Below are positions 1 through 64,000 of a DNA stretch of 64,000 nucleotides, piece by piece. The first letter of the stretch is position 1. The number at the start of each line of letters is the position of its first letter. The DNA comes from an uncultured bacterium. GTDB lineage: Bacteria; Patescibacteriota; Gracilibacteria; Absconditabacterales; Absconditicoccaceae. A model generated the notes under the pieces. The model did no database searches, was not told where the DNA came from, and worked only from the letters and a program-made list of their open reading frames with translations. A program made the translations under genes and the position numbers. The DNA is taken from the NCBI GenBank assembly GCA_947169045.1, contig CAMVOC010000002.1:17762-81761 (forward strand), in the 5' to 3' direction.

Positions 1-2
1 CT

Positions 3-1004
3 ATCGGAGAACCTTCTACTCAGCTTACTCTCGACACCTTCCACTCTGGAGGAGTTGCTGGACAAGGAGAAATTGCAACAGGTATCGACAGAATTAAGCA
101 ACTTTTCGAGGTTAGACCTCCAAAGAATCCAGCTATCGTTGCGCCATTTGATGGAACGATTGACTTTGAAGAGACTCCAGAAGGAGGAAAATTCTGACTC
201 ATTAGAATTACTTCTGACATCCAAGAAAAAGAATACAAAATTAAGGATGGATACACCATAAAAGTCAAAGAAGGGCAAATGTTAGCAAAAGGAGCTACCT
301 ACGCCGCAAAAGCCAAAGCTACCAAAGCTACAAAGACTAAAGAGAAAGAAAAAGCTACAACAAAAGCTGAATCTCAACTCAAAGTGACAGAAACAGGAAA
401 AGTACTCAAAATCACGAAAGACAAAATGATTTTGGGAGTACAAGAAGTCTACTCAAAATCATTGTATGGACTCCTTCCAAAGAAAAACAGATCAGGAGAA
501 AAAGTGCTCAAAGGAGAAATTCTCACGACAGGTGCCTTGGATATTATGGAATACAAGAATATCGTTGGGGATTTACAAGCTCAAAGATATATCATTGCAG
601 AAGCAAAGAAAGTGTATGCAGAGCAAGGACAAGATCTCAACGACAAGCATATGGAAATCGTCGTAAAACAGCTCTTCTCAAAAGTGTTCATAGAAGACTC
701 TGGAGATTCAAGCTTCATTCCTGGAACTTACGTTAAATACGAAGATTTCATCAAAAAGAATCAAGAGCTTTCTCTCCAAAATAAGAACCCTGCAAAGGGA
801 AAAAGAATGGCTCTCGGATTGACAACAATTGCTAAAGAAACTGATTCTTGGCTTTCTGCTGCGTCATTCCAAGAAATGATTCGTGTAATGGTAGGAGCAT
901 CACTACGTGGAGCTATCGACAACCTCGCCGATCTTAAATCTAATGTAATCATCGGAAGATTACTTCCTATCGGAGAAAATTACAGAAATATGCACGGATA
1001 CTAG
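3..1004 (+). CDS. rpoC: DNA-directed RNA polymerase beta' subunit, C-terminal part (5' end lies outside the window)
   Basis: Frame 3 is open from the window edge. TFHSGGVAG and the C-terminal SWLSAASFQEMIRVMVGASLRGAIDNLADLKSNVIIGRLLP are typical RpoC. One in-frame TGA (195-197) is read as Gly. TAG stop at 1002-1004. Confidence 0.93.
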
Positions 1005-1063
1005 ACCTCTCTTTTGCAAAAAATGTAAGATTTCCAACCAAGATAAAACAGTATCAACGTAAA

Positions 1064-1098
1064 TAAAAAAACTGACTCCAAAAAAAGTCAGTTTTTTT
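1064..1098 (+). terminator. Rho-independent terminator after rpoC
   Basis: Stem ACTGACT (1071-1077) / AGTCAGT (1086-1092), followed by a T-run. Confidence 0.7.
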
Positions 1099-1163
1099 GC
1101 TTTTTTATCCTTTTTTACGTATAATTAAAAGGCAAAGATATTTTTACTTACACGAGCAAACAT

Positions 1164-2684
1164 ATGCCAAAAGATTTAGAGGTACTACCTAGCGAACAAA
1201 CGAAGATAGACCCTAATCTACTCAAAGATGATAATCCTACAATAGGAAAGAAACCGAGAGAAGAAGAAAGTACTACATTCATTAGCTCCTATGTAAGAGG
1301 TTTTGTTATTGGTTCAATTATTACCGTAATAAATATTTTACTCATTGGAGTAATTTTTTCCTATCACATTTATATTACACAAACGGTAAAAGTGCATGTA
1401 GACGATATGTTTGTAAATTTTGTACCAAAATATCAAGGATACCTCCATGATATCACCTCAATGCTAGGAATGAATAAAGAGGCACAATACCTCTCTCTTC
1501 CTATCACTTCCATGAAAGAAATCGGAAATCTCAATAGAATTATCTCAACCCCAGATCTAACCTACGCACAAAAAAAGCAAATACTGAGCGACAAAATCGC
1601 ACCAATCCCTAATGGAATTATGCAAACAATCAACGAAATCGAACAACTTAAGGGAGATATCGCAAAATATGGATTTTTACCTTTAGAAATTAGAGAAATA
1701 TTGGAAAATGAGCTAGCAATTTCATCTATCCAAAGGTCGTTAAATTCGCTAGAAATTATCAAATTTACCGCAGCCCTCAAAGTATTTTCATTTCAAGATA
1801 CCACAGCCACTCTCATTGGAAATATGATAAATATGGGAGGGAATGCTACAACTGAGTTATTAACCGAGTTAGCAAACAGAGGTGAAAAAGATGTAAACGC
1901 CTACGTAAATATGTGTTACCTAAACCCTTTTGAAACCGCACCAGAATGTGCCAACATTCAAGATGTAAACCACTTTTATCAATACATCCTCAAAGATGAC
2001 GATTTTAATATCGATTCTTTTAAATTGGTAATGGGAGCTATCGAAAAAGTGCTTGAGCAAAACGAAATTCCTTCTTTCTCTATCATTTTTAATAATTTTA
2101 ACGCACTACAACAATCCATCAATTTCAATGTAGAAATCAATACCACGCCAAGCGACGAACAAAGATTAGTTCTCAGAGGAATTCAGAATCCACAAGTATT
2201 CATTCTCACCAGTCTGATTAACCTACTGAAACAATCTATCTTTATCATCGGAACAGAAATTGATACGAAAACCCTAGATATCTCAAAAAGGAAAATTACA
2301 ATCGATAATATCAACTATATCGTCAACACTTCATCAAAACAATTTAACCTCCCTATCCAAAAAAATATGGAAAGAGAGATCTTTGATTACACTGATCTCA
2401 ATGAGCTTATCAGAGAAACATTAGAAGATGAAATCGCTAATTGAGAAGCACAAGAAGAATTGATTAACGATTTAACAAATGAAATCTTAGAGAATCAAAA
2501 TGCTGACAATCAACCTGAAGAAACCATAAATGAAGAAGAATCTACACCAGCACCAGACATAACAAATGAAGGATCCTCAACAAATCAAGAAATAAACGAA
2601 TCCAACCAACAAATAACTTGAGAAAACAGTACAGAATCAGAAACTCTAGAACCGAATACAAATAACGAAGAACAAGCATTTTAA
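1164..2684 (+). CDS. Hypothetical membrane-anchored protein (506 aa)
   Basis: ATG at 1164. Track ORF 1164..2444 continues through TGA at 2442 and 2619 to TAA at 2682-2684 (checked codon by codon). One N-terminal TM helix (FVIGSIITVINILLIGVIFSY) and an acidic Asn/Glu-rich tail. No domain recognised. Confidence 0.75.
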
Positions 2685-2702
2685 CTACTAATTCTTATCT
2701 CT

Positions 2703-4364
2703 ATGCCAACTACAACGCCAACAACACCTATCACCGAAGAGAAGAAAACTGACGAAAAAAAATCAGGTTTTTCTCTAGATATAAAGGCGTTACTAGCCAA
2801 AATAACAGGTAAAAAAGCTGATGCAGACAACGATAAAGGGAAGAACAAAAAACCTCAGCTTTCCTTACAACAAGTAATGACCAAAAAAAATTCCATCATT
2901 GTACAAGTAATTGCAGGAATTACATTTTTGGCAGCAGTAGGATTAGGATATTATACATACAATGAACATAACGAAATCAATGCTCAAGCCGCTAATCTTA
3001 ACCTCCTCAGTAATTTTTGAGACGTCTCTATAAATCAAGCGCAAATAACAGCATTTTGAGATTATATCCAAGACAATATCAGTAGTATTTCGCACCTCCT
3101 AGCAGTAAAAGACGCCGTTGAGGACAAACTTGAACCTTACCAAAAGCTCTTCGAGACACAATCTAGTTACTACAATTTATTTTTAAGAAATATCTATTTA
3201 CCAAGCCTTAATATCCGAAAAGATCCTTATACTCAAATTGTAGATACAAGCATCATCGGACAAAAATATCTAGAAAAAGATAAATTTCAAGACCTCTACC
3301 TCATTCAATACCGAAGTAATTTCTTTAGTAATGTAGGAGAAAACGCTGAATACAACGAAATTTCAGAAATTAATCTAGGGGAAATGGAAGATACCGATCC
3401 AGAACACTTCATCATCCCTGTAACTATCAAGTTTGTCTCACCAAATAAACGTTCTTTCTTACTTTTAGTAAATAAGCTATCCATCACTTCCAATATCACG
3501 AATGTATCTCTTCTCAACGAGTTTTTCTTTTATTTAGTGAAAAATATTGAAGAGCTCAAAGCCGACGAGATAAAAATCGAAAGAGAAAAATACATCGCGA
3601 AATATTTCCCTGACAAAATCAAAGATACAAAAATAACAGAAGAAGAAGAAACAGAAAGCTGATCATGAGAAGACGAGGATACTATCCCAGAGGAAACCAT
3701 CATCGGATATACACTTCGTGAACGAATGGAAGGAACCGGAGAGATTTCACTCCTCGACGCTGAAGTAATTAACGCAACAATTATCCAATCTACAAACTGC
3801 GAAACGTTAGATGCCTTATGTCTCTTTCGTTTTAGAGAAAAATATAGAGAATTGCCTTATCTAGCCTATACCATAGGAATGCCAATGAATCCAGGGCAAG
3901 AAGAAAATAGAGTAACATATTTCAAAGATTTTATCTCTTCTCTTGCTCCAATTATTGCAGTTAAAGCCTTTAATTTCGAGAAAGAAAAAAGTAACAGCAT
4001 TCTCGATACAAACGCACAAACCTACAGAGGATCTATCAGTTTCAACGTGTATGGAAGAAGCGTATCTGACAGTGATAGAGACGAAATCGCCCAAATCCTC
4101 GGAAATGAATGCTTTGGACGTAAAGGACAAGCAGAAAACGCACCAAGTATCAGTACAGAGGAAGCAATTCGTCGTGTAGAAGAAAATCTTATGAAAATCG
4201 GAGATAATCTTCAATCTAGTGATGTTGTTAATAATTTAGAAGAGCTCAAAAAGATTTTCGAGACAATACAAAGAGATTTCGGAAAAATGAATAATTATCA
4301 TAAAGTCATCAAAATCTTTGAAATCCATAGAATGCTCAAAAATGCCAACCTTTGTTACTCATAA
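2703..4364 (+). CDS. Hypothetical membrane-anchored protein (553 aa), possibly a PilO-like assembly component
   Basis: Track ORFs 2703..3020, 3384..3662 and 3726..4364 share one frame, joined by TGA at 3018, 3057, 3660 and 3666. No TAA/TAG in between. Lys-rich N-terminus followed by a TM helix (IIVQVIAGITFLAAVGLGYY). Confidence 0.75.
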
Positions 4365-4806
4365 TCTCACTCCAGAACTCATACAAACGGCAAAGAACTA
4401 TTTCCTTACCCAAGGAAGAAGTGATTTTTTACAAAAGCCACCTCAAAGTATCTGCTCTCGCTATCTCATAGCACAAAAAATAAAAAGCATACCAGAAGAT
4501 AATACTTTCAAACACGGCGATCTTCGATATTCTGCATCCCATTCCGGCAATCTTATTGTCATTGCTTTTGATACCAAAAAAATCGCAATCGACATCGAGA
4601 AAATAAAATCAAAACCGACAGAATATTATCACGAACGAACAGCAAAAGAGGCTCTCATCAAATATCTAAATCTCCCACTAGACGAACACGAAAACATACA
4701 AGTTAATGCATACAAAGGCACAACTTGCACGCTTGAATACAAAAAAGCAACGTTTCAAGCAAAAACATTCGTAAAACAAGGATATGTACGGGCAATTCTC
4801 AACTAA
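4342..4806 (+). CDS. 4'-phosphopantetheinyl transferase-like protein (short, Sfp type)
   Basis: YSASHSGNLIVIAF..KIAIDIEKI and ERTAKEALIKY resemble PPTase motifs (SHSG..A, xIDIE, KEAxxK). ATG 4342 lies inside track ORF 4318..4806 and overlaps the 3' end of the upstream gene. Confidence 0.5.
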   Translation: MPTFVTHNLTPELIQTAKNYFLTQGRSDFLQKPPQSICSRYLIAQKIKSIPEDNTFKHGDLRYSASHSGNLIVIAFDTKKIAIDIEKIKSKPTEYYHERTAKEALIKYLNLPLDEHENIQVNAYKGTTCTLEYKKATFQAKTFVKQGYVRAILN

Positions 4807-4819
4807 TGACTGACGCCAA

Positions 4820-7108
4820 CTACTTCTTTTTCACTCCAATAATCTCTAAAACATCCGCTAATTTCAAATCGCTAGCATCTTTTCAACCTTTTGGAATCTT
4901 ATAATTTTTCTTACCATATTTCACATAAGGTCCATAAGGTCAATTGAGAACCTGAATAGTCTCTTTTTTGTAAGTAAATTCATTAATATGTTTATTTGCT
5001 TCAGCTTTCTTTTTCTCCTCAATAAGCTGAATCGCCTGTTCATACGTAATAGATCGCAAATCAAATTCTGCATCCTTTTTGATGGAAGCAAAAAGATTAT
5101 TCCATTTTACATAAGATCCAAAACGACCCGAATTGGCCTGTACTGGTTTTCCTTCATACTCCCCCAATTCACGAGGCAACGAAAACGCCGACAAGGCATC
5201 CTCTAACGTAATAGTTTCAATATTCAATCCCGCAGGAATATTAGCAAATTTTTTCTCCTGATCATCTGCTGTTCCCATCTGTAACAACGGTCCATATGCC
5301 CCAATCCTTGCAATAATCGGCTTTCCAGTTTTAGGATCGGTTCCAATTTCTCTCTCAGTATTCATTCTCGCAATATCTACCGTCTGTTCTATCAAACCAT
5401 GAAAAGAAGAATAAAAATGCTGAATCATATCTTGCCATTTAAGCTTTCCTTCAGCGACTACATCAAATTCCTCTTCCACATTTGCAGTAAATTTATAATC
5501 CATAATCTCCGGAAAATACTTCACAAGGAAATCCGTGACTGCCATTCAAACATCAGTAGGAAACAGCTTTTTCTTTTCTGCTCCATAATTTTGCTTATGT
5601 TCAGAGGAAATAATATCCCCCTTCATCAAAGTAATTTCTCTAAAAATCCTCTGCTTTCATGGGCGATCCTCCAGTACCACATATCACCTCTTTTGAATAG
5701 TAGAAATAATCGAAACATACGTCGAAGGACGACCAATTCCCTTATTTTCCAACTCTTTTACGAGACTTGCTTCCGTATAACGAGGCTTGTGATTAGAAAA
5801 TTTCTCCGTAGCAACAATCTTATCAGCAAATAAAGATTCTCCAGTCTCCAATTTCGGCAACATACCCTTTGTCAACTCGTCCTCTGGTTCTTCATCGCTA
5901 CTTTCAAAATATAATTTCAAAAATCCATCAAATTTCACCACCTCACCTTCTGCCTTAAACAAACGCTTATCCTCACTCGAAGCTATTTTCACAAGGGTTT
6001 TTTCAATTTCTGCAGGGGACATCTGGCTCGCAACCGTCCTTTTCCAAATCAATTCATACAGTTTTTTTTCATTAGCATCCGTTCACGCACTACGATGCTC
6101 AAAATGTGTCGGTCTAATACATTCATGAGCTTCCTGTGCACCTTTAGATTTTGTCGTATAATGAGTAGGTTTAGAGTATTCTTTCCCGTACTCTTTGATA
6201 ATTTCCTCCTGGGCCGCTTTAATAGCAAAATCAGAGAGATTTACACTATCCGTCCTCATATAGGTAATCAATCCCGCTTCATAGAGTTTTTGAGCAACTT
6301 GCATCGTCCTCGCCACAGGGAAACCTAATTTACGAGAAGCCTCCTGTTGTAAGGTAGAAGTAGTAAAAGGCGCAGAAGGAGACTTTTTACCTGGATTTAC
6401 CTCCAAAGAAGAGACAGAAAAATCTGAATGTTTCAAAGTTTCAAAGAGTTTTTCAACATCTTCTGGCGTTTTAAGTTCCTTTTCCAATGTCGCAGAAAAA
6501 GGTTTTTTAGCAGCTCCAATGAAAGTCCCAACTACTTTAAACGAACTTACTGCTTCATGTTTCTGAATCTCTCTTTCACGATCAACAAGTAAACGCACCG
6601 CAACAGACTGAACACGACCAGCAGAAAGTCAGGTTTTTATCTTTTTCCAAAGTACAGGAGAAAGCTCAAATCCCACCAAACGATCAAGCACACGACGAGC
6701 CTGTTGAGCATCTACCAAATTCATATCTATCGTCCTTGGATTTTCCACCGAATGTTTAATCGCCTTTTCCGTAATTTCATGAAAAACGATTCTCGGAGTA
6801 GTCTTAATATCCAATCCTAATTGATTAGCTACATGCCACCCAATAGCTTCCCCTTCACGATCCTCATCGGTTGCAATCCATACTTTTGCACCTTTAGCAA
6901 GTTTTTTCAAATCAGCAATAACTTTCTTTTTTTCAGGAGAAACCACATATTCAGGGATAAATCCATGTTCAATATCCACTCCCATACCTTTAGTTGGAAG
7001 GTCTACTACATGACCATAAGACGCTTGCACTTCATAATTATTCCCAAGAAACTTTTTAATCGTTTTAGATTTCGCAGGAGACTCTACAATTACAAGATTA
7101 TCCGCCAT
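4820..7108 (-). CDS. topA: DNA topoisomerase I
   Basis: Track ORFs 4940..5545, 5684..6052, 6083..6598 and 6629..7108 share one frame and are separated only by TGA. Motifs: [35 protein letters not shown]. Reading through TGA 4940 adds [19 protein letters not shown] up to TAG at 4820-4822. Confidence 0.95.
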
Positions 7109-7187
7109 AATAAAATTTGAAAAATTAAAAGTACGAGATATTACGAAACAGTATCTCTTTTAGAGAGAAAAAAGCAAGAGAAAATCG

Positions 7188-8882
7188 TTATTGGATCAAT
7201 TTAGAAGGATAATTTTGATTGATAACAACCAATGATGAACTATAGAAACTTGGATCATCTACGCTATTACAAGGCGTTCCATCTAATCCTTTCCTTGAAG
7301 AAGATCCTTTATGTCCTCTTTCACATTGCCAAGTAAAAATTTCCTGCAAAGAAACCTGACTTCCAGACAACTCTGCTCAATTATACCTAATACCCAAATT
7401 ATTCACTTGATTAACCCTCATCATCGTTAAATCATCTATCGCATCCTCAATAGAATTCAACGAAGTAAACTTTCCATGAATAAAGAGTTTATGAGGAACT
7501 TTTACTCCAGAATATCAGCTTCACCACAAAAGTCCGTTAACAATAAATGTTCCCTTCAAAAACGTTCCACTAGAAACTCACGAGAAAACTGAAGGATTTC
7601 CTTGAACATCAAAAGAATGTAGTCCATACGTAAAGGATGATTGTTCCAAAACAAGATTTCCTTTATCAATAAAAACATCCAAAGGTCACCTATTCGACGA
7701 ACGAGCAAGATACTCTTCAGAAATAACTACATTTACTCCACTGACAATCAACGTCTTGCCTTCATAATTAGAAGCATTAGCAGTAGTAATCCTAACATCT
7801 GGGAATGTTCTATCGACACACTCTATTCCATCTCTGGAAGTATTCCACTTATCACGACAAAGTTCAGTTGCTCTCTGCCTTGCTGCATTAATCAATGTCG
7901 CATTATTAACATTCAAAGTAGAAAACAATTGAGATCTAGAATCCTTATCCAAAGAAGCACCTTGACGAACGATTCCCACAATTCCTAAAATTCTAATCAA
8001 CCATGAAAAATCCGCCCCTTGGAAAAGAGCTCCCACCTTACACTCCAATTTACCTGACAATGCTCAAGTTCCAACAAGCAAATCTACATCAGGATTATAT
8101 TGCTCATCATAGGCAGGATTTGGAGCAATAACATCTTGCACCCCCTCATTAAAAGCTGAAATAACATCCATAATATCACCTGGATCTCCCGTCTCTTTAG
8201 GTCGACACCCCACAAACCCAATTCCTCATACGGAATGATCATACATCAACCCCACAGGGAATTGCATTCACGGATACTCTGGAAATTCCAGACGCATTAA
8301 AGAGAGCGAAAGAGACGAATCAGCAATTGGTTCATTAGTCCCTCACGTAACAAAAGTCCCCGTATATTGCACTCCTGCAGAAAGAGCATAATCTACTCCA
8401 CTATAGGTATGATGCACATAGGAATATAAAGCATTTTCTTCATAATCACTCGGATTATACAATGAAAAACAATTGGTATATACTGCAGACTCAGGATCAA
8501 ACTCCAAATCAGGATCTCCTGCAAAATACGTTTCATACGTACCCGTATCTAATGGCCAAAGTCTTTCACCTCTTCCTTCAGAATAATAAAATCCCCTCAA
8601 TTGAATACCACAAAGTTTTGAAACATTTCAACCCGTAATAACCGGGTAATCAGAAGGAGCAAAAGAAATACTATCAGTTTCTAAATCTCTAAACAAAAAA
8701 GCTCCAGGATAATAATTTCCTGCAACCTTAAAAGCAATTGGAGAGAACATATTTGCCCAAACAGTAGAATCCAATCCATCAGGGAAAATCTCACTATTCA
8801 ACGTAAAAGACAAACCTGCAGAGCTTACCGCACTAAACACAAAGAAGTAGCCAAGAAGCAAGAGAAAAGAAATTTTACGCAT
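7188..8882 (-). CDS. Hypothetical secreted protein (564 aa)
   Basis: Track ORFs 7188..7370, 7686..8060, 8343..8600 and 8628..8882 share one frame. The gaps contain only TGA (checked). Signal peptide MRKISFLLLLGYFFVFSAVSSA. TAA stop at 7188-7190. Confidence 0.8.
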
Positions 8883-9084
8883 CCGTTTTTGTTTGGAGAA
8901 ATAAAACCCTACTTAATACTACTGATTTCTAAACAATTTGTCAAATTTTTCAGCATTTTCACCTCATTTTTCATCTCTTTTAAGATCCCTTTCCATAAGA
9001 TAAAAAAATCTGAAAGAAGACCAAGGGAAAATTCACTGGAAAAAGGGAGAAAAATCCATACAAATACTCTATTCATACAAAAAA

Positions 9085-9156
9085 GCTCCTGTAGTTCAAT
9101 GGATAGAATAGGCCCGTCCTAAGGGTTAGATGCTGGTTCGATTCCGGCCAGGAGTA
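9085..9156 (+). tRNA. tRNA-Arg (anticodon CCT, reads AGG)
   Basis: Cloverleaf by hand. Acceptor stem GCTCCTG/CAGGAGT (G-U closing pair). D arm GTTC..GAAT. Anticodon stem GGCCC/GGGTT with loop G-T-CCT-A-A. T arm GCTGG-TTCGATT-CCGGC. Discriminator A. No encoded CCA. Confidence 0.85.
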
Positions 9157-9240
9157 CATATACATCGCACAAATTACAAATTCTCTAGGAGAATATTCAC
9201 ATAATCAGCCTTCTCAACCTTTATTAAATAAAATCCAAAA

Positions 9241-10143
9241 ATGATTCTCCTCATCACGTGTATTCTTTGACTCATATTCGGATCCTTCGGTTCCGTTATT
9301 TTTTTTAGACTCGGAGATCTCCCTAACCGGAAAGTCCTTAAATCTTTCCTCATTGGACGTTCCGAATGCCAATACTGTCACCATACGCTCCATCGGAAAG
9401 ACCTTTTCCCTATCGTAAGTTTTGCAGTACAGAGAGGAAAATGTCGCTATTGTAAAGGAAAACTTTCTCGACGATATCCCGCTATTGAACTCTGAAGTAT
9501 GCTCATTTTTGTACTTATCCCTCTGATTGCCAACCACGGATCACTAGCAATTCCTACACAGCAACTAGGAATTATCGTTCTTCTTACATTTTCACTCCGA
9601 TTAACGTTTCTCATTGCTCTATATGATTTTTACAGATATGAACTACATTCTACAGCAACCCTACTCTTATTTATACTTTCTTGCTGGTTAAATTATCAAG
9701 TCTCAACTCCTCTTCTCCTACGAATACAAAGCATAGGTCTTTTTTTTGGAATTTTCCTCGCAATTTACTTTGTATCCAAACTCCGAATTTATCTCAAATA
9801 CCACAAAAACTCTGAAGGTTTCGGATTTTGAGATGTGCTATTTACCGGTATCATCGGAAGTTTCTTCCCCGTATTTTTCACCGACCTTGAATCACGAGAT
9901 TGAGCAATCATTTTATGCCTTTTCGTCATCATTTCATGCATTATCGGAATACTTATCTATGCTCTCTCATTTGTCAAGTTTTTCAAGCAACATCTCATCA
10001 AATCACAAAAAAAATCTGACCTTCCCATCACAAAAATAGTAAAAACAACGCCTATTCCATTCATTCCAGCAATGGCTATCAGCTTTTTATTACTTCTCAT
10101 CTGCAGAAATTACCTCTTGACTTTGATGAAATTTTATTTATAA
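9241..10143 (+). CDS. pilD: Prepilin peptidase / N-methyltransferase (A24 family)
   Basis: ATG at 9241. N-terminus GLIFGSFGSVIFFRL. Zn-finger pairs CQYC and CRYC. YPAIEL. Catalytic GFGF-[TGA=G]-DV at 9829-9831. Continues through TGA at 9829 and 9901 to TAA at 10141-10143. Track ORF 9499..9831 is an internal fragment. Confidence 0.9.
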
Positions 10144-10207
10144 TAAAAGAACGGACACTCATAATAAATATAAGTAGTATAAATAATTAAACGTTAAACA
10201 TCCTTAG

Positions 10208-10237
10208 AATAGGATAAGTTTGCTTATCCTATTTTTT
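10208..10237 (+). terminator. Rho-independent terminator after pilD
   Basis: Stem AATAGGATAAG / CTTATCCTATT with a TTTG loop, followed by a T-run. Confidence 0.75.
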
Positions 10238-10328
10238 ATAAACTCCAAAAGTTTATACTTGAAAAGGGCGTCATAATTCATATCATTTGATAGAGATAAC
10301 ATATCTTTTACTTTTTCACACACTGCAA

Positions 10329-11168
10329 ATGTCACTACTCAACCAACTCACTTCCGATTATACACAAGCCATGAAAGACAGAGCAGAAACCAAAAAAATC
10401 GCTCTCAATTTCGTCCTTGCCCAGGCGAAACAAAAAAGAATCGATACACAAAAAGAACTTACTGACGACGATATCATTGCTCTTCTCAAAAAAGAAATCA
10501 AATCCATCAATGAAGCAATCTCATTTTTAGAAAAAGCAGGAAACAAAGCTGACGAAATTGCCATTGAACGTGAAAAAATACAAATTTTCCAATCATACCT
10601 GCCTGCAATGTTAGACAAAGAGCAGACAAAAAAGCTGATTGAAACCTTAATTGCTCAACTACATATCACCGATCTCAAAACTCAAAGAGGAATACTTATG
10701 AAAGAGCTCATGGGAAGCCACAAAAGCGAAATCGACAGCAACCTCGTAAACGAGCTCATCGCTACGCGAGACTCACAAACCACTTCTCCAGACCAAGGAT
10801 CAGAGGAAAAATCTCAAACAGGAGAGGGAGTTATTACCGTTCTTATCAAAGACTCAACAGGGAAAGAAGTCGGATCTTTCCAAGTAAAAAATGACGAAAA
10901 TGCCTCACAATCCATCCAAGAACTAGCCGCAATGCACGGAATCGAAATCCCTCTTGCATGCGGAGGTGGAGTTTGCGGAGTTTGCCTGTGCAAAGTAGAA
11001 TCTGGAGGTGAAGCTGTCCAATCAGATAAAATTACTGCTCCAGCAATTTCTCTCCCTCAAGACGCCAATGGAAATCCTGCAGAAATCCTCGCCTGCGTAG
11101 CAGGGATCAAAACTGAAGCTCTAAAAAAAGGAGGAAATACAACAATCGTCCTCCAAAAGGCCTATTAA
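10329..11168 (+). CDS. YqeY/GatB-like domain fused to a plant-type [2Fe-2S] ferredoxin domain
   Basis: The N-terminal ~150 aa (LTSDYTQAMKDR...LLKKEIK...YLP) look like YqeY. The C-terminus carries C-x4-C-x2-C (ACGGGVCGVCLC) and a distal ILAC cysteine. ATG at 10329 lies inside track ORF 10287..11168. Confidence 0.7.
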   Translation: MSLLNQLTSDYTQAMKDRAETKKIALNFVLAQAKQKRIDTQKELTDDDIIALLKKEIKSINEAISFLEKAGNKADEIAIEREKIQIFQSYLPAMLDKEQTKKLIETLIAQLHITDLKTQRGILMKELMGSHKSEIDSNLVNELIATRDSQTTSPDQGSEEKSQTGEGVITVLIKDSTGKEVGSFQVKNDENASQSIQELAAMHGIEIPLACGGGVCGVCLCKVESGGEAVQSDKITAPAISLPQDANGNPAEILACVAGIKTEALKKGGNTTIVLQKAY

Positions 11169-11278
11169 AACGAAAGGAGAAAAACACGTAGAAAAACCAG
11201 CATTCTCAATAGCAGAAAGAGAACAGTGCTTTTACGACCCAAGAAATTAGTAATCATTACCTATTAATACGTAGCTCT

Positions 11279-11857
11279 ATGGTTATCGACTTTGAAAAAC
11301 AATTCAAACTACTCCTCATCCAGCAAGATGAGCCTACTTTCAACGACTTTTACCTCCAAACTGTCGATATTTTTTACCGTTATCTCAGAGTAAATTACAA
11401 TCTTACAGACGTCGATATGCAAGACATTGTTGCTGATTTTTACGTGAAATGCCGAAATGGAATGCCAAAATTCACGGTAGATTCCAATTTTAGCGGATAT
11501 ATTTGGACAATTTTTAAAAACACGCTCAAAGACTTCTGGAAAAAGAAAGAAATGATTCCATTTAGTAGCATCTGAGCCGATGAAGACAAGCAAGAAGAGA
11601 AAAAAGCTGATTTCGAAGAAAGTCTCATTGAACCCGAAGATATCCTCCAAACTCTCGATAATGAATACACCTTTGAGCAAATCCATACTGCTATGCAAAA
11701 ACTCGATGAAGCTAGTCAAGAAGTAATATTTCTCAGATTTATAGAAGAAAAAGACTACGCAGAAATTGCAAAAATCCAATCACTTTCTCAGGAAGCCATC
11801 AGACAAAAATGTAGCAGAGGGCTAAAACTCCTTAAACAGCTTCTAAACGCCAATTAA
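11279..11857 (+). CDS. RNA polymerase sigma factor, sigma-70/ECF-like
   Basis: Track ORF 11279..11575 continues through TGA to TAA at 11855-11857. Region-2-like DIVADFYVK. Region 4 HTH EVIFLRFIEEKDYAEIAKIQSLSQEAIRQKCSRGLKLLK. Confidence 0.75.
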
Positions 11858-12073
11858 AAACGCTTTAATTATTTTGTCAACGTGGAAATCGAGCATATCA
11901 TCCCTTAAATAACGAAAAACACTAGACGAGAAGCCAGATTTTTATTTCTTTTCAAGAAGAGCAAAAAAGGGCGCTTTGTATGCAAAAAAGCTTGAAATCA
12001 GCTACATATTCACTAGGATAGTTGACGTACACATAACTGATGTACGCTTTTATTTATTTATTAGTACGTACTA

Positions 12074-12349
12074 ATGAGTAAGACTAATCTTATCGCTTCT
12101 TTGGCAGAAGAACTTGGAGTTTCTAAAAAACTCGCTGCTGAATTAGTAAACGCTTTCCTTGAAACTGTTGTTGAAGGAGTTAAAAAGCAAGGTGAAGTAA
12201 GAATCCAAGGATTCGGAACCTTCAAAGCTTCTAAAAGAAAAGCTAGAGAAGGAGTTAATCCTCAAAATCCTTCTCAGAAGATCAAGATTCCTGCTATGAA
12301 AGTTGTTACCTTCAAAGCTGGATCTGAATTCAAAGCTGCTGTTAAATAA
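12074..12349 (+). CDS. hup: DNA-binding protein HU
   Basis: 91 aa. Contains GFGTFKASKRKAREGVNPQNPSQKIKIPAMKVVTFKAG, the typical HU/IHF beta-arm. Confidence 0.92.
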   Translation: MSKTNLIASLAEELGVSKKLAAELVNAFLETVVEGVKKQGEVRIQGFGTFKASKRKAREGVNPQNPSQKIKIPAMKVVTFKAGSEFKAAVK

Positions 12350-12372
12350 TTTTATCACCAGCCAAAAAGAAA

Positions 12373-12399
12373 ATCATCCCTTCACGGGATGATTTTTTA
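12373..12399 (+). terminator. Rho-independent terminator after hup
   Basis: Stem ATCATCCC / GGGATGAT with a TTCAC loop, followed by a T-run. Confidence 0.8.
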
Positions 12400-12439
12400 T
12401 AATTCAAAACTCAATTTCTACGAAATACTACTACATCAC

Positions 12440-13426
12440 TTAAAATTGTTCAAGACAAATGCTTTCACATTTATTTCTTTCATATCCAAACGTTAAATTT
12501 TGCCAACCGGTAAGACCTCCGTGAGAATCATCCCCATAACATCCACAAATACAGGTAACACCATCACCTCTAACCACAGGAGTAATCAATCCTGCATTTT
12601 CAGCAGTACATGCCACAATATCTCCTGCAATTCTAACAGCTCCATAAGAATCTAATTTAGCTTGAGGAGTCGTAGTATTGACTCAAATCCCACGTTGAAC
12701 ATTAGCATAAAAAACTCCACTTTCCTGAGGCTTAAAATTAAAACCACTATGGTCAGACCAAGCAAATACTCCATCAAGATCTCAGGAAATACTGGTATTG
12801 GTCCCAGCAATAAAATTACGTTCTCCTCCCATAATAAGATTATTTTTCATTCCCAAGATAAAATTAGTAGATCCTCCTACGAGAGCATTCTGCTGTCCTC
12901 CTCAAATCATACCTATTGGAGTTGAATCAATAACATTTCTATCTCCACCACCAATCACAGCACCTGTACTCAGTGATAAGATCTGATTAGCTAATCCTCC
13001 TAAAATCAAAGAATAAGCAGCTTTTGCCACATTAGATTCTCCTCCAATAATCAAAGCATAAGCATCTTCGACATCAGCAACATTTCCACTACCTCCTGCG
13101 ACCAGACTTCCCGTAGCAACCCCAGCAAGTTTTGCTCCAGCTGCCACATCACCAGAAATCACCAAAGTACGACGATCAAACCCATCAACACGAGGGACAA
13201 CCTTCCAATGAGAAAGAGGATCTTCAGTTTCTTCTGAACCAACAATAGTCAATCCTGTTAAAACAATAACTTTAGGCGAAATAAATTTACCTGTAGGTGC
13301 ACTATCCAAAAATCAAAAATTAAAACAAGTACTACCCGCAGGACATTCTTCTTGTGCCTGCACTAACAGCATTCATCAAAAGAACAAGAAAGCTGAAGCA
13401 AGTGTCAGAATCCAAGATTTTTTCAT
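12440..13426 (-). CDS. Secreted repeat protein (328 aa) with GG-x-x-N head-like repeats and a Cys-rich C-terminus
   Basis: ATG at 13424-13426, signal peptide MKKSWILTLASAFLFF. Track ORF 12902..13309 extends both ways through TGA only (every codon from 12440 to 12902 checked). Repeats such as IIGGESNVAKAAYSLILGG and LVGGSTNFILG. C-terminal CICGC...CESIC. TAA at 12440-12442. Confidence 0.8.
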
Positions 13427-13529
13427 AGTCATGTGGAGGTAAGAGAATAAAAGCTTCCCTCTAAGGATACTGATTTTACAAAAAAAAGGAAAAAACTCCC
13501 CATTAACAAGAGAAAATCACTTGACTTTT

Positions 13530-14093
13530 TTAATTTTTCGAATATAATAAAAGATTATGAAGTAATTTCTCCCAATCCACACATGTTCTAAGCGTTTCCA
13601 GCGCTTTTTTTTGATCAAAATGCTGGGTTTCTTCCCAACTACTATCTACCGGAACTTTCACATAGACGCGAGGGATTTGCAGTTCCTGACAGACATATTC
13701 AATTCCATAGCTTTCCATATCAAAAATCACAGGTTCTCACTCATAATTCTGCTGAAACGCGATATCATCACAAGAAACACAAGAAACAAAAGGAAAAAGC
13801 TGACAAATAATAGGGACAATTTGCTCTTTAGAATGTAAAAAGTACCTAAGTTTGGCAATTTGCACGCACGGTTCTGTCGCTCAACGATGTCCACACACTC
13901 AAATATTTAGCACCAAAAAAGGCGTATCACGCTCCTCTAACAGTTTTTTCGTCAGATGAAACATGGACGCAAAATTACCAATTCAAAGACAAAAATATTC
14001 AATCTCCAACTTTTGTTTTAAGTGCAGATGTTTAATCTCTTCTTTTACAACATTCAATTCTCACCTCGTAGCACAACACACCAAAATTTTCAT
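13530..14093 (-). CDS. Nucleoside phosphorylase/nucleosidase family protein (PNP_UDP_1-like)
   Basis: ATG at 14091-14093. One frame with five internal TGA (checked). G-IGNFA and DMESYGIEYVC motifs. TAA at 13530-13532. Confidence 0.65.
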
Positions 14094-14225
14094 CAATAAC
14101 CTTGAAAAAAAATAAAACATCGATAGAGTAACACTTCAAACATCAAGCGCCAAAAAAAGCCATCAACAAATGATCTATAAAATTTTTTCAATCGAAAATA
14201 TAGTTTTTACCTGCAAAAAAACAAG

Positions 14226-14747
14226 ATGAACATCGTCATTTTAGAAAATATACGCTCTGCTTACAATGTAGGGAATGTCGTCAGAACCGCTGATGCACTC
14301 GGTCGAGACGTACGAATCACAGGATACACCCCTTCCCCATTGGAACATCCGAAAGTTAAAAAAACTTCATTATGAGCAGAAGAAAGCGTGCGTCTCGAGC
14401 AATTTAATTTCACTGCCGATGCAATCCAAGCACTAAAAGACAGAGCACGTACAGGCCCAGAAAAACGAGGATGATATACCATCATCGCAGCAGAGCTCAC
14501 TCCCGATGCTATCAATCTAGAAGAGTTTTCGCACACTCTCAAACAAACCACCGCCAACGAACCGTCTAAAGAGAAAAAAGTGGCCATTGTTTTTGGAAAC
14601 GAAGTCGAAGGAGTATTACCTTCAACCCTCAATCTCGTAGATCATATCGTACAAATTCCTATGCAAGGAATCAAAGAATCTCTCAATATCGGACAATCTG
14701 CTGCAATTTTTATGCGAGAATTAGGGAAAACCTGAAGCAAAACATAA
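14226..14747 (+). CDS. SpoU/TrmH-family RNA 2'-O-methyltransferase
   Basis: MNIVILENIRSAYNVGNVVRTADALG and VAIVFGNEVEGV...IPMQGIKESLNIGQSAAIF are SpoU motifs. Three internal TGA. No track ORF exists on this strand; only an antisense one is listed. Confidence 0.85.
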
Positions 14748-14857
14748 CGACCTATCTTGCAACCTAAAATTTTCCAAAAAATCCCTAGTATTTACCTCGA
14801 AAAACAATATACTATCAAGAAATCCAGTTTTTTATTCTCTTTTTTTTGAAAAAACGT

Positions 14858-16996
14858 ATGGCAACTTCAAGACATCAATTTACTGAGGTTCAGCAAACTT
14901 TTGACCGAGCAGGGAAAAAAATCTGATTCGACCAAGGAAAACTCGCAATGCAAGCGGATGCTTCTATTACCGTTGCGTTTGAAGATACTGCAGTACTATT
15001 TTCTACAGTAGTAGCAAAAGAACCTAAAAGTCTCGACCAAGACTTTCTTCCACTCATGGTAGACATCAGAGAAAGCTTTTCAGCAGCAGGAAGAATTGGA
15101 GGAGCTGCATATCGCAGACGCGAAGGTCGCCCTTCAGATCAGGCAATTCTCAATGCCAGACTTACTGATAGAGCCATCAGACCAATGTTCCCAAAAGGAA
15201 TGATTAATGACGTAGTAATTACCGCAACGCCTATGGCATTAGATCCTAGGTATCCTCTAGGAGTAAGTTGTATCATTGGATCAAGTATTTCCGTAATGGC
15301 TTCCGGATTACCTTTCGACGGGCCAGTAGGAGCCGCTCAAATTGCTTATGTAGACGGAGAATTTATCGTAAATCCAACACATGAACAGTTAGACAAAGCT
15401 GAATTAAACCTTTTGGTAGCTGGTAAAAAAGATTCAATCAATATGATTGAAGACGAAAGCAATGAAGTTCCTCCTGAATTAATGAAAAAAGCTTTTGAGC
15501 TCGGACAAGCAGAAATCAATCGCTGTTGCGAATTCCAATTAGAATATCTCAAGCAACTGAATATCACTCCAAAAGAAGTTGTTTTCAATAAACCTTCTCC
15601 AGAACTTGAAGAAACAATACGTACATATCTGGGAGAAGATAAACTCGAAGCAATGATGGGAAATGCAAAAGTCAGCTTTAATGACTTATATTACGTATAT
15701 GAAAAGGATCTTCTAGAACACTTCAAAGCAGAAATCGAAGACGAAGAAAATCTAGAATTTTCTGTTTCCAAAGTCAAAATGGCATTTTTCAATACGACAA
15801 AATATTTTATCAGAGGAAGAACGCTAAATACCGGAAAAAGAGTAGACAATAGGACACAACTAGACATTCGTCCTCTGTACTGCGAAGCTGGACTCTTCGA
15901 AAGAACACACGGTACTGGTTTATTTTGGAGAGGTGATACCCAAGTACTTTCTACCGTTACCTTAGGAGGACCAACTGAATACCTCATCCTTGACGATATG
16001 GAAAACGACGACATAAAACAAAGATACATTCATCACTACAATTTCCCTCCATTCTCTACAGGAGAAGCAAAAGCTATGAGAGGGACAGGAAGAAGAGAAA
16101 TCTGACACGGAAGATTGGCAGAAAAAGCACTCGAAAGAATGATTCCAGAAAAATCTGTATTCCCTTACACCATCAGAGTAGTTTCAGAATGTCTTAGTTC
16201 TGGAGGTTCTACATCAATGGGATCTGTATGTGGATCTACACTTTCTCTCATGGACGCTGGAGTACCAATCAAAAAACCCGTTGCAGGAATTGCTATGGGA
16301 CTATTCACTGAGCATGATGAAGCAGGAAATATCAGTAAACACCTCGTACTCAACGACCTTATGGGGACTGAGGATTTCATTGGAGATATGGATTTTAAAG
16401 TAGCAGGAACGAGAGATGGAATCACTGCAATCCAACTCGACACGAAACTTAAAGGAATTCCGCTTTCTATCGTATTTGAAACGATTGACCAAGCATTTGG
16501 AGGATACAACGAAATTATGGACGTAATGCTAGAAGCGCTTCCTGCAGCCAGACCTCAAGTAGGAAAATACGCACCAAAAATTGAAGTATTCACCATCAAT
16601 CCTGAGAAAATCAAGGAAGTAATCGGTAAATGATGAGATATCATCAATAAAATCATCGAAGAAAACGACAACATTAAAATAGACTTTGAAGAAGACGGAA
16701 CCTGCTATCTTACGCATCAAAACAAAGAAGTAATTGATAGAGTAAAAGCAATTATTCTAGAAATCGCAACAGATTTAGAAGTCTGACAAGAATTCGAAGG
16801 AGAAATCAGCAGAATAGAAGATTCTTACATGTTTATCCGCCTTCCAAAAGGAAAATCAGGATTCTTACACGTAACCAACCTCTTAAATAGGACTTCTTGA
16901 CCACTAACTAACTCATTCAAAATAGGTCAAAAGCTGAAAGTTATAATCTCTAAGATTGACGCAACAGGAAAAATAGCAGTAAAACAAATCGGATAA
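14858..16996 (+). CDS. pnp: Polyribonucleotide nucleotidyltransferase (PNPase)
   Basis: Track ORFs 14948..16105 and 16115..16633 share one frame. GRREI-[TGA]-HGRLAEKAL (16103-16105) matches the invariant REIGHG. The KH motif VIGK-[TGA][TGA]-D corresponds to GKGG (16631-16636). S1 domain, then TAA at 16994-16996. Confidence 0.96.
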
Positions 16997-17035
16997 CATT
17001 GCTAAAAAAGAAGTCAACAAACGTTGAAATCAAGC

Positions 17036-17066
17036 AAAAAGCTCAAGGAACCACTTGAGCTTTTTC
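17036..17066. terminator. Bidirectional terminator between convergent pnp and map
   Basis: AAAAAGCTCAAGG-AACC-ACTTGAGCTTTTT. The stem is flanked by an A-run on one side and a T-run on the other. Confidence 0.75.
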
Positions 17067-17078
17067 AAATAATGCTAT

Positions 17079-17861
17079 TTACACAAATTCTCTTATTCCA
17101 CTTAAAATCTCATATCCCTCCTGAGTAATCAGCAACATATACTCCCATTGTGCACCAACATCTCCATGATCAGTATACAAAGCCTCCTCTCAAGGATTCT
17201 GATAAAAATCCGTCGACATTAACGCAGTAATCGGTTCAAAACATAAAACCATACCAGGCTTATAAAAAGTTTTTTTAAGATCAGGATGCGGATAATTAAA
17301 AACATAAGGACGCTCATGAACTGCATTCCCCACTCCATGCCCCGTCAAATCTTTAATCACTTTATACCCTGCTTCTTTAACCACTTGGCTCACTGTACTT
17401 CCATAAGCAAACATATTTTGATGCGGACGAATTGTTTGAATCCCTACTTCCAAAGACTCTTTAGTCACTCTAATCAAATCATACGCCCTTGGATTTGCTA
17501 ATTCTCACCCAATCACCACAGAAATCGCCGAATCCGAAATACCTCCCTGATACACCAATCCTGCATCTATTTTCAACAAATCCCCATTTTTCAAAATCGT
17601 TGCATCTGGCTCTCCATGGACGACACAATCATTAATCGAAAGGCAAAGATTTGCAGGATATCCATCATATCCCTTAAAAGCACCTTTCAAATGATGCTGC
17701 TGAATAAAATGCTCAGCAACAAACTCCAATTCTATCGTAGCAACTCACACTTTTGCCTTTTCTCTAAGCAATAAAAGCAATTCATTAAGATATTTCCCCG
17801 ATTCACGAATATTAGCTATTTGCTGAGCTGTTTTAATCGTTCCTTGGACAATATGAGCCAT
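17079..17861 (-). CDS. map: Methionine aminopeptidase, type I
   Basis: Track ORFs 17190..17477 and 17505..17729, plus extensions, share one frame (gaps checked). Motifs: NDCVVHG, DAGLVYQGGISD, GHGVGNAVHE, EPI. ATG at 17859-17861, TAA at 17079-17081. Confidence 0.93.
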
Positions 17862-17904
17862 CGTACAATACACAAAACAAAAAAATAAAAAGAATATCTA
17901 TCAA

Positions 17905-18390
17905 TTAAAGCATCATAAGGACAACATACACAATCCCCAATCACGCTACCGCATATCCAATTCCACCAAAAATATCAATAACAAAATGTTTTTTTAACTT
18001 CACCCTAGAAATCATAACCAACACCGCCATCACTCCATAAAAACAAAAAACAGGAATAAAATACGGACTCTCCCAAAAAGCAACTGCTCACAACGTCCAA
18101 ATAACCACCACCGTAATAGTATGCATACTCGGAAAACTTCCTGCCATCAATTTTTTACGCCGATTTCCTAATTCCATCGGTACTGGACGATGCTTAAAAA
18201 AAACTAATTTAGTAAAACCTGCCAATCCCAATGGAAGCAGAAAACAACACGCTACTATGATAAATAACACCAAAAAAGCCCTAACATCTCAGTCCCACAA
18301 ACATGCTCAAAGAATTACCAAATATGGTATCATCAACACAGGAGCATAATAACTTCAAAACCTTGTAATAATCCTCCAAAACCTCTGCAT
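17905..18390 (-). CDS. PAP2-family phosphatase (undecaprenyl-diphosphatase-like)
   Basis: KHRPVP, SFPSMHT and SRVKLKKHFVIDI match the KxxxxxxRP / PSGH / SRxxxxxHxxxD signature. The start at 18390 is the first ATG in the extended frame. Confidence 0.75.
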
Positions 18391-18451
18391 AGAAAAAGAT
18401 GTTACGCTTAAACAGATAAAAAATTTTCTCCATCATCACGAACAAATCGTC

Positions 18452-18781
18452 CTAATCCAGAATCATTACTTCCTCCTCCAGAATGATTTTTTGATCAAAA
18501 CCTCAGAGTTCCTGTCTCTTTTTTGTCTTGATCATACGAACACGATCGACAGGAATATCATAATATTCCATCAATTGTTCTACGACTTCATGAAGATCAG
18601 CAAGTTTTTCAGCTTTCTCATCACGATTAGTCGCATTAAGGAATCCTTTAACATCTCCAAAAAATGTAGTGAGAAGATGTTGATGTACCTCGTGAGTCTC
18701 CGCAGGACGATAAGAGCATTTTCTACCCTTAGCCATCAGTTGAGAAGGTAATAAATCTCTGACGAGTTTGTTGTGTTGCAT
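18452..18781 (-). CDS. MazG-like / PRA-PH-like nucleoside triphosphate pyrophosphohydrolase
   Basis: MQHNKLVRDLLP...EKLADLHEVVEQL...KRQEL-[TGA]-GFDQKIIL resembles the KLVRDKIP...EELADxxEV...RGGF family. TAG at 18452-18454. Confidence 0.65.
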
Positions 18782-18846
18782 GGTGGTACGGGTGAGCAAA
18801 TAAAAGATTTGCGTTTTCTACTGGACCATTTGACGAACATTTGATA

Positions 18847-20079
<1,233 letters not shown>

Positions 20080-20200
20080 ACATACGACAAAAAAACATAA
20101 AAAGTTGACAAAAAAATAACGTTTATTACGAGAAATGCAAGAGAATTTACAAATTTTTCGCCTTGACTTCTTGAGGTATTCTTCGTACAATTCATACTAA

Positions 20201-20956
20201 ATGCACCATAAAAACAGCAATACAAAAAGCTGAAATCCTGCACCTTTAGCCTATAATCAAAATTCTTTATCCATGCATGTTTGAATTATCTTAGATGGGA
20301 ACCGCCGTCGAGCAAAACAGAGAAATCTTCCTAGCATCCAAGGGCATCTTGCCGGAGCAGAAAGACTCGAAAGTACCATCAAATACGGCTTCGAAAAAGG
20401 CATAGACATTATCACCGTCTACGGCTTCTCGACTGAAAATCGAAACAGAGACCCTTCAGAAGTCGAAGGGCTTATGAAAATCTTTCTCGATTATCTCAGC
20501 GCGATGATTCCCAGATTGGAAAATCAAGAAATCAAAGTTAATATTCTAGGGGACAAATCAGCTTTTTCTCCTGATTTACAGCACATTATGCAGCAATTAG
20601 AAGATTCAACAGCAAAAAAAAGCTGACATATTTTCAATCTTTGCCTCAATTACGGAGGAAGAACAGAATTACTCCAAGCAATGCAACGCCTCGCCAACGA
20701 AGTCCAAAAAGGAAACCTACAACCCACCGACATCAATGAGACACTGATCTCAAACTATCTGTACACCAAAGGACAACCTGATCCCGACCTAATCATCAGA
20801 ACCAGCGGAGAAAATAGACTTTCAGGATTTTTAACGTGGCAATCAACATATGCAGAGCTCATCTTTACAAAAACGCTTCGACCCGATTTTTCAGAAGAAG
20901 TATTCGATGAATGTTTAACAGAATACGAAAAAAGACACAGAAGATTCGGAAAATAA
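20201..20956 (+). CDS. uppS: Undecaprenyl diphosphate synthase (cis-prenyltransferase)
   Basis: HV-G-IILDGNRR, YGFSTEN, LNYGGR, RTSGENRLSGFLTWQSTYAELIF, RRFG. The three canonical Trp positions are CGA codons. Start is ATG 20201 (alternative ATG at 20273). Confidence 0.9.
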
Positions 20957-21038
20957 TATGCAGAAACCACACAAAAAATGACAGGACATCAATGCTATAT
21001 TATAACACAAAAATGGCAAAAAGTCAAGAGATTTATTT

Positions 21039-21069
21039 CCGCATTTCTTAGGCAGAATTGCGGTTTTTT
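21039..21069 (+). terminator. Rho-independent terminator after uppS
   Basis: Stem CCGCATTTCT / AGAATTGCGG (one mismatch) with a TAGGC loop, then TTTTTT. Confidence 0.7.
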
Positions 21070-21119
21070 ACAAAAAGACGTATCATTAGATAAAGACTTT
21101 TTTATCTTTTTGTAAGAAC

Positions 21120-24100
21120 ATGAGTAACGCTACTCCAAATACTCCAAATGTATGAGCAGAAAAGCAGAAAAAAAACAATAGACACCTCAATTTTCGCAAT
21201 GAACTTGTAGAAGCTCTTTTAAAAAAATCCGAAAAAATTTCTTTCGAAGAGTGGCTTACTGACGTAGAAAACGGGATAAAAGAAGAACAAAAAAATAAAG
21301 AAGAACTAAATGAAATACAAGCCAACGATTCCTTCGAAATCCTCAAAATCATCGAAAATCAAGGGATAGAAACTACGTTTCAAGATATTGCTAATGAAAA
21401 ACTTTCTCTTCATCAGCTCATAACAGGGAAAGAAATCTACAGTGCAGAAGCGCTTTCTACTCGTTTACAGCACCTAAAAAATACAGGAGGAGACATCGAC
21501 CGTGCCATCGCTGAAAAGTTCCGAGAAAAGTTTTTTTTGAAACTTCCAGAGGCATATAAAGCCAAAGCAAGAGACGAAATTCGCAGATCTAAACCTCTCG
21601 CTGAAACCATCAACGACATAGATTTTTTCCTAAAAAAATATCCAAATCTCACAATAAATCCAAGTGAGATTACTCTTTCTAACGGAGAAATTCTCAATCT
21701 TCCTCCGCTACAACCAACAGCCAAAAAAATCAAAGAATCTCCTTCCAACAAACGAGACACCAACACAAAAAAGCTCTTCAACACACTACTATTTCATCAA
21801 GAGATAGGGGCCATCAGAGAATTGATGGATTATACCAAACTCATGGAAAAAAATTTCACCGAAGCAATAAAAGGAAAATTAAAAACAGAAAATGTAGATG
21901 AATTATCGACAATAACCGGCATACCAAAAGAGGTTTTACAAGGACTCATCGATATCCAAGCATTACCAAACGGAGAAAAATTTCAGATTTCTTTTCCTGA
22001 TGGGACAAGAATAACAGGAGAAAAAGCTGACAATATACAAGTGATTGACCTGCCAAATAGCGACTTTTCTGCAGAGGAGAACCGTCAAAAAATAAAAATG
22101 ATGTTCCCTCCAAGGAAAAACGACCCTAAAAAAATCGAAATTAAAAACGTCGGGGACCTCATTGTCCTCCGGATGATAATCAAACGAAATTGAGAAAGTT
22201 CACCAATAAATACTATCATTTCAGACGAAAAAAACACTGAAGAAACTCTATGAAAAAAAGACGAAAAAAATACTGAAGAAACCGTCGAAACTAAAACCGA
22301 AAAAAAAGAAAAAATAGAAACCGAAAGAGACATTCGACAAGAGCGAAAAGACGTTCGACAAGGGAAAATTAAAGGATACTCCTTCAAGCAAAGCAAAGGA
22401 GAAGAGATTCCTGGATTTATACCAGGGACAGTCCTTGCAATCAAAGAAAAAAGTATCATGCCTCCAAAAGATAAAGGAGATGCACGAGTGTACCTAAAAA
22501 TTACCAAAATCCATAAAGAAAACGGTTGTTTTGAAGCTGAAATTTATGGATGAGAAAGGAGTGATCCTGTATTTGAAGGAGCAACAAAGACCGTTCATAT
22601 AGAAAATATCATGAAGATGAGTAACGAGCTCTACAAATTCCCAGACCCTAATAGACAAGACGAAACTGGTTCTTCAATCATGCAAAAACTCAAAAGCGCA
22701 GGATTTAAAGATATGAACCAATTTAACGATATAAAACGAGATAAAAAAGACTGATTCGTTAAGGAAAAAATAAGCGGAAAACAAGAGCCCATAACACAAG
22801 TAATAGGGGAAGAACAGACTATTTACGATATCAAACACAACCCTCACACCCATACCTATGACGTATCCTGTGACTTCATAAAACTAGATTGAAAAAAATA
22901 CTCCAGAAAGATGGATTATCTAGCATTTTGTATGTTTATGAGAGAAAAAGCCCTCACTCCATACACAAAAACCGAGATGGAAATAGAGAAAAAAAATGCT
23001 GAATACCAAAAACCAAAAATGGTCAACCAGAAAAAACTAGGACGAACATTCCTTTCCATCTACGGACTCAAAGAAATAATTAAAGGAAACCGAAAAAAAT
23101 TAATGACAGAAAGAATCAAGAAAAACGAACAAGCACAAATAGATGCAGCAAACGAATGGCTAATGAATAGTGGATTACTCAATGTCATTGGGAAAATTCC
23201 TCTAGCAGGCATGGCAGGAGCAGTACAACAGATACAACAAGAACGATATGACAAAAGAGAAGATAAACGTCGAGCAAACATAGAAAAATACCTCAAAAAA
23301 TTCGACACTTCAGATTTTGGTGATATTTTTGATCAAAAATATGGACACAATATTCTAGGAATGAGTATGCAAGACTTCGCAAAAAGCGATAAAACCTTAG
23401 AAGGAGAAGATCTTTACAAAGGAGCAGCATTACTCCTTGCAATGGCAAAGAAAGGAAAATCAATTTACCGTGGAATCCCAGAATTAAAAGGAACTGGACA
23501 TTGGGTAAAAAAGCTATTATGACCTGCATATCATGCACATTTTATCCAAATGAGAGACCAATATCTCAGAGATGGAACATTACGTGAAAACAAAAAGAAT
23601 TACAATAGCGACCTCATAAAACTAGAAATGGAATATATCATCAAAAATATTCAATGAAACCCTAATGGTAAATTCGGATTATTTGGTAGTATCGACGACA
23701 GAGGGATCCTCGATAAAGAAAGTACCATCCAAAGAGAAATCGATAATCCAGCAAGACAAAGATTAGGAACTAAATTTGCTGAGGAGCTCGACAACAGAAC
23801 GAAAGATTTGAATACAAAAGACAATATTGGCGATGAATACAGAAAAATGGGGAATTACACATGGGAACAAGCGGTAAGCGATTTTGGAAAATTAAAAGAT
23901 GGAAGAACACAAATCAGTATTGCTGCTGTACTAAAAATGGGAGATTTAATAACCAGCGCAAATCCTGAACAAATCAGCACGCTCAAAAGATGTATGTTAA
24001 CACTCTTACTAAGCGGAATCCTCACCACTGACCTCGATGGAAACGGAAGAAAGCTGATCTATCAACTATGTAAAAAGCTGAATTTCCCAGTAGGATATCT

Positions 24101-25286
24101 AGCAAGGGATAATGAATATGCAAAGAAATTACGTACATTCCTCCAAGAAGCAACACATGGAGAATTTGAAAAAACCTGCAAAGTCGGTGATAAACCATAC
24201 AAATTTGATGATTTCTTCCCAACAGGATTCCCAAGCGACAAACAGCCAGCTCCTAACTACAAAAATCTCATATCTTGAGTAGAAAAATGGCGAAACCAAA
24301 AGGAAAATAGAGAAGCTCTAGAGAAATTTTCTCATGAGACGCTCGTTGCCAAAAACCGAAATGAAAATGCATATCTCAAAGAATTTAAAGATAAAGTCCT
24401 GGATACTGACCCAGAGGGATTAGGAGGAGAACGAGAAGGAAATGATGTGATTTCTCTGTGTGCAAGACTTGATTCAAACATCAATATTATTGCAAAAAAT
24501 ACCAGATATGACAACGAAGAATTTGAAGGAAAAGATGAAGATCAAAAAAATATGAAAGCAGAATTTTGGAAAAATATCAATAAAGAATTAGATGCAACAA
24601 AAAATAACGCAACACCAGAAAAAGTAACCTACATTGCGAGAGGATTTTGCAATTTATTTTCAAATAAAGGATTCTGAAAAAGCAGCTTACCAACATTTGT
24701 AGAAAGAATTAGCATCGCCAATCAATACTACACAAACCCAAATATGCAAAGCGAAAAAGCAAATACAATAACAACAATCAACAAAGATGAAATAGAATTA
24801 GGAAGAATCGGAGAAGACGACATAAAAAAGTTATTACGACGATCTACAGTCGGGGAAATTTTAAGTAGAGGTAATGGAAATCCTCCAACAGAAATGATGG
24901 ATGGGCTAACAAAATTTTACGAGTTTTTCCGAAAGAATTTGGAGACCTTAGCTTCAGACTCAGTAATCAAGGAAGCCTTTTGACTAAACAGTAAAAATAT
25001 CGAAGGAGAATATCCAAAAAAATTAGCCAACCGAAAAATATATCAAAAAACCATTAAAAACAATCCAACCATTGAAGAACTCCTCAATAACGATATCGAT
25101 ATTGACGACCTAGCAGAGTTTTCACAAGAGAACCTACAAACCAAAAAAGATAAAGAAATGAAAAGGAAAGAAAAACGAGTCTTTGAAACGAGAACTATCA
25201 ACAAAGAATTATTCGACACAGAAAGAATTTGTATGAGTAGAGGAAAACATATCAAAATCCCACCAGAATACCGCCTCTCTATCTAA
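21120..25286 (+). CDS. Very large hypothetical protein (1388 aa), no recognisable domain
   Basis: Track ORFs 21537.., 22911.., 23808.., 24447.. and 24744.. are all in frame 3. All six gaps were checked codon by codon and contain only TGA. ATG at 21120, TAA at 25284-25286. Lys/Glu-rich, with no signal peptide or TM helix seen. Confidence 0.85.
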
Positions 25287-25297
25287 GTAAAACGAAA

Positions 25298-26281
25298 TTA
25301 CAAGGCAAGACCTACTTTTTTATACACCTCACGCATCTTTTGCTCCGCAAGTGCACCTACCACTTTTGCATTTTTCTCCAATAAATCAATAATTTCTGCA
25401 TCACTAATAGAATAATACCTTTCCTGTAACGGCTTGAGATACGCCCACATCTTTTCAAAAGCATAATCTTTCGCCTCTTTATACGAATATCCACCTGCTA
25501 AAAACTTCTCTCTCAATGCAACATCCTCCTCTGGAGTCAAGAAAAACTTCACAATATTATACACATGATTTTCATCAGGATTTTTTGGCTCTTCAACCGT
25601 TTTCATATCAGTAGAAATCTGCTTAACTTTTTTCAAAAGCGTTTTTTCATCATCCAATAACCCAATATAATTATTGTAGGATTTAGACATTTTACGTCCA
25701 TCTAAACCAATAATTGTCGCTGACCCCTCAGGGATAAAAGGCTCCGGAAGCACGAAAGTCTCTCCAAATTGACGATTAAATTTTCCAGCAATATCCCTCG
25801 CATATTCCACATGTTGCTTTTGATCCTTCCCAACCGGTACCAAATTCGCATCATACAGCAAAATATCTGACGCCATCAAAATCGGATAACAAAACGTCCC
25901 AACGCTCACTTCTCCAGCCTTTCCCTTAGCTAAAGCATCCTTATAACTATGCATCCTTTCCATCGTCCCCATAATCGTCAGACACGTCAAAACCCAGTTC
26001 AATTGAGCATGTCCAGGAATATCCGCAGGATTATAAATATACACACGGCTCGTATCAACTCCCAACGCCTTATACAGCTTCAAGATTGTTAAACTATAAT
26101 TCCTAAGCGTGGTTGCGTCGTGAATAACCGTCAAACCATGCATATTAGCTAAAAAGAGAAAAAAATCTGCTTCTTTTTCCTGTTTTGTCAGTTCCACAAA
26201 CGGACGAATCGCACCAAAAAGATTTCCGAGATGCAATTGTTCTCCTGTCGGTTTTAATCAGGTAAGTATTCTTTTTTTCAT
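25298..26281 (-). CDS. trpS: Tryptophanyl-tRNA synthetase
   Basis: MKKRILT-[TGA]-LKPTGEQLHLGNLFG (the GxxPTG and HLGN class I motifs) and KMSKS. ATG at 26279-26281. Confidence 0.95.
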
Positions 26282-26331
26282 CATATACTACTATGGAATA
26301 ATAAAAAGATTTCAATGATACAACATCTCAC

Positions 26332-28242
26332 TTATTTCACCCAAAACCACGTTGTCGCTACTTCATCTTTGGATAAATAATATGATTCACCACTGGTAAA
26401 CCTAAAACTTCCTTCCGTCAACGATCCATTCGTTAACGTAAAATTCACTCTTCCAACGCGTTCACCAGATGCCAAATCATACAGTTCACCATACCAAACG
26501 AAACTATTATCTCCGACATTAAACTGCGTAATAGACAGCTTTTTAATCTGATATCTCGTACCAAACAGTTCAAAATATCCAACTTTAAACGCCGAATTAT
26601 TCAGGGCCAAGACATCTACATACACTTTCGCAACTTTTTGACTAGACCCTTCAGCACTCACCTCTTCCATTGTCTTCACAATTTCATCTGGCAAATGCAC
26701 ATCATTAAGATTAAGGAACATCGTCAACCTCGTTTTGAGACGATAAAAGAAAATCGCCACTTCATACCTAGCAATTGGAGACGAGAAAGTCACGGTATCT
26801 TGCGGAGAAATCAAACTTAAATCAATTGCCTTCTGATAATATTCTACCCATCGTGGAGTCTTGCTCTCATCCAAAGCTCTACCCTCAACTAAACGCACGA
26901 GCATCGCAATAAATTCAGCTTTTGATACCGTCTGACGTGGATTAAATTTTCCATTCGAACCGTTCATCACCCCATAAAGACAAACATTATGAATAGCAGA
27001 AAAAAAAACTGAGCTCTCAGGGACGTCTGAAAACGTACAAGCGCTTTCATTTCTCACCGTCGTAAGGTCTACAGCTTCAGCAAAGGCGGATAACATTTTC
27101 GCCATCTGTTCACGCGTTACCGTCTCAAAAGGCATAAACGCTAGCACCTCATTATAGCTGGTAATACCTTTATCATACATCCACTTCACCGCCTCATGGA
27201 ACTCCGGATCATCCACTAGCGCCTGATTCCCAGCAATCAAACTCAGATCCAGACCCCCATCCCCCAATGCTACCGATCCTGTCTGACAAGTAGCACCTGA
27301 AGAGCAGAGAGCTTCATCAGGATTCTGTTGATCCCAAGTCGTTTGAACCTGCTGAAGCAAAGCATTCAAATCACCTTTTAATTTAGATAATTGCAATTCA
27401 CGATTACTAGATCCATCAGGGTTAATAATCAGATTTTTAAACCTATAAATAAGTAACGCCGTTTGCTCCCTCGTTAATGGCAAATCGATACGTGATAAAT
27501 TAGTATCATTTGTTACTTCCAAATATTTCATCTTCACGTAATATTCAATCCATCGCGGAGTCGACTGTTCATTGGACATCTTACCTTCAAGCATTCTCGT
27601 CAATACAGCCAAGATCTGTCCTTTCGTCAACGTATCATGAGGCATATACGCATGAGTTTTATCATTTCCTCTAAAGATTCCCCACGTACACACCTGAGTA
27701 ATCCAATCTGCAAGCGTAGGATCAAAAAGATCTTCATCCACAAAATGACAATCTAAAGCTGACTCAACCACAGGAAATTGCAATGTTTCAAACAGCTTTC
27801 CAATCAATTTTGCAGCTTCTTCTCTCGTTACATAATCTTTTGGACGATAATCTGCAACCACATCATATTTGGTAAGACCATTCGAATACATCCAATAAAT
27901 TGCTTCTTCCAATTCACTTCCCGTCCCCAGAGACGCTAATGCCGTCCCACGATAGAACGAATCACTAGAAGTCGTCTCAGTAGTAGTATCTAACGTTTCA
28001 AGTCCAGAACCGTCAACAGCAGCATTTTCATCAGAAGCATCTGCATCTCCCTGCTCAGCATCCTGCGAGAAATACTCCCCAACATTTTCCACAAAAATCC
28101 TCTCTTCTCAAGAAAGAATATACACCTGCTTATCAAGCAAATTCACCTGCACTTCATACTCCGCAAATCAAAAAGAACATAAGAAACAAAAAGCTGAAAT
28201 CCCAAGCAAAGAAGCCAAAGAAATCACAGAAGTACGCATCAT
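26332..28242 (-). CDS. Cell-surface protein with four SLH-like domains (636 aa)
   Basis: Signal peptide MMRTSVISLASLLGISAFCFLC. Repeated SLH-like units: AIYWMYSNGLT..YVTREEAAKL, FVDEDL..ADWITQVCTWGIFRGN, AVKWMYDKGIT..TVTREQMAKM, FSDVPESSVFFSAIHNVCLYGVMNG. Beta-rich C-terminus. Confidence 0.8.
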
Positions 28243-28497
28243 GTTATATGATATAAGAGAAAATAAAGAAAGGTTCACCGAATATTTTTTTTATAAATTT
28301 ACAGCTATTTTGCAAGGGGAAGTACCTCTAGAGACTCCATACCATATTTAAGGTTAATTTAAGGTAAAAAAGCTATACTACGATATTCCATCAAGATTTC
28401 CATAATAAAGTCAATATATTTTCCGGATATTCAGCATTCAATATCTTACTTTTACCCTGCATCAAAACAAAAGTCAAGCTTTTCTTCATCTCAGCTC

Positions 28498-28525
28498 TTG
28501 CAAAATAAAGCAGGATTGATATACG
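28498..28525 (+). promoter_or_regulatory. Putative sigma-70 promoter of pilin gene 1
   Basis: TTGCAA (28498-28503), 16 nt spacer, TATACG (28520-28525). The homologous position in copy 2 reads TATATA. Confidence 0.5.
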
Positions 28526-28565
28526 AAGGGTATCTTTTTTTTATTTTATTTATTCTTTTTTCTAC

Positions 28566-29177
28566 ATGAAAAAAACCAACTTTAAGGCTTTCACGCTAGT
28601 AGAAATGCTTATCGTGATCGTCATCATTGGTATCTTGATCGCTGCTTTGCTTCCTAGACTACAAGGAGCACAGGCTATGGCTCGTGATACTGCTAGACAG
28701 ACTGCTCTTACTACTATCGGTACAGCTATCGCTGCTTACAACCTCCAAGTAGGTAACTGGCCTTGGTCAGGAACTCTACAAAGTTCAAACAATGCTGTAG
28801 GAGTTCAAAAGATCTGTGATAAATTAAGAACTCAAGGAATTATCAGTGATTGTCCTATGGATAGAGCTAGAGACTCTATAGTATCAGGTCTTACTAGTAC
28901 TCAGATCACAGGAGGAGACTTTGCATATGTAGTTCTTCCAAAAAATGACAGAGACAACAACGGATTTATCTTGATGGCTGCAACAGAAATGCCAGGTTCT
29001 TCTAACTGGGTAGTATGTGCAGACGGTACAGGAAAAATCAACGCAGGTGATGATATGAAAAACCTTCAACCTTGTAGTGAAGTAACTCTTAATCCAAATG
29101 GTACATGTACTTTCAAAGCTGGAGGAACATGTGTTGCAAAGAGTCAAGCTGAACTTAGATATGTATATCAATATTAG
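28566..29177 (+). CDS. Type IV pilin / pseudopilin, paralog 1 (203 aa)
   Basis: MKKTNFKA-FTLVEMLIVIVIIGILIAALLP is a class III signal peptide, with Glu at +5 and a hydrophobic helix. C-terminal Cys pairs. Confidence 0.92.
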   Translation: MKKTNFKAFTLVEMLIVIVIIGILIAALLPRLQGAQAMARDTARQTALTTIGTAIAAYNLQVGNWPWSGTLQSSNNAVGVQKICDKLRTQGIISDCPMDRARDSIVSGLTSTQITGGDFAYVVLPKNDRDNNGFILMAATEMPGSSNWVVCADGTGKINAGDDMKNLQPCSEVTLNPNGTCTFKAGGTCVAKSQAELRYVYQY

Positions 29178-29202
29178 TTCAACGTGTTAACTCATCCAAA
29201 AA

Positions 29203-29238
29203 AGAGCTATCCCAAAGCTAAGGGATCGCTCTTTTTTT
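29203..29238 (+). terminator. Rho-independent terminator after pilin 1
   Basis: Stem AGAGCTATCCC / GGGATCGCTCT followed by a T-run. Confidence 0.75.
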
Positions 29239-29427
29239 ACACAAAAAAATAAGAAATAAAAAATCATTACAAAATTTAAGGTTAATTTAAGGTACAAAGA
29301 GTACACTAAGAAATTCACATCAAAATTATTCTAAAATAAAGTCAATATACTTGCAAAATAATCAATATTCAACGTTATACGTTTATTCCATATCGAGATA
29401 AAGTCAATTTTTTTTTCATGTCATCTC

Positions 29428-29455
29428 TTGCAAAATAAAGCGAAACTTTTATATA
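29428..29455 (+). promoter_or_regulatory. Putative sigma-70 promoter of pilin gene 2
   Basis: TTGCAA (29428-29433), 16 nt spacer, TATATA (29450-29455). A T9 tract (29408-29416) lies just upstream. Confidence 0.55.
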
Positions 29456-29493
29456 GGAAGTATCCTTTTTATTTTATTTATTCTTTTTTCTAC

Positions 29494-30111
29494 ATGAAAA
29501 AAACCAACTTTAAGGCTTTCACGCTAGTAGAAATGCTTATCGTGATCGTCATCATTGGTATCTTGATCGCTGCTTTGCTTCCTAGACTACAAGGAGCACA
29601 GGCTATGGCTCGTGATACTGCTAGACAGACTGCTCTTACTACTATCGGTACAGCTATCGCTGCTTACAACCTCCAAGTAGGTAACTGGCCTTGGTCAGGA
29701 TCTTTGGACACTACTAACGGTAACGCATCTACAGGAGTTCAAAAGATCTGTGATAAATTAAGAACTCAAGGAATTATCAGTGACTGTCCTGTAGATAGAG
29801 CTAGAGATTCTGTAGTATCAGGTCTTGCTGAAACAGTTATTACTGGAGGAGATTTTGCATACGTAGTACTTGCAAAGAACGACAGGAAAAACAATGGATT
29901 TATGCTTATGGCTGCGACAGAAATGCCAGGTTCTTCTAACTGGGTAGTATGTCCTGAAGGTGGAGGTGTAGTAGCTAAAAACGCTGACATGAAAGACCTT
30001 CAACCTTGTAGTGAAGTACAACTAATACCAGGTGATACATGTAGTTTTAAAACTGGAGGAACATGTGTTGCAAGCAGTCAATCACAACTTAGATATGTTT
30101 ATCAATACTAG
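29494..30111 (+). CDS. Type IV pilin / pseudopilin, paralog 2 (205 aa)
   Basis: True start is MKKTNFKAFTLVEML at ATG 29494, inside track ORF 29428..30111. The first 69 residues are identical to paralog 1. Confidence 0.92.
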   Translation: MKKTNFKAFTLVEMLIVIVIIGILIAALLPRLQGAQAMARDTARQTALTTIGTAIAAYNLQVGNWPWSGSLDTTNGNASTGVQKICDKLRTQGIISDCPVDRARDSVVSGLAETVITGGDFAYVVLAKNDRKNNGFMLMAATEMPGSSNWVVCPEGGGVVAKNADMKDLQPCSEVQLIPGDTCSFKTGGTCVASSQSQLRYVYQY

Positions 30112-30133
30112 TTCAACAGGTTACTTACTTACC

Positions 30134-30162
30134 AAAAACTCCCCTCTCGGGGAGTTTTTTTA
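30134..30162 (+). terminator. Rho-independent terminator after pilin 2
   Basis: AAAAACTCCCC-TCTC-GGGGAGTTTTTTT. Confidence 0.85.
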
Positions 30163-30236
30163 ATCAATAAACCAATTGAAAAAACACAGCAATTCTCTAC
30201 AATACCCAACAGTTTTATCTATCACATCGACACATT

Positions 30237-32135
30237 ATGAAAAAATCGCTTATGCAATTTATTTGCTTCTTCATACTACTCACCGGAGCATTACGATTTT
30301 TACAATCCACCTCCACCCATCAGCAAACCGATACTGAAGGTCAAACGATAGAAGAAATTGCCAAAGAAGAAGATACAAGCCTCAGTAAACGATTATCTCT
30401 CTATCAGATGGGGAAATTCGAAAAAGTAGTCATAGAAAACGGAGTCGATCTCAAAGGATTTCAATTTATCACGACAGGGATAAGTCAGAATTTTTTCTCT
30501 CTTAACCAAGAATCTCGTCACTACAACCTCATCACCGCAAAAAAACCCGTAGACACCACTATTTCTGAACTTGGAATCTCGTTAACAGGAAACACCATCG
30601 TCTCTGCAGAATACGTAGAAAAAGGCTTACTAAGGAGCTTTATAGAAAATTTCTGAGGAATTATCCTTTTACTCCTCCTACTCACCTTCGGAATGAAATT
30701 CATGATGGGACGCGGAAATGGTGCAGGGGGGCTCCTCAATATCAAAGTAGGGAAAAAGCCGACAAAAGACACCAAAAAAACCAAATTCACAGACATTGCA
30801 GGAATGGAAGAAGTCAAACAAGAACTTATGGAAGTTGTGGATTACCTCAAAAACCCAGACAAATACAAAAAAGTCGGAGCTAGACATCCAAAAGGAGTAC
30901 TTCTCTATGGAGAACCAGGTTCTGGAAAGACCTTACTCGCCCGTGCTGTAGCTGGAGAATCTGAAGTGCTATTTTTGAATGTTTCTGGATCAGAATTTAT
31001 GGAAATGCTCGTAGGAATGGGAGCTGCAAAAGTGAGAACCCTTTTCAAACAAGCAAAAGACGCAGGGAAAGCCATCATTTTCATCGACGAAATCGATGCC
31101 ATTGGACGTAAAAGAGGGGCAGGACATAACGGAGCAAACCAAGAACAAGAACAAACACTCAACCAGATTTTGACGGAAATGGATGGATTTGATAACGATA
31201 CCAATATTATCGTTATGGCCGCGACCAACAGACCAGACATTCTCGACCCTGCACTCCTCAGAGCAGGAAGATTTGACAGAAAAATCTACGTAACCACACC
31301 AACTGCAGAGGAAAGAACTGCAATCTTTGAATACTACCTCAAAGGAAAGAAAATCTCTCCAAAAGTAAAAATCGAATCATTAACCAAAAGAACAAGCGGA
31401 TTAGTAGGTGCCGACATCGAAAACATCGTCAACGAAGCCAGCCTCAAAATCGCAAAAGACGGACGCGAAATCCTAGAAGTAGAAGATTTTGAATACGCAC
31501 TCGAGAAAGTCATTATGGGACCAGAAAAAAAAGTAAAAGGAATCCAAGAAAAAGAAAAAAAGCTGACAGCCTTTCACGAACTCGGACACGCATTATTGGC
31601 TCATCTTCAAGACGAAGCCGACCCTGTAGAGAAAATTTCTATCGTCAGAAGAGGACACGCCCTCGGAGTAACACGAACTACTCCAACCGAAGACAAAAAC
31701 CTCTATTCAAAGCAATATTTACTCTCCGAACTTTCCGTAATGCTTGCAGGACGTGCTGCTGAAGAAATATTTTTCGGACCTGAAGAAATTACCACCGGAG
31801 CAGCAAACGATTTCGAAAGAGCAACACAAACTGTTAGAAATATCCTCACCAAATTTGGAATGGATGAAGAACTTGGAATGGTCGTTTACAAAGAGGATCC
31901 TGATTTCCCTCTCCTAAAACCGTACAGTGAAGAAACCGCTCAAAAAATTGATAGAAAAATCAAAGAATATCTCGATAATGCCTACCAAATTTCCAAAAAA
32001 ACTATCACAAAGCATAAAAAGCTGATTGAAAAAATTGCAGCCATCCTCGTCGAAAAAGAATTTATTACCGGAGAAGAATTTGCTGAAATAGTTAATACGT
32101 TCGTTGTTGAAAACGAAGCAAAAAAATCTGATTAA
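30237..32135 (+). CDS. ftsH: ATP-dependent zinc metalloprotease FtsH
   Basis: Track ORFs 30237..30656 and 30693..32135 share one frame, joined by TGA at 30654. Walker A GEPGSGKT. IIFIDEIDA. SRH. HELGHAL zinc motif. Confidence 0.96.
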
Positions 32136-32155
32136 AAAGATGGAAATCCCCCAGA

Positions 32156-33079
32156 TTAACTAAAAAGTATTTGCTCAAAATTTTTAGCTGAAGCAACTCT
32201 TTTTGGCGATTTTGGAAATCCTGGAGCCTCATATTTAACGAGAAAGGCATTGGTTGCATCATCAACCGTAGTAGCCCTTAATACTCAACGTAATGCTCAA
32301 ATCCTATTACCTGCTTTCACTCCATTTTTAGGTAAATTATGCTCATTCAATTCATGAATCATAAAATCTACTTGAGTAGCTAAATCAATAGGAGCAAGCC
32401 TTTTCTCATCTTCCGGCGTTTTACCAGCAAATTTATATAACTGTTTTCTCCTCGTTCCTGTCCACTGTGCAAGGCCAAAAGCTCTATTATTCAGACTTGT
32501 AGAATCTAATCCTGATTCATGTTGCAGGTTTCCAAGAATCCCTGCCACTTGAAAATCTTTAATACCAGGGAATGCCTGCCTTAATTTATTAGAGATAAAC
32601 TTTGCATTCTGAGATCGCGTTAAAAAGTCCAATTTAGACTTAGCCGATTCCTTTTTTTCCACTTTCTTCAAATCAGCATGAAGGTCAAGCTTTTGCTTTT
32701 TAGGAGCAGCAGCTAAATGCTTCTCATGAGTTTCTGGCTTCTTACGAGAATTTTCAGCGAGTTGATTAAAAGATTTTTTAAGCTGTCCAACAGTATGCTC
32801 GATTTTCTTTCAAGCTTTCGTAGAAAGCAATGATGAAGCCAATGTTTTCAATTCAGCCTGGATTCACTTGGTCACACGCTGTATTTCTATCTCTTTTAAA
32901 TGCAATAACGAAGTATCTTCTTTCTTCTCTTTATGTAAAAAGGTGAAAGAGAAAGAAGGCTGTTCCCTTTTGGAGATAAAAGATTCAGACATTGACATCA
33001 CGATAATGAAAAAAGTAAAAGATACAATATAATAATAAAGATATCTTCCCCATCCGTCAATTAGTCCCCAAAAGATCAA
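32156..33079 (-). CDS. Membrane-anchored peptidoglycan hydrolase-like protein (phage tail lysozyme-type domain)
   Basis: Track ORFs 32297..32671 and 32864..33079 share one frame (gap checked), extending to TAA at 32156-32158. VAGILGNLQHESGLD...FGLAQWTGTRRKQL resembles the phage-tail-lysozyme family. N-terminal TM helix. The start codon is uncertain (TTG at 33077-33079). Confidence 0.65.
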
Positions 33080-33269
33080 TCAGCTTAATCTTGACTTTTT
33101 ACCTTTTTGACAACCTTTTTCCTATTGATAATACATCAACAATCCGTAACAATGAAATATTATGGTTTCTCTCCTTTGATCATTCATTTGAGTACTTCTT
33201 CTCTGATATCTTCGAATTCGATTCGTTCAGCATCTTTTTTTGCAAAACAAAAAACATTTTTCCATCAAA

Positions 33270-34019
33270 ATGGGGATTCTGAGCGTCATTTTAGTAGGAA
33301 GTCTCTATGGATTTGGAGCTCTCCTTGACCATCGAGGAATCAGCGCCGCAAGTGGACTTTCACGAATAGGAAGTTTTATCCTGTATCTTAGTCTGCTTTT
33401 TCTTTTCCTGATGTTTCGAAATAGACAATGGAAAAGTAAACAAACGCGATTTCTAGCGCTCATTCGAATCCTCCTCCTCGCGATCGTAGGCATCTTCGGT
33501 CTCCATTACGGAATCCAAAGCATCTTACTCCTGCTCGTTGCTGCCTACGTTGAAGAATTTCTCAAAATCACCGCAGCACAAACACAATCAGATACAACGC
33601 ATTTCAATTCAGATATTCTCACCTTTGCTCTCCTGATCGCCTTGGGATTCAGTATCGTAGAAAATCTTCTGTACATAGGGCTCAATTTTTCTAGTGGAGA
33701 AGCGGGAGGATTTGGTTTATTCGTAGGGCGTTGAATTTTTGCCTCTGGAGTACATATCTTAGCCACAGGAGTCATCGCATTACTCCTCTTCAAGCTCTAT
33801 CAAAGCACACAAATGTTTGCACATAAAAGCGGAATAGCATGAACCGGTAAAATTCTTGCGCGCGTAATCTTAGGAATGCTTGCAGGAGTAGGGTTACACT
33901 TTGGATATAACTTTTGCATTGCTCAAGGATGGACACGAGTATATGGAATCGTCGTAATTGGAGGATTCTTTTTGCTCAGTTATCTGCTTTTTTTATCTGA
34001 TAGACTATACCAAGACTAG
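33270..34019 (+). CDS. prsW: PrsW-family intramembrane metalloprotease
   Basis: Polytopic. Motifs VEEFLK, GFSIVENLLY and GVHILATG. ATG at 33270. TAG at 34017-34019 abuts the atpA start codon. Confidence 0.8.
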
Positions 34020-35549
34020 ATGCCTGCATCTCCTCTCCTCGAAAAAATTACAAAAAAAATAGAAAAAGCTGACTTATCAGGCGGTTTTTCCAAAGCAGGA
34101 ACTATTATCGAACTTCGTGATGGAATCGCAATGATTCAGTGATTAGCGAATATTGCTTTTAACGAAATTGTAGAATTCCCCAAAAATATCCTGGGAGTAG
34201 TCTTAGATCTCTCTGCAAAGACCACAGGAGTACTCATTTTAGGAGACGCATCTCAACTTGCTTTAGGAGATCGCGTGATTCCCACAGGGAAAGTATTGAG
34301 TATCCCCGTTGGAGAAGCATATATCGGACGCGTAGTAGATGGATTTACAAAACCAATAGACGGGAAATGAGAAATCGTAGCTTCTAACCGAGGATTAGTA
34401 GAAGCGCTTGCCCCAAAAGTAATGGATCGTCAAGAAGTCACGCAACCTGTAAAAACCGGAATTGTGGCACTCGATTCCATGATTCCTATTGGACACGGAC
34501 AAAGAGAATTAATCATTGGAGACCGCCAAACAGGGAAAACCACCCTCGCTCTAGACATCCTCATTAATCAAGCCAAAGAGCAGGAAGACGTCATCGGAAT
34601 CTACGTAAACATTGGACAAAAAAACGCCAGTGCAAAACACCTGGTAAAAACTCTCAAAGAGCACCACGCAATGGATCAAACAATTGTAGTAAACGCTGCT
34701 GCCTCAGATAGTGCCGCAATGCAATATCTAGCTCCCTACGTAGGATGTACGTTAGCAGAATATTTTATGCACCAAGGGAAAAAAGTAATTATTGTCTATG
34801 ATGACCTAACAAAACACGCAATTGCTTATCGTGAAATTTCACTCCTACTACATCGTCCACCAAGTCGTGAAGCCTATCCAGGAGACATCTTTTATCTGCA
34901 TTCTCGCCTACTAGAAAGAGCCGCACAGCTCAATAAACAGTTAGGAGGAGGGGCAATTACCGCCCTCCCCATCGTCGAAACCTTAGAAGGAGATATTTCT
35001 GCCTACATCCCAACTAATATCATTTCCATCACCGACGGACAAATTTACCTCAACGAAGACCTCTTTCATGAAGGAACAAGACCCGCAATTGACGTAGGAT
35101 TATCTGTTTCCCGTGTAGGATCTACCGCGCAAACTGCATTAATGAAAAAAGTGACAGGAAAACTAAGAATTCAATTGGCAAGTTTTCGTGAATTAGCGAG
35201 TTTTCTCCAATTTGGATCAGAAGTAAACGAAGAAACCGCCATAAAAATTAAGAAAGGACAGATTCTCACAGAACTTTTTAAGCAATCTCAACACGACTTA
35301 CTCTCTCCAAGCCAAGAAATCGTCCTATTATACGCATGAATTAACGATTATTTAATAGACTTCCCCCTCAGTGACATTCCAGCCATCAAACAATCACTAT
35401 TTCTCAAGCTAGAGCAACAATACAGTGACCTAAAAATTTCCTTAGAACAGGACGAAATTTTCAATACAGAACTAGAAAAACAGATTATAAAGCTGATTAA
35501 AGAAGTTTTAAAAGAGTTTCCCTTGCTTTTTCCTTGAAAATCAGTATAG
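34020..35549 (+). CDS. atpA: F-type ATP synthase alpha subunit (orphan copy, no neighbouring atp genes)
   Basis: [40 protein letters not shown]-[TGA]. The N-terminal 134 codons (34020-34421) and a C-terminal extension join track ORF 34422..35339 across TGA. TAG at 35547-35549. Confidence 0.93.
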
Positions 35550-35666
35550 ATAGAGCTATCATTCTTCACTCTATTTTTCTCCCTCAATCGAGGAAGAACC
35601 TCAAAAATAGAGAAGTTTGCAAACCGTCATTCATAATATCTTTTATTTATTATTCCAGTTCTCATT

Positions 35667-35843
35667 ATGGCAAAAAAGAAAAAAGGTGGAGTAATTAAAG
35701 TAGCTATGGTCTGTGCAGATTGTAAAGCTACCAACTATTACACTTCTATCAACAAAGCAATAAGACCAAAGCTCACCATCAAAAAGTACTGCAAACACTG
35801 CAAAAAAGCTGTACAACACAATTCTAGAGAAAAATTAAAGTAA
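35667..35843 (+). CDS. rpmG: 50S ribosomal protein L33
   Basis: 58 aa, below the track cutoff. Sequence: MAKKKKGGVIKVAMVCADCKATNYYTSINK...KKYCKHCKKAVQH, with two CxxC pairs. Confidence 0.88.
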   Translation: MAKKKKGGVIKVAMVCADCKATNYYTSINKAIRPKLTIKKYCKHCKKAVQHNSREKLK

Positions 35844-35888
35844 TTTTTCATACGTTTTACACATTTTTATCTTATTGTATCATTCTCA

Positions 35889-36188
35889 ATGTTAACAATT
35901 AGACTTTCCAGACATGGAAGATCCAAAAGACCCTTTTACAGAGTAGTGCTCACCGAGCATACAAAGCCTGCAAAAAGCGGATATATGCAAGTTTTAGGTT
36001 CTTTCGATCCTCTCAAGCATACGTTTGAAGCAGATATCGAAACGATCAAAACATTAATCAAAAACGGTGCTAAACCAAGCGAAAGGATGGCAAAACTATT
36101 ATACCAAGCTACTAAAGACGAAACTTTCCAGAAATTTTTTGTAGAAAGAGAAAGAAAAGGAGTTACCAAGAAAGAAAAGAAAGACTAA
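35889..36188 (+). CDS. rpsP: 30S ribosomal protein S16
   Basis: MLTIRLSRHGRSKRPFYRVVL...GSFDP is the typical S16 N-terminus. Confidence 0.93.
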   Translation: MLTIRLSRHGRSKRPFYRVVLTEHTKPAKSGYMQVLGSFDPLKHTFEADIETIKTLIKNGAKPSERMAKLLYQATKDETFQKFFVERERKGVTKKEKKD

Positions 36189-36219
36189 ATAAAACCTTTT
36201 ACTTAGTATCTTTTCTAAC

Positions 36220-36645
36220 ATGCCAGAAACCTTCAATCATATGTTTGATAAACCTGAAGATGTTATCCTTTTCGTATTGGCTGTCGCAGTATTAATTGTA
36301 TTTGCAGGATGTATCTATGCATTCTTTCGCGCAATCTTCTTCTTCATCTTTTCCAAAGGAGACGATTCAACCATAAAAAAAGCCCGAAATAGTATTAGAT
36401 ACATGGTAATTGGACTATTTCTTGTCATTATGCTATTATTCGTAGGACCTCAAATCCTCAGATTATTCAGACTACAAAATTATCAAGAATATACTGCAAA
36501 AAATGTCTTCGTCAAAATAGGAACAGTAATTACAGGAATCGGAGAAATCATCGGAATCATCGTAAGGGATTATCCAACGACCACAGGAATTGGATTAGAC
36601 GACAATCCTTCGTGGGATACAACATCAGTAAGTTATCAATTATAA
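36220..36645 (+). CDS. Hypothetical small membrane protein (141 aa)
   Basis: Intact standard-code ORF with two or three TM helices. No motif recognised. Confidence 0.6.
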   Translation: MPETFNHMFDKPEDVILFVLAVAVLIVFAGCIYAFFRAIFFFIFSKGDDSTIKKARNSIRYMVIGLFLVIMLLFVGPQILRLFRLQNYQEYTAKNVFVKIGTVITGIGEIIGIIVRDYPTTTGIGLDDNPSWDTTSVSYQL

Positions 36646-36671
36646 AAAAGACGTCCTTGTGACGTTTTTTT
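36644..36671 (+). terminator. Rho-independent terminator
   Basis: AAAAAAGACGTC-CTTGT-GACGTTTTTTT. Confidence 0.7.
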
Positions 36672-36753
36672 ACATCTCAGTCAGCTTTTTATACGTATGA
36701 TTTAACCTTGATAATAATAAGTGATACAACTTACTTATTTTTAATACCAACAA

Positions 36754-38085
36754 ATGAAAATACAATTATCCGAACATTTCAATTATAAAAAACTCCTAAC
36801 CTTCACAGCTCCTACAATAATTATGATGCTCTTTAATTCTATCTACTGAGTAGTAGATGGTTTTTTTGTATCAAATTACGTCTGAAAAGATGCATTCACA
36901 GCTGTAAATTTAACCTTTCCTGTGATTATGATCATCGCATCAATTGGGTTTATGGTAGGAAACGGAGGAAGCGCCTTGATTTCAAAAACACTTTGAGAAA
37001 AGAACATAGAATGAGCTAAAAAATATTTCTCAATGCTTGTATATTTCCTAATTATCTGCTGAATAATCGTAAGTATCGCCTGATTCTTCTTGATCGAGCC
37101 TATCATGACGATGTTAAAAGCGTCAGGAGACGTTTTAAGTAACTGTATTATCTATGGAAGAGTGCTATTCTTGTCATTGGTCTTTTTTATGCTTCAGCAC
37201 GTATTTCAGAACTTTTTTATAGTAAACGAGAGGCCTGATTTATGACTAAAAGTGGCAGTCATCATGTGAATCATGAATATTCTCCTAGATTATATTCTGA
37301 TTTATATATTAAAGTTATGAATTTTATGAGCTGCATTAGCCACCGCAGTAGCCCAATTCTTAGGAGCAACGATCCCATTGATCTACTTCATAACGAGTAA
37401 AACATCGAAATTAAAATTTGTAAAAACAAGACTAGAAGTATTACCTATCATAAAAAGCTGTATCAATGGAAGCAGTGAAATGCTGACTACGTTCTCTATG
37501 TCATTACTCAACATTTTATTCAATTACCAACTCATTAAATTTTTCGGCAATGACTGAGTTGTCGCCTATGGAATTATTATGTACGTAGGTTTTATCTTCA
37601 CGGGAATGTATTTAGGATATTCATTCGGAGTAACGCCTATCGTAGGATATAATTATTGAGCAAAAAATGCTAAAGAATTAAAAAATATCTTATTCAAAAG
37701 TAGTCAGATTTTATTTCTAGCTGCGATTATCCTGAGTTGCTCTGCTGAGATTTTTTCAGGATTTCTTGCAAAAATCTTCGTGAGCTATGATGCTAATTTA
37801 TTAGCATTTACAACCAAAGCCATCAGACTCTACGCTTTAGGATATATTGTACAATGGATAAATATCTTCTGATCAGCTTTCTTTACTGGTTTAAACAACT
37901 GAGTAGTATCAGCAACCATTTCATTTTTGAGAATGTTTGTATTCCAAATCATTATGATCTTTGCTATTCCCTATATATTTGGTAGTGAGTGGATTTGGGT
38001 ATCCACAACTTGTGCAGAGGTGCTTTGAGCTTGTGTGACTATCAGTTTCTTGATCGGAATGAGAAAGAAGTATGGGTATGTGTAG
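36754..38085 (+). CDS. MATE-family multidrug/oligosaccharidyl-lipid efflux transporter
   Basis: 444 codons with no TAA/TAG but 15 in-frame TGA (all codons checked). About 12 TM helices. N-terminal APTIIMMLFNSIY-G-VVDGFFV is typical of MATE. Because of the TGA density, the track shows no ORF on this strand at all. Confidence 0.85.
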
Positions 38086-38091
38086 ATTTTT

Positions 38092-38127
38092 GAAATTCTC
38101 CGAATTAAGGGGAACTTCTATTTTTTT
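38092..38127 (+). terminator. Rho-independent terminator after the MATE gene
   Basis: Stem GAAATTCTCC / GGGGAACTTC (8 of 10 paired) followed by T7. Confidence 0.6.
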
Positions 38128-38198
38128 AAAAAAGCAATAAAAGATCTATTTTATAATATCTTACTTGATTTTTTAATAAAGATTTCTATTATGAAATC

Positions 38199-38349
38199 GC
38201 AGATAATCAAGTAAAAAAGTATTTGGTCAAACCAAACGCTATTTTTTAACCAAGAAATTAAGCATCCTATTGATGGTTAATCTTGGTTGAGAGAAACTCG
38301 TTTTTGATCAAATACTTGATTATCTGCACCCATCATTAGGGTGCTTTTT
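38199..38349 (+). ncRNA. Candidate structured RNA / attenuator: long imperfect hairpin plus intrinsic terminator
   Basis: Perfect 15-nt arms GCAGATAATCAAGTA (38199-38213) and TACTTGATTATCTGC (38313-38327). The pairing extends through GTATTTGGTCAAA / TTTGATCAAATAC. Inner hairpin TTAACCAAGA / TCTTGGTTGA. Then GCACCC-ATCATTA-GGGTGC-TTTTT (38326-38349). Confidence 0.45.
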
Positions 38350-38364
38350 ATAACACAAAAAGTC

Positions 38365-38393
38365 CTTAATGCTTTTACATCACAAGCATTAAG
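38365..38393 (+). promoter_or_regulatory. Hairpin ending 1 nt before the methyltransferase start codon
   Basis: Perfect 10-bp stem CTTAATGCTT (38365-38374) / AAGCATTAAG (38384-38393). ATG at 38395. Confidence 0.5.
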
Positions 38394-38394
38394 C

Positions 38395-39258
38395 ATGAAT
38401 TACAAGCCGTTTGTAAAACGGGTCTGATGAAAAAGACAGTTATTAGAACAATTTAAAAACTTATATCCCAAAGATTTCAACGAATATTATGAACCATTCG
38501 TATGAGGGTGAGCGGTATTCTTCGATCTCAGGATCAATTTCTGATCGAAGTTTACAGCTCGCCTTTTTGATTTAAACGAAGAATTAGTAGTTACATATAA
38601 TATTGTGAAAAATGACACAGATAAGCTAATCCACTTATTAAAAATTTTTCAAAATAAACATTCAAAAGATTTTTTTATAGAAATTAGAAGCCGAGATAAA
38701 AATGCAAATTTCAAAAATGAAAAATCAAAAATAGAAAGAGCTGCAAGATTTATTTACCTTAACAGAACCTGCTTTAACTGAATGTACAGAGTAAATTCAA
38801 AATGAGAGTTCAATGTTCCATTTTGAAAATACTCTAATCCGAAAATTTGTGATGAAGAATGACTTTATTTAGCTAAAGAAGCATTACAAAATACTACAAT
38901 AGAAAATGCAGATTTTTCAATAGTAGAGAGACAAGCTAAAAAATGAGATTTTGTATATTTTGATCCTCCTTACGATGTTTTAACTGATACAGCGAATTTT
39001 ACAGATTATAATAAATGATGATTTGGTAGAGATGAGCAGGCAAGATTATTTAATACTTTTGATAAATTGAATAAAAAATGCTGTTATACAATGCTTTCAA
39101 ATCACAACACTCCATTTATTCGTGATTTATATAGGAGTTATAGAAAAGAAATAGTTTTAGCAAAAAGAATGATAAATTCAAATGCAACTAAAAGATGAGC
39201 GATTGAAGAAATCGTAGTTTTAAATTATCAAAATTTAAATGAAAAAGATAAAAAATAA
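38395..39258 (+). CDS. Dam-like (D12 class, alpha group) N6-adenine DNA methyltransferase
   Basis: MNYKPFVK-[CGG]-V-[TGA][TGA]-KRQLL (KWAGGK motif). EPFV-G-G-G-AVF. FIYLNRTCFN-G-MYRVN. FNVPF-G-KY. FDPPY (38962-38973). 13 in-frame TGA (all codons checked). TAA at 39256-39258. Confidence 0.9.
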
Positions 39259-40519
39259 CGATATAGCATGGGAAATATTATTTGATAGATTTAAAATTTT
39301 AGAACAGATAGAAAAAAATTGAATTTTTCAAATTACAGCAGATCAGATAAAAGAAGAAAGAGAACCAAGGTTAATGACAAAATTTGATCATGCTGATGAT
39401 TTACCAAAAATTTTTAAGAAAAACCATATTTCAATATTACCAATAAATCGTTGAACATATGTATTATGAAAGTTTTCAACCCATGAAAATATAAAATATG
39501 ATGAAAATATACCATTTCATAAAATAAATTTAAGACCAGACCTTGAAAGTTTAAATGTAAAAGATTTATTTTCAGAAGCTGTAGCATTAAATTATGCTCT
39601 TGCGACAGGTATGTTGAGAGAGATTGTTGGAGAAGATTGTGAATTAACCGTATCGTGAAAAATGTCCTCATCAAAATTTGAATTTAATGTACAAGATTCA
39701 ATTTATGAAAAAAAATATTTGATTGAGGTTGATAAAGCTCAAGTAGAAATTGATTGATGATATGAATCTACAAATAAATTAATGATTATTGAAGCTAAAA
39801 AATGAAAGTGTGATGATTTTATTATTAGACAATTGTATTATCCATATAGATTACGAAAAGAAAAAATAGATAAGGAAATCGTCCCAGTGTTTATGACAAT
39901 ATCTAATGGAATTTTTAGTTTTTTTATTTTTAAATTTGAAAACAAAAGTGATTATAATTCGATACGTTTAATAAAGCAAGTTAATTATGCAGTTGATTTT
40001 GAACCGATAACAAAAGATGATATAAATTATATAGTTAATAATATAAAGATTATAGATGAGCCAAGAGTTCCTTTTCCACAAGCAAATGATTTTGAAAAAT
40101 GTATCAATATTTTGGAAATATTAAAAAGTTGAGAAAAAACAAAAGATGAAATTAAAGATGAGTATAATTTTGTTATAAGGCAATCTCATTATTATGTTGA
40201 TGCTGATAAATATTTATGATTAGTTCAAGACAATAAGAGAACAGTTTACCTTACAAAATTATGAAAAAAAATAATTTCAAGTCCAAGAAAAGAGAGAAAT
40301 TTATTATTAATAAAACAGATATTTTCTCATAAAATTTTTATGGAAGCTTATAAATATAAAACCAAAAAATGAAAAATTAATAAAAACACCTTAGTAAATA
40401 TGATGAAATCTTGTGATTTATATAATATATGATCTGATGTAACATTTGGTAGAAGAGCATCAACAATTACTTGACGATTAAAATGGATTGATAAAACAAT
40501 AAACGAAAAAGAACTATAA
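39239..40519 (+). CDS. Putative type II restriction endonuclease, PD-(D/E)XK fold (426 aa)
   Basis: ATG 39239 overlaps the methyltransferase 3' end by 20 nt. 13 in-frame TGA and no TAA/TAG (all codons checked). VEID-GG-YESTNKLMIIEAKK fits D-x13-E-x-K. The C-terminal ~130 aa look like a helical/wHTH domain. No family name could be assigned from memory. Confidence 0.6.
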
Positions 40520-40588
40520 CATTTTTTCATTTAAACCTCTACTCCACACAATAACATCTTCCATCAATAAACAGCTCCACAAACCAAA

Positions 40589-40617
40589 CAAAAAAAGCCA
40601 CAACTCCCGTCGTGGCT
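40589..40617 (-). terminator. Rho-independent terminator after obg
   Basis: On the minus strand: AGCCAC-GACGGGAGTT-GTGGCT followed by a T-run. Confidence 0.65.
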
Positions 40618-40636
40618 ATCTATACCACAGCTCATC

Positions 40637-42118
40637 CTAATACACAATATATCTATCATCCAATCCCTCATAATAACTCTTAATTTTCAGCACGTCTCCC
40701 TTTCTCATCCCTTCCGCTTCTAATAACTCAATAAACCCTTTCTGCTGAAGTTGCTTCCAAAACCACATTTCAGCCTCATCATTTCCCCATGGAGTAATGA
40801 AAACCAGCCTACAAACCTCAGGATTTTGAACTAAATACACATTGAGATAAGTTGAAGTAACCTCATCCAAATAATCATGCTCAATCAGCCAAGGCTTCTC
40901 TTCTTCTGTCACATCTACAATCATATCTTCCTCATCAGCTTCAACAGGCAAAATCGGCTCAACATCCGGCATCTCTTGAGCTGGGAGCCTTTGCAAAAGA
41001 CGAGCTAAAGCTTGTTTCCACGCTTCTATTCCCTGCATTGTACCTGCAGAAGTAACAAAAAGATTATTCCTGATCAAATCTTCAGAAAGCTTAGCATACT
41101 GATGCTCTTCTAAAAAGAGAGAAAATCTGGCTACAAACTGCTTTTTGTACTCCTCCAAGACTTCATCATCATTAACCAAGTCGCACTTATTAAGGACAAA
41201 AAGAATCTTTTTGGAAATGAGTAATTCATCATTTGCATACACATTAAAAGCAATCAGATTTTCTTCCTGTTCAAAAGCAAAGTAATACTCTCCTTCATCA
41301 TCCAAAATCTTCTCCTCAATATACTCTTTAATCTCATCAAAAAGTTCCAAAGTCTCTCAAATCCCCTTATCATACCTAGATAAATCTGCAACCATAGCGA
41401 AAAGCCTCGCTTTCAGGACATGACGCAAAAAATCATTACCAAGACCTTTCCCATCAGAAGCCCCTTTAATCAATCCAGGAATATCTACCATATTAAACCT
41501 AAAATCCCCAACCGTAACAGACCCCAAATTAGGAATCAACGTCGTAAAAGGATAATCCGCAACCTTCGCTTTCGTCGAAGAAACACAGTTAATCAAAGAA
41601 GACTTTCCAACACTAGGATTTCCTATCAGTCCAACGTCTCCCAAGAGTTGAAGCTCTAAAATTAATTCTTTTTTATGACCAGGTTCTCAAAGGAGAAAAA
41701 AATTCGGGAATTGACGAACGGAATCCTTGAAATGAATGTTTCCCTTTCCACCAGAACCTCCTGGAAGTGCAGTCCATTCCTCGCCATCACGAGTAAAATG
41801 ATGTAATACCTTTCCAGTATCAGCATCTTTCACCAGTGTCTCTACTGGAACCGTTAAAATCAGATCCTCAGCATCTGCACCATATTGATCCTTCGTCCTA
41901 CCACTCTCGCCATTATCAGCTTTATAATTCTTTTTATACTTAAATTCTAGCAAAGTATCTTCATCCTTACTTGCCTGAAAAACAATGGAGCCACCACGAC
42001 CTCCATCTCCTCCATTAGGTCATCCACGAGGGATACCAGGAGCTCTGTATCCACTGGCAATTCCATTTCCTCATTTACCAGATTCTACCGTAATTTTAAC
42101 TTCATCATAAAATTGCAT
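40637..42118 (-). CDS. obg: GTPase Obg/CgtA with C-terminal OCT domain
   Basis: Track ORFs 40637..41350, 41357..41644 and 41687..41953, plus the N-terminus, share one frame (gaps checked). Motifs: GK-G-GNG, GGDGGRGGS, GNPSVGKSS, DIPGLI, NKCD. Confidence 0.95.
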
Positions 42119-42165
42119 ACCTCCTATATAGTAATCTCCATATAAAAATCTAGAGCATTTTTCTG

Positions 42166-44376
42166 TTAACTACCCTTGTTGCCCTTCTTGCGTGCCAGCG
42201 AAGCTAAAAACGCATCCATTTGTTTAAAATTATCAAAAGTGGAAACCCAAAACGTCAAATGATGCAACAAAAATTTATCCAATACAATTCATAAATTAAT
42301 ATTTTTCTCATTACGAAGCACTTCTAGCTGTTTTTCTTTATACTGACTATCCCATCCCGAAGACAATTCTGTAGCTTTCTGGCTTTCTCACTCATAATCT
42401 GTTTGTGCCAGGACATTATTATCCAGCTTAGCAATAAGCGATTGAATCACGACATTAGCATCGATTGACTGCCAAGTTAATAATCACTGAGCATCAGAAG
42501 AGTCCTCCTTGCTGGTTGAAGAATCTTGATTGGTAGATTTCACACTCGAATCCACAGTAAAGACAAACATATCCGAGAAATTAATGTTTTTCGTCGTGCT
42601 ATCCAGCATTTCTTTCTGTTTAGTCCAAGTTCAAAGTTCTCAGCTCTTATCTAACGCATCCAATACTCCATACACCTCAGAAATAATCTTCTCAAAACTA
42701 TACACAATAATTCCATTGGCATCAAAAAAGTGATTCGTAGTTGGAACTGCACAATATTTAATCCTCAAAATTGGTCAAAGTTCAGGATCAGTTTCTGGGT
42801 TTCGCAAAGGGGAATCCCGCATATTACAAGTACATGTTATCTTACAAGCTAATTCCTCATCAATCCTCAAATCATCACATTTTGCAAGACACTTTTTCGC
42901 TTCTTCAAGATTTTCCTGCTCTGCAGGCGAACGAATAGAAGAAACTTTTGCCAAGGCAGAACCCGCCGTTCAAAATTTATCCTGAAATTCAAACAAAAAG
43001 GTTCCATTTTCGGCAAACGTATACGTAGTCGAACCGTGATTATTGGTAACTACCACATCAGCATGATTAAAACTAATCGTTGCATCCACTGTTCCTGTCG
43101 TAGTTCTAGCTGGAGTATAGGTAATCGTCGCTTTAATCCTTCCAACCGTAGCAGTCGTTGGTTTGGTGGTATTCAACACATCGACCTGAGGCTCAGTAGC
43201 TAAAACATCCTGTACATACTGGAGAAAATCTGCGACTCCCACCTCATCCAAAGAAAGATCTCCTCATCACGACACCGTAGTTGATGAATCTTGATCAGTT
43301 TCATCCTCATCTTCATCCTCAGCACAAGGATCTTTACCAATATCAGACACTTGATCATCACCAAAAGAAGAAGGCTGACCTCCTTCTTGTGCGTCTAAAA
43401 ACGTAGTAAACTCGTCATCTCGTCCAAGTCAATTTCGTCATTCTGCAGCATCACCGCTCGAAAATGAAGTTGATGAAGTATTGTTATCCCCATCCCCTTT
43501 CGCATTCGATTCTAATGAATTCGTACCGCCATCAGAAGCCGAATTTTGAGATGTTTTATCCCCTTTATCTCAATCTTGTCCTTGTCCTCTAAAGATTGGC
43601 ATTTTATAGTATGCGATGACAAAGGATTCCTTAATATCTTCAAAAAAGACTTTAGCTAGCACATTAAGATCAAAAAGCAGATCAAAAGGAGAATCTTCCT
43701 CTGCATAAGCAGAGCTCCAATTCCAAAATTTATCCTGTCCAAGTTGAGCATTTTGTACTTGTTGGAGACGAGAAGTCTGCTGAATACCCACATTATACCA
43801 GTTATTAAATTTATCCCTACAGTCCGTCATCACATCTCCACGGAAAATAGTTCCCGTACCAGAACCAGGGTAATAACACCGATTAAAAGCTTTACAAGCA
43901 GTTTCTGCAGATGTTCTATTTTCCTTGAAGTCTATAGCATGAAAGGTATTCCTAGAAACCTGTAACGCCATATTGCTACGAAAATCATTATTAAAATAAT
44001 ACAAAATCGCAGTAATATCATCATTACTCAGAAAGCACTGTTGCAACGCTAGCTGATCCTGAATCATCTGAATCCCCCCAAGCGCAATATCTATATCAGC
44101 ATTTTCTATCTCTTGAACAATATCACTAAAAGGATTTTCTGGGAAATGCACATCATACACGCGGTCTAATCACTGGTTCTGTTTGGCTCTTTTGCTATCC
44201 AACGTATGCATCAACCATCTCGAAATAGCCAAATCTATCGTCAATTCCCCTTTCTCCCAAGTACTACCAATCGTACCAAAACCCAAAGAAACAGAAGCAG
44301 CAAAAACACCCCAACTCGTGAGGACTATCCCAGCACTAATACTCAAGATAAGTTTTTTAATTCGCTGCCTGTGCAT
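42166..44376 (-). CDS. Hypothetical secreted protein C (736 aa) with acidic linker, Ig-like beta domain and Cys-rich modules
   Basis: Track ORFs 44170..44376, 43570..44160 and 42970..43251, plus 42166-42969, share one frame. All gaps were checked and hold only TGA. N-terminal anchor ILSISAGIVLTSWGVFAASVSLG. TAA at 42166-42168. Confidence 0.8.
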
Positions 44377-45529
44377 TTCTCAATTTTTCATATAAAGCAT
44401 AAAAAGGAGACAAGAGTTTGCTTGCATCATCTCTCAGTCGTAGCAACGCCTCTTGATACCAAGCTAAACCAACATGGACAGGATAAGAAGCCGAGAATTC
44501 CTGCCATTCACGCAAAGCTGTTTGTAACGCCTGTTTTAATTCTTGCCTTTGTTGTTGCATCACACTCAATTCTAAAGCATATTGATCTGCAAGAGTTTTA
44601 TCTGTATCCTCTTTAGATATCGCCTTAGACTCTGCCTGTGTAGCCAGCCATTGTGTGTACACATCTACAAATACACTATAAACCAGATATTCATTCGTAA
44701 TAAAAGAAACAAAATCCTGATCCATTTTCCCTGCTCATGTTCCAATCCAATTAGGAAGAGGATAATTAGCATTTTGCGTCTCTTGAGGGACTTTAAGTTT
44801 TTTAACCTTTTCCAGACGTTCCTTCATCTCTTCCTGATTATCAGTCAACATCTCTTTAGTATCTTCATACAGTTCTGAAACACCATAGAGCTTAGAATCG
44901 ATCGGCACCGAAAAATACGTTTTAAAGAAATCCTTGAACCTCGTATCTTCATCCGGAAAATTCTTTGGATCTAACACGTCCAAACTACTCGCCCATTTTA
45001 TAACAAAAACTTCATTCATCAAAACAGTAAAAATATTTCAAGCAAGATGAGCGACATCGCAATTATTCGTTTGTTCTCCAACCTTACACGAATCTTTTTT
45101 TTGAAAAGCAATAAAATCCCAAGCCTCCTCAGTGAACGAATCAAACCAGGATTTCTCTTTTCGCTCCCAGTCTTCTCGAAACTTATCCTGAAACAACAAA
45201 CCTACACCATCAACCTCCTCTCCCCACCGAGACGTACATAACGCCAAAACAAATAAAGAGTTTTTGAAATCCCAACGAGCATTTTCTCCTGAAAACACAA
45301 GAGCATTTTCTTCTGAAAGAGCTCCACTACAATACTTAGATACAAAGTCTTTTTTTGAGCTAGTAGTAGAAAGAGAACTATACACATTCCCCAATTGCGT
45401 CGCAAACCCTGGCCCCTCTTCTGCAAAAACACTGCCTCAAATAAAGCAAAAAGAAAATAATATCGCTACCACACACATCAAAAAACCACCTAGCACCTTT
45501 CATCATGTAGAAGGAAACGTAGTCCTCAT
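44357..45529 (-). CDS. Hypothetical secreted protein B (about 390 aa)
   Basis: Track ORFs 45038..45394, 44735..45022 and 44357..44725 share one frame. The upstream extension gives MRTTFPSTGGKVLGGFLMCVVAILFSFCFIGGSVFA, a signal peptide. The start could instead be ATG 45566-45568. Overlaps gene C by 20 nt. Confidence 0.72.
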
Positions 45530-45597
45530 AGCAACAAATCTGTGATAAAATAAATTTTTATAGTTCATAACCGATAATCAAATAAATAAAGGGTATA

Positions 45598-47190
45598 TTA
45601 ACATTTCACATTACAAGCATCATTTCACTTATTACTAGCCTGATACTTACAAATCTCTACCAGCTTTTGACACATACCAGACTGTTTGTTTTTGATTAAC
45701 TCATCAAGCTGATGTATCTGATCTACTATCGCATGGAAAAGCGGAGTTTGTACCGAGGTATCCACTGCTATACTCATTTCTTTCGTCTGACGAGCCAATT
45801 CATCCGCATCATTCACAGAGACAATGAGTTGTTGCTGTAAACCGTCTTTAAAATCTTTCGAATATTCTATACCAAACTGTTGTAGATACTGACGTCTCTC
45901 TTCAGGAGACAACTGACTAAACAATACATCTGCTCATTTAACATCATTATTCATCTCTCTCAAGAAATTCCATCAATCTTCTACACCAGCGATAAATTCA
46001 CTAATTCCAGACGACGAAGTCTCAACGACAGAAGAAACTCTTTTTTTAGTATCATTTCGAGCCTTTTTCCAGCCTCACAAAGGAGTAATTAACGATCTCA
46101 AACCTCCAAGCTCACGAGTTGTCATTTGTGTTGTATCGATTCCATATACTGTTCTTAATTGTTGTAACTCTACATCTGTAAAATACACATTTCCACCCAA
46201 AAATCCTAAAGGTCAAAGCGTATCCCACCCAAGTTCTCATCTCTTACCTCACAAAATCGCATACATCAATCTCTTCGTCGCAGAACTAATCGTCTGCCAA
46301 GACTTAGTTGCAGCAGTTCAAATCTGAGAAATCTTTCCTAAATCTCTCAAGGTTTGCTTTCGAAAATTATTACAAGACTGATACAATCCCAGCGTACTAA
46401 GACCTCCCCATAAGAAACTATAATCATCATCAATTTGTTGTATCCATTCAGGATCAAATCCCGCATTAAATAACGCATTAAAATCTCATTTCAAAACATA
46501 ACTTCCACCCCAAGTAACAAACTTTTTCATAGAAGCGTTCATCCTAATCAATGCGGACAAAATACCAAGATAAGACACATTATGAGTCTCTTGAACACCC
46601 GTAAATAAGCCCAAATCCTGATATTTCTTAACCACAGTATACAATTTTTCTGGATTTTCTAAGTTAGCCATGATACGCGTCTGTTTTCAGAGATAATAAG
46701 AAATCTGCATCAACTTAGTCTCTATCTCTAATAATGTCTTATAATCACGCACCATCGGCCTATCCTCAAAAAGTAGTCTAAGACCATCCAAATTACTCCC
46801 TATCACCGACAGAGCCGACAATCAAACGAGCACCGCAGTCGTAGTCGAGGACTGAAGAACTCTTAAAACGTTATTGTACAAAGTAGTTAAAATAACATCT
46901 ACAACAGCATTCTTAGTTTCTGGATGAAGATCCAAGACTTTTGAAGTAAAAAGCCCGAGAGGATTGACCGTTACATTAAACAGCTTCTCTCCCAAGACTC
47001 CACCAAGCAAAGTTTGAGCCATCTCTGCCTGAAAATCAAAATACAGTTGCATGGCAGGAGTAGGTCAATGACACACATCAGGAGCATCAGCACTGACATC
47101 TGCAGCATCAACAACAGAAAAAAAAGGCTGAATCAATCAACAGAACAAGACACACAATAAAAATACTGATTTTGTAAGAGATTTTTTCAT
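45598..47190 (-). CDS. Hypothetical secreted protein A (530 aa)
   Basis: ATG at 47188-47190, signal peptide MKKSLTKSVFLLCVLFC. Track ORFs 46822..47052, 46486..46671 and 45625..45924 are joined only by TGA (every gap codon checked). Cys-rich C-terminal tail. TAA at 45598-45600. Confidence 0.8.
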
Positions 47191-47255
47191 CTTTTAAGTA
47201 TAAACGTTTTGTAAAAAAATCACAATCTCAGCAATACAAAGCCAAAAAAAATCTA

Positions 47256-47283
47256 TTGACTTTTTATTTTTTTGAATTATAAT
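47256..47283 (+). promoter_or_regulatory. Putative sigma-70 promoter of nrnA
   Basis: TTGACT (47256-47261), 16 nt spacer, TATAAT (47278-47283). Confidence 0.6.
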
Positions 47284-47408
47284 AAAGAATACTCTGACGA
47301 AAAAATAAAAGGTTCTTGTACTGGATTTCGTGAGGAAAATTGGTAAGATAAACAGATACTCAAAAAGACCGCCTAATCGATCAGTTTACTACATAACATC
47401 ATAACATA

Positions 47409-48422
47409 ATGCCTCTTTCCCAAACGATCAAAACCAAACTTGAAACCGCACAAACTATCGCTCTTTTTTGACATGAAAACATAGATGGAGACGCCCTCGG
47501 AAGTATGTATGGACTCTGACTCCAGCTAGAAAAGCTAGGAAAAAAAATCTGATATTTCACTCCTGATCAGCCTTCTCCTCTCTTTAGTTTTTTGGATATT
47601 TCTACACTCCAAACCACATTTGACTACGGGAAATACGATCTAATCGTCCTCCTAGATATGAATCACCCTCTCAGAATGAAAAAATTCTACAAAGATCACG
47701 AAGAATACTTTGATCAAGCGGAAACAATCATCATTGATCATCACCTTCCAGAGCCAATACCAGCACTGTCTCACGCAACAATATTTGCCGACCATACAGC
47801 AATTGCAGCTTGTGAACTCGTATATGAACTCACTACAGCTCGACGAAAAGAAAAAAATCTGATGGATGAACGCATTGCGACCTTCCTATACATGGGAATG
47901 ACTAGTGATTCAGGGAACTTCCGTCACGACGAGGCATACCAAACGACCAGACTAATGGAAAACGCCCTCTGAGCTATCAAACAGGGAGCCAACAAACAAG
48001 CAGTAATCAACAACTTATTCCGCAATAAATCATATGAAGACCTAGCATTTATGCAACACATCCTCGCCAGAATGCAAAAACAAGAAGACATTTGCTATTC
48101 ACGATATACCAAAGCAGAACTAGCAGACTCTTGACTACATCGCGACAGCGCAGATTATGCTCTGTATCTCATGGTCGATGTCAGGACTGCACAACTCATC
48201 ATCCTCGGCAAAGAAACCGACGAAGGAATCAGAATCTCTTTCAGAGGGAAAGGGAAATACAACACACGTGAACTTGCAGCCCATTTCGGAGGAGGTGGAC
48301 ATTTCAATGCCTCAGGATGCACCATTCCTTCCTCTGGGAATATGCAACAAGATATGGAAGTTTTCATCAAACAAATACAAACAATACTCCCTACAGTCAC
48401 AACTCCCATAGCACAATCCTAG
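47409..48422 (+). CDS. nrnA: DHH-family phosphoesterase (NrnA-like oligoribonuclease / pAp phosphatase)
   Basis: G-HENIDGDALGS, IIIDHH, and GGGGHFNASG in the DHHA1 domain. Track ORFs 47592..47972 and 48171..48422 share one frame. Confidence 0.88.
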
Positions 48423-48444
48423 TTTTATCTCTGCATTTCTTGAA

Positions 48445-49806
48445 ATGAAACGACTTAGAATTCTACATCCTTTCTTTCATTTCCTCATTATTCTCTTCGT
48501 CTTTTTCCTGACGTACAAATTGAGACTTCGAGGAGATTTTTTCCGTGATGTCCCATTCATCAACATCCAAGAACTTCAGATTTTTGCGCTTTGTTCTGCC
48601 CTTATTTTCGTAACGCGAGGACGAATCAAAAAACTCTACCAACTCACAACCCTCTCCGAAACGACCATTAGAATCCTTCCAAAAGTACGAAGTTATCGAT
48701 TTATTTCTATGACATTTATTTCTTACTTCGGACAAGGGTTCTTATTTATGCGAGGAGTATCCAGATTTGTCATCATTTCTGCAGGAATTATCAGCTTTAT
48801 TTTACTGTTTTTCTTCGACCAATTACGAAATTTCATAGATTTTAAATTACAGCAAAAAGCAGGGAAAAAAATTCTGATTATCTCCAATAACCTCATAGAC
48901 AACGTAGAAATCCTCCAAACCATCAAGCAAAACTTCTCTTTCCCGACAGAATTTGCACAATATCAAGACATCGACAGTATCCAGCTTACCAATTACGCAA
49001 TCACCGTAGCTATAGGAACTTTTGAAAGAAACGATTTACAAGCCCTCTTCGAAAAAGTAAGATTCAACCCTACAAGATTTTTCCATATTTCAGAAGGGTA
49101 TTTCCTAGAAGACGTCGTCTACATCCCAGAGAAACTCGACAGTATCATCGCTATGGAGTACAAACATTCCAAATTAGACGGACGATCTCTCGTTATCAAA
49201 AGACTTTGCGACATTTTTGGATCCATCTTCGGAATTATTATTGGACTAATTCCTATGCTGATTATCGCAATACTTATCAAAATAGACAGTCCAGGACCAG
49301 TAATTTATTCTTCCAAAAGAGTTTGAAAAGGCGGAAAACTCTTCACGTTTTATAAATTCCGTACTATGTACACAGATTGCTGTACAGGAGTTGGAAATTC
49401 GAAGGCTGACAAGCTCTATCAAGACCTGATAAATTCCAGCAAAAATACCAGAGATAAAATTATGCCAAAAATCCAAAATGATCCAAGAGTAACCAAATTA
49501 GGAAGAATTTTACGTAAAACTTCTCTAGACGAACTGCCTCAATTATTTCAAGTATTAGTCGGTTCAATGTCTCTAGTAGGACCACGCCCTCATTTGCCAA
49601 ATGAAGTCGAAAAATACGAACCACGAATGAGGAGAGTATTGAGTATTAAACCAGGAATTACCGGATATGCACAGGTATTTGGAAGAGATAGCCTACCATT
49701 TGAAGAGGAAGCAAAACTCGATCTCCACTACATTCAGAATCGATCTATTTTTATGGATATTTACGTAATTTTTGCTACATTTTGAGTCGTATTCAAATGA
49801 AGATAA
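48445..49806 (+). CDS. Polyprenyl-phosphate sugar phosphotransferase (bacterial sugar transferase family, WbaP/EpsL-like)
   Basis: Several N-terminal TM helices. KFRTM, DELPQL, LVGPRP, KPGITGYAQV. Track ORFs 48445..49326 and 49366..49785 share one frame. TAA at 49804-49806. Confidence 0.9.
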
Positions 49807-50843
49807 ATGCGCACCTCGCTATCAAAGGAAAAAAAATACTAATTATCGGCAACCGAAGTTACAAAAACCTAGGTGATGAGCTGATTGTTTTATGAACAAC
49901 AAAAACGCTCCTACAACAAAAAGACCCAAAAGAATGCCCAGAAATTACCATCTCTTGTTTCAATCCTCAACGACTAAAAAAGTTCTTTTCACAGTTTTTC
50001 ACCACGAACGAACTGAGCAAAATTACATTCATTCATGAGCTCCCCAAAGGGGTAAGATCAGCCTTTTATTGGCTTAAAAATTGAGGAATCAAAGAGCTAA
50101 AACAATTCTGGCAAACAGATACAATCATCCTATGAGGAGGAGAGATCCTGACTGAAGAAAGTCCTAGTGCATATCGATATCGACTCGTCAGTATGCGACC
50201 ATTTTTAGTCGCTAAATGCTTCCACAAAAAAAAATATCTATACATTATGGGAGGCGTCCAAACTCCAGCAAGTCCACGCAAACTAAAACTTCTAAAATTC
50301 CTCCTAAATCGCACTACACACCTATATCTTCGTGACACCCAATCCGTCAACGAAATAAAAAAACTAGGCTACCAAAATGCTGAATTTTTCATGGATACGA
50401 GTTATTTTGCCTATGACTGGACTGAGAAGACACAGCAATCCACCAAAGACAAGTACATCATCGTAAACCTCAATAAAAACGGAGAACAGTTTATAGAAAG
50501 CCTCATCTCCGACATTTCTAAATATCTAAAACAAGGATACACTGTCTATTACGTCCCCGTTGCAAAAGGAGCAAATCAATATTACCAAGACATCCACTAC
50601 AAAAAAATACTAGAAAAAAAGCTGAATCATCATCTCGAAACACTAGATCGAGAGGAAGATTTCAACCATTTCGTACAACTACTTAAAGGAGCAGAAATCG
50701 TCATAAGTACGAGGCTACATTTATTTCTTATTGCTTCATTTCTTAGAATTCCGACAAAAGTATATCCATACCAAAAAAAGATTGTAAAGATGAAGGAGCT
50801 TATTTCATCCCTGCCAATATCCCGCTCCACAACCCTTGAATAA
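49797..50843 (+). CDS. Polysaccharide pyruvyl transferase (CsaB-like)
   Basis: ATG 49797 overlaps the upstream gene by 10 nt. ILIIGNRSYKNLGDELI, IL-G-GGEIL, STRLHLFLIA. Track ORF 50193..50843 is the C-terminal part. Confidence 0.75.
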
Positions 50844-51723
50844 TCTGCCATTTTCACTTTCCTCAGAATCTCAAAGCCTTCAGACTAAGCCACACAATAC
50901 ACCCAGGCAACCCTACCAAATAAAACTGCACTTTGTTCCAAAAAGTTGCATGTTTTTTTAAAAAGAAAAACCAATTTCTTGCTTTTTGACGAGCTTGTTC
51001 ATAAGTTCCAATCCACGCCTGTTGTAAAATGGTCTTCTCCCTTTCATAATGTCTCACTGGCAAATCCAAAAAAGAAAAAAATCTGACTCCTTTTTCTCGT
51101 AATGATAAGGTAAAATCTAAATCCTCTGCAATCCGCGCAATTTCTTCATCATATCCCATCTGTTTAAAAAGCTTTGCATCACCTAACAATCAATTCCCAC
51201 TAAACATGCGAATCTCACATGAGGAATGATTCTCAGCACGACAAACAATAGCTCTATTCTGCCAAAAATCCCACTTCAAAAAACCTCTATTTTGAATCTC
51301 TCAGGTCTCACGATACTGTAACGTCGAACAAATCACAACTTCAGTTCAGCATTCTTTTTTCTTTTGTTCATAATGCTCAACAGCTTGTTGTAAATAATCA
51401 GTATAAAAGCCATTATCATCATCAAAAAGCTGAATAAGTTTCCCATGTGCCTGCTTTATTCAAATATTTCTAACATAACTTGCTCATCAAGAATGTTTTC
51501 CTGCAAAAACCAAGTGAAAACGCCCAAAAAACTGTTTTTCCCACGTGTGTAATTTCGCATCTAAAGCATCCAGTATCGCATGCTCCTCCTGATCCACGAC
51601 CAATACTACCTCAAAATCTTGAAAAGTCTGTTGCTCCAAGCAACGAAAAATCCTCTCCAAATGCGGAATACTCGCCTCATTTCCTCTAGTTCCAAAAACG
51701 ACTGAAACTTGCATAATCCTCAA
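50800..51723 (-). CDS. Family 2 glycosyltransferase
   Basis: Track ORFs 51487..51723 and 50863..51189 share one frame (gap checked). SVVFGTRGNE, VVLVVDQEE, G-G-ASYVRNIG, FDDDN. Read-through of TGA at 50863 and 50854 reaches TAA at 50800-50802. Confidence 0.8.
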
Positions 51724-51905
51724 AATACTATCTAAATTTGTACTAAAATTTTATCTCTTTTTATGTATTCACCTTCCACTTGCAATCACAAAAAAAATAA
51801 CTAATAATCAAATATTTAAAGTCAATACATATCTACATGTCTTGAACCCTTCTTCTCATTCTAGTCATTGGACTACTTTTTATTTCATTATGTATTGTTA
51901 TTACT

Positions 51906-52346
51906 ATGGAAACAAAAAAAACACTTCGCAAAGAGTCTCAAAAAAACACCTTTTTGAGATTGTATTTACTCATTATCTCTATCATTGCAATTGGAGGAGC
52001 TACAATCAGTTTAGGATTCTTTATCTATCCTACTGTGCAAAAAGCCATTATAACCGACGAAGAATATGCAATCAACAACTGGCAATACTCTCAATGCGAA
52101 GAATCAAACTATAAAAACATACCCGTAGCTGTAAACGAAATTGATACCACATATGAGACAGAAGAAGTAATTCCAACCGACGAAGAGATCAAAGAATGCC
52201 AACAAAAGGCCATTGAAAAGCTAAAAATCCAAAGAAATTTCGAGTATAAAGACACCATTACTGTTGCGCTTTCTCGATTCCTGTTATTCACGATCCTTTT
52301 CGCAACACACTTTCCTTTCTTTATCAAACAAAATAAAGAAAAATAA
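51906..52346 (+). CDS. Hypothetical two-TM membrane protein (146 aa)
   Basis: Intact ORF with TM helices at both ends and an acidic loop containing Cys residues. Confidence 0.55.
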   Translation: METKKTLRKESQKNTFLRLYLLIISIIAIGGATISLGFFIYPTVQKAIITDEEYAINNWQYSQCEESNYKNIPVAVNEIDTTYETEEVIPTDEEIKECQQKAIEKLKIQRNFEYKDTITVALSRFLLFTILFATHFPFFIKQNKEK

Positions 52347-52378
52347 TATAGAATACTTAGTAACTAACCAATATTTTC

Positions 52379-53302
52379 ATGCTTCTTTATGTAGAAAAAA
52401 AAGCCAAAAATTATCCCCTTGCTCAAGAAATTCTACATACTTTTCCAAAGGTAAATATCATAGAAATTCAGCATTATAAAGATCTTTTCGATAAAACGAT
52501 CGGAGATTTTCCAATAGAAAAATGCATAATCCTCGCAAAACAAGAATCTATCAGTATTCTACCCACACCGCCGAATTACGGCTTCCCAAACAGCAAATCA
52601 TTTTTCTTTAAACCTAGTATCAATTGCGTATTCAACTGCACCTACTGCTATCTGAAAACGATGTTTAAAAACCGTTTTCCTGTCATTTTCGTCAATTATG
52701 AAGACATGAAAGAAGCCATTCAAACCAAAATACAAACAGAAAGAAAAAGCTGATACACAAAACAACTTACCTTCTACGCAAGTAATTATTCCGACTTACG
52801 AGCTATCGAATCCTTTACGCATTTCCATCAAGAATTTATCCCATTCTTCGAACAATTTGACAACGTCGTAATGGAAACAAGGACAAAATCTGCAACAATC
52901 AACCTACTCACCACGCCCAAAAATAAAAGCAGGAAATCAAGCATTTCACCTCGCAATACAGAGCTTGCTTTCTCACTTTCACCAGCATCTATTGCTGAAA
53001 AATACGAACCTAATACCGCTTCTCTCCAGCAAAAACTCCAAATTATTAAGCAACTGCTTAATCAAGGATACCGCGTAGGACTCAGATTTCTTCCTCTGAT
53101 CCCCGTCGAAAATTACCTCATAATCTACCAAGAACTCATCGATCAAGTGAAAGACTCCATCGACATCAACAAAATCGCCTCCATAGGAATTGCCCCTCTC
53201 ATCGAAAATAAAGAAGAAAGAAATGCTGACATCCTAACTCCATTTGAATTGCTATTTAAAAAAAACTTCCCAAATGCTAATCTGTTTCGAGATTATCAAT
53301 AA
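52379..53302 (+). CDS. Radical SAM protein, spore-photoproduct-lyase-like (SplB family)
   Basis: CVFNCTYC gives the CxxxCxxC cluster motif. Track ORFs 52379..52753 and 52871..53302 share one frame across TGA at 52751. Confidence 0.7.
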
Positions 53303-53339
53303 TTGAGAAGTTCATAAGGCAAGCATAACGTATCTAATC

Positions 53340-53585
53340 TTACAAAGAAAAACTACTAGCACCTAAAGAGAGCCTATCAAAAAGAGGCAAATATACTCCT
53401 CCACCAAAATATCTTTGCAGAGAGATCCAGATTCCAACCAAAATTGCCAACACTAAAACCACTAAAATCACTTTAATAGTTTTTTTTGAAGTCACTAAAC
53501 TAGAGATAACCGTACCTGCAACAGTTCCTGTAATAGCTACAATAATAGACTGCACTTCTGGAGAAAGATTTCGAAATCGAGACAT
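53340..53585 (-). CDS. Hypothetical small membrane protein (81 aa)
   Basis: Two TM helices. Its ATG (53583-53585) overlaps the dedA stop as TAATG, which suggests translational coupling. Confidence 0.55.
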   Translation of the reverse strand: MSRFRNLSPEVQSIIVAITGTVAGTVISSLVTSKKTIKVILVVLVLAILVGIWISLQRYFGGGVYLPLFDRLSLGASSFSL

Positions 53586-54238
53586 TATTTTTGCGTTTTA
53601 CTAGATAAAAAGGATTTAATTCATCAAACAATCACAGGAATCACTGAAATAAAAATGATTCACAAGACAACAAAAGTAAAATTTTTCTGAACCACTTCAA
53701 TATTCCCAAAGAAATATCCCACCCAAGTAAATAAAGACACTCGTACAAATCCTCCAACAAAATTATAAGCAATAAATTTTCTATATTTCATCTTTCCAAC
53801 CCCTGCTACAAAAGGAGCAAACGTACGAACAATAGGGACAAAACGAGCATAAATAATCGTCATAGCTCCATATTTATCATAAAAGGATTCCGTTTTTTCT
53901 AAATATTGAGGTTTAAAAATTCTTGGATATTTTTGAAAAGCTTTTTTTCAAAGAAATTTACCAATATGATAATTGGCAGTATCTCCCAAAATCGCAGCCG
54001 CACACAGCAATCCTCGTAAACAAAAAATATTTAAAGGGTTATCCAAAGCCGCGAAAGCCCCTGCAGCAAAAACAAGAGAATCTCATGGCAAAAAAGGCAT
54101 TACCACAACTCACGTCTCAATAAAAATAACCACAAATAAAATTCCATAGGTTAAAAGCCCATATTCAGAGATAAACTGACCAATATGCTGATCAATATGC
54201 AAGACAAAATCAATAAGGAACTTAATACCTTCCAACAT
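53585..54238 (-). CDS. dedA: DedA-family membrane protein
   Basis: [11 protein letters not shown]..., [33 protein letters not shown]. Track ORFs 54110..54298 and 53660..53863 share one frame (gap checked). TAA at 53585-53587. Confidence 0.88.
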
Positions 54239-54263
54239 TCCAACAAAGGACAAAGAAATAAAA

Positions 54264-54908
54264 TTACTCTTCATACTCTTCAAAATCAGTAGAGACATCT
54301 GACTTTTCCGAAAGATAATCTCTAATAACTTCTCCTAACGCATCAATAATAACTTCCATATTTTTAGCATCACCTTTCAAATCCTCTTCTATTTTTTGCT
54401 GTTGAGCCTCCATATGAGCATTCTTAAAAGCCAAAAGTTTCGTCACGTCTTTTTTTGGATGAGAAACATCATGGAAAAAAAAGCTAGCATCAGTACTTCA
54501 AACCTGAATTAATAGATCTCCTTTTCCAAATATTCTATCTCGCAAAGAATTCTGAGTATAAGAAATCGCATTAATTTTAGACCAATCCAATACCTGCGTG
54601 CGATATTCCAGTATTCCATCCCACAAAAACACCGTCAAATTATCCTTAGAAAGTAATAAGCAATCCAAATAAAGATTTAAAAAGCTGACTACCCAGCATC
54701 CAAAGAGTAATAATGCTAACACTCCAGCAACTCGTTCCACATAGCTAGCAGGGTCATACTGATGCCAAACCGCATATCCTACATAAATAACAAAAAGAAG
54801 AATGCTATAGAGCACCACTCCTCTCAAAAAGACAAAAGGGCTGTGACCTAGCATTTCTTCTACTTTTGAAATATCGACATATCTCTGGATAAGATACTTT
54901 CTCAACAT
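54264..54908 (-). CDS. Membrane protein with bacterial PH-like (YdbS/DUF304-type) domain
   Basis: Track ORFs 54498..54917 and 54264..54446 share one frame across TGA at 54498. Two TM helices are followed by LTVFLWDGILEYRTQVLDWSKINAISY...FGKGDLLIQV. Confidence 0.65.
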
Positions 54909-54931
54909 ATCACCCAAAAAGAGGAATAAAT

Positions 54932-55159
54932 CTATTTCCCTTGTACTGCCTGCATTCTCTTCTGCTTTTCAAGAAATTGTTCCATTCTTCCTTTAATAAC
55001 TTTCTTAACTTCCTTATTTTGATTAAAAGCAGGATGACACTGATAACAAGTTTCCACCTTAATAGGACCAGGAACTGTCGCATTAACCTTAAAAGCTGCA
55101 CCGCAAATACAGTTTACGTCAACTTCTTTGTAATAGGAAGCATGAATTCCTTTCTTCAT
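54932..55159 (-). CDS. rpmE: 50S ribosomal protein L31
   Basis: MKKGIHASYYKEVDVNCICGAAFKVNATV...CYQCHPAFN. Confidence 0.9.
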   Translation of the reverse strand: MKKGIHASYYKEVDVNCICGAAFKVNATVPGPIKVETCYQCHPAFNQNKEVKKVIKGRMEQFLEKQKRMQAVQGK

Positions 55160-55282
55160 CTGATAACTTTTAGAATAAATAAAGATAACCGTGGTAAATT
55201 TAAGTATAAAGAAAAGCTCTTTATTTTCAAGGTATTTTCAAAGGAAAATATTTTAACAATTAGAAAATCTGATATCAAAAGC

Positions 55283-55774
55283 CTAGAGATTAGCTAATTC
55301 TCCATACAAAGCAGTAATTTGTGCTTCAATTTCTGCTCTTTTCTGAGCCAAAATCTCTTCTTGAGTAAGTTCTTGAGCTCCAGAAAGAGCTACAGACTGA
55401 CATTTTGCGTCAATTCTTGTAATCAAAGCCTCCTTCAAATCAGCGATATCTCTCCTAATATCCACTAAATTTGGTTGATCAAGAGTTTCAGAAAGCTGTT
55501 CAGATGATACCCCTGTAGTAGTCATCACATCTGTCTCACCCATAACTGGTTCAATTTCACGAACAACATCTACAGTATCACACGTTGCAATTCCTGCCTC
55601 TCTTCCTTCAGAAAATCCTTGTGCGCGAAAATACTCCTGTACCTGAGCTGGCACCCAACGAACAAGATATTGCTGAGAAAATACTGGCGACATAATATCT
55701 CCAAACCCAGAGATAAAAAGGAAAACGAACGCAGCAAAAATCCAGAAAATTGTTGTTCGAAGAAAAGTTTTCAT
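55283..55774 (-). CDS. Hypothetical membrane-anchored/secreted protein (163 aa)
   Basis: Intact ORF. N-terminal TM helix TTIFWIFAAFVFLFISGF. C-terminal coiled-coil-like region. Confidence 0.6.
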   Translation of the reverse strand: MKTFLRTTIFWIFAAFVFLFISGFGDIMSPVFSQQYLVRWVPAQVQEYFRAQGFSEGREAGIATCDTVDVVREIEPVMGETDVMTTTGVSSEQLSETLDQPNLVDIRRDIADLKEALITRIDAKCQSVALSGAQELTQEEILAQKRAEIEAQITALYGELANL

Positions 55775-55857
55775 TATGGTATAGTAATAAAAAAATAAAA
55801 AGAACTAACAAAGAACTTACCTAAAGCACACAAGAAATCAAGAGGAAACACCTTGAC

Positions 55858-56004
55858 TTATTTCTCTCCTCTACTAAACAAATGATAAACGATAAGCAAA
55901 GGAGCAACAAAAATCTTCTTAAACGTCGGCTGCGTCCAAAAAAGAGCAGGGAAATCTTTAAAAAGAGAAGTAAAAAGCTGATCAAGTTTTTTCATGATTT
56001 TCAT
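55858..56004 (-). CDS. Possible small membrane protein (48 aa)
   Basis: MKIMKKLDQLFTSLFKDFPALFWTQPTFKKIFVAPLLIVYHLFSRGEK. Below the track cutoff. It fills an otherwise empty gap in a same-strand operon. Confidence 0.3.
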   Translation of the reverse strand: MKIMKKLDQLFTSLFKDFPALFWTQPTFKKIFVAPLLIVYHLFSRGEK

Positions 56005-56065
56005 ATCCTCATATAAACAAAATTACCACCAAAAGCAAGACTTTTCACCTATATCTATCTAGCCA

Positions 56066-56398
56066 TTAAAGTTTTTTCTCTAAAGCATCATAATGTTGAT
56101 ACATTTTCTGTACACTATTTTCCAAGAAATAATAATGGAAAAGGTAAGGAACTAACAAACACGCCAAAAGAATAAAAAGCAAAAGTAAAAAAAGATTAAA
56201 AGTCGGATACAAAATAAAAGAGACAGACACTCCTATTGTTAAAAGAGAAATACTCATCGTTACAATAAGATGAATCAATCTCTCATGTTGAAAAAACTGA
56301 ATATGAACCAAAACCGCATCAAGCGTCTTCTGACTGACTTTTTTTTCTTTTTCTAAATGTTCAAGCATTTGAAGATACGATGTAATAGCTTTAGTCAT
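56066..56398 (-). CDS. Hypothetical membrane protein (110 aa)
   Basis: Intact ORF with two TM helices. Confidence 0.55.
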   Translation of the reverse strand: MTKAITSYLQMLEHLEKEKKVSQKTLDAVLVHIQFFQHERLIHLIVTMSISLLTIGVSVSFILYPTFNLFLLLLFILLACLLVPYLFHYYFLENSVQKMYQHYDALEKKL

Positions 56399-56414
56399 AT
56401 GATAAAAAGAGTAA

Positions 56415-57965
56415 TTAAAAAACTTGTAACCTTATTCTTGATTTTATCGCAGGAATCGACTGATACCAAAATGGTGAGACTTTAATATCTACGCTTCCCA
56501 CCTCTGCATATTCTGAAGAAATCAGTCTCCTTGCTTCATCAACAGACAATCCTGAAATTAAATTTTTCAAAGAAACCAAAAGACGATTACCATCTTGAGC
56601 AAAATCATATCCTTGTAAAACATCAATTTTAGTAGTAATAATATACACATCTCCTTGTTGCCTATAAGCTCCCGTATTTGAAGAAGAAGTGTCCTTAATA
56701 AACGAAAGACTTCAGGTATCCACAGATAAAAATTTCTGCTGTGATGAAGAATGTTCATCCAAATAAGTATGAAACGCAGCGAGAAGATCCTTTCACAAAA
56801 CATAATGAAACGTATAAGTTACATAAGCAGAACCTTTAATTAAAGAGGCATCTGCACCTGTCTGTCGATCTCCCGTAATTGAAGTAAAAGTCGTACGAAT
56901 CAAAGAATCAAAAGGCAAAAGAATTCCATCCTGAATTCAAAGATTTTTTGCAACAACATCAAGTTTCTGGTGATAAGCTTGCTCCACCAGTTTCCCAGTA
57001 AGAGCTGCAATATCCTCTTGAGTCACGGATCCTACCGATGTTGTAGATCCTCCATAAAATTCCCCTACACTTACCCCTCGAAGTTGTTTAAATGAAGCCG
57101 ATTCTTCCAAATTCCTTATCCACATACGAGTTCACTCTCAAACATTTCCTCTAATTCCTACCACTTCTCCATTCATATCTTTATCCATCGCCTGCACCAT
57201 TATTTCTGTAACGGAAGGATTTTCTCTACTTCCTGTCGCTACTTCAAACCCATTCAACGCCCTAAAAATAACTCCATCTTCCGTAACAAATTGAGTATTC
57301 GCAACTAATGAATACGAGATTGGCAACGTATTAAACACCTGAATTTTTCATTTTGCAGGATTAATAAAATATTGCAAATTCGCCACAGAAATCGTCAAAT
57401 CATACTTATAATCCAATGAAGCTGTGTAATAAGGAATACTTAAAAACCTAGTATCTTGCACATACTCCGTATTTTCATGAGGATAATAGCGAAAATTATA
57501 AATAACCTGTTCTCTTTCTTCTGCCGGATATAAATACACAACAGCACTCGGGAAAATCAAAGAAACAAAAGCAAAAAGGAAAACCACTCCCACCAAAACC
57601 TCTAATCCAATCATCAATCCAAACAAATATTTTTTCGTCTCATACGCATGCAAATGAAACTTTTTAATATCAAACAAAAAAAGAGAGACAATACTGAAAA
57701 GCTTTTCAATATTCCTTTGCTTAATCACTTCCACTTGCAACCCTACTTGACGATAATATTCCTGACTTTGGTTATTTTTTGCAGAAAAAACCGCTTGTAG
57801 AGAGCGATCCTCTACAATTTCTTTCAACTGTTTTCCTCGCCATAAATTATCAAATAAAGGATGTTCTGGTTCTATAAAAATCTCCACTTCTCTTCACTTA
57901 GACACCTTTTCCAAAGTGGTAAAAATCTTATAGATACTATCCATTTTTGTAAAATAGAGTTTCAT
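56415..57965 (-). CDS. Hypothetical membrane-anchored protein (516 aa), weak baseplate-J-like stretch
   Basis: Track ORFs 57348..57887, 57138..57338, 56937..57125 and 56415..56648 share one frame (gaps checked). The N-terminus extends through TGA 57894 to ATG 57963-57965. One TM helix. ANTQFVTEDGVIFRALNGFEV...VQAMDKDMNGEVVGIRGNV-G-EGT is reminiscent of Baseplate_J. Confidence 0.7.
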
Positions 57966-58030
57966 TGTTCCCCCACTATAGGAAAAGTCTCTCAAAAATC
58001 CAGTCTATTTCTTTTCAATAAATAACAACA

Positions 58031-59599
58031 CTAAGGATGACTTTTTACGAACTGCCAATATCCTCGAATTCCTAACCCCACAAAAATTACCACCAAAAGA
58101 TACTGTTCAAACTGTCATTGAGCAACAATGGAGATAGACCACTGATTTCCTACGTTTGCAAACCAAAAAATGAGCGACATTAAAAGTTTTACAGGAACAA
58201 AAACAAAAGAAAAAGCTGAAAACAACAACGAAACAGCACCCATTACCGTAATAATTGGCACCAACGGAACAATGAAAAAATTTAAAAGAATGCCTACCAA
58301 ATTTACTCAATTCATAAAAAAGAGTAAAACAGGCGCCGTTCCTAAACTAGCTCAAAGAGTCGCCAATACCGTCGTCCTAATTCCTTCCCAAAAATGAGAA
58401 TCAGCTTTTTTCTTTTTTTGTCCAAGAGAAGTACGAGAGTCAGCTTTCAATCTCCTCTTTTCATCCCGTTTTCCAACTAACACAATTCCAATAATAGCAC
58501 CAAAACTGAGTAATAAGCCAACATCATACACTAAAGCGAAAGGGTTAAGAAAAAGCAATCCTATCAACGAATATCTCATCAAACGCCAAATGGAAATTTC
58601 TCTTCCTCGAAATAGTGCCATCAACGTCAATCCTCCCATAATCGCAGCTCTCACAACACTAGAATCCCCACCACAAAGCAAAGCATACAGCGAAATCATG
58701 ACAATAATCAAGCCATTTCTAATCTTTACCGGCACCCACATCAACAAAAAATTAAGCAAAACGACCACCATCGCAATATTTCCCCCACTAACAGCAATAA
58801 TATGTACCGTCCCACTCGCCACAAAAGAATCATAAAGTTCAGGAGGTAATAAGGATTTATCCCCTATCAAAAGTCATAACAAAAGCCCAGCATATGCCGT
58901 ACTACCATACACTGACTCCACAAAGCTCTGTAATTTTGCACGCAAAGAATCAATCCATCCTAACGTAAAATTCACGCTTGTTTTCCCCATCATAGTAGCT
59001 CTTCCTCCTTCACGCGTTACCAATAAACTATTTTTCTCATACAAAGATCCATCTATGCGCTTCATAAATAACCATTTATCATAATTGAACTGATATTGCC
59101 AAAATTCTGGCTTCCATATCCTCATTTCTCCAAGTCCAAAAACTTTTTCATCATTTCTTTCAGAAACCGAAGCAGACAAAAAAAGCTGATCTCCCAAATG
59201 ATGTGCTTGATTTGACGTGAGTCTCCAAATCTTCCCTTGCTCATCTTGTACCAGATACGTTTGCCATTTTTGTGTATCTACCACCTGCACAAATCCGTTA
59301 AAGGATTTCCATTTTGCAAGGTCTGCTCACATTTCTTGCTGTTGCACCTGATGACCTCCACGCATCCAAACATGAACCTGCACAACACCAAAAGCCAAAA
59401 AAACGCTCAAAGTAACCAGCAAAATCGTTCTAAAGCATCCCCTTACCAAAGAAAAATTTCAACGATATGAAATAAAAAATCTAACCAAAACAATAACACT
59501 CAAAAGCACAATCAAACCACAAGAAATCAAAAGGCTAACCTTCCGATCAAGCCACATCGTATTTACAGCAATTGAGAGCAAAAAAGCCAAAAATCACAT
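58031..59599 (-). CDS. comEC: DNA internalisation competence protein ComEC/Rec2 (no beta-lactamase domain)
   Basis: Track ORFs 58874..59290, 58352..58870 and 58115..58300 share one frame (gaps checked). GTVHIIAVSGGNIAMV is the competence-domain motif. Polytopic. The second codon is TGA. TAG at 58031-58033. Confidence 0.85.
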
Positions 59600-59640
59600 C
59601 TCTACGGCAAAAAAACAAAAAAATTCTTATAATAATTTTC

Positions 59641-59668
59641 TTGACAAGCACAAGAGAAAAAATATATT
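59641..59668 (+). promoter_or_regulatory. Putative sigma-70 promoter, probably producing a leaderless transcript
   Basis: TTGACA (59641-59646), 16 nt spacer, TATATT (59663-59668). The ATG of the next gene lies at 59675. Confidence 0.55.
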
Positions 59669-59674
59669 TTTACT

Positions 59675-60502
59675 ATGAAAAAATTTCTCTATGTTAGCAT
59701 CCTGCTTTTTCTTTCTGCTTGTTTAGGAATTTGAGACAAAAAAGACACTCCCATTATTTCCTCAGAACAACCAGTCATAAACGCAGAAAGTAAAGCAAGC
59801 ACCAAATGAAAACAAAACTTTGCCATTATTCCACATTTTATGCTTAATGCTGCAAAAGTAGACGAATTCTATCAATTACTCAAATCTACACGATATCCAG
59901 ACTGATCTCCTGAGACAATCATCGTCATTTCCCCAAACCACTTTAATACAAAGTCAAAAAAGCCTCAAACCATCTGCAAAAAATCAGAAATAACATTCCA
60001 CAACAACACCTATACACTTTCTCCCTTCCCAGAAACAGATTGCTCTGAAAACATTTTCTATTCCTTCGGAAACCTCATAACCACTCAAGAACATGGGATA
60101 GGAGAGCAACTTCAACGAATCCATAAATATTTCCCAAATGCCAATATCATTCCACTTATTCTCCCAACGCATCTACAGCCAGACACTCAAACAAACAACT
60201 TTTTCTCCAGCGAATCCACCCTCATAATCGCTTCAATCGATTTTTCGCATTATCAACCAGAATCCACCGCCCTAACGAATGATCAAAACACAATCAAGCT
60301 CCTCACCAGTCAACATTGAACCCGAAATGAATTCAGATCTCTCGATGTAGATTGTCCTGCCTGTCTCTACCTCATCGATCAACTCGCCCAAAAAGCGAAT
60401 CTTTTACCAAATATTCGACGAAGAGACAGTTCTTCTACGATTCTTTGAAAGGATATGCAAGAAGAGAATACCTCTAGAGTATTCATATGGTATCAATTAT
60501 AA
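59675..60502 (+). CDS. Memo-like (AmmeMemoRadiSam system protein B family) lipoprotein
   Basis: Lipobox LLFLSAC. IIPHFM, ISPNH, QEHGIGEQL, ASIDFSHY. Five in-frame TGA (all codons checked). No track ORF exists on this strand. Confidence 0.7.
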
Positions 60503-60579
60503 TGCTCATTCCTGAATTTTTCCTTGAAAACTACCAAACAATCAATAATAAATTAGTAATTTATAACTCATAAATAACC

Positions 60580-61383
60580 ATGCCTACAGAACTTTCAGAA
60601 CAACAAACTCCTTCCTTCGAACAATTTGCCAACCGCGACGAAAGCGGGAATATCTTCCGATGGGCTTCAGATTTTTTGCTGATGCTCTGATATTCAGAAT
60701 TAAAAGAACAAAAAAAGCTGATCGACAAAACGATAAAAGCACTCCTCAACCTAGAGATAGACCTCTACGATAACCTCCAAAAAACAGAAAGCGGAGGCAG
60801 AATAGACTACAAAATGTCACGTTATGCCTGCTATCTCATGGCAATGAATGGGAACCCCAACATTCGCCAAGTAGCACTTGCACAAGATTATTTCGCACAG
60901 CAAACCAGAAAAACAGAATTACTCTCACAAGATCCAGATCGTCTCGCCATCAGAAACGAGATTTCCGAAGGAAACAAAACTCTCTCTAAAACAGTCGCTC
61001 GCCACGGAGTTTTTGATTATGGAAGATTTAATGTCGCAGGATACGAAGGAATGTACAATATGACAAACCAAGACCTAGCCGAACGCAGAAATATCAATAA
61101 AGAAAAGCTATTGGAATATATGGGACGTACCGAGCTTGCAGCCAATCTCTTCCGTATCACACAAACTGAAGAAAGAATTAAAAACCAAAACTTACATGGA
61201 CAAGCGCAACTTGAAGATGCACATCGCCAAGTAGGGAAAGAAGTGAGAGCTTTCGTGCAAATCAATACAGGAGACACTCCAGAAAATTTAAAAATTGAAA
61301 TGCCTCTCAACGAGATGAAAAGAGAGTTAAAAGACGCAAGGAAGGCACTAACAGATAACGAAGCTCCCACTGATTCGATTTAA
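60580..61383 (+). CDS. dinD: DNA damage-inducible protein D
   Basis: ATG at 60580. The N-terminus joins track ORF 60814..61383 across TGA. SRYACYLMAMNGNPNIRQVALAQDYFAQQTRKTELL closely matches the DinD core. Confidence 0.85.
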
Positions 61384-61507
61384 TCTTGATTTTCTGCAAA
61401 ACATCGATACAGTAATCTCAACCTACACAACGCAACAATCATTGCAAGGAAGCCTCAATCAAAACAACGTATTTTTTTGAGTTTTTACATGTTTCTCAGC
61501 ATCTTTG

Positions 61508-62719
61508 ATGAAAAAAATCAGACTTTTCCTAACTTTTTCTTTTTTTCTGGCTTCATGCATCCTTTTATCTGCATGTCAAAAGACCGAACTTACGGCTGAA
61601 GAACTGCAAAAATCTTTCCATCAAGCAAACCAATCACGACTAGAAAATATAACAAAAACCCTTACTCCATTCTCTACCGAACAAACTCCTACACTTCATT
61701 CCGTTTCCCAGACAATTTTTTCTTTTCCAGAAAGTTCACTCAAAGGAGGTGGAATACTCAATATCCAAAAAATCATTAGCAATCAGAAAGAAAAAGCTGA
61801 CATCACACTAGACGTAGATCGACAAAGTACTGACAAAAAAATAAACAAAGAAGAAAAGTCACTCTCTCTCGCAATAGAAACGCTTTCTGCAAACCAAAAC
61901 ATGTATGGTCAAATTCACGACTTTGACATTTTCCTTTGAGAAGGGAATTATCAAGCTATGACACTGAATCTTGTCCTTAAACAAATCAAAGACAAACGAA
62001 TCGATCTCTCTTCCAACCAAAGCATAGAGATCTCCATTTTCAATACCCCAAGATATGATGAAATTGCACAAATCATCACTTCACTCTTTTTCACGGATTT
62101 CTCTCCGCAGCGAAAGAAAACCAAAAACGATACCTACCGTTGAGAAATTCTCGAGCTCCCTACAACCTACACACTTCAAATGCAAGAAATTATGCGCCTG
62201 TTAGCACCTTTCGGCATCTATATTGACCAGTCAGAATTTGTTTGGGCTCCAGAGATGGACAATGAAATCTTACTTTCCCCAAAAGGAAAAGAAATCAGAC
62301 TAACATTCAAAAGTTACAATCAATTCATTCCTGTCACATTACTGCTCACAAAAGAGCAATTAGAAATACACATCAGTGTTGTCTCTTCTGAAGACGAAAC
62401 ATACCCAACATTATCCCTAACACTCAGCCCAAAAAATGCAAAGACCTATACCTTTACAGGAGAATTAAGAAAACTACATAATTCTCCAAAAGAACCTCCA
62501 GAACGGACAATTAACGGAAAATTCCAACTCGCAGAAAAAAATGGAATACTCAATACCACCTACAATATCTTAATGCAAATCACTTCGCTGGCTTTAGCAG
62601 ATGATCAAAAATTAAACATTGCCATCCAATGAACAGAGACACTCCAAGCTACTTGAGCAGACAATATCGATCTCAACGAGCCAACAGAAACTATCCCTTT
62701 AGACAATTTATTTAATTAA
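61508..62719 (+). CDS. Hypothetical lipoprotein (403 aa)
   Basis: Lipobox ILLSAC. Track ORFs 61505.., 61958.. and 62180.. share one frame, joined by TGA. TAA at 62717-62719. Confidence 0.75.
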
Positions 62720-62723
62720 ACCA

Positions 62724-64000
62724 ATGACAACAAACTTTTCAGCAAATACTTTAGGAACATCGTCAGAATCAAATACCCAGAATTCTGCACATACCATCCT
62801 AAAAGTCAGCTTTTTTATCCTGGGAGCCATGTTAGTGCTATTTTTTTCTGCAAGTATGGTTTCAGGATTCAAAGAAATCTGGACTTCTCTAAAAGAAAAA
62901 GGCATTGCAATCGTTACAAAAACAGTGGGGACTGAAATGAAAAAAGACGAAAACGGGAATGTTAACGTTCTACTCTTGTGATATGGAGGGAATGGACACG
63001 ATGGAGGGTTCTTGACGGATTCTATCATCATCGCAAGCCGAAACCCTGAAGTTGGAACGGTCTCTATGTTTAGCATTCCAAGAGATCTCCGAGTAAAATA
63101 CACAACAGGAGGATACGGACGTATAAATGCCAGTTTCTATCTGCTCTTAAAACAAAATAACGATGATCGAGAACTCGCAACGAGTTGAGCAAGGGCTGAA
63201 TTCTGAAAAATGCTTGGATTAGATATTCCATATTATGCGACCATTGATTTCACCGCCTTTAAAGGACTAGTTGATGCTGTAGGAGGAATAGATATCGTCG
63301 TACCAGAAACCATTCACGACACAACATATCCAAATGATGCAAACAGATGATACATTACCTTCCATATCGACGCATGAGAACAGCATTTAGACGGTGCAAC
63401 AGCATTAAAATACGCTCGTTCCCGTCATTCAACATCAGACTTTTCTCGCTCTTTAAGACAGCAAATAATTCTTAAAGGAATAAAAGAAAAACTGGTTAAT
63501 TCAGGATTCTCTACTTCGACTGCATTAGAATTATATGATGTATATGCACAATACATAAAAACGAATATTGCTTCTCAAGAACTCCTTTGGGCTAGTCAAT
63601 TTATCAAAAACATTGGAGAATTCTCAAGCTTTGGATTTACTACAAACTGTAGCTTTCAAAACTTTCTCAGAATGGTACCAGCATGCTTTCTGTATTACCC
63701 AAGCAGAGAACTATTTTGAGGAGCAAGTGTAATGCTACCAATGGACGCAACACCAAAAGATATCCAACACTATGAAGATATGCAAAAGTTTACGCAATTC
63801 ATCACGAGCCATCCTCAAATGATCAAAGAAAAAACAAGTATCTCTGTCGTAAGCGCTATCGACAGCCAGCTTGCAAAAGACCACAGAATGGGAAATACAA
63901 AATTTAACGATCAACTAGCCGTAAAACTCAAAAGATATTGATTTAATGTGATAGACAGTATGATTCGAGCTGACCCTATGGAATATTCTACTGTTTCTGT
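62724..64000 (+). CDS. LytR-CpsA-Psr (LCP) family cell-wall polymer ligase (3' end lies outside the window)
   Basis: TM anchor. LLL-G-YGGNGHDGGFLTDSIIIAS, SIPRDL, RINASF, HLDGATALKYARSRH. Track ORFs 62724..62981 and 63732..63941 share one frame. Confidence 0.88.

Follow-up and report, generated by a model that had tools for sequence, protein, structure and literature searches.

Several described systems encode large exported proteins side by side. The Mycoplasma pneumoniae P1 operon and the PrgA/PrgB/PrgC genes of plasmid pCF10 specify adjacent large exported proteins that build a cell-contact surface structure, and the tripartite alpha-pore-forming toxins of the ClyA superfamily (Hbl, Nhe, AhlABC and SmhABC) consist of three Sec-exported, mainly helical proteins from adjacent genes, which act jointly in the extracellular space; within each toxin the components are paralogous, share a ClyA-like fold and possess a hydrophobic head. 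S-layer and wall proteins anchored by SLH domains are exported, acidic and fast-evolving. On the scale of a single motif, two disulfides staple a helical hairpin in the twin-CX3C or CHCH-type hairpins of the small Tim proteins and their relatives.

Here we describe three genes, A, B and C, in a 64,000-nucleotide stretch of DNA, the whole of which is called the window. By analogy with the P1 and Prg operons, the trio would likewise be a set of neighbouring genes for large exported proteins, but it shows no Pfam or PDB-chain similarity in a general search, its products carry no LPXTG or membrane anchor, and it lies on the chromosome, spans the clade and shows no linkage to a T4SS locus. Our preferred reading, held tentatively and at a little under an even chance, is that A, B and C are unrelated, Sec-exported, disulfide-bearing proteins of one clade-specific extracytoplasmic complex that is probably surface-exposed. 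We propose that the trio is confined to Patescibacteria that have recoded UGA, namely the Absconditabacteria/SR1 - Gracilibacteria group, bacteria of very small size that depend on a host.

Locus organization and genetic code

The three genes lie tightly packed on one strand (Table 1), as a sequence-only reading of this DNA had described without stating that the strand is minus; its spacing figures also agree with ours (68 nt between A and B, or 29 nt if B begins at M13; a 20-nt overlap of B and C; 47 nt from the end of C to obg), and the strings it quoted, namely the A tail, the acidic linker, the Ig-like stretch and CLAKCDDLRIDEELACKITCTC, are all found in the sequence. The full code-25 open reading frames of B and C span 44357-45604 and 42166-44430, within which M26 (45529), aligned with the orthologue starts, is most likely the start of B, and M19 (44376) most likely that of C. 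The ATG of C sits within the AAT-GCA (Asn-Ala) codons of the ...LRNAQ tail of B. The promoter-like site upstream of A matches 9 of 12 consensus positions in a consensus scan, which overall gave no enrichment relative to shuffled sequences.

Table 1. Coordinates of the trio genes and their features in the window
Feature	Residues	Nucleotides	Strand	Remarks
Promoter-like site		47197-47225	minus	TTGTGA-17-TATACT; directly upstream of A; weak
Gene A	530 aa	45598-47190	minus	ORF and translation under code 25
A signal peptide	1-29	47104-47190	minus	MKKSLTKSVFLLCVLFCGLIQPFFSVVDA; basic n-region, hydrophobic core, VDA site
A segment	112-137	46780-46857	minus	conserved, mildly hydrophobic, Ser/Thr/Ala/Leu/Val-rich
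A C-terminal cysteine tail		45601-45672	minus	CQKLVEICKYQASNKGNDACNVKC; conserved loop C-x2-Q-x2-NKG-x2-(G)C
Gene B	390 aa	44357-45529	minus	start M26; code 25
Gene B, alternative start	402 aa	45568 (M13)	minus
B/C overlap		44357-44376	minus	20 nt
Gene C	736 aa	42166-44376	minus	start M19
C signal peptide	1-27	44296-44376	minus	rule-based; 10/11 full-length C orthologues pass
C N-terminal all-helical domain	45-262	43591-44244	minus	AlphaFold and invariant columns
C motif DSPxDxxxD		43666-43701		invariant; EDSPFDLLFD in C
C linker	263-484	42925-43590	minus	disordered, S/N/E/D/T-rich; pLDDT below 50
C linker motif D-x-E-F-x-x-F-L		43387-43425		short, conserved
C lone invariant cysteine, in linker	351	43324-43326	minus	Cys in 43/43 orthologues
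C Ig-like repeat module	410-482	42931-43149	minus	bacterial type; insertion into linker
C conserved C-domain	485-620	42517-42924	minus	most conserved part, 36% mean identity
C twin-CX3C helical hairpin	C496, C500, C511, C515	42826-42891	minus	CLAKCDDLRIDEELACKITCTC
C variable helical tail	621-736	42169-42516	minus	mean identity 16%
obg		40637-42118

Only with code 25 (UGA = Gly) do the three genes read through uninterrupted; A and C hold 13 in-frame TGA codons each. Code 11 splits them into 34 pieces (14 for A, 6 for B and 14 for C); the fragmentation noted earlier is real, while the count then given, more than nine, was too low. Code 25 is supported by the four in-frame TGAs of obg, all within glycine-rich motifs that we take, from E. 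coli ObgE, to be those of Obg, and by the alignment columns in which A, B or C has a TGA, where orthologues mostly have glycine (at A291, A522 and C579 exclusively so). In database copies predicted with code 4, W stands at these positions. Every trio carrier is UGA-recoded, all 12 lineages examined included, and relatives are labelled SR1 or Absconditabacteria; the code-25 evidence supports the attribution of this DNA to a CPR cell, as a UGA-recoded patescibacterium.

Conservation and evolution of the trio

The order A-B-C was kept in 12 of 12 lineages examined, at protein identities of 22-51%, and in no lineage had the trio come apart, which bears out the neighbourhood conservation that the sequence-only reading had looked to. 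The B/C overlap measured 17-23 nt in all lineages with an identical relative frame, and the flanking genes varied between lineages. Orthologues of A occur in 9+ lineages (23-43% identity), and full-length orthologues of C form at least 43 clusters at the 50% identity level. Because order, spacing and overlap persist at 22-30% identity and amid reshuffled flanks, as is typical of a functional module, the view that A, B and C are a true functional unit is supported. The same facts speak against three independent secreted proteins that are merely adjacent and have no joint function; apart from the want of any sequence relationship among the three families nothing positive points that way, and we regard it as very improbable.

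The adjacency to obg, also reported earlier, holds in the window, but obg directly follows C only there and in lineage L007, and its proximity is a local accident of synteny rather than a matter of importance. Flank synteny is retained among the window, L002 and L007; in different lineages the neighbours of the trio are obg, DHH/DHHA1, RRF, YidC, SecA or tRNA synthetase genes, and the trio looks vertically inherited. Proteins that serve a mobile element or a secretion system as cargo or accessories (surface proteins of a patescibacterial T4SS, a prophage receptor-binding set or a plasmid module) might be suspected from a VirD4/TraG-like gene (DUF8128, weak TraG-D_C match) convergent to the trio in L014, from a weak T4SS-pilin-like gene 6 kb from the trio in the window, and from the importance of T4SSs in Patescibacteria (PMC12857230). 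However, a T4SS-type neighbour stands at 1 of the 12 loci, the rest having unrelated housekeeping flanks; the retained flank synteny, the failure to notice any integrase or repeats, and the lack of any matching PHROGs family or of a trio relative among IMG/VR viral contigs and phage and plasmid records all count against such an origin, which we judge extremely improbable.

The trio has diverged far more rapidly than the housekeeping genes beside it. Between the window and L002, identities were 77% for Bac_transf and 68% for DHH as compared with 40% (A), 31% (B) and 35% (C), and between the window and L007 they were 84% for Obg and 51% for C. At the strain level, pN/pS was 0.16 for A and 0.10 for residues 10-591 of C, indicating that purifying selection acts along the greater part of both proteins; B gave a higher value, 0.65, from small counts. 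In C, 14 of 26 strain-level substitutions lay from residue 600 onward (binomial P = 6e-5).

Export signals and proteins A and B

Sec-type N-terminal signals, judged by simple rules (basic n-region, hydrophobic core, small-residue site) rather than by SignalP, were present in A, B and C and in 29 of 30 full-length orthologues, with the layout of the A signal seen in 9/9 full-length A orthologues; the earlier description of a signal peptide or anchor on each protein thus stands, and the prediction for each of the three is export rather than residence in the cytoplasm. None of the 30 full-length orthologues has a second membrane segment, and none of 35 orthologues bears an LPXTG, lipobox, SLH or C-terminal transmembrane anchoring signal; with no known anchor, the products could simply be released. 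The trio has no conserved adhesin-type domain. Conserved cysteines number 4 in A, 4 in B and 11 in C.

A looks like an exported orphan protein that is helical for the most part. Its conserved cysteines are Cys40, Cys273, Cys514 and Cys526, of which the last two lie in the cysteine tail noticed earlier; the tail loop, with C514, Q517, G522 and C526 invariant, ends 2-4 residues before the C-terminus. Residues 112-137, with Kyte-Doolittle values of 1.4-1.7 in 7 of 8 lineages (the exception being L012), could form a buried helix or, alternatively, an element that interacts weakly with membranes. B is predicted to be an exported orphan protein as well, with conserved cysteines at 67, 98, 148 and 157, an invariant C-terminal motif (YPxHxG...YQE...PFYxLYEKLRNVQ) and an all-helical AlphaFold model of low confidence (pLDDT 44).

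The trio families are orphans resembling no known protein. Profile searches of Pfam, NCBIfam and the PDB gave no match to A, to B or to the conserved parts of C, in line with the earlier remark that no domains were recognisable, and Foldseek, run on the partly confident AlphaFold model of C, returned no PDB match (best E 0.79) and none in BFVD. No characterised system with clear homology emerged from Pfam, NCBIfam, PHROGs, the PDB or Foldseek.

Three co-transcribed, secreted, largely helical proteins recall the tripartite toxins and raise the question of a multi-component lytic or pore-forming agent, released onto prey or into the medium, that would help a predatory cell drain its prey. The lack of any retention signal, the conserved mildly hydrophobic helix of A and the predatory or parasitic habit of cultured relatives (PMC8080830) would suit such a role. 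The hydrophobic segment is weak, however, and lost in L012, and no HBL or ClyA Pfam model or PDB entry was matched. Whereas Hbl, Nhe, Ahl and Smh are each made up of paralogues, A, B and C show no paralogy (hhalign probabilities of 0.6-2.3%), and their many conserved disulfides and the disordered acidic spacer of 150-300 aa in C are atypical of known pore formers. We consider an attack factor quite improbable.

Architecture of protein C

C is predicted to be an exported, very acidic (110 D+E versus 66 K+R) two-domain protein. The N-terminal domain holds Cys114/161/167/186, an invariant D228, D232 and D236 and a near-invariant D215/N219; across approximately residues 90-210 pLDDT is mostly 84-96, with one 10-residue block at 79 and one at 59. 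The long acidic linker pointed out earlier, with its run AEDEDEDETDQD, ranges from 146 to 301 aa across orthologues and averages 13% identity versus 25-36% in the two domains. Cys351 within it, the 11th conserved cysteine of C, is unpaired and may engage in an intermolecular disulfide. In the C-domain, the hairpin is followed by C517...C542 and the motif LGPILxIKYCAVPT...KSGELG...KQKEMLDS, and the model (pLDDT 56-84) places helices at 484-500, 505-516 and 561-577 and a beta hairpin at 517-521/538-542. What had been described as Cys-rich repeats is cysteine-rich but not repetitive, being one twin-CX3C motif with two further cysteines. With the small Tim-type hairpins C shares the pattern C496-x3-C500 ... 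C511-x3-C515 on two consecutive predicted helices, but the motif is part of a larger bacterial extracytoplasmic domain, the pairing of its cysteines is putative, and small Tim and CHCH-type families matched C in neither sequence nor fold. The tail ends in a helix of ~50 residues (683-733, pLDDT about 80-86).

The Ig-like beta module reported earlier is a genuine bacterial Ig-like repeat but not a conserved part of C: it is absent from L002, L006 and L009-L012 and from 43/43 other full-length C orthologue clusters, occurring otherwise in L007 and two fragments. By sequence comparison, it is best described as a recent sub-lineage-specific insertion outside the conserved C family. Matching repeats, up to 32 of them in tandem, are found in giant surface proteins such as P0009, which additionally contains NPCBM and dockerin domains; these repeats hit Pfam Big_3_2 and Big_9 and are 38-53% identical to the module in C. 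Nothing in those giant proteins corresponds to the conserved domains of A, B and C, whereas C has one copy, in its linker, in one sub-lineage only.

An alternative that we think unlikely, though it deserves weight, is a housekeeping envelope machine, a clade-specific replacement or addition in wall or envelope biogenesis that is not host-specific, e.g., a wall-remodelling enzyme with its regulators in which the invariant Asp cluster of C would serve catalysis or bind a metal. This would account for the core-genome setting in different lineages, the apparently vertical descent with trio identities dropping in step with those of neighbour genes, the invariant residues in a confidently folded domain and the purifying selection between strains. 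Yet no likeness to a hydrolase, transglycosylase or other enzyme fold was found, evolution is much faster than that of true housekeeping neighbours, and it is unusual for a wall enzyme to carry a long disordered spacer rich in acidic residues, a tail that varies between strains and an Ig-like insert.

Proposed model

For the preferred surface complex we infer a physical A-B-C association, exposure at the surface and a role in contact or adhesion; a part in host attachment, as first suggested, would be plausible. We counted in its favour that the linker of C is disordered, hypervariable and tolerated insertion of a repeat from giant surface proteins, and that the trio diverges fast with strain substitutions clustered in the C tail. 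We counted against it that the housekeeping setting and vertical look fit a housekeeping envelope role equally well, and also the missing anchor, the missing conserved adhesin-type domain and the purifying selection that acts across the greater part of A and C. A further point in its favour comes from the relative Vampirococcus, in which electron microscopy shows a single membrane under a thick fibrous layer that fills the host contact zone, and whose genome has many orphan genes (PMC8080830).

Transcription of the operon would start upstream of A. The 17-23 nt overlap, in the same relative frame in all lineages, suggests translational coupling, and since ribosomes finishing B stop 17-23 nt past the start codon of C, B and C may be made in matched amounts. 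Sec would carry the three proteins over the single membrane, and they would then fold outside the cell, stabilised by their conserved disulfides. C would then be a dumb-bell, its helical N-domain and twin-CX3C C-domain joined by the long flexible acidic spacer, with its conserved parts docking to A, B or the wall and its poorly conserved helical tail, in this sub-lineage together with the inserted Ig-like domain, presented outward to meet other cells or the envelope matrix.

Compared with SLH-anchored proteins, the trio is likewise exported, acidic and fast-evolving, but neither A, B, C nor any orthologue has an SLH domain, and conserved cysteines are atypical of S-layer proteins. Genes for an SLH protein and for a CsaB-like pyruvyl transferase are present elsewhere in the window.

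Conservation and gene order of the trio

All 12 lineages examined carried the A-B-C gene trio in the same order, even where pairwise identity fell to 22-26%, and in-frame TGAs occurred in every one of them (1 to 40 per gene in each orthologous trio). A word-indexed protein search returned only a handful of true relatives of A, B or C, and on their contigs all three genes were always present in the same order. A scan of GTDB representative genomes added a locus of 'Candidate division SR1 bacterium MS502-49', one 'Candidatus Absconditabacteria' MAG and several 'Candidatus Peribacteria' MAGs, all of which likewise carried A, B and C in order, as did three C orthologues that ranked among the most divergent in an exhaustive HMMER search. 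The latter search, run with C, yielded 642 proteins at E <= 1e-3; the best 150 of these contained 43 clusters of full-length orthologues (50% identity level), the remainder of the 150 being mostly unrelated proteins that shared only an Ig-like repeat. The sole named member of the family was a 'hypothetical protein' of an SR1 bacterium, and the window's own lineage originates from a ruminant gastro-intestinal metagenome.

The overlap between B and C measured 17, 20 or 23 nt in every lineage, and the A-B gap was 20-34 nt in most of them. For the window, the sequence-only reading gave the spacing correctly: A and B are 68 nt apart (29 nt from the alternative B start M13), B and C share 20 nt, and C lies 47 nt from obg. 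Mere adjacency of the three genes without joint function is very unlikely in the face of an order and an overlap kept across all lineages. The flanks of the trio varied (tRNA synthetase, RRF/YidC, SecA or, at one locus, a VirD4-like gene), and no fourth conserved partner gene was found across the loci compared. A functional link between the trio and obg was rejected, since obg followed C only in the window and in the orthologous locus L007. Directly upstream of A, a low-complexity Gly/Val/Ala/Thr/Asn-rich protein lacking a signal peptide or Pfam match was encoded only in L001 and L009, trio loci of two distant lineages; it was missing in the window.

An origin of the trio as a mobile-element or T4SS accessory was considered extremely unlikely. 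Housekeeping genes, rather than the genes of a T4SS locus (VirB4, VirD4, VirB6/8, pilins), flanked 11 of 12 trio loci, and a VirD4/TraG-like neighbor occurred in a single divergent lineage, L014, where a DUF8128 protein with a weak TraG-D_C match is convergent to the trio. No relative of the trio was detected among IMG/VR viral contigs or by tblastn against INPHARED phages and PLSDB plasmids, and PHROGs contained none for the C orthologues, which argues against a phage- or plasmid-borne module.

Genetic code and gene starts

Long ORFs were obtained from the AT-rich window (36.6% GC) only with TGA as a sense codon: ORFs of at least 100 aa totaled 28,781 aa under code 25 (UGA read as Gly) versus 11,635 aa under the standard code 11. 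In-frame TGAs numbered 13 in A, 5 in B (6 in the longer ORF) and 13 in C (14 in the longer ORF), and the four in obg sat in glycine-rich motifs that we take to be those of ObgE. The conserved TGA columns of A, B and C were mostly Gly in orthologues, with A291, A522 and C579 being Gly in every lineage; the window's in-frame TGAs thus matched the Gly positions of its relatives, as in a code 25 genome. No tRNA-Gly(UCA) was found within the window, where tRNA-Arg(CCU) was the sole tRNA gene found.

Genes of this kind are concealed when the wrong code is used for annotation. Code 11 splits A, B and C into 34 fragments, and public calls made with code 4 (UGA read as Trp) place Trp at exactly the UGA-Gly positions, which accounts for database matches that are '97% identical'. 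Because the MAG containing L001 was annotated with code 11, its A was cut to 404 aa (P0005, LBU27_08310) and its B and C were shattered. Several trio-bearing MAGs (loci L007 and L010-L012 among those listed) are labeled 'Candidatus Peribacteria', and their genes require UGA to be read as Gly. The consensus of the C orthologues has many W at the window's UGA-Gly columns, and the C family therefore appears to be restricted to recoded genomes.

Orthologue N-termini placed the probable start of B at M26 (390 aa) and that of C at M19 (736 aa); M13 (45568, 402 aa), used by the public gene call, is another possible B start. Apparent conservation upstream of the C start proved to be the C-terminus of B in another frame.

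Features of the window and of orthologous trio loci (positions in the window, or in the locus named)
Feature	Locus	Positions	Strand	Remarks
Secreted orphan, 564 aa	window	7188-8882	minus	no Pfam match
tRNA-Arg(CCU)	window	9085-9157	plus	
K/E-rich orphan, 1388 aa	window	21120-25286	plus	no Pfam match; no signal peptide
SLH-domain protein	window	26332-28278	minus	signal peptide
Basic protein, 99 aa	window	35889-36188	plus	adjoins 141-aa protein; 85% identical in L007
Hydrophobic protein, 141 aa	window	36220-36645	plus	sub-threshold T4SS_pilin (PF18895), E 1.3e-4; 91% identical in L007
MatE transporter through DUF6996/DUF6997/DUF7226 protein	window	36754-40519	plus	
D12	window	38287-39258	plus	
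DUF6996/DUF6997/DUF7226 protein	window	39239-40519	plus	
obg	window	40637-42118	minus	directly after C
C	window	42166-44430	minus	ORF; predicted start M19 at 44376
Ig-like module of C	window	42931-43149	minus	closest copies among proteins P0009-P0157
B	window	44357-45604	minus	ORF; 44357-45529 from predicted start M26
A	window	45598-47190	minus	ORF, 530 aa
Bac_transf	window	48445-49806	plus	
CsaB-like polysaccharide pyruvyl transferase	window	49782-50843	plus	
GT2	window	50800-51723	minus	
Orphan, 526 aa	window	56415-57995	minus	no Pfam match; internal hydrophobic segment
ComEC-type competence protein	window	58031-59599	minus	
Low-complexity protein upstream of A	L001	7468-8460		
A	L001	8702-10297		
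Low-complexity protein upstream of A	L009	3976-5151		
B, strain copy	L013	4662-5837		
DUF8128 protein	L014	5382-7862	minus	VirD4-like coupling protein

Searches for relatives

Pfam and NCBIfam gave no match for A, B or C, and a Pfam scan of every orthologue, including the 43 C orthologues, returned nothing beyond sub-threshold noise (DUF4254, QRICH1, DUF6400). Sequence-profile searches of the PDB with profiles of 4, 6, 7 and 43 sequences identified no credible chain, the top matches, such as TIM and geranyl transferase, having E > 0.03. There was no Rfam RNA element around the operon, no paralogue of A, B or C elsewhere in the window, and no description of the three families in the literature searched. 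No relative of the trio families by sequence or fold turned up in the libraries searched, fold having been compared for C against the PDB and BFVD, and the trio, in our judgement, fits none of the known kinds of system.

Release of a lytic or pore-forming agent made of several components was also weighed and is quite improbable. The components of the tripartite alpha-pore-forming toxins (ClyA/Hbl/Nhe/Ahl) are paralogous, whereas A, B and C are not (hhalign probabilities of 2.3% for A/B, 1.9% for A/C and 0.6% for B/C), and no match of the trio to HBL/ClyA-type models was obtained in Pfam (E <= 1 or <= 0.1), with the PDB profiles or by Foldseek on the C model. Convincing membrane-inserting segments also appear to be lacking: with respect to a pore-former head or beta-tongue, only A among the trio has a second, mildly hydrophobic segment (aa 112-137; KD 1.4-1.7), which is conserved in other lineages and missing in the orthologous locus L012.

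Predicted export and protein architecture

In 29 of 30 full-length orthologues of A, B and C, the N-terminus combined a basic n-region with a hydrophobic core and a cleavage-type motif of small residues, and all three proteins are predicted to be exported. No second membrane segment was found in A, B or C, and neither an LPXTG-like motif nor a C-terminal hydrophobic segment in 35 orthologues and the 43 C orthologues, which argues against sortase-anchored surface proteins. Bacterial lipoproteins were rejected as well, the lipobox [LVI][ASTVI][GAS]C at the signal peptide end occurring in 0 of the 35 orthologues and in 1 of the 43 C orthologues. No SLH domain was detected in A, B, C or their orthologues by the same search that detected one in another window protein. 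This SLH protein, the CsaB-like enzyme and the glycosyltransferases are predicted ingredients of an SLH/pyruvylated wall-polymer anchoring system in a UGA-recoded patescibacterium, of which the trio makes no use. The CsaB-like polysaccharide pyruvyl transferase adjoins the Bac_transf sugar transferase and the GT2 glycosyltransferase.

A and B each have four conserved cysteines. A terminates strictly in a loop, C-x2-Q-x2-NKG-x2-GC, and B carries an invariant C-terminal motif, ...YPxHxG...YQE...PFYxLYEKLRNVQ, whose last codons are doubly constrained because AAT-GNN supplies the ATG of C. An AlphaFold model of B built from three sequences was unusable (pLDDT 44), and the Foldseek list derived from it was meaningless.

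The structure of C was predicted from database copies (Trp at the UGA positions) with 43 orthologues, giving a mean pLDDT of 58 with a usable N-domain and a moderate C-domain. The model folds aa ~45-250 into an all-helical domain, in which pLDDT lies mostly at 84-96 across aa 90-210; this domain contains the invariant residues D228, D232 and D236 and four conserved cysteines. Foldseek searches with the C model found no neighbor in BFVD or in the PDB, where the best E was 0.79, and the N-domain is a candidate new fold with respect to these two collections. The invariant Asp cluster in this well-folded domain and the core-genome setting of the trio both speak for a housekeeping envelope machine, a less probable but serious rival to the extracytoplasmic assembly proposed below. 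Residues 253-482 were modeled as disordered, followed at aa 484-580 by a helix-turn-helix with C496-x3-C500 and C511-x3-C515, a beta hairpin with C517 and C542 and a further helix; the C-terminus consists of long helices (pLDDT ~80-86 for aa 683-733). Eleven cysteines of C were kept in at least 42 of 43 orthologues; one of them, Cys351, is isolated within the central part of the disordered linker. The linker, rich in S, N, E, D and T, ranged from 146 to 301 aa across lineages with a mean identity of 13%, compared with 36% for the C-domain, the best conserved part, and 16% for the tail, the worst of the folded parts.

The Ig-like module of C

Residues ~410-482 of C matched a ~73-residue repeat that occurs in up to 32 copies in giant proteins, one of which also bears NPCBM and dockerin domains. 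Phmmer matched 94 repeat proteins among the matches listed, and the module was 34-50% identical to 19 repeats. C itself has no Pfam match to Ig-like models; the giant repeat proteins exceed the Pfam cut-offs for Big_3_2 and Big_9 as whole proteins, with no single stretch passing alone, and the earlier description of this module as Ig-like is therefore reasonable. The repeat profile weakly touched designed Ig domains in the PDB (E 0.002-0.005), and the region had a pLDDT below 50 because the alignment was gapped there. By sequence similarity, aa 410-482 are the only part of C that belongs to the bacterial Ig-like repeats.

The module was present in the window's lineage, L007 and two fragments and missing in 43 of 43 other full-length orthologue clusters; it is an insertion into C. 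Its closest copies (~50-53% identity) lie in giant repeat proteins whose invariant Gly columns contain no W, pointing to bacteria that use the ordinary code, and the domain may therefore have been captured from co-resident ordinary-code gut bacteria. Many W at these columns were seen in 2 of 96 repeat proteins, which look UGA-recoded, and a single W in three more.

Divergence of the trio

The trio diverged rapidly. Between the window and L002, another trio locus, identities were 77% for Bac_transf and 68% for DHH against 40% for A, 31% for B and 35% for C; against L007 they were 84% for Obg and 51% for C, and against L009 68% for Obg, 33% for A, 31% for B and 25-49% for C. Comparison of two strains showed A and most of C to be under purifying selection (pN/pS 0.16 and 0.10, respectively). 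B was 3-5 times more diverged than A or C between two strains and contained an indel or replaced block near aa 300-320, and versus the L013 copy its pN/pS was 0.65 on small counts (pS 0.048, pN 0.031); the divergence of B suggests a recombination patch. In a comparison of four strains, C had 26 variable residues, 14 of which lay in its final 137 residues (P = 6e-5). Strain-level dN/dS offered too few substitutions for a firm sign of diversifying selection, only the clustering in the C tail being significant.

Proposed role of the trio

That the three proteins are exported and functionally linked is highly probable. Taken with a flexible, hypervariable spacer into which a surface-protein domain was inserted and with a distal tail that varies between strains, the strict co-occurrence, order, overlap, predicted export, conserved cysteines and fast evolution of the trio point most readily to an extracytoplasmic assembly whose members are produced together and in which C is, at least in part, exposed to the environment; we hold this view tentatively, as having not quite an even chance of being right. 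Genomic co-occurrence and the B/C overlap are consistent with an A+B+C hetero-oligomer.

By electron microscopy, the related Vampirococcus is a monoderm cell whose thick fibrous coat fills the host contact zone, and orphan genes abound in its genome (PMC8080830); a role of the trio in such a layer is therefore plausible. Beyond this, it is conceivable, though doubtful, that the trio is the core of an unseen extracellular apparatus defining the UGA-recoded Patescibacteria (Absconditabacteria/Gracilibacteria). Such an apparatus would be a disulfide-stapled three-protein structure with at least one new fold (the C N-domain, which has no PDB neighbor), and would form or organize the fibrous layer by which these cells, as epibionts or predators, grip and exploit their hosts. 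Reach and specificity would be determined by the spacer and variable tail of C, and adhesion domains of neighboring bacteria could be captured into the spacer.

Absconditabacteria and Gracilibacteria depend on other bacteria and occur widely in the guts and mouths of animals and in anoxic waters; to our knowledge, almost nothing has been reported on their surface molecules. Orphan secreted families are common in these groups. Present in all sampled lineages of the clade, predicted to be exported and without relatives elsewhere, the trio is a concrete candidate for clade-specific envelope or host-contact biology, such as few of the many orphan genes in these genomes provide. It offers defined targets for antibodies, proteomics, cryo-ET labeling and structural work in the few existing co-cultures, and is a good experimental lead for recoded Patescibacteria, with a function that we infer.

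Other genes of the window

Between obg and two small conserved genes lie the MatE, Dam-type D12 methyltransferase and DUF6996/DUF6997/DUF7226 genes, a stretch that looks like an inserted restriction-modification-like island. In L007, the two small conserved genes are located ~0.8 kb from obg, with one 218-aa ORF between.
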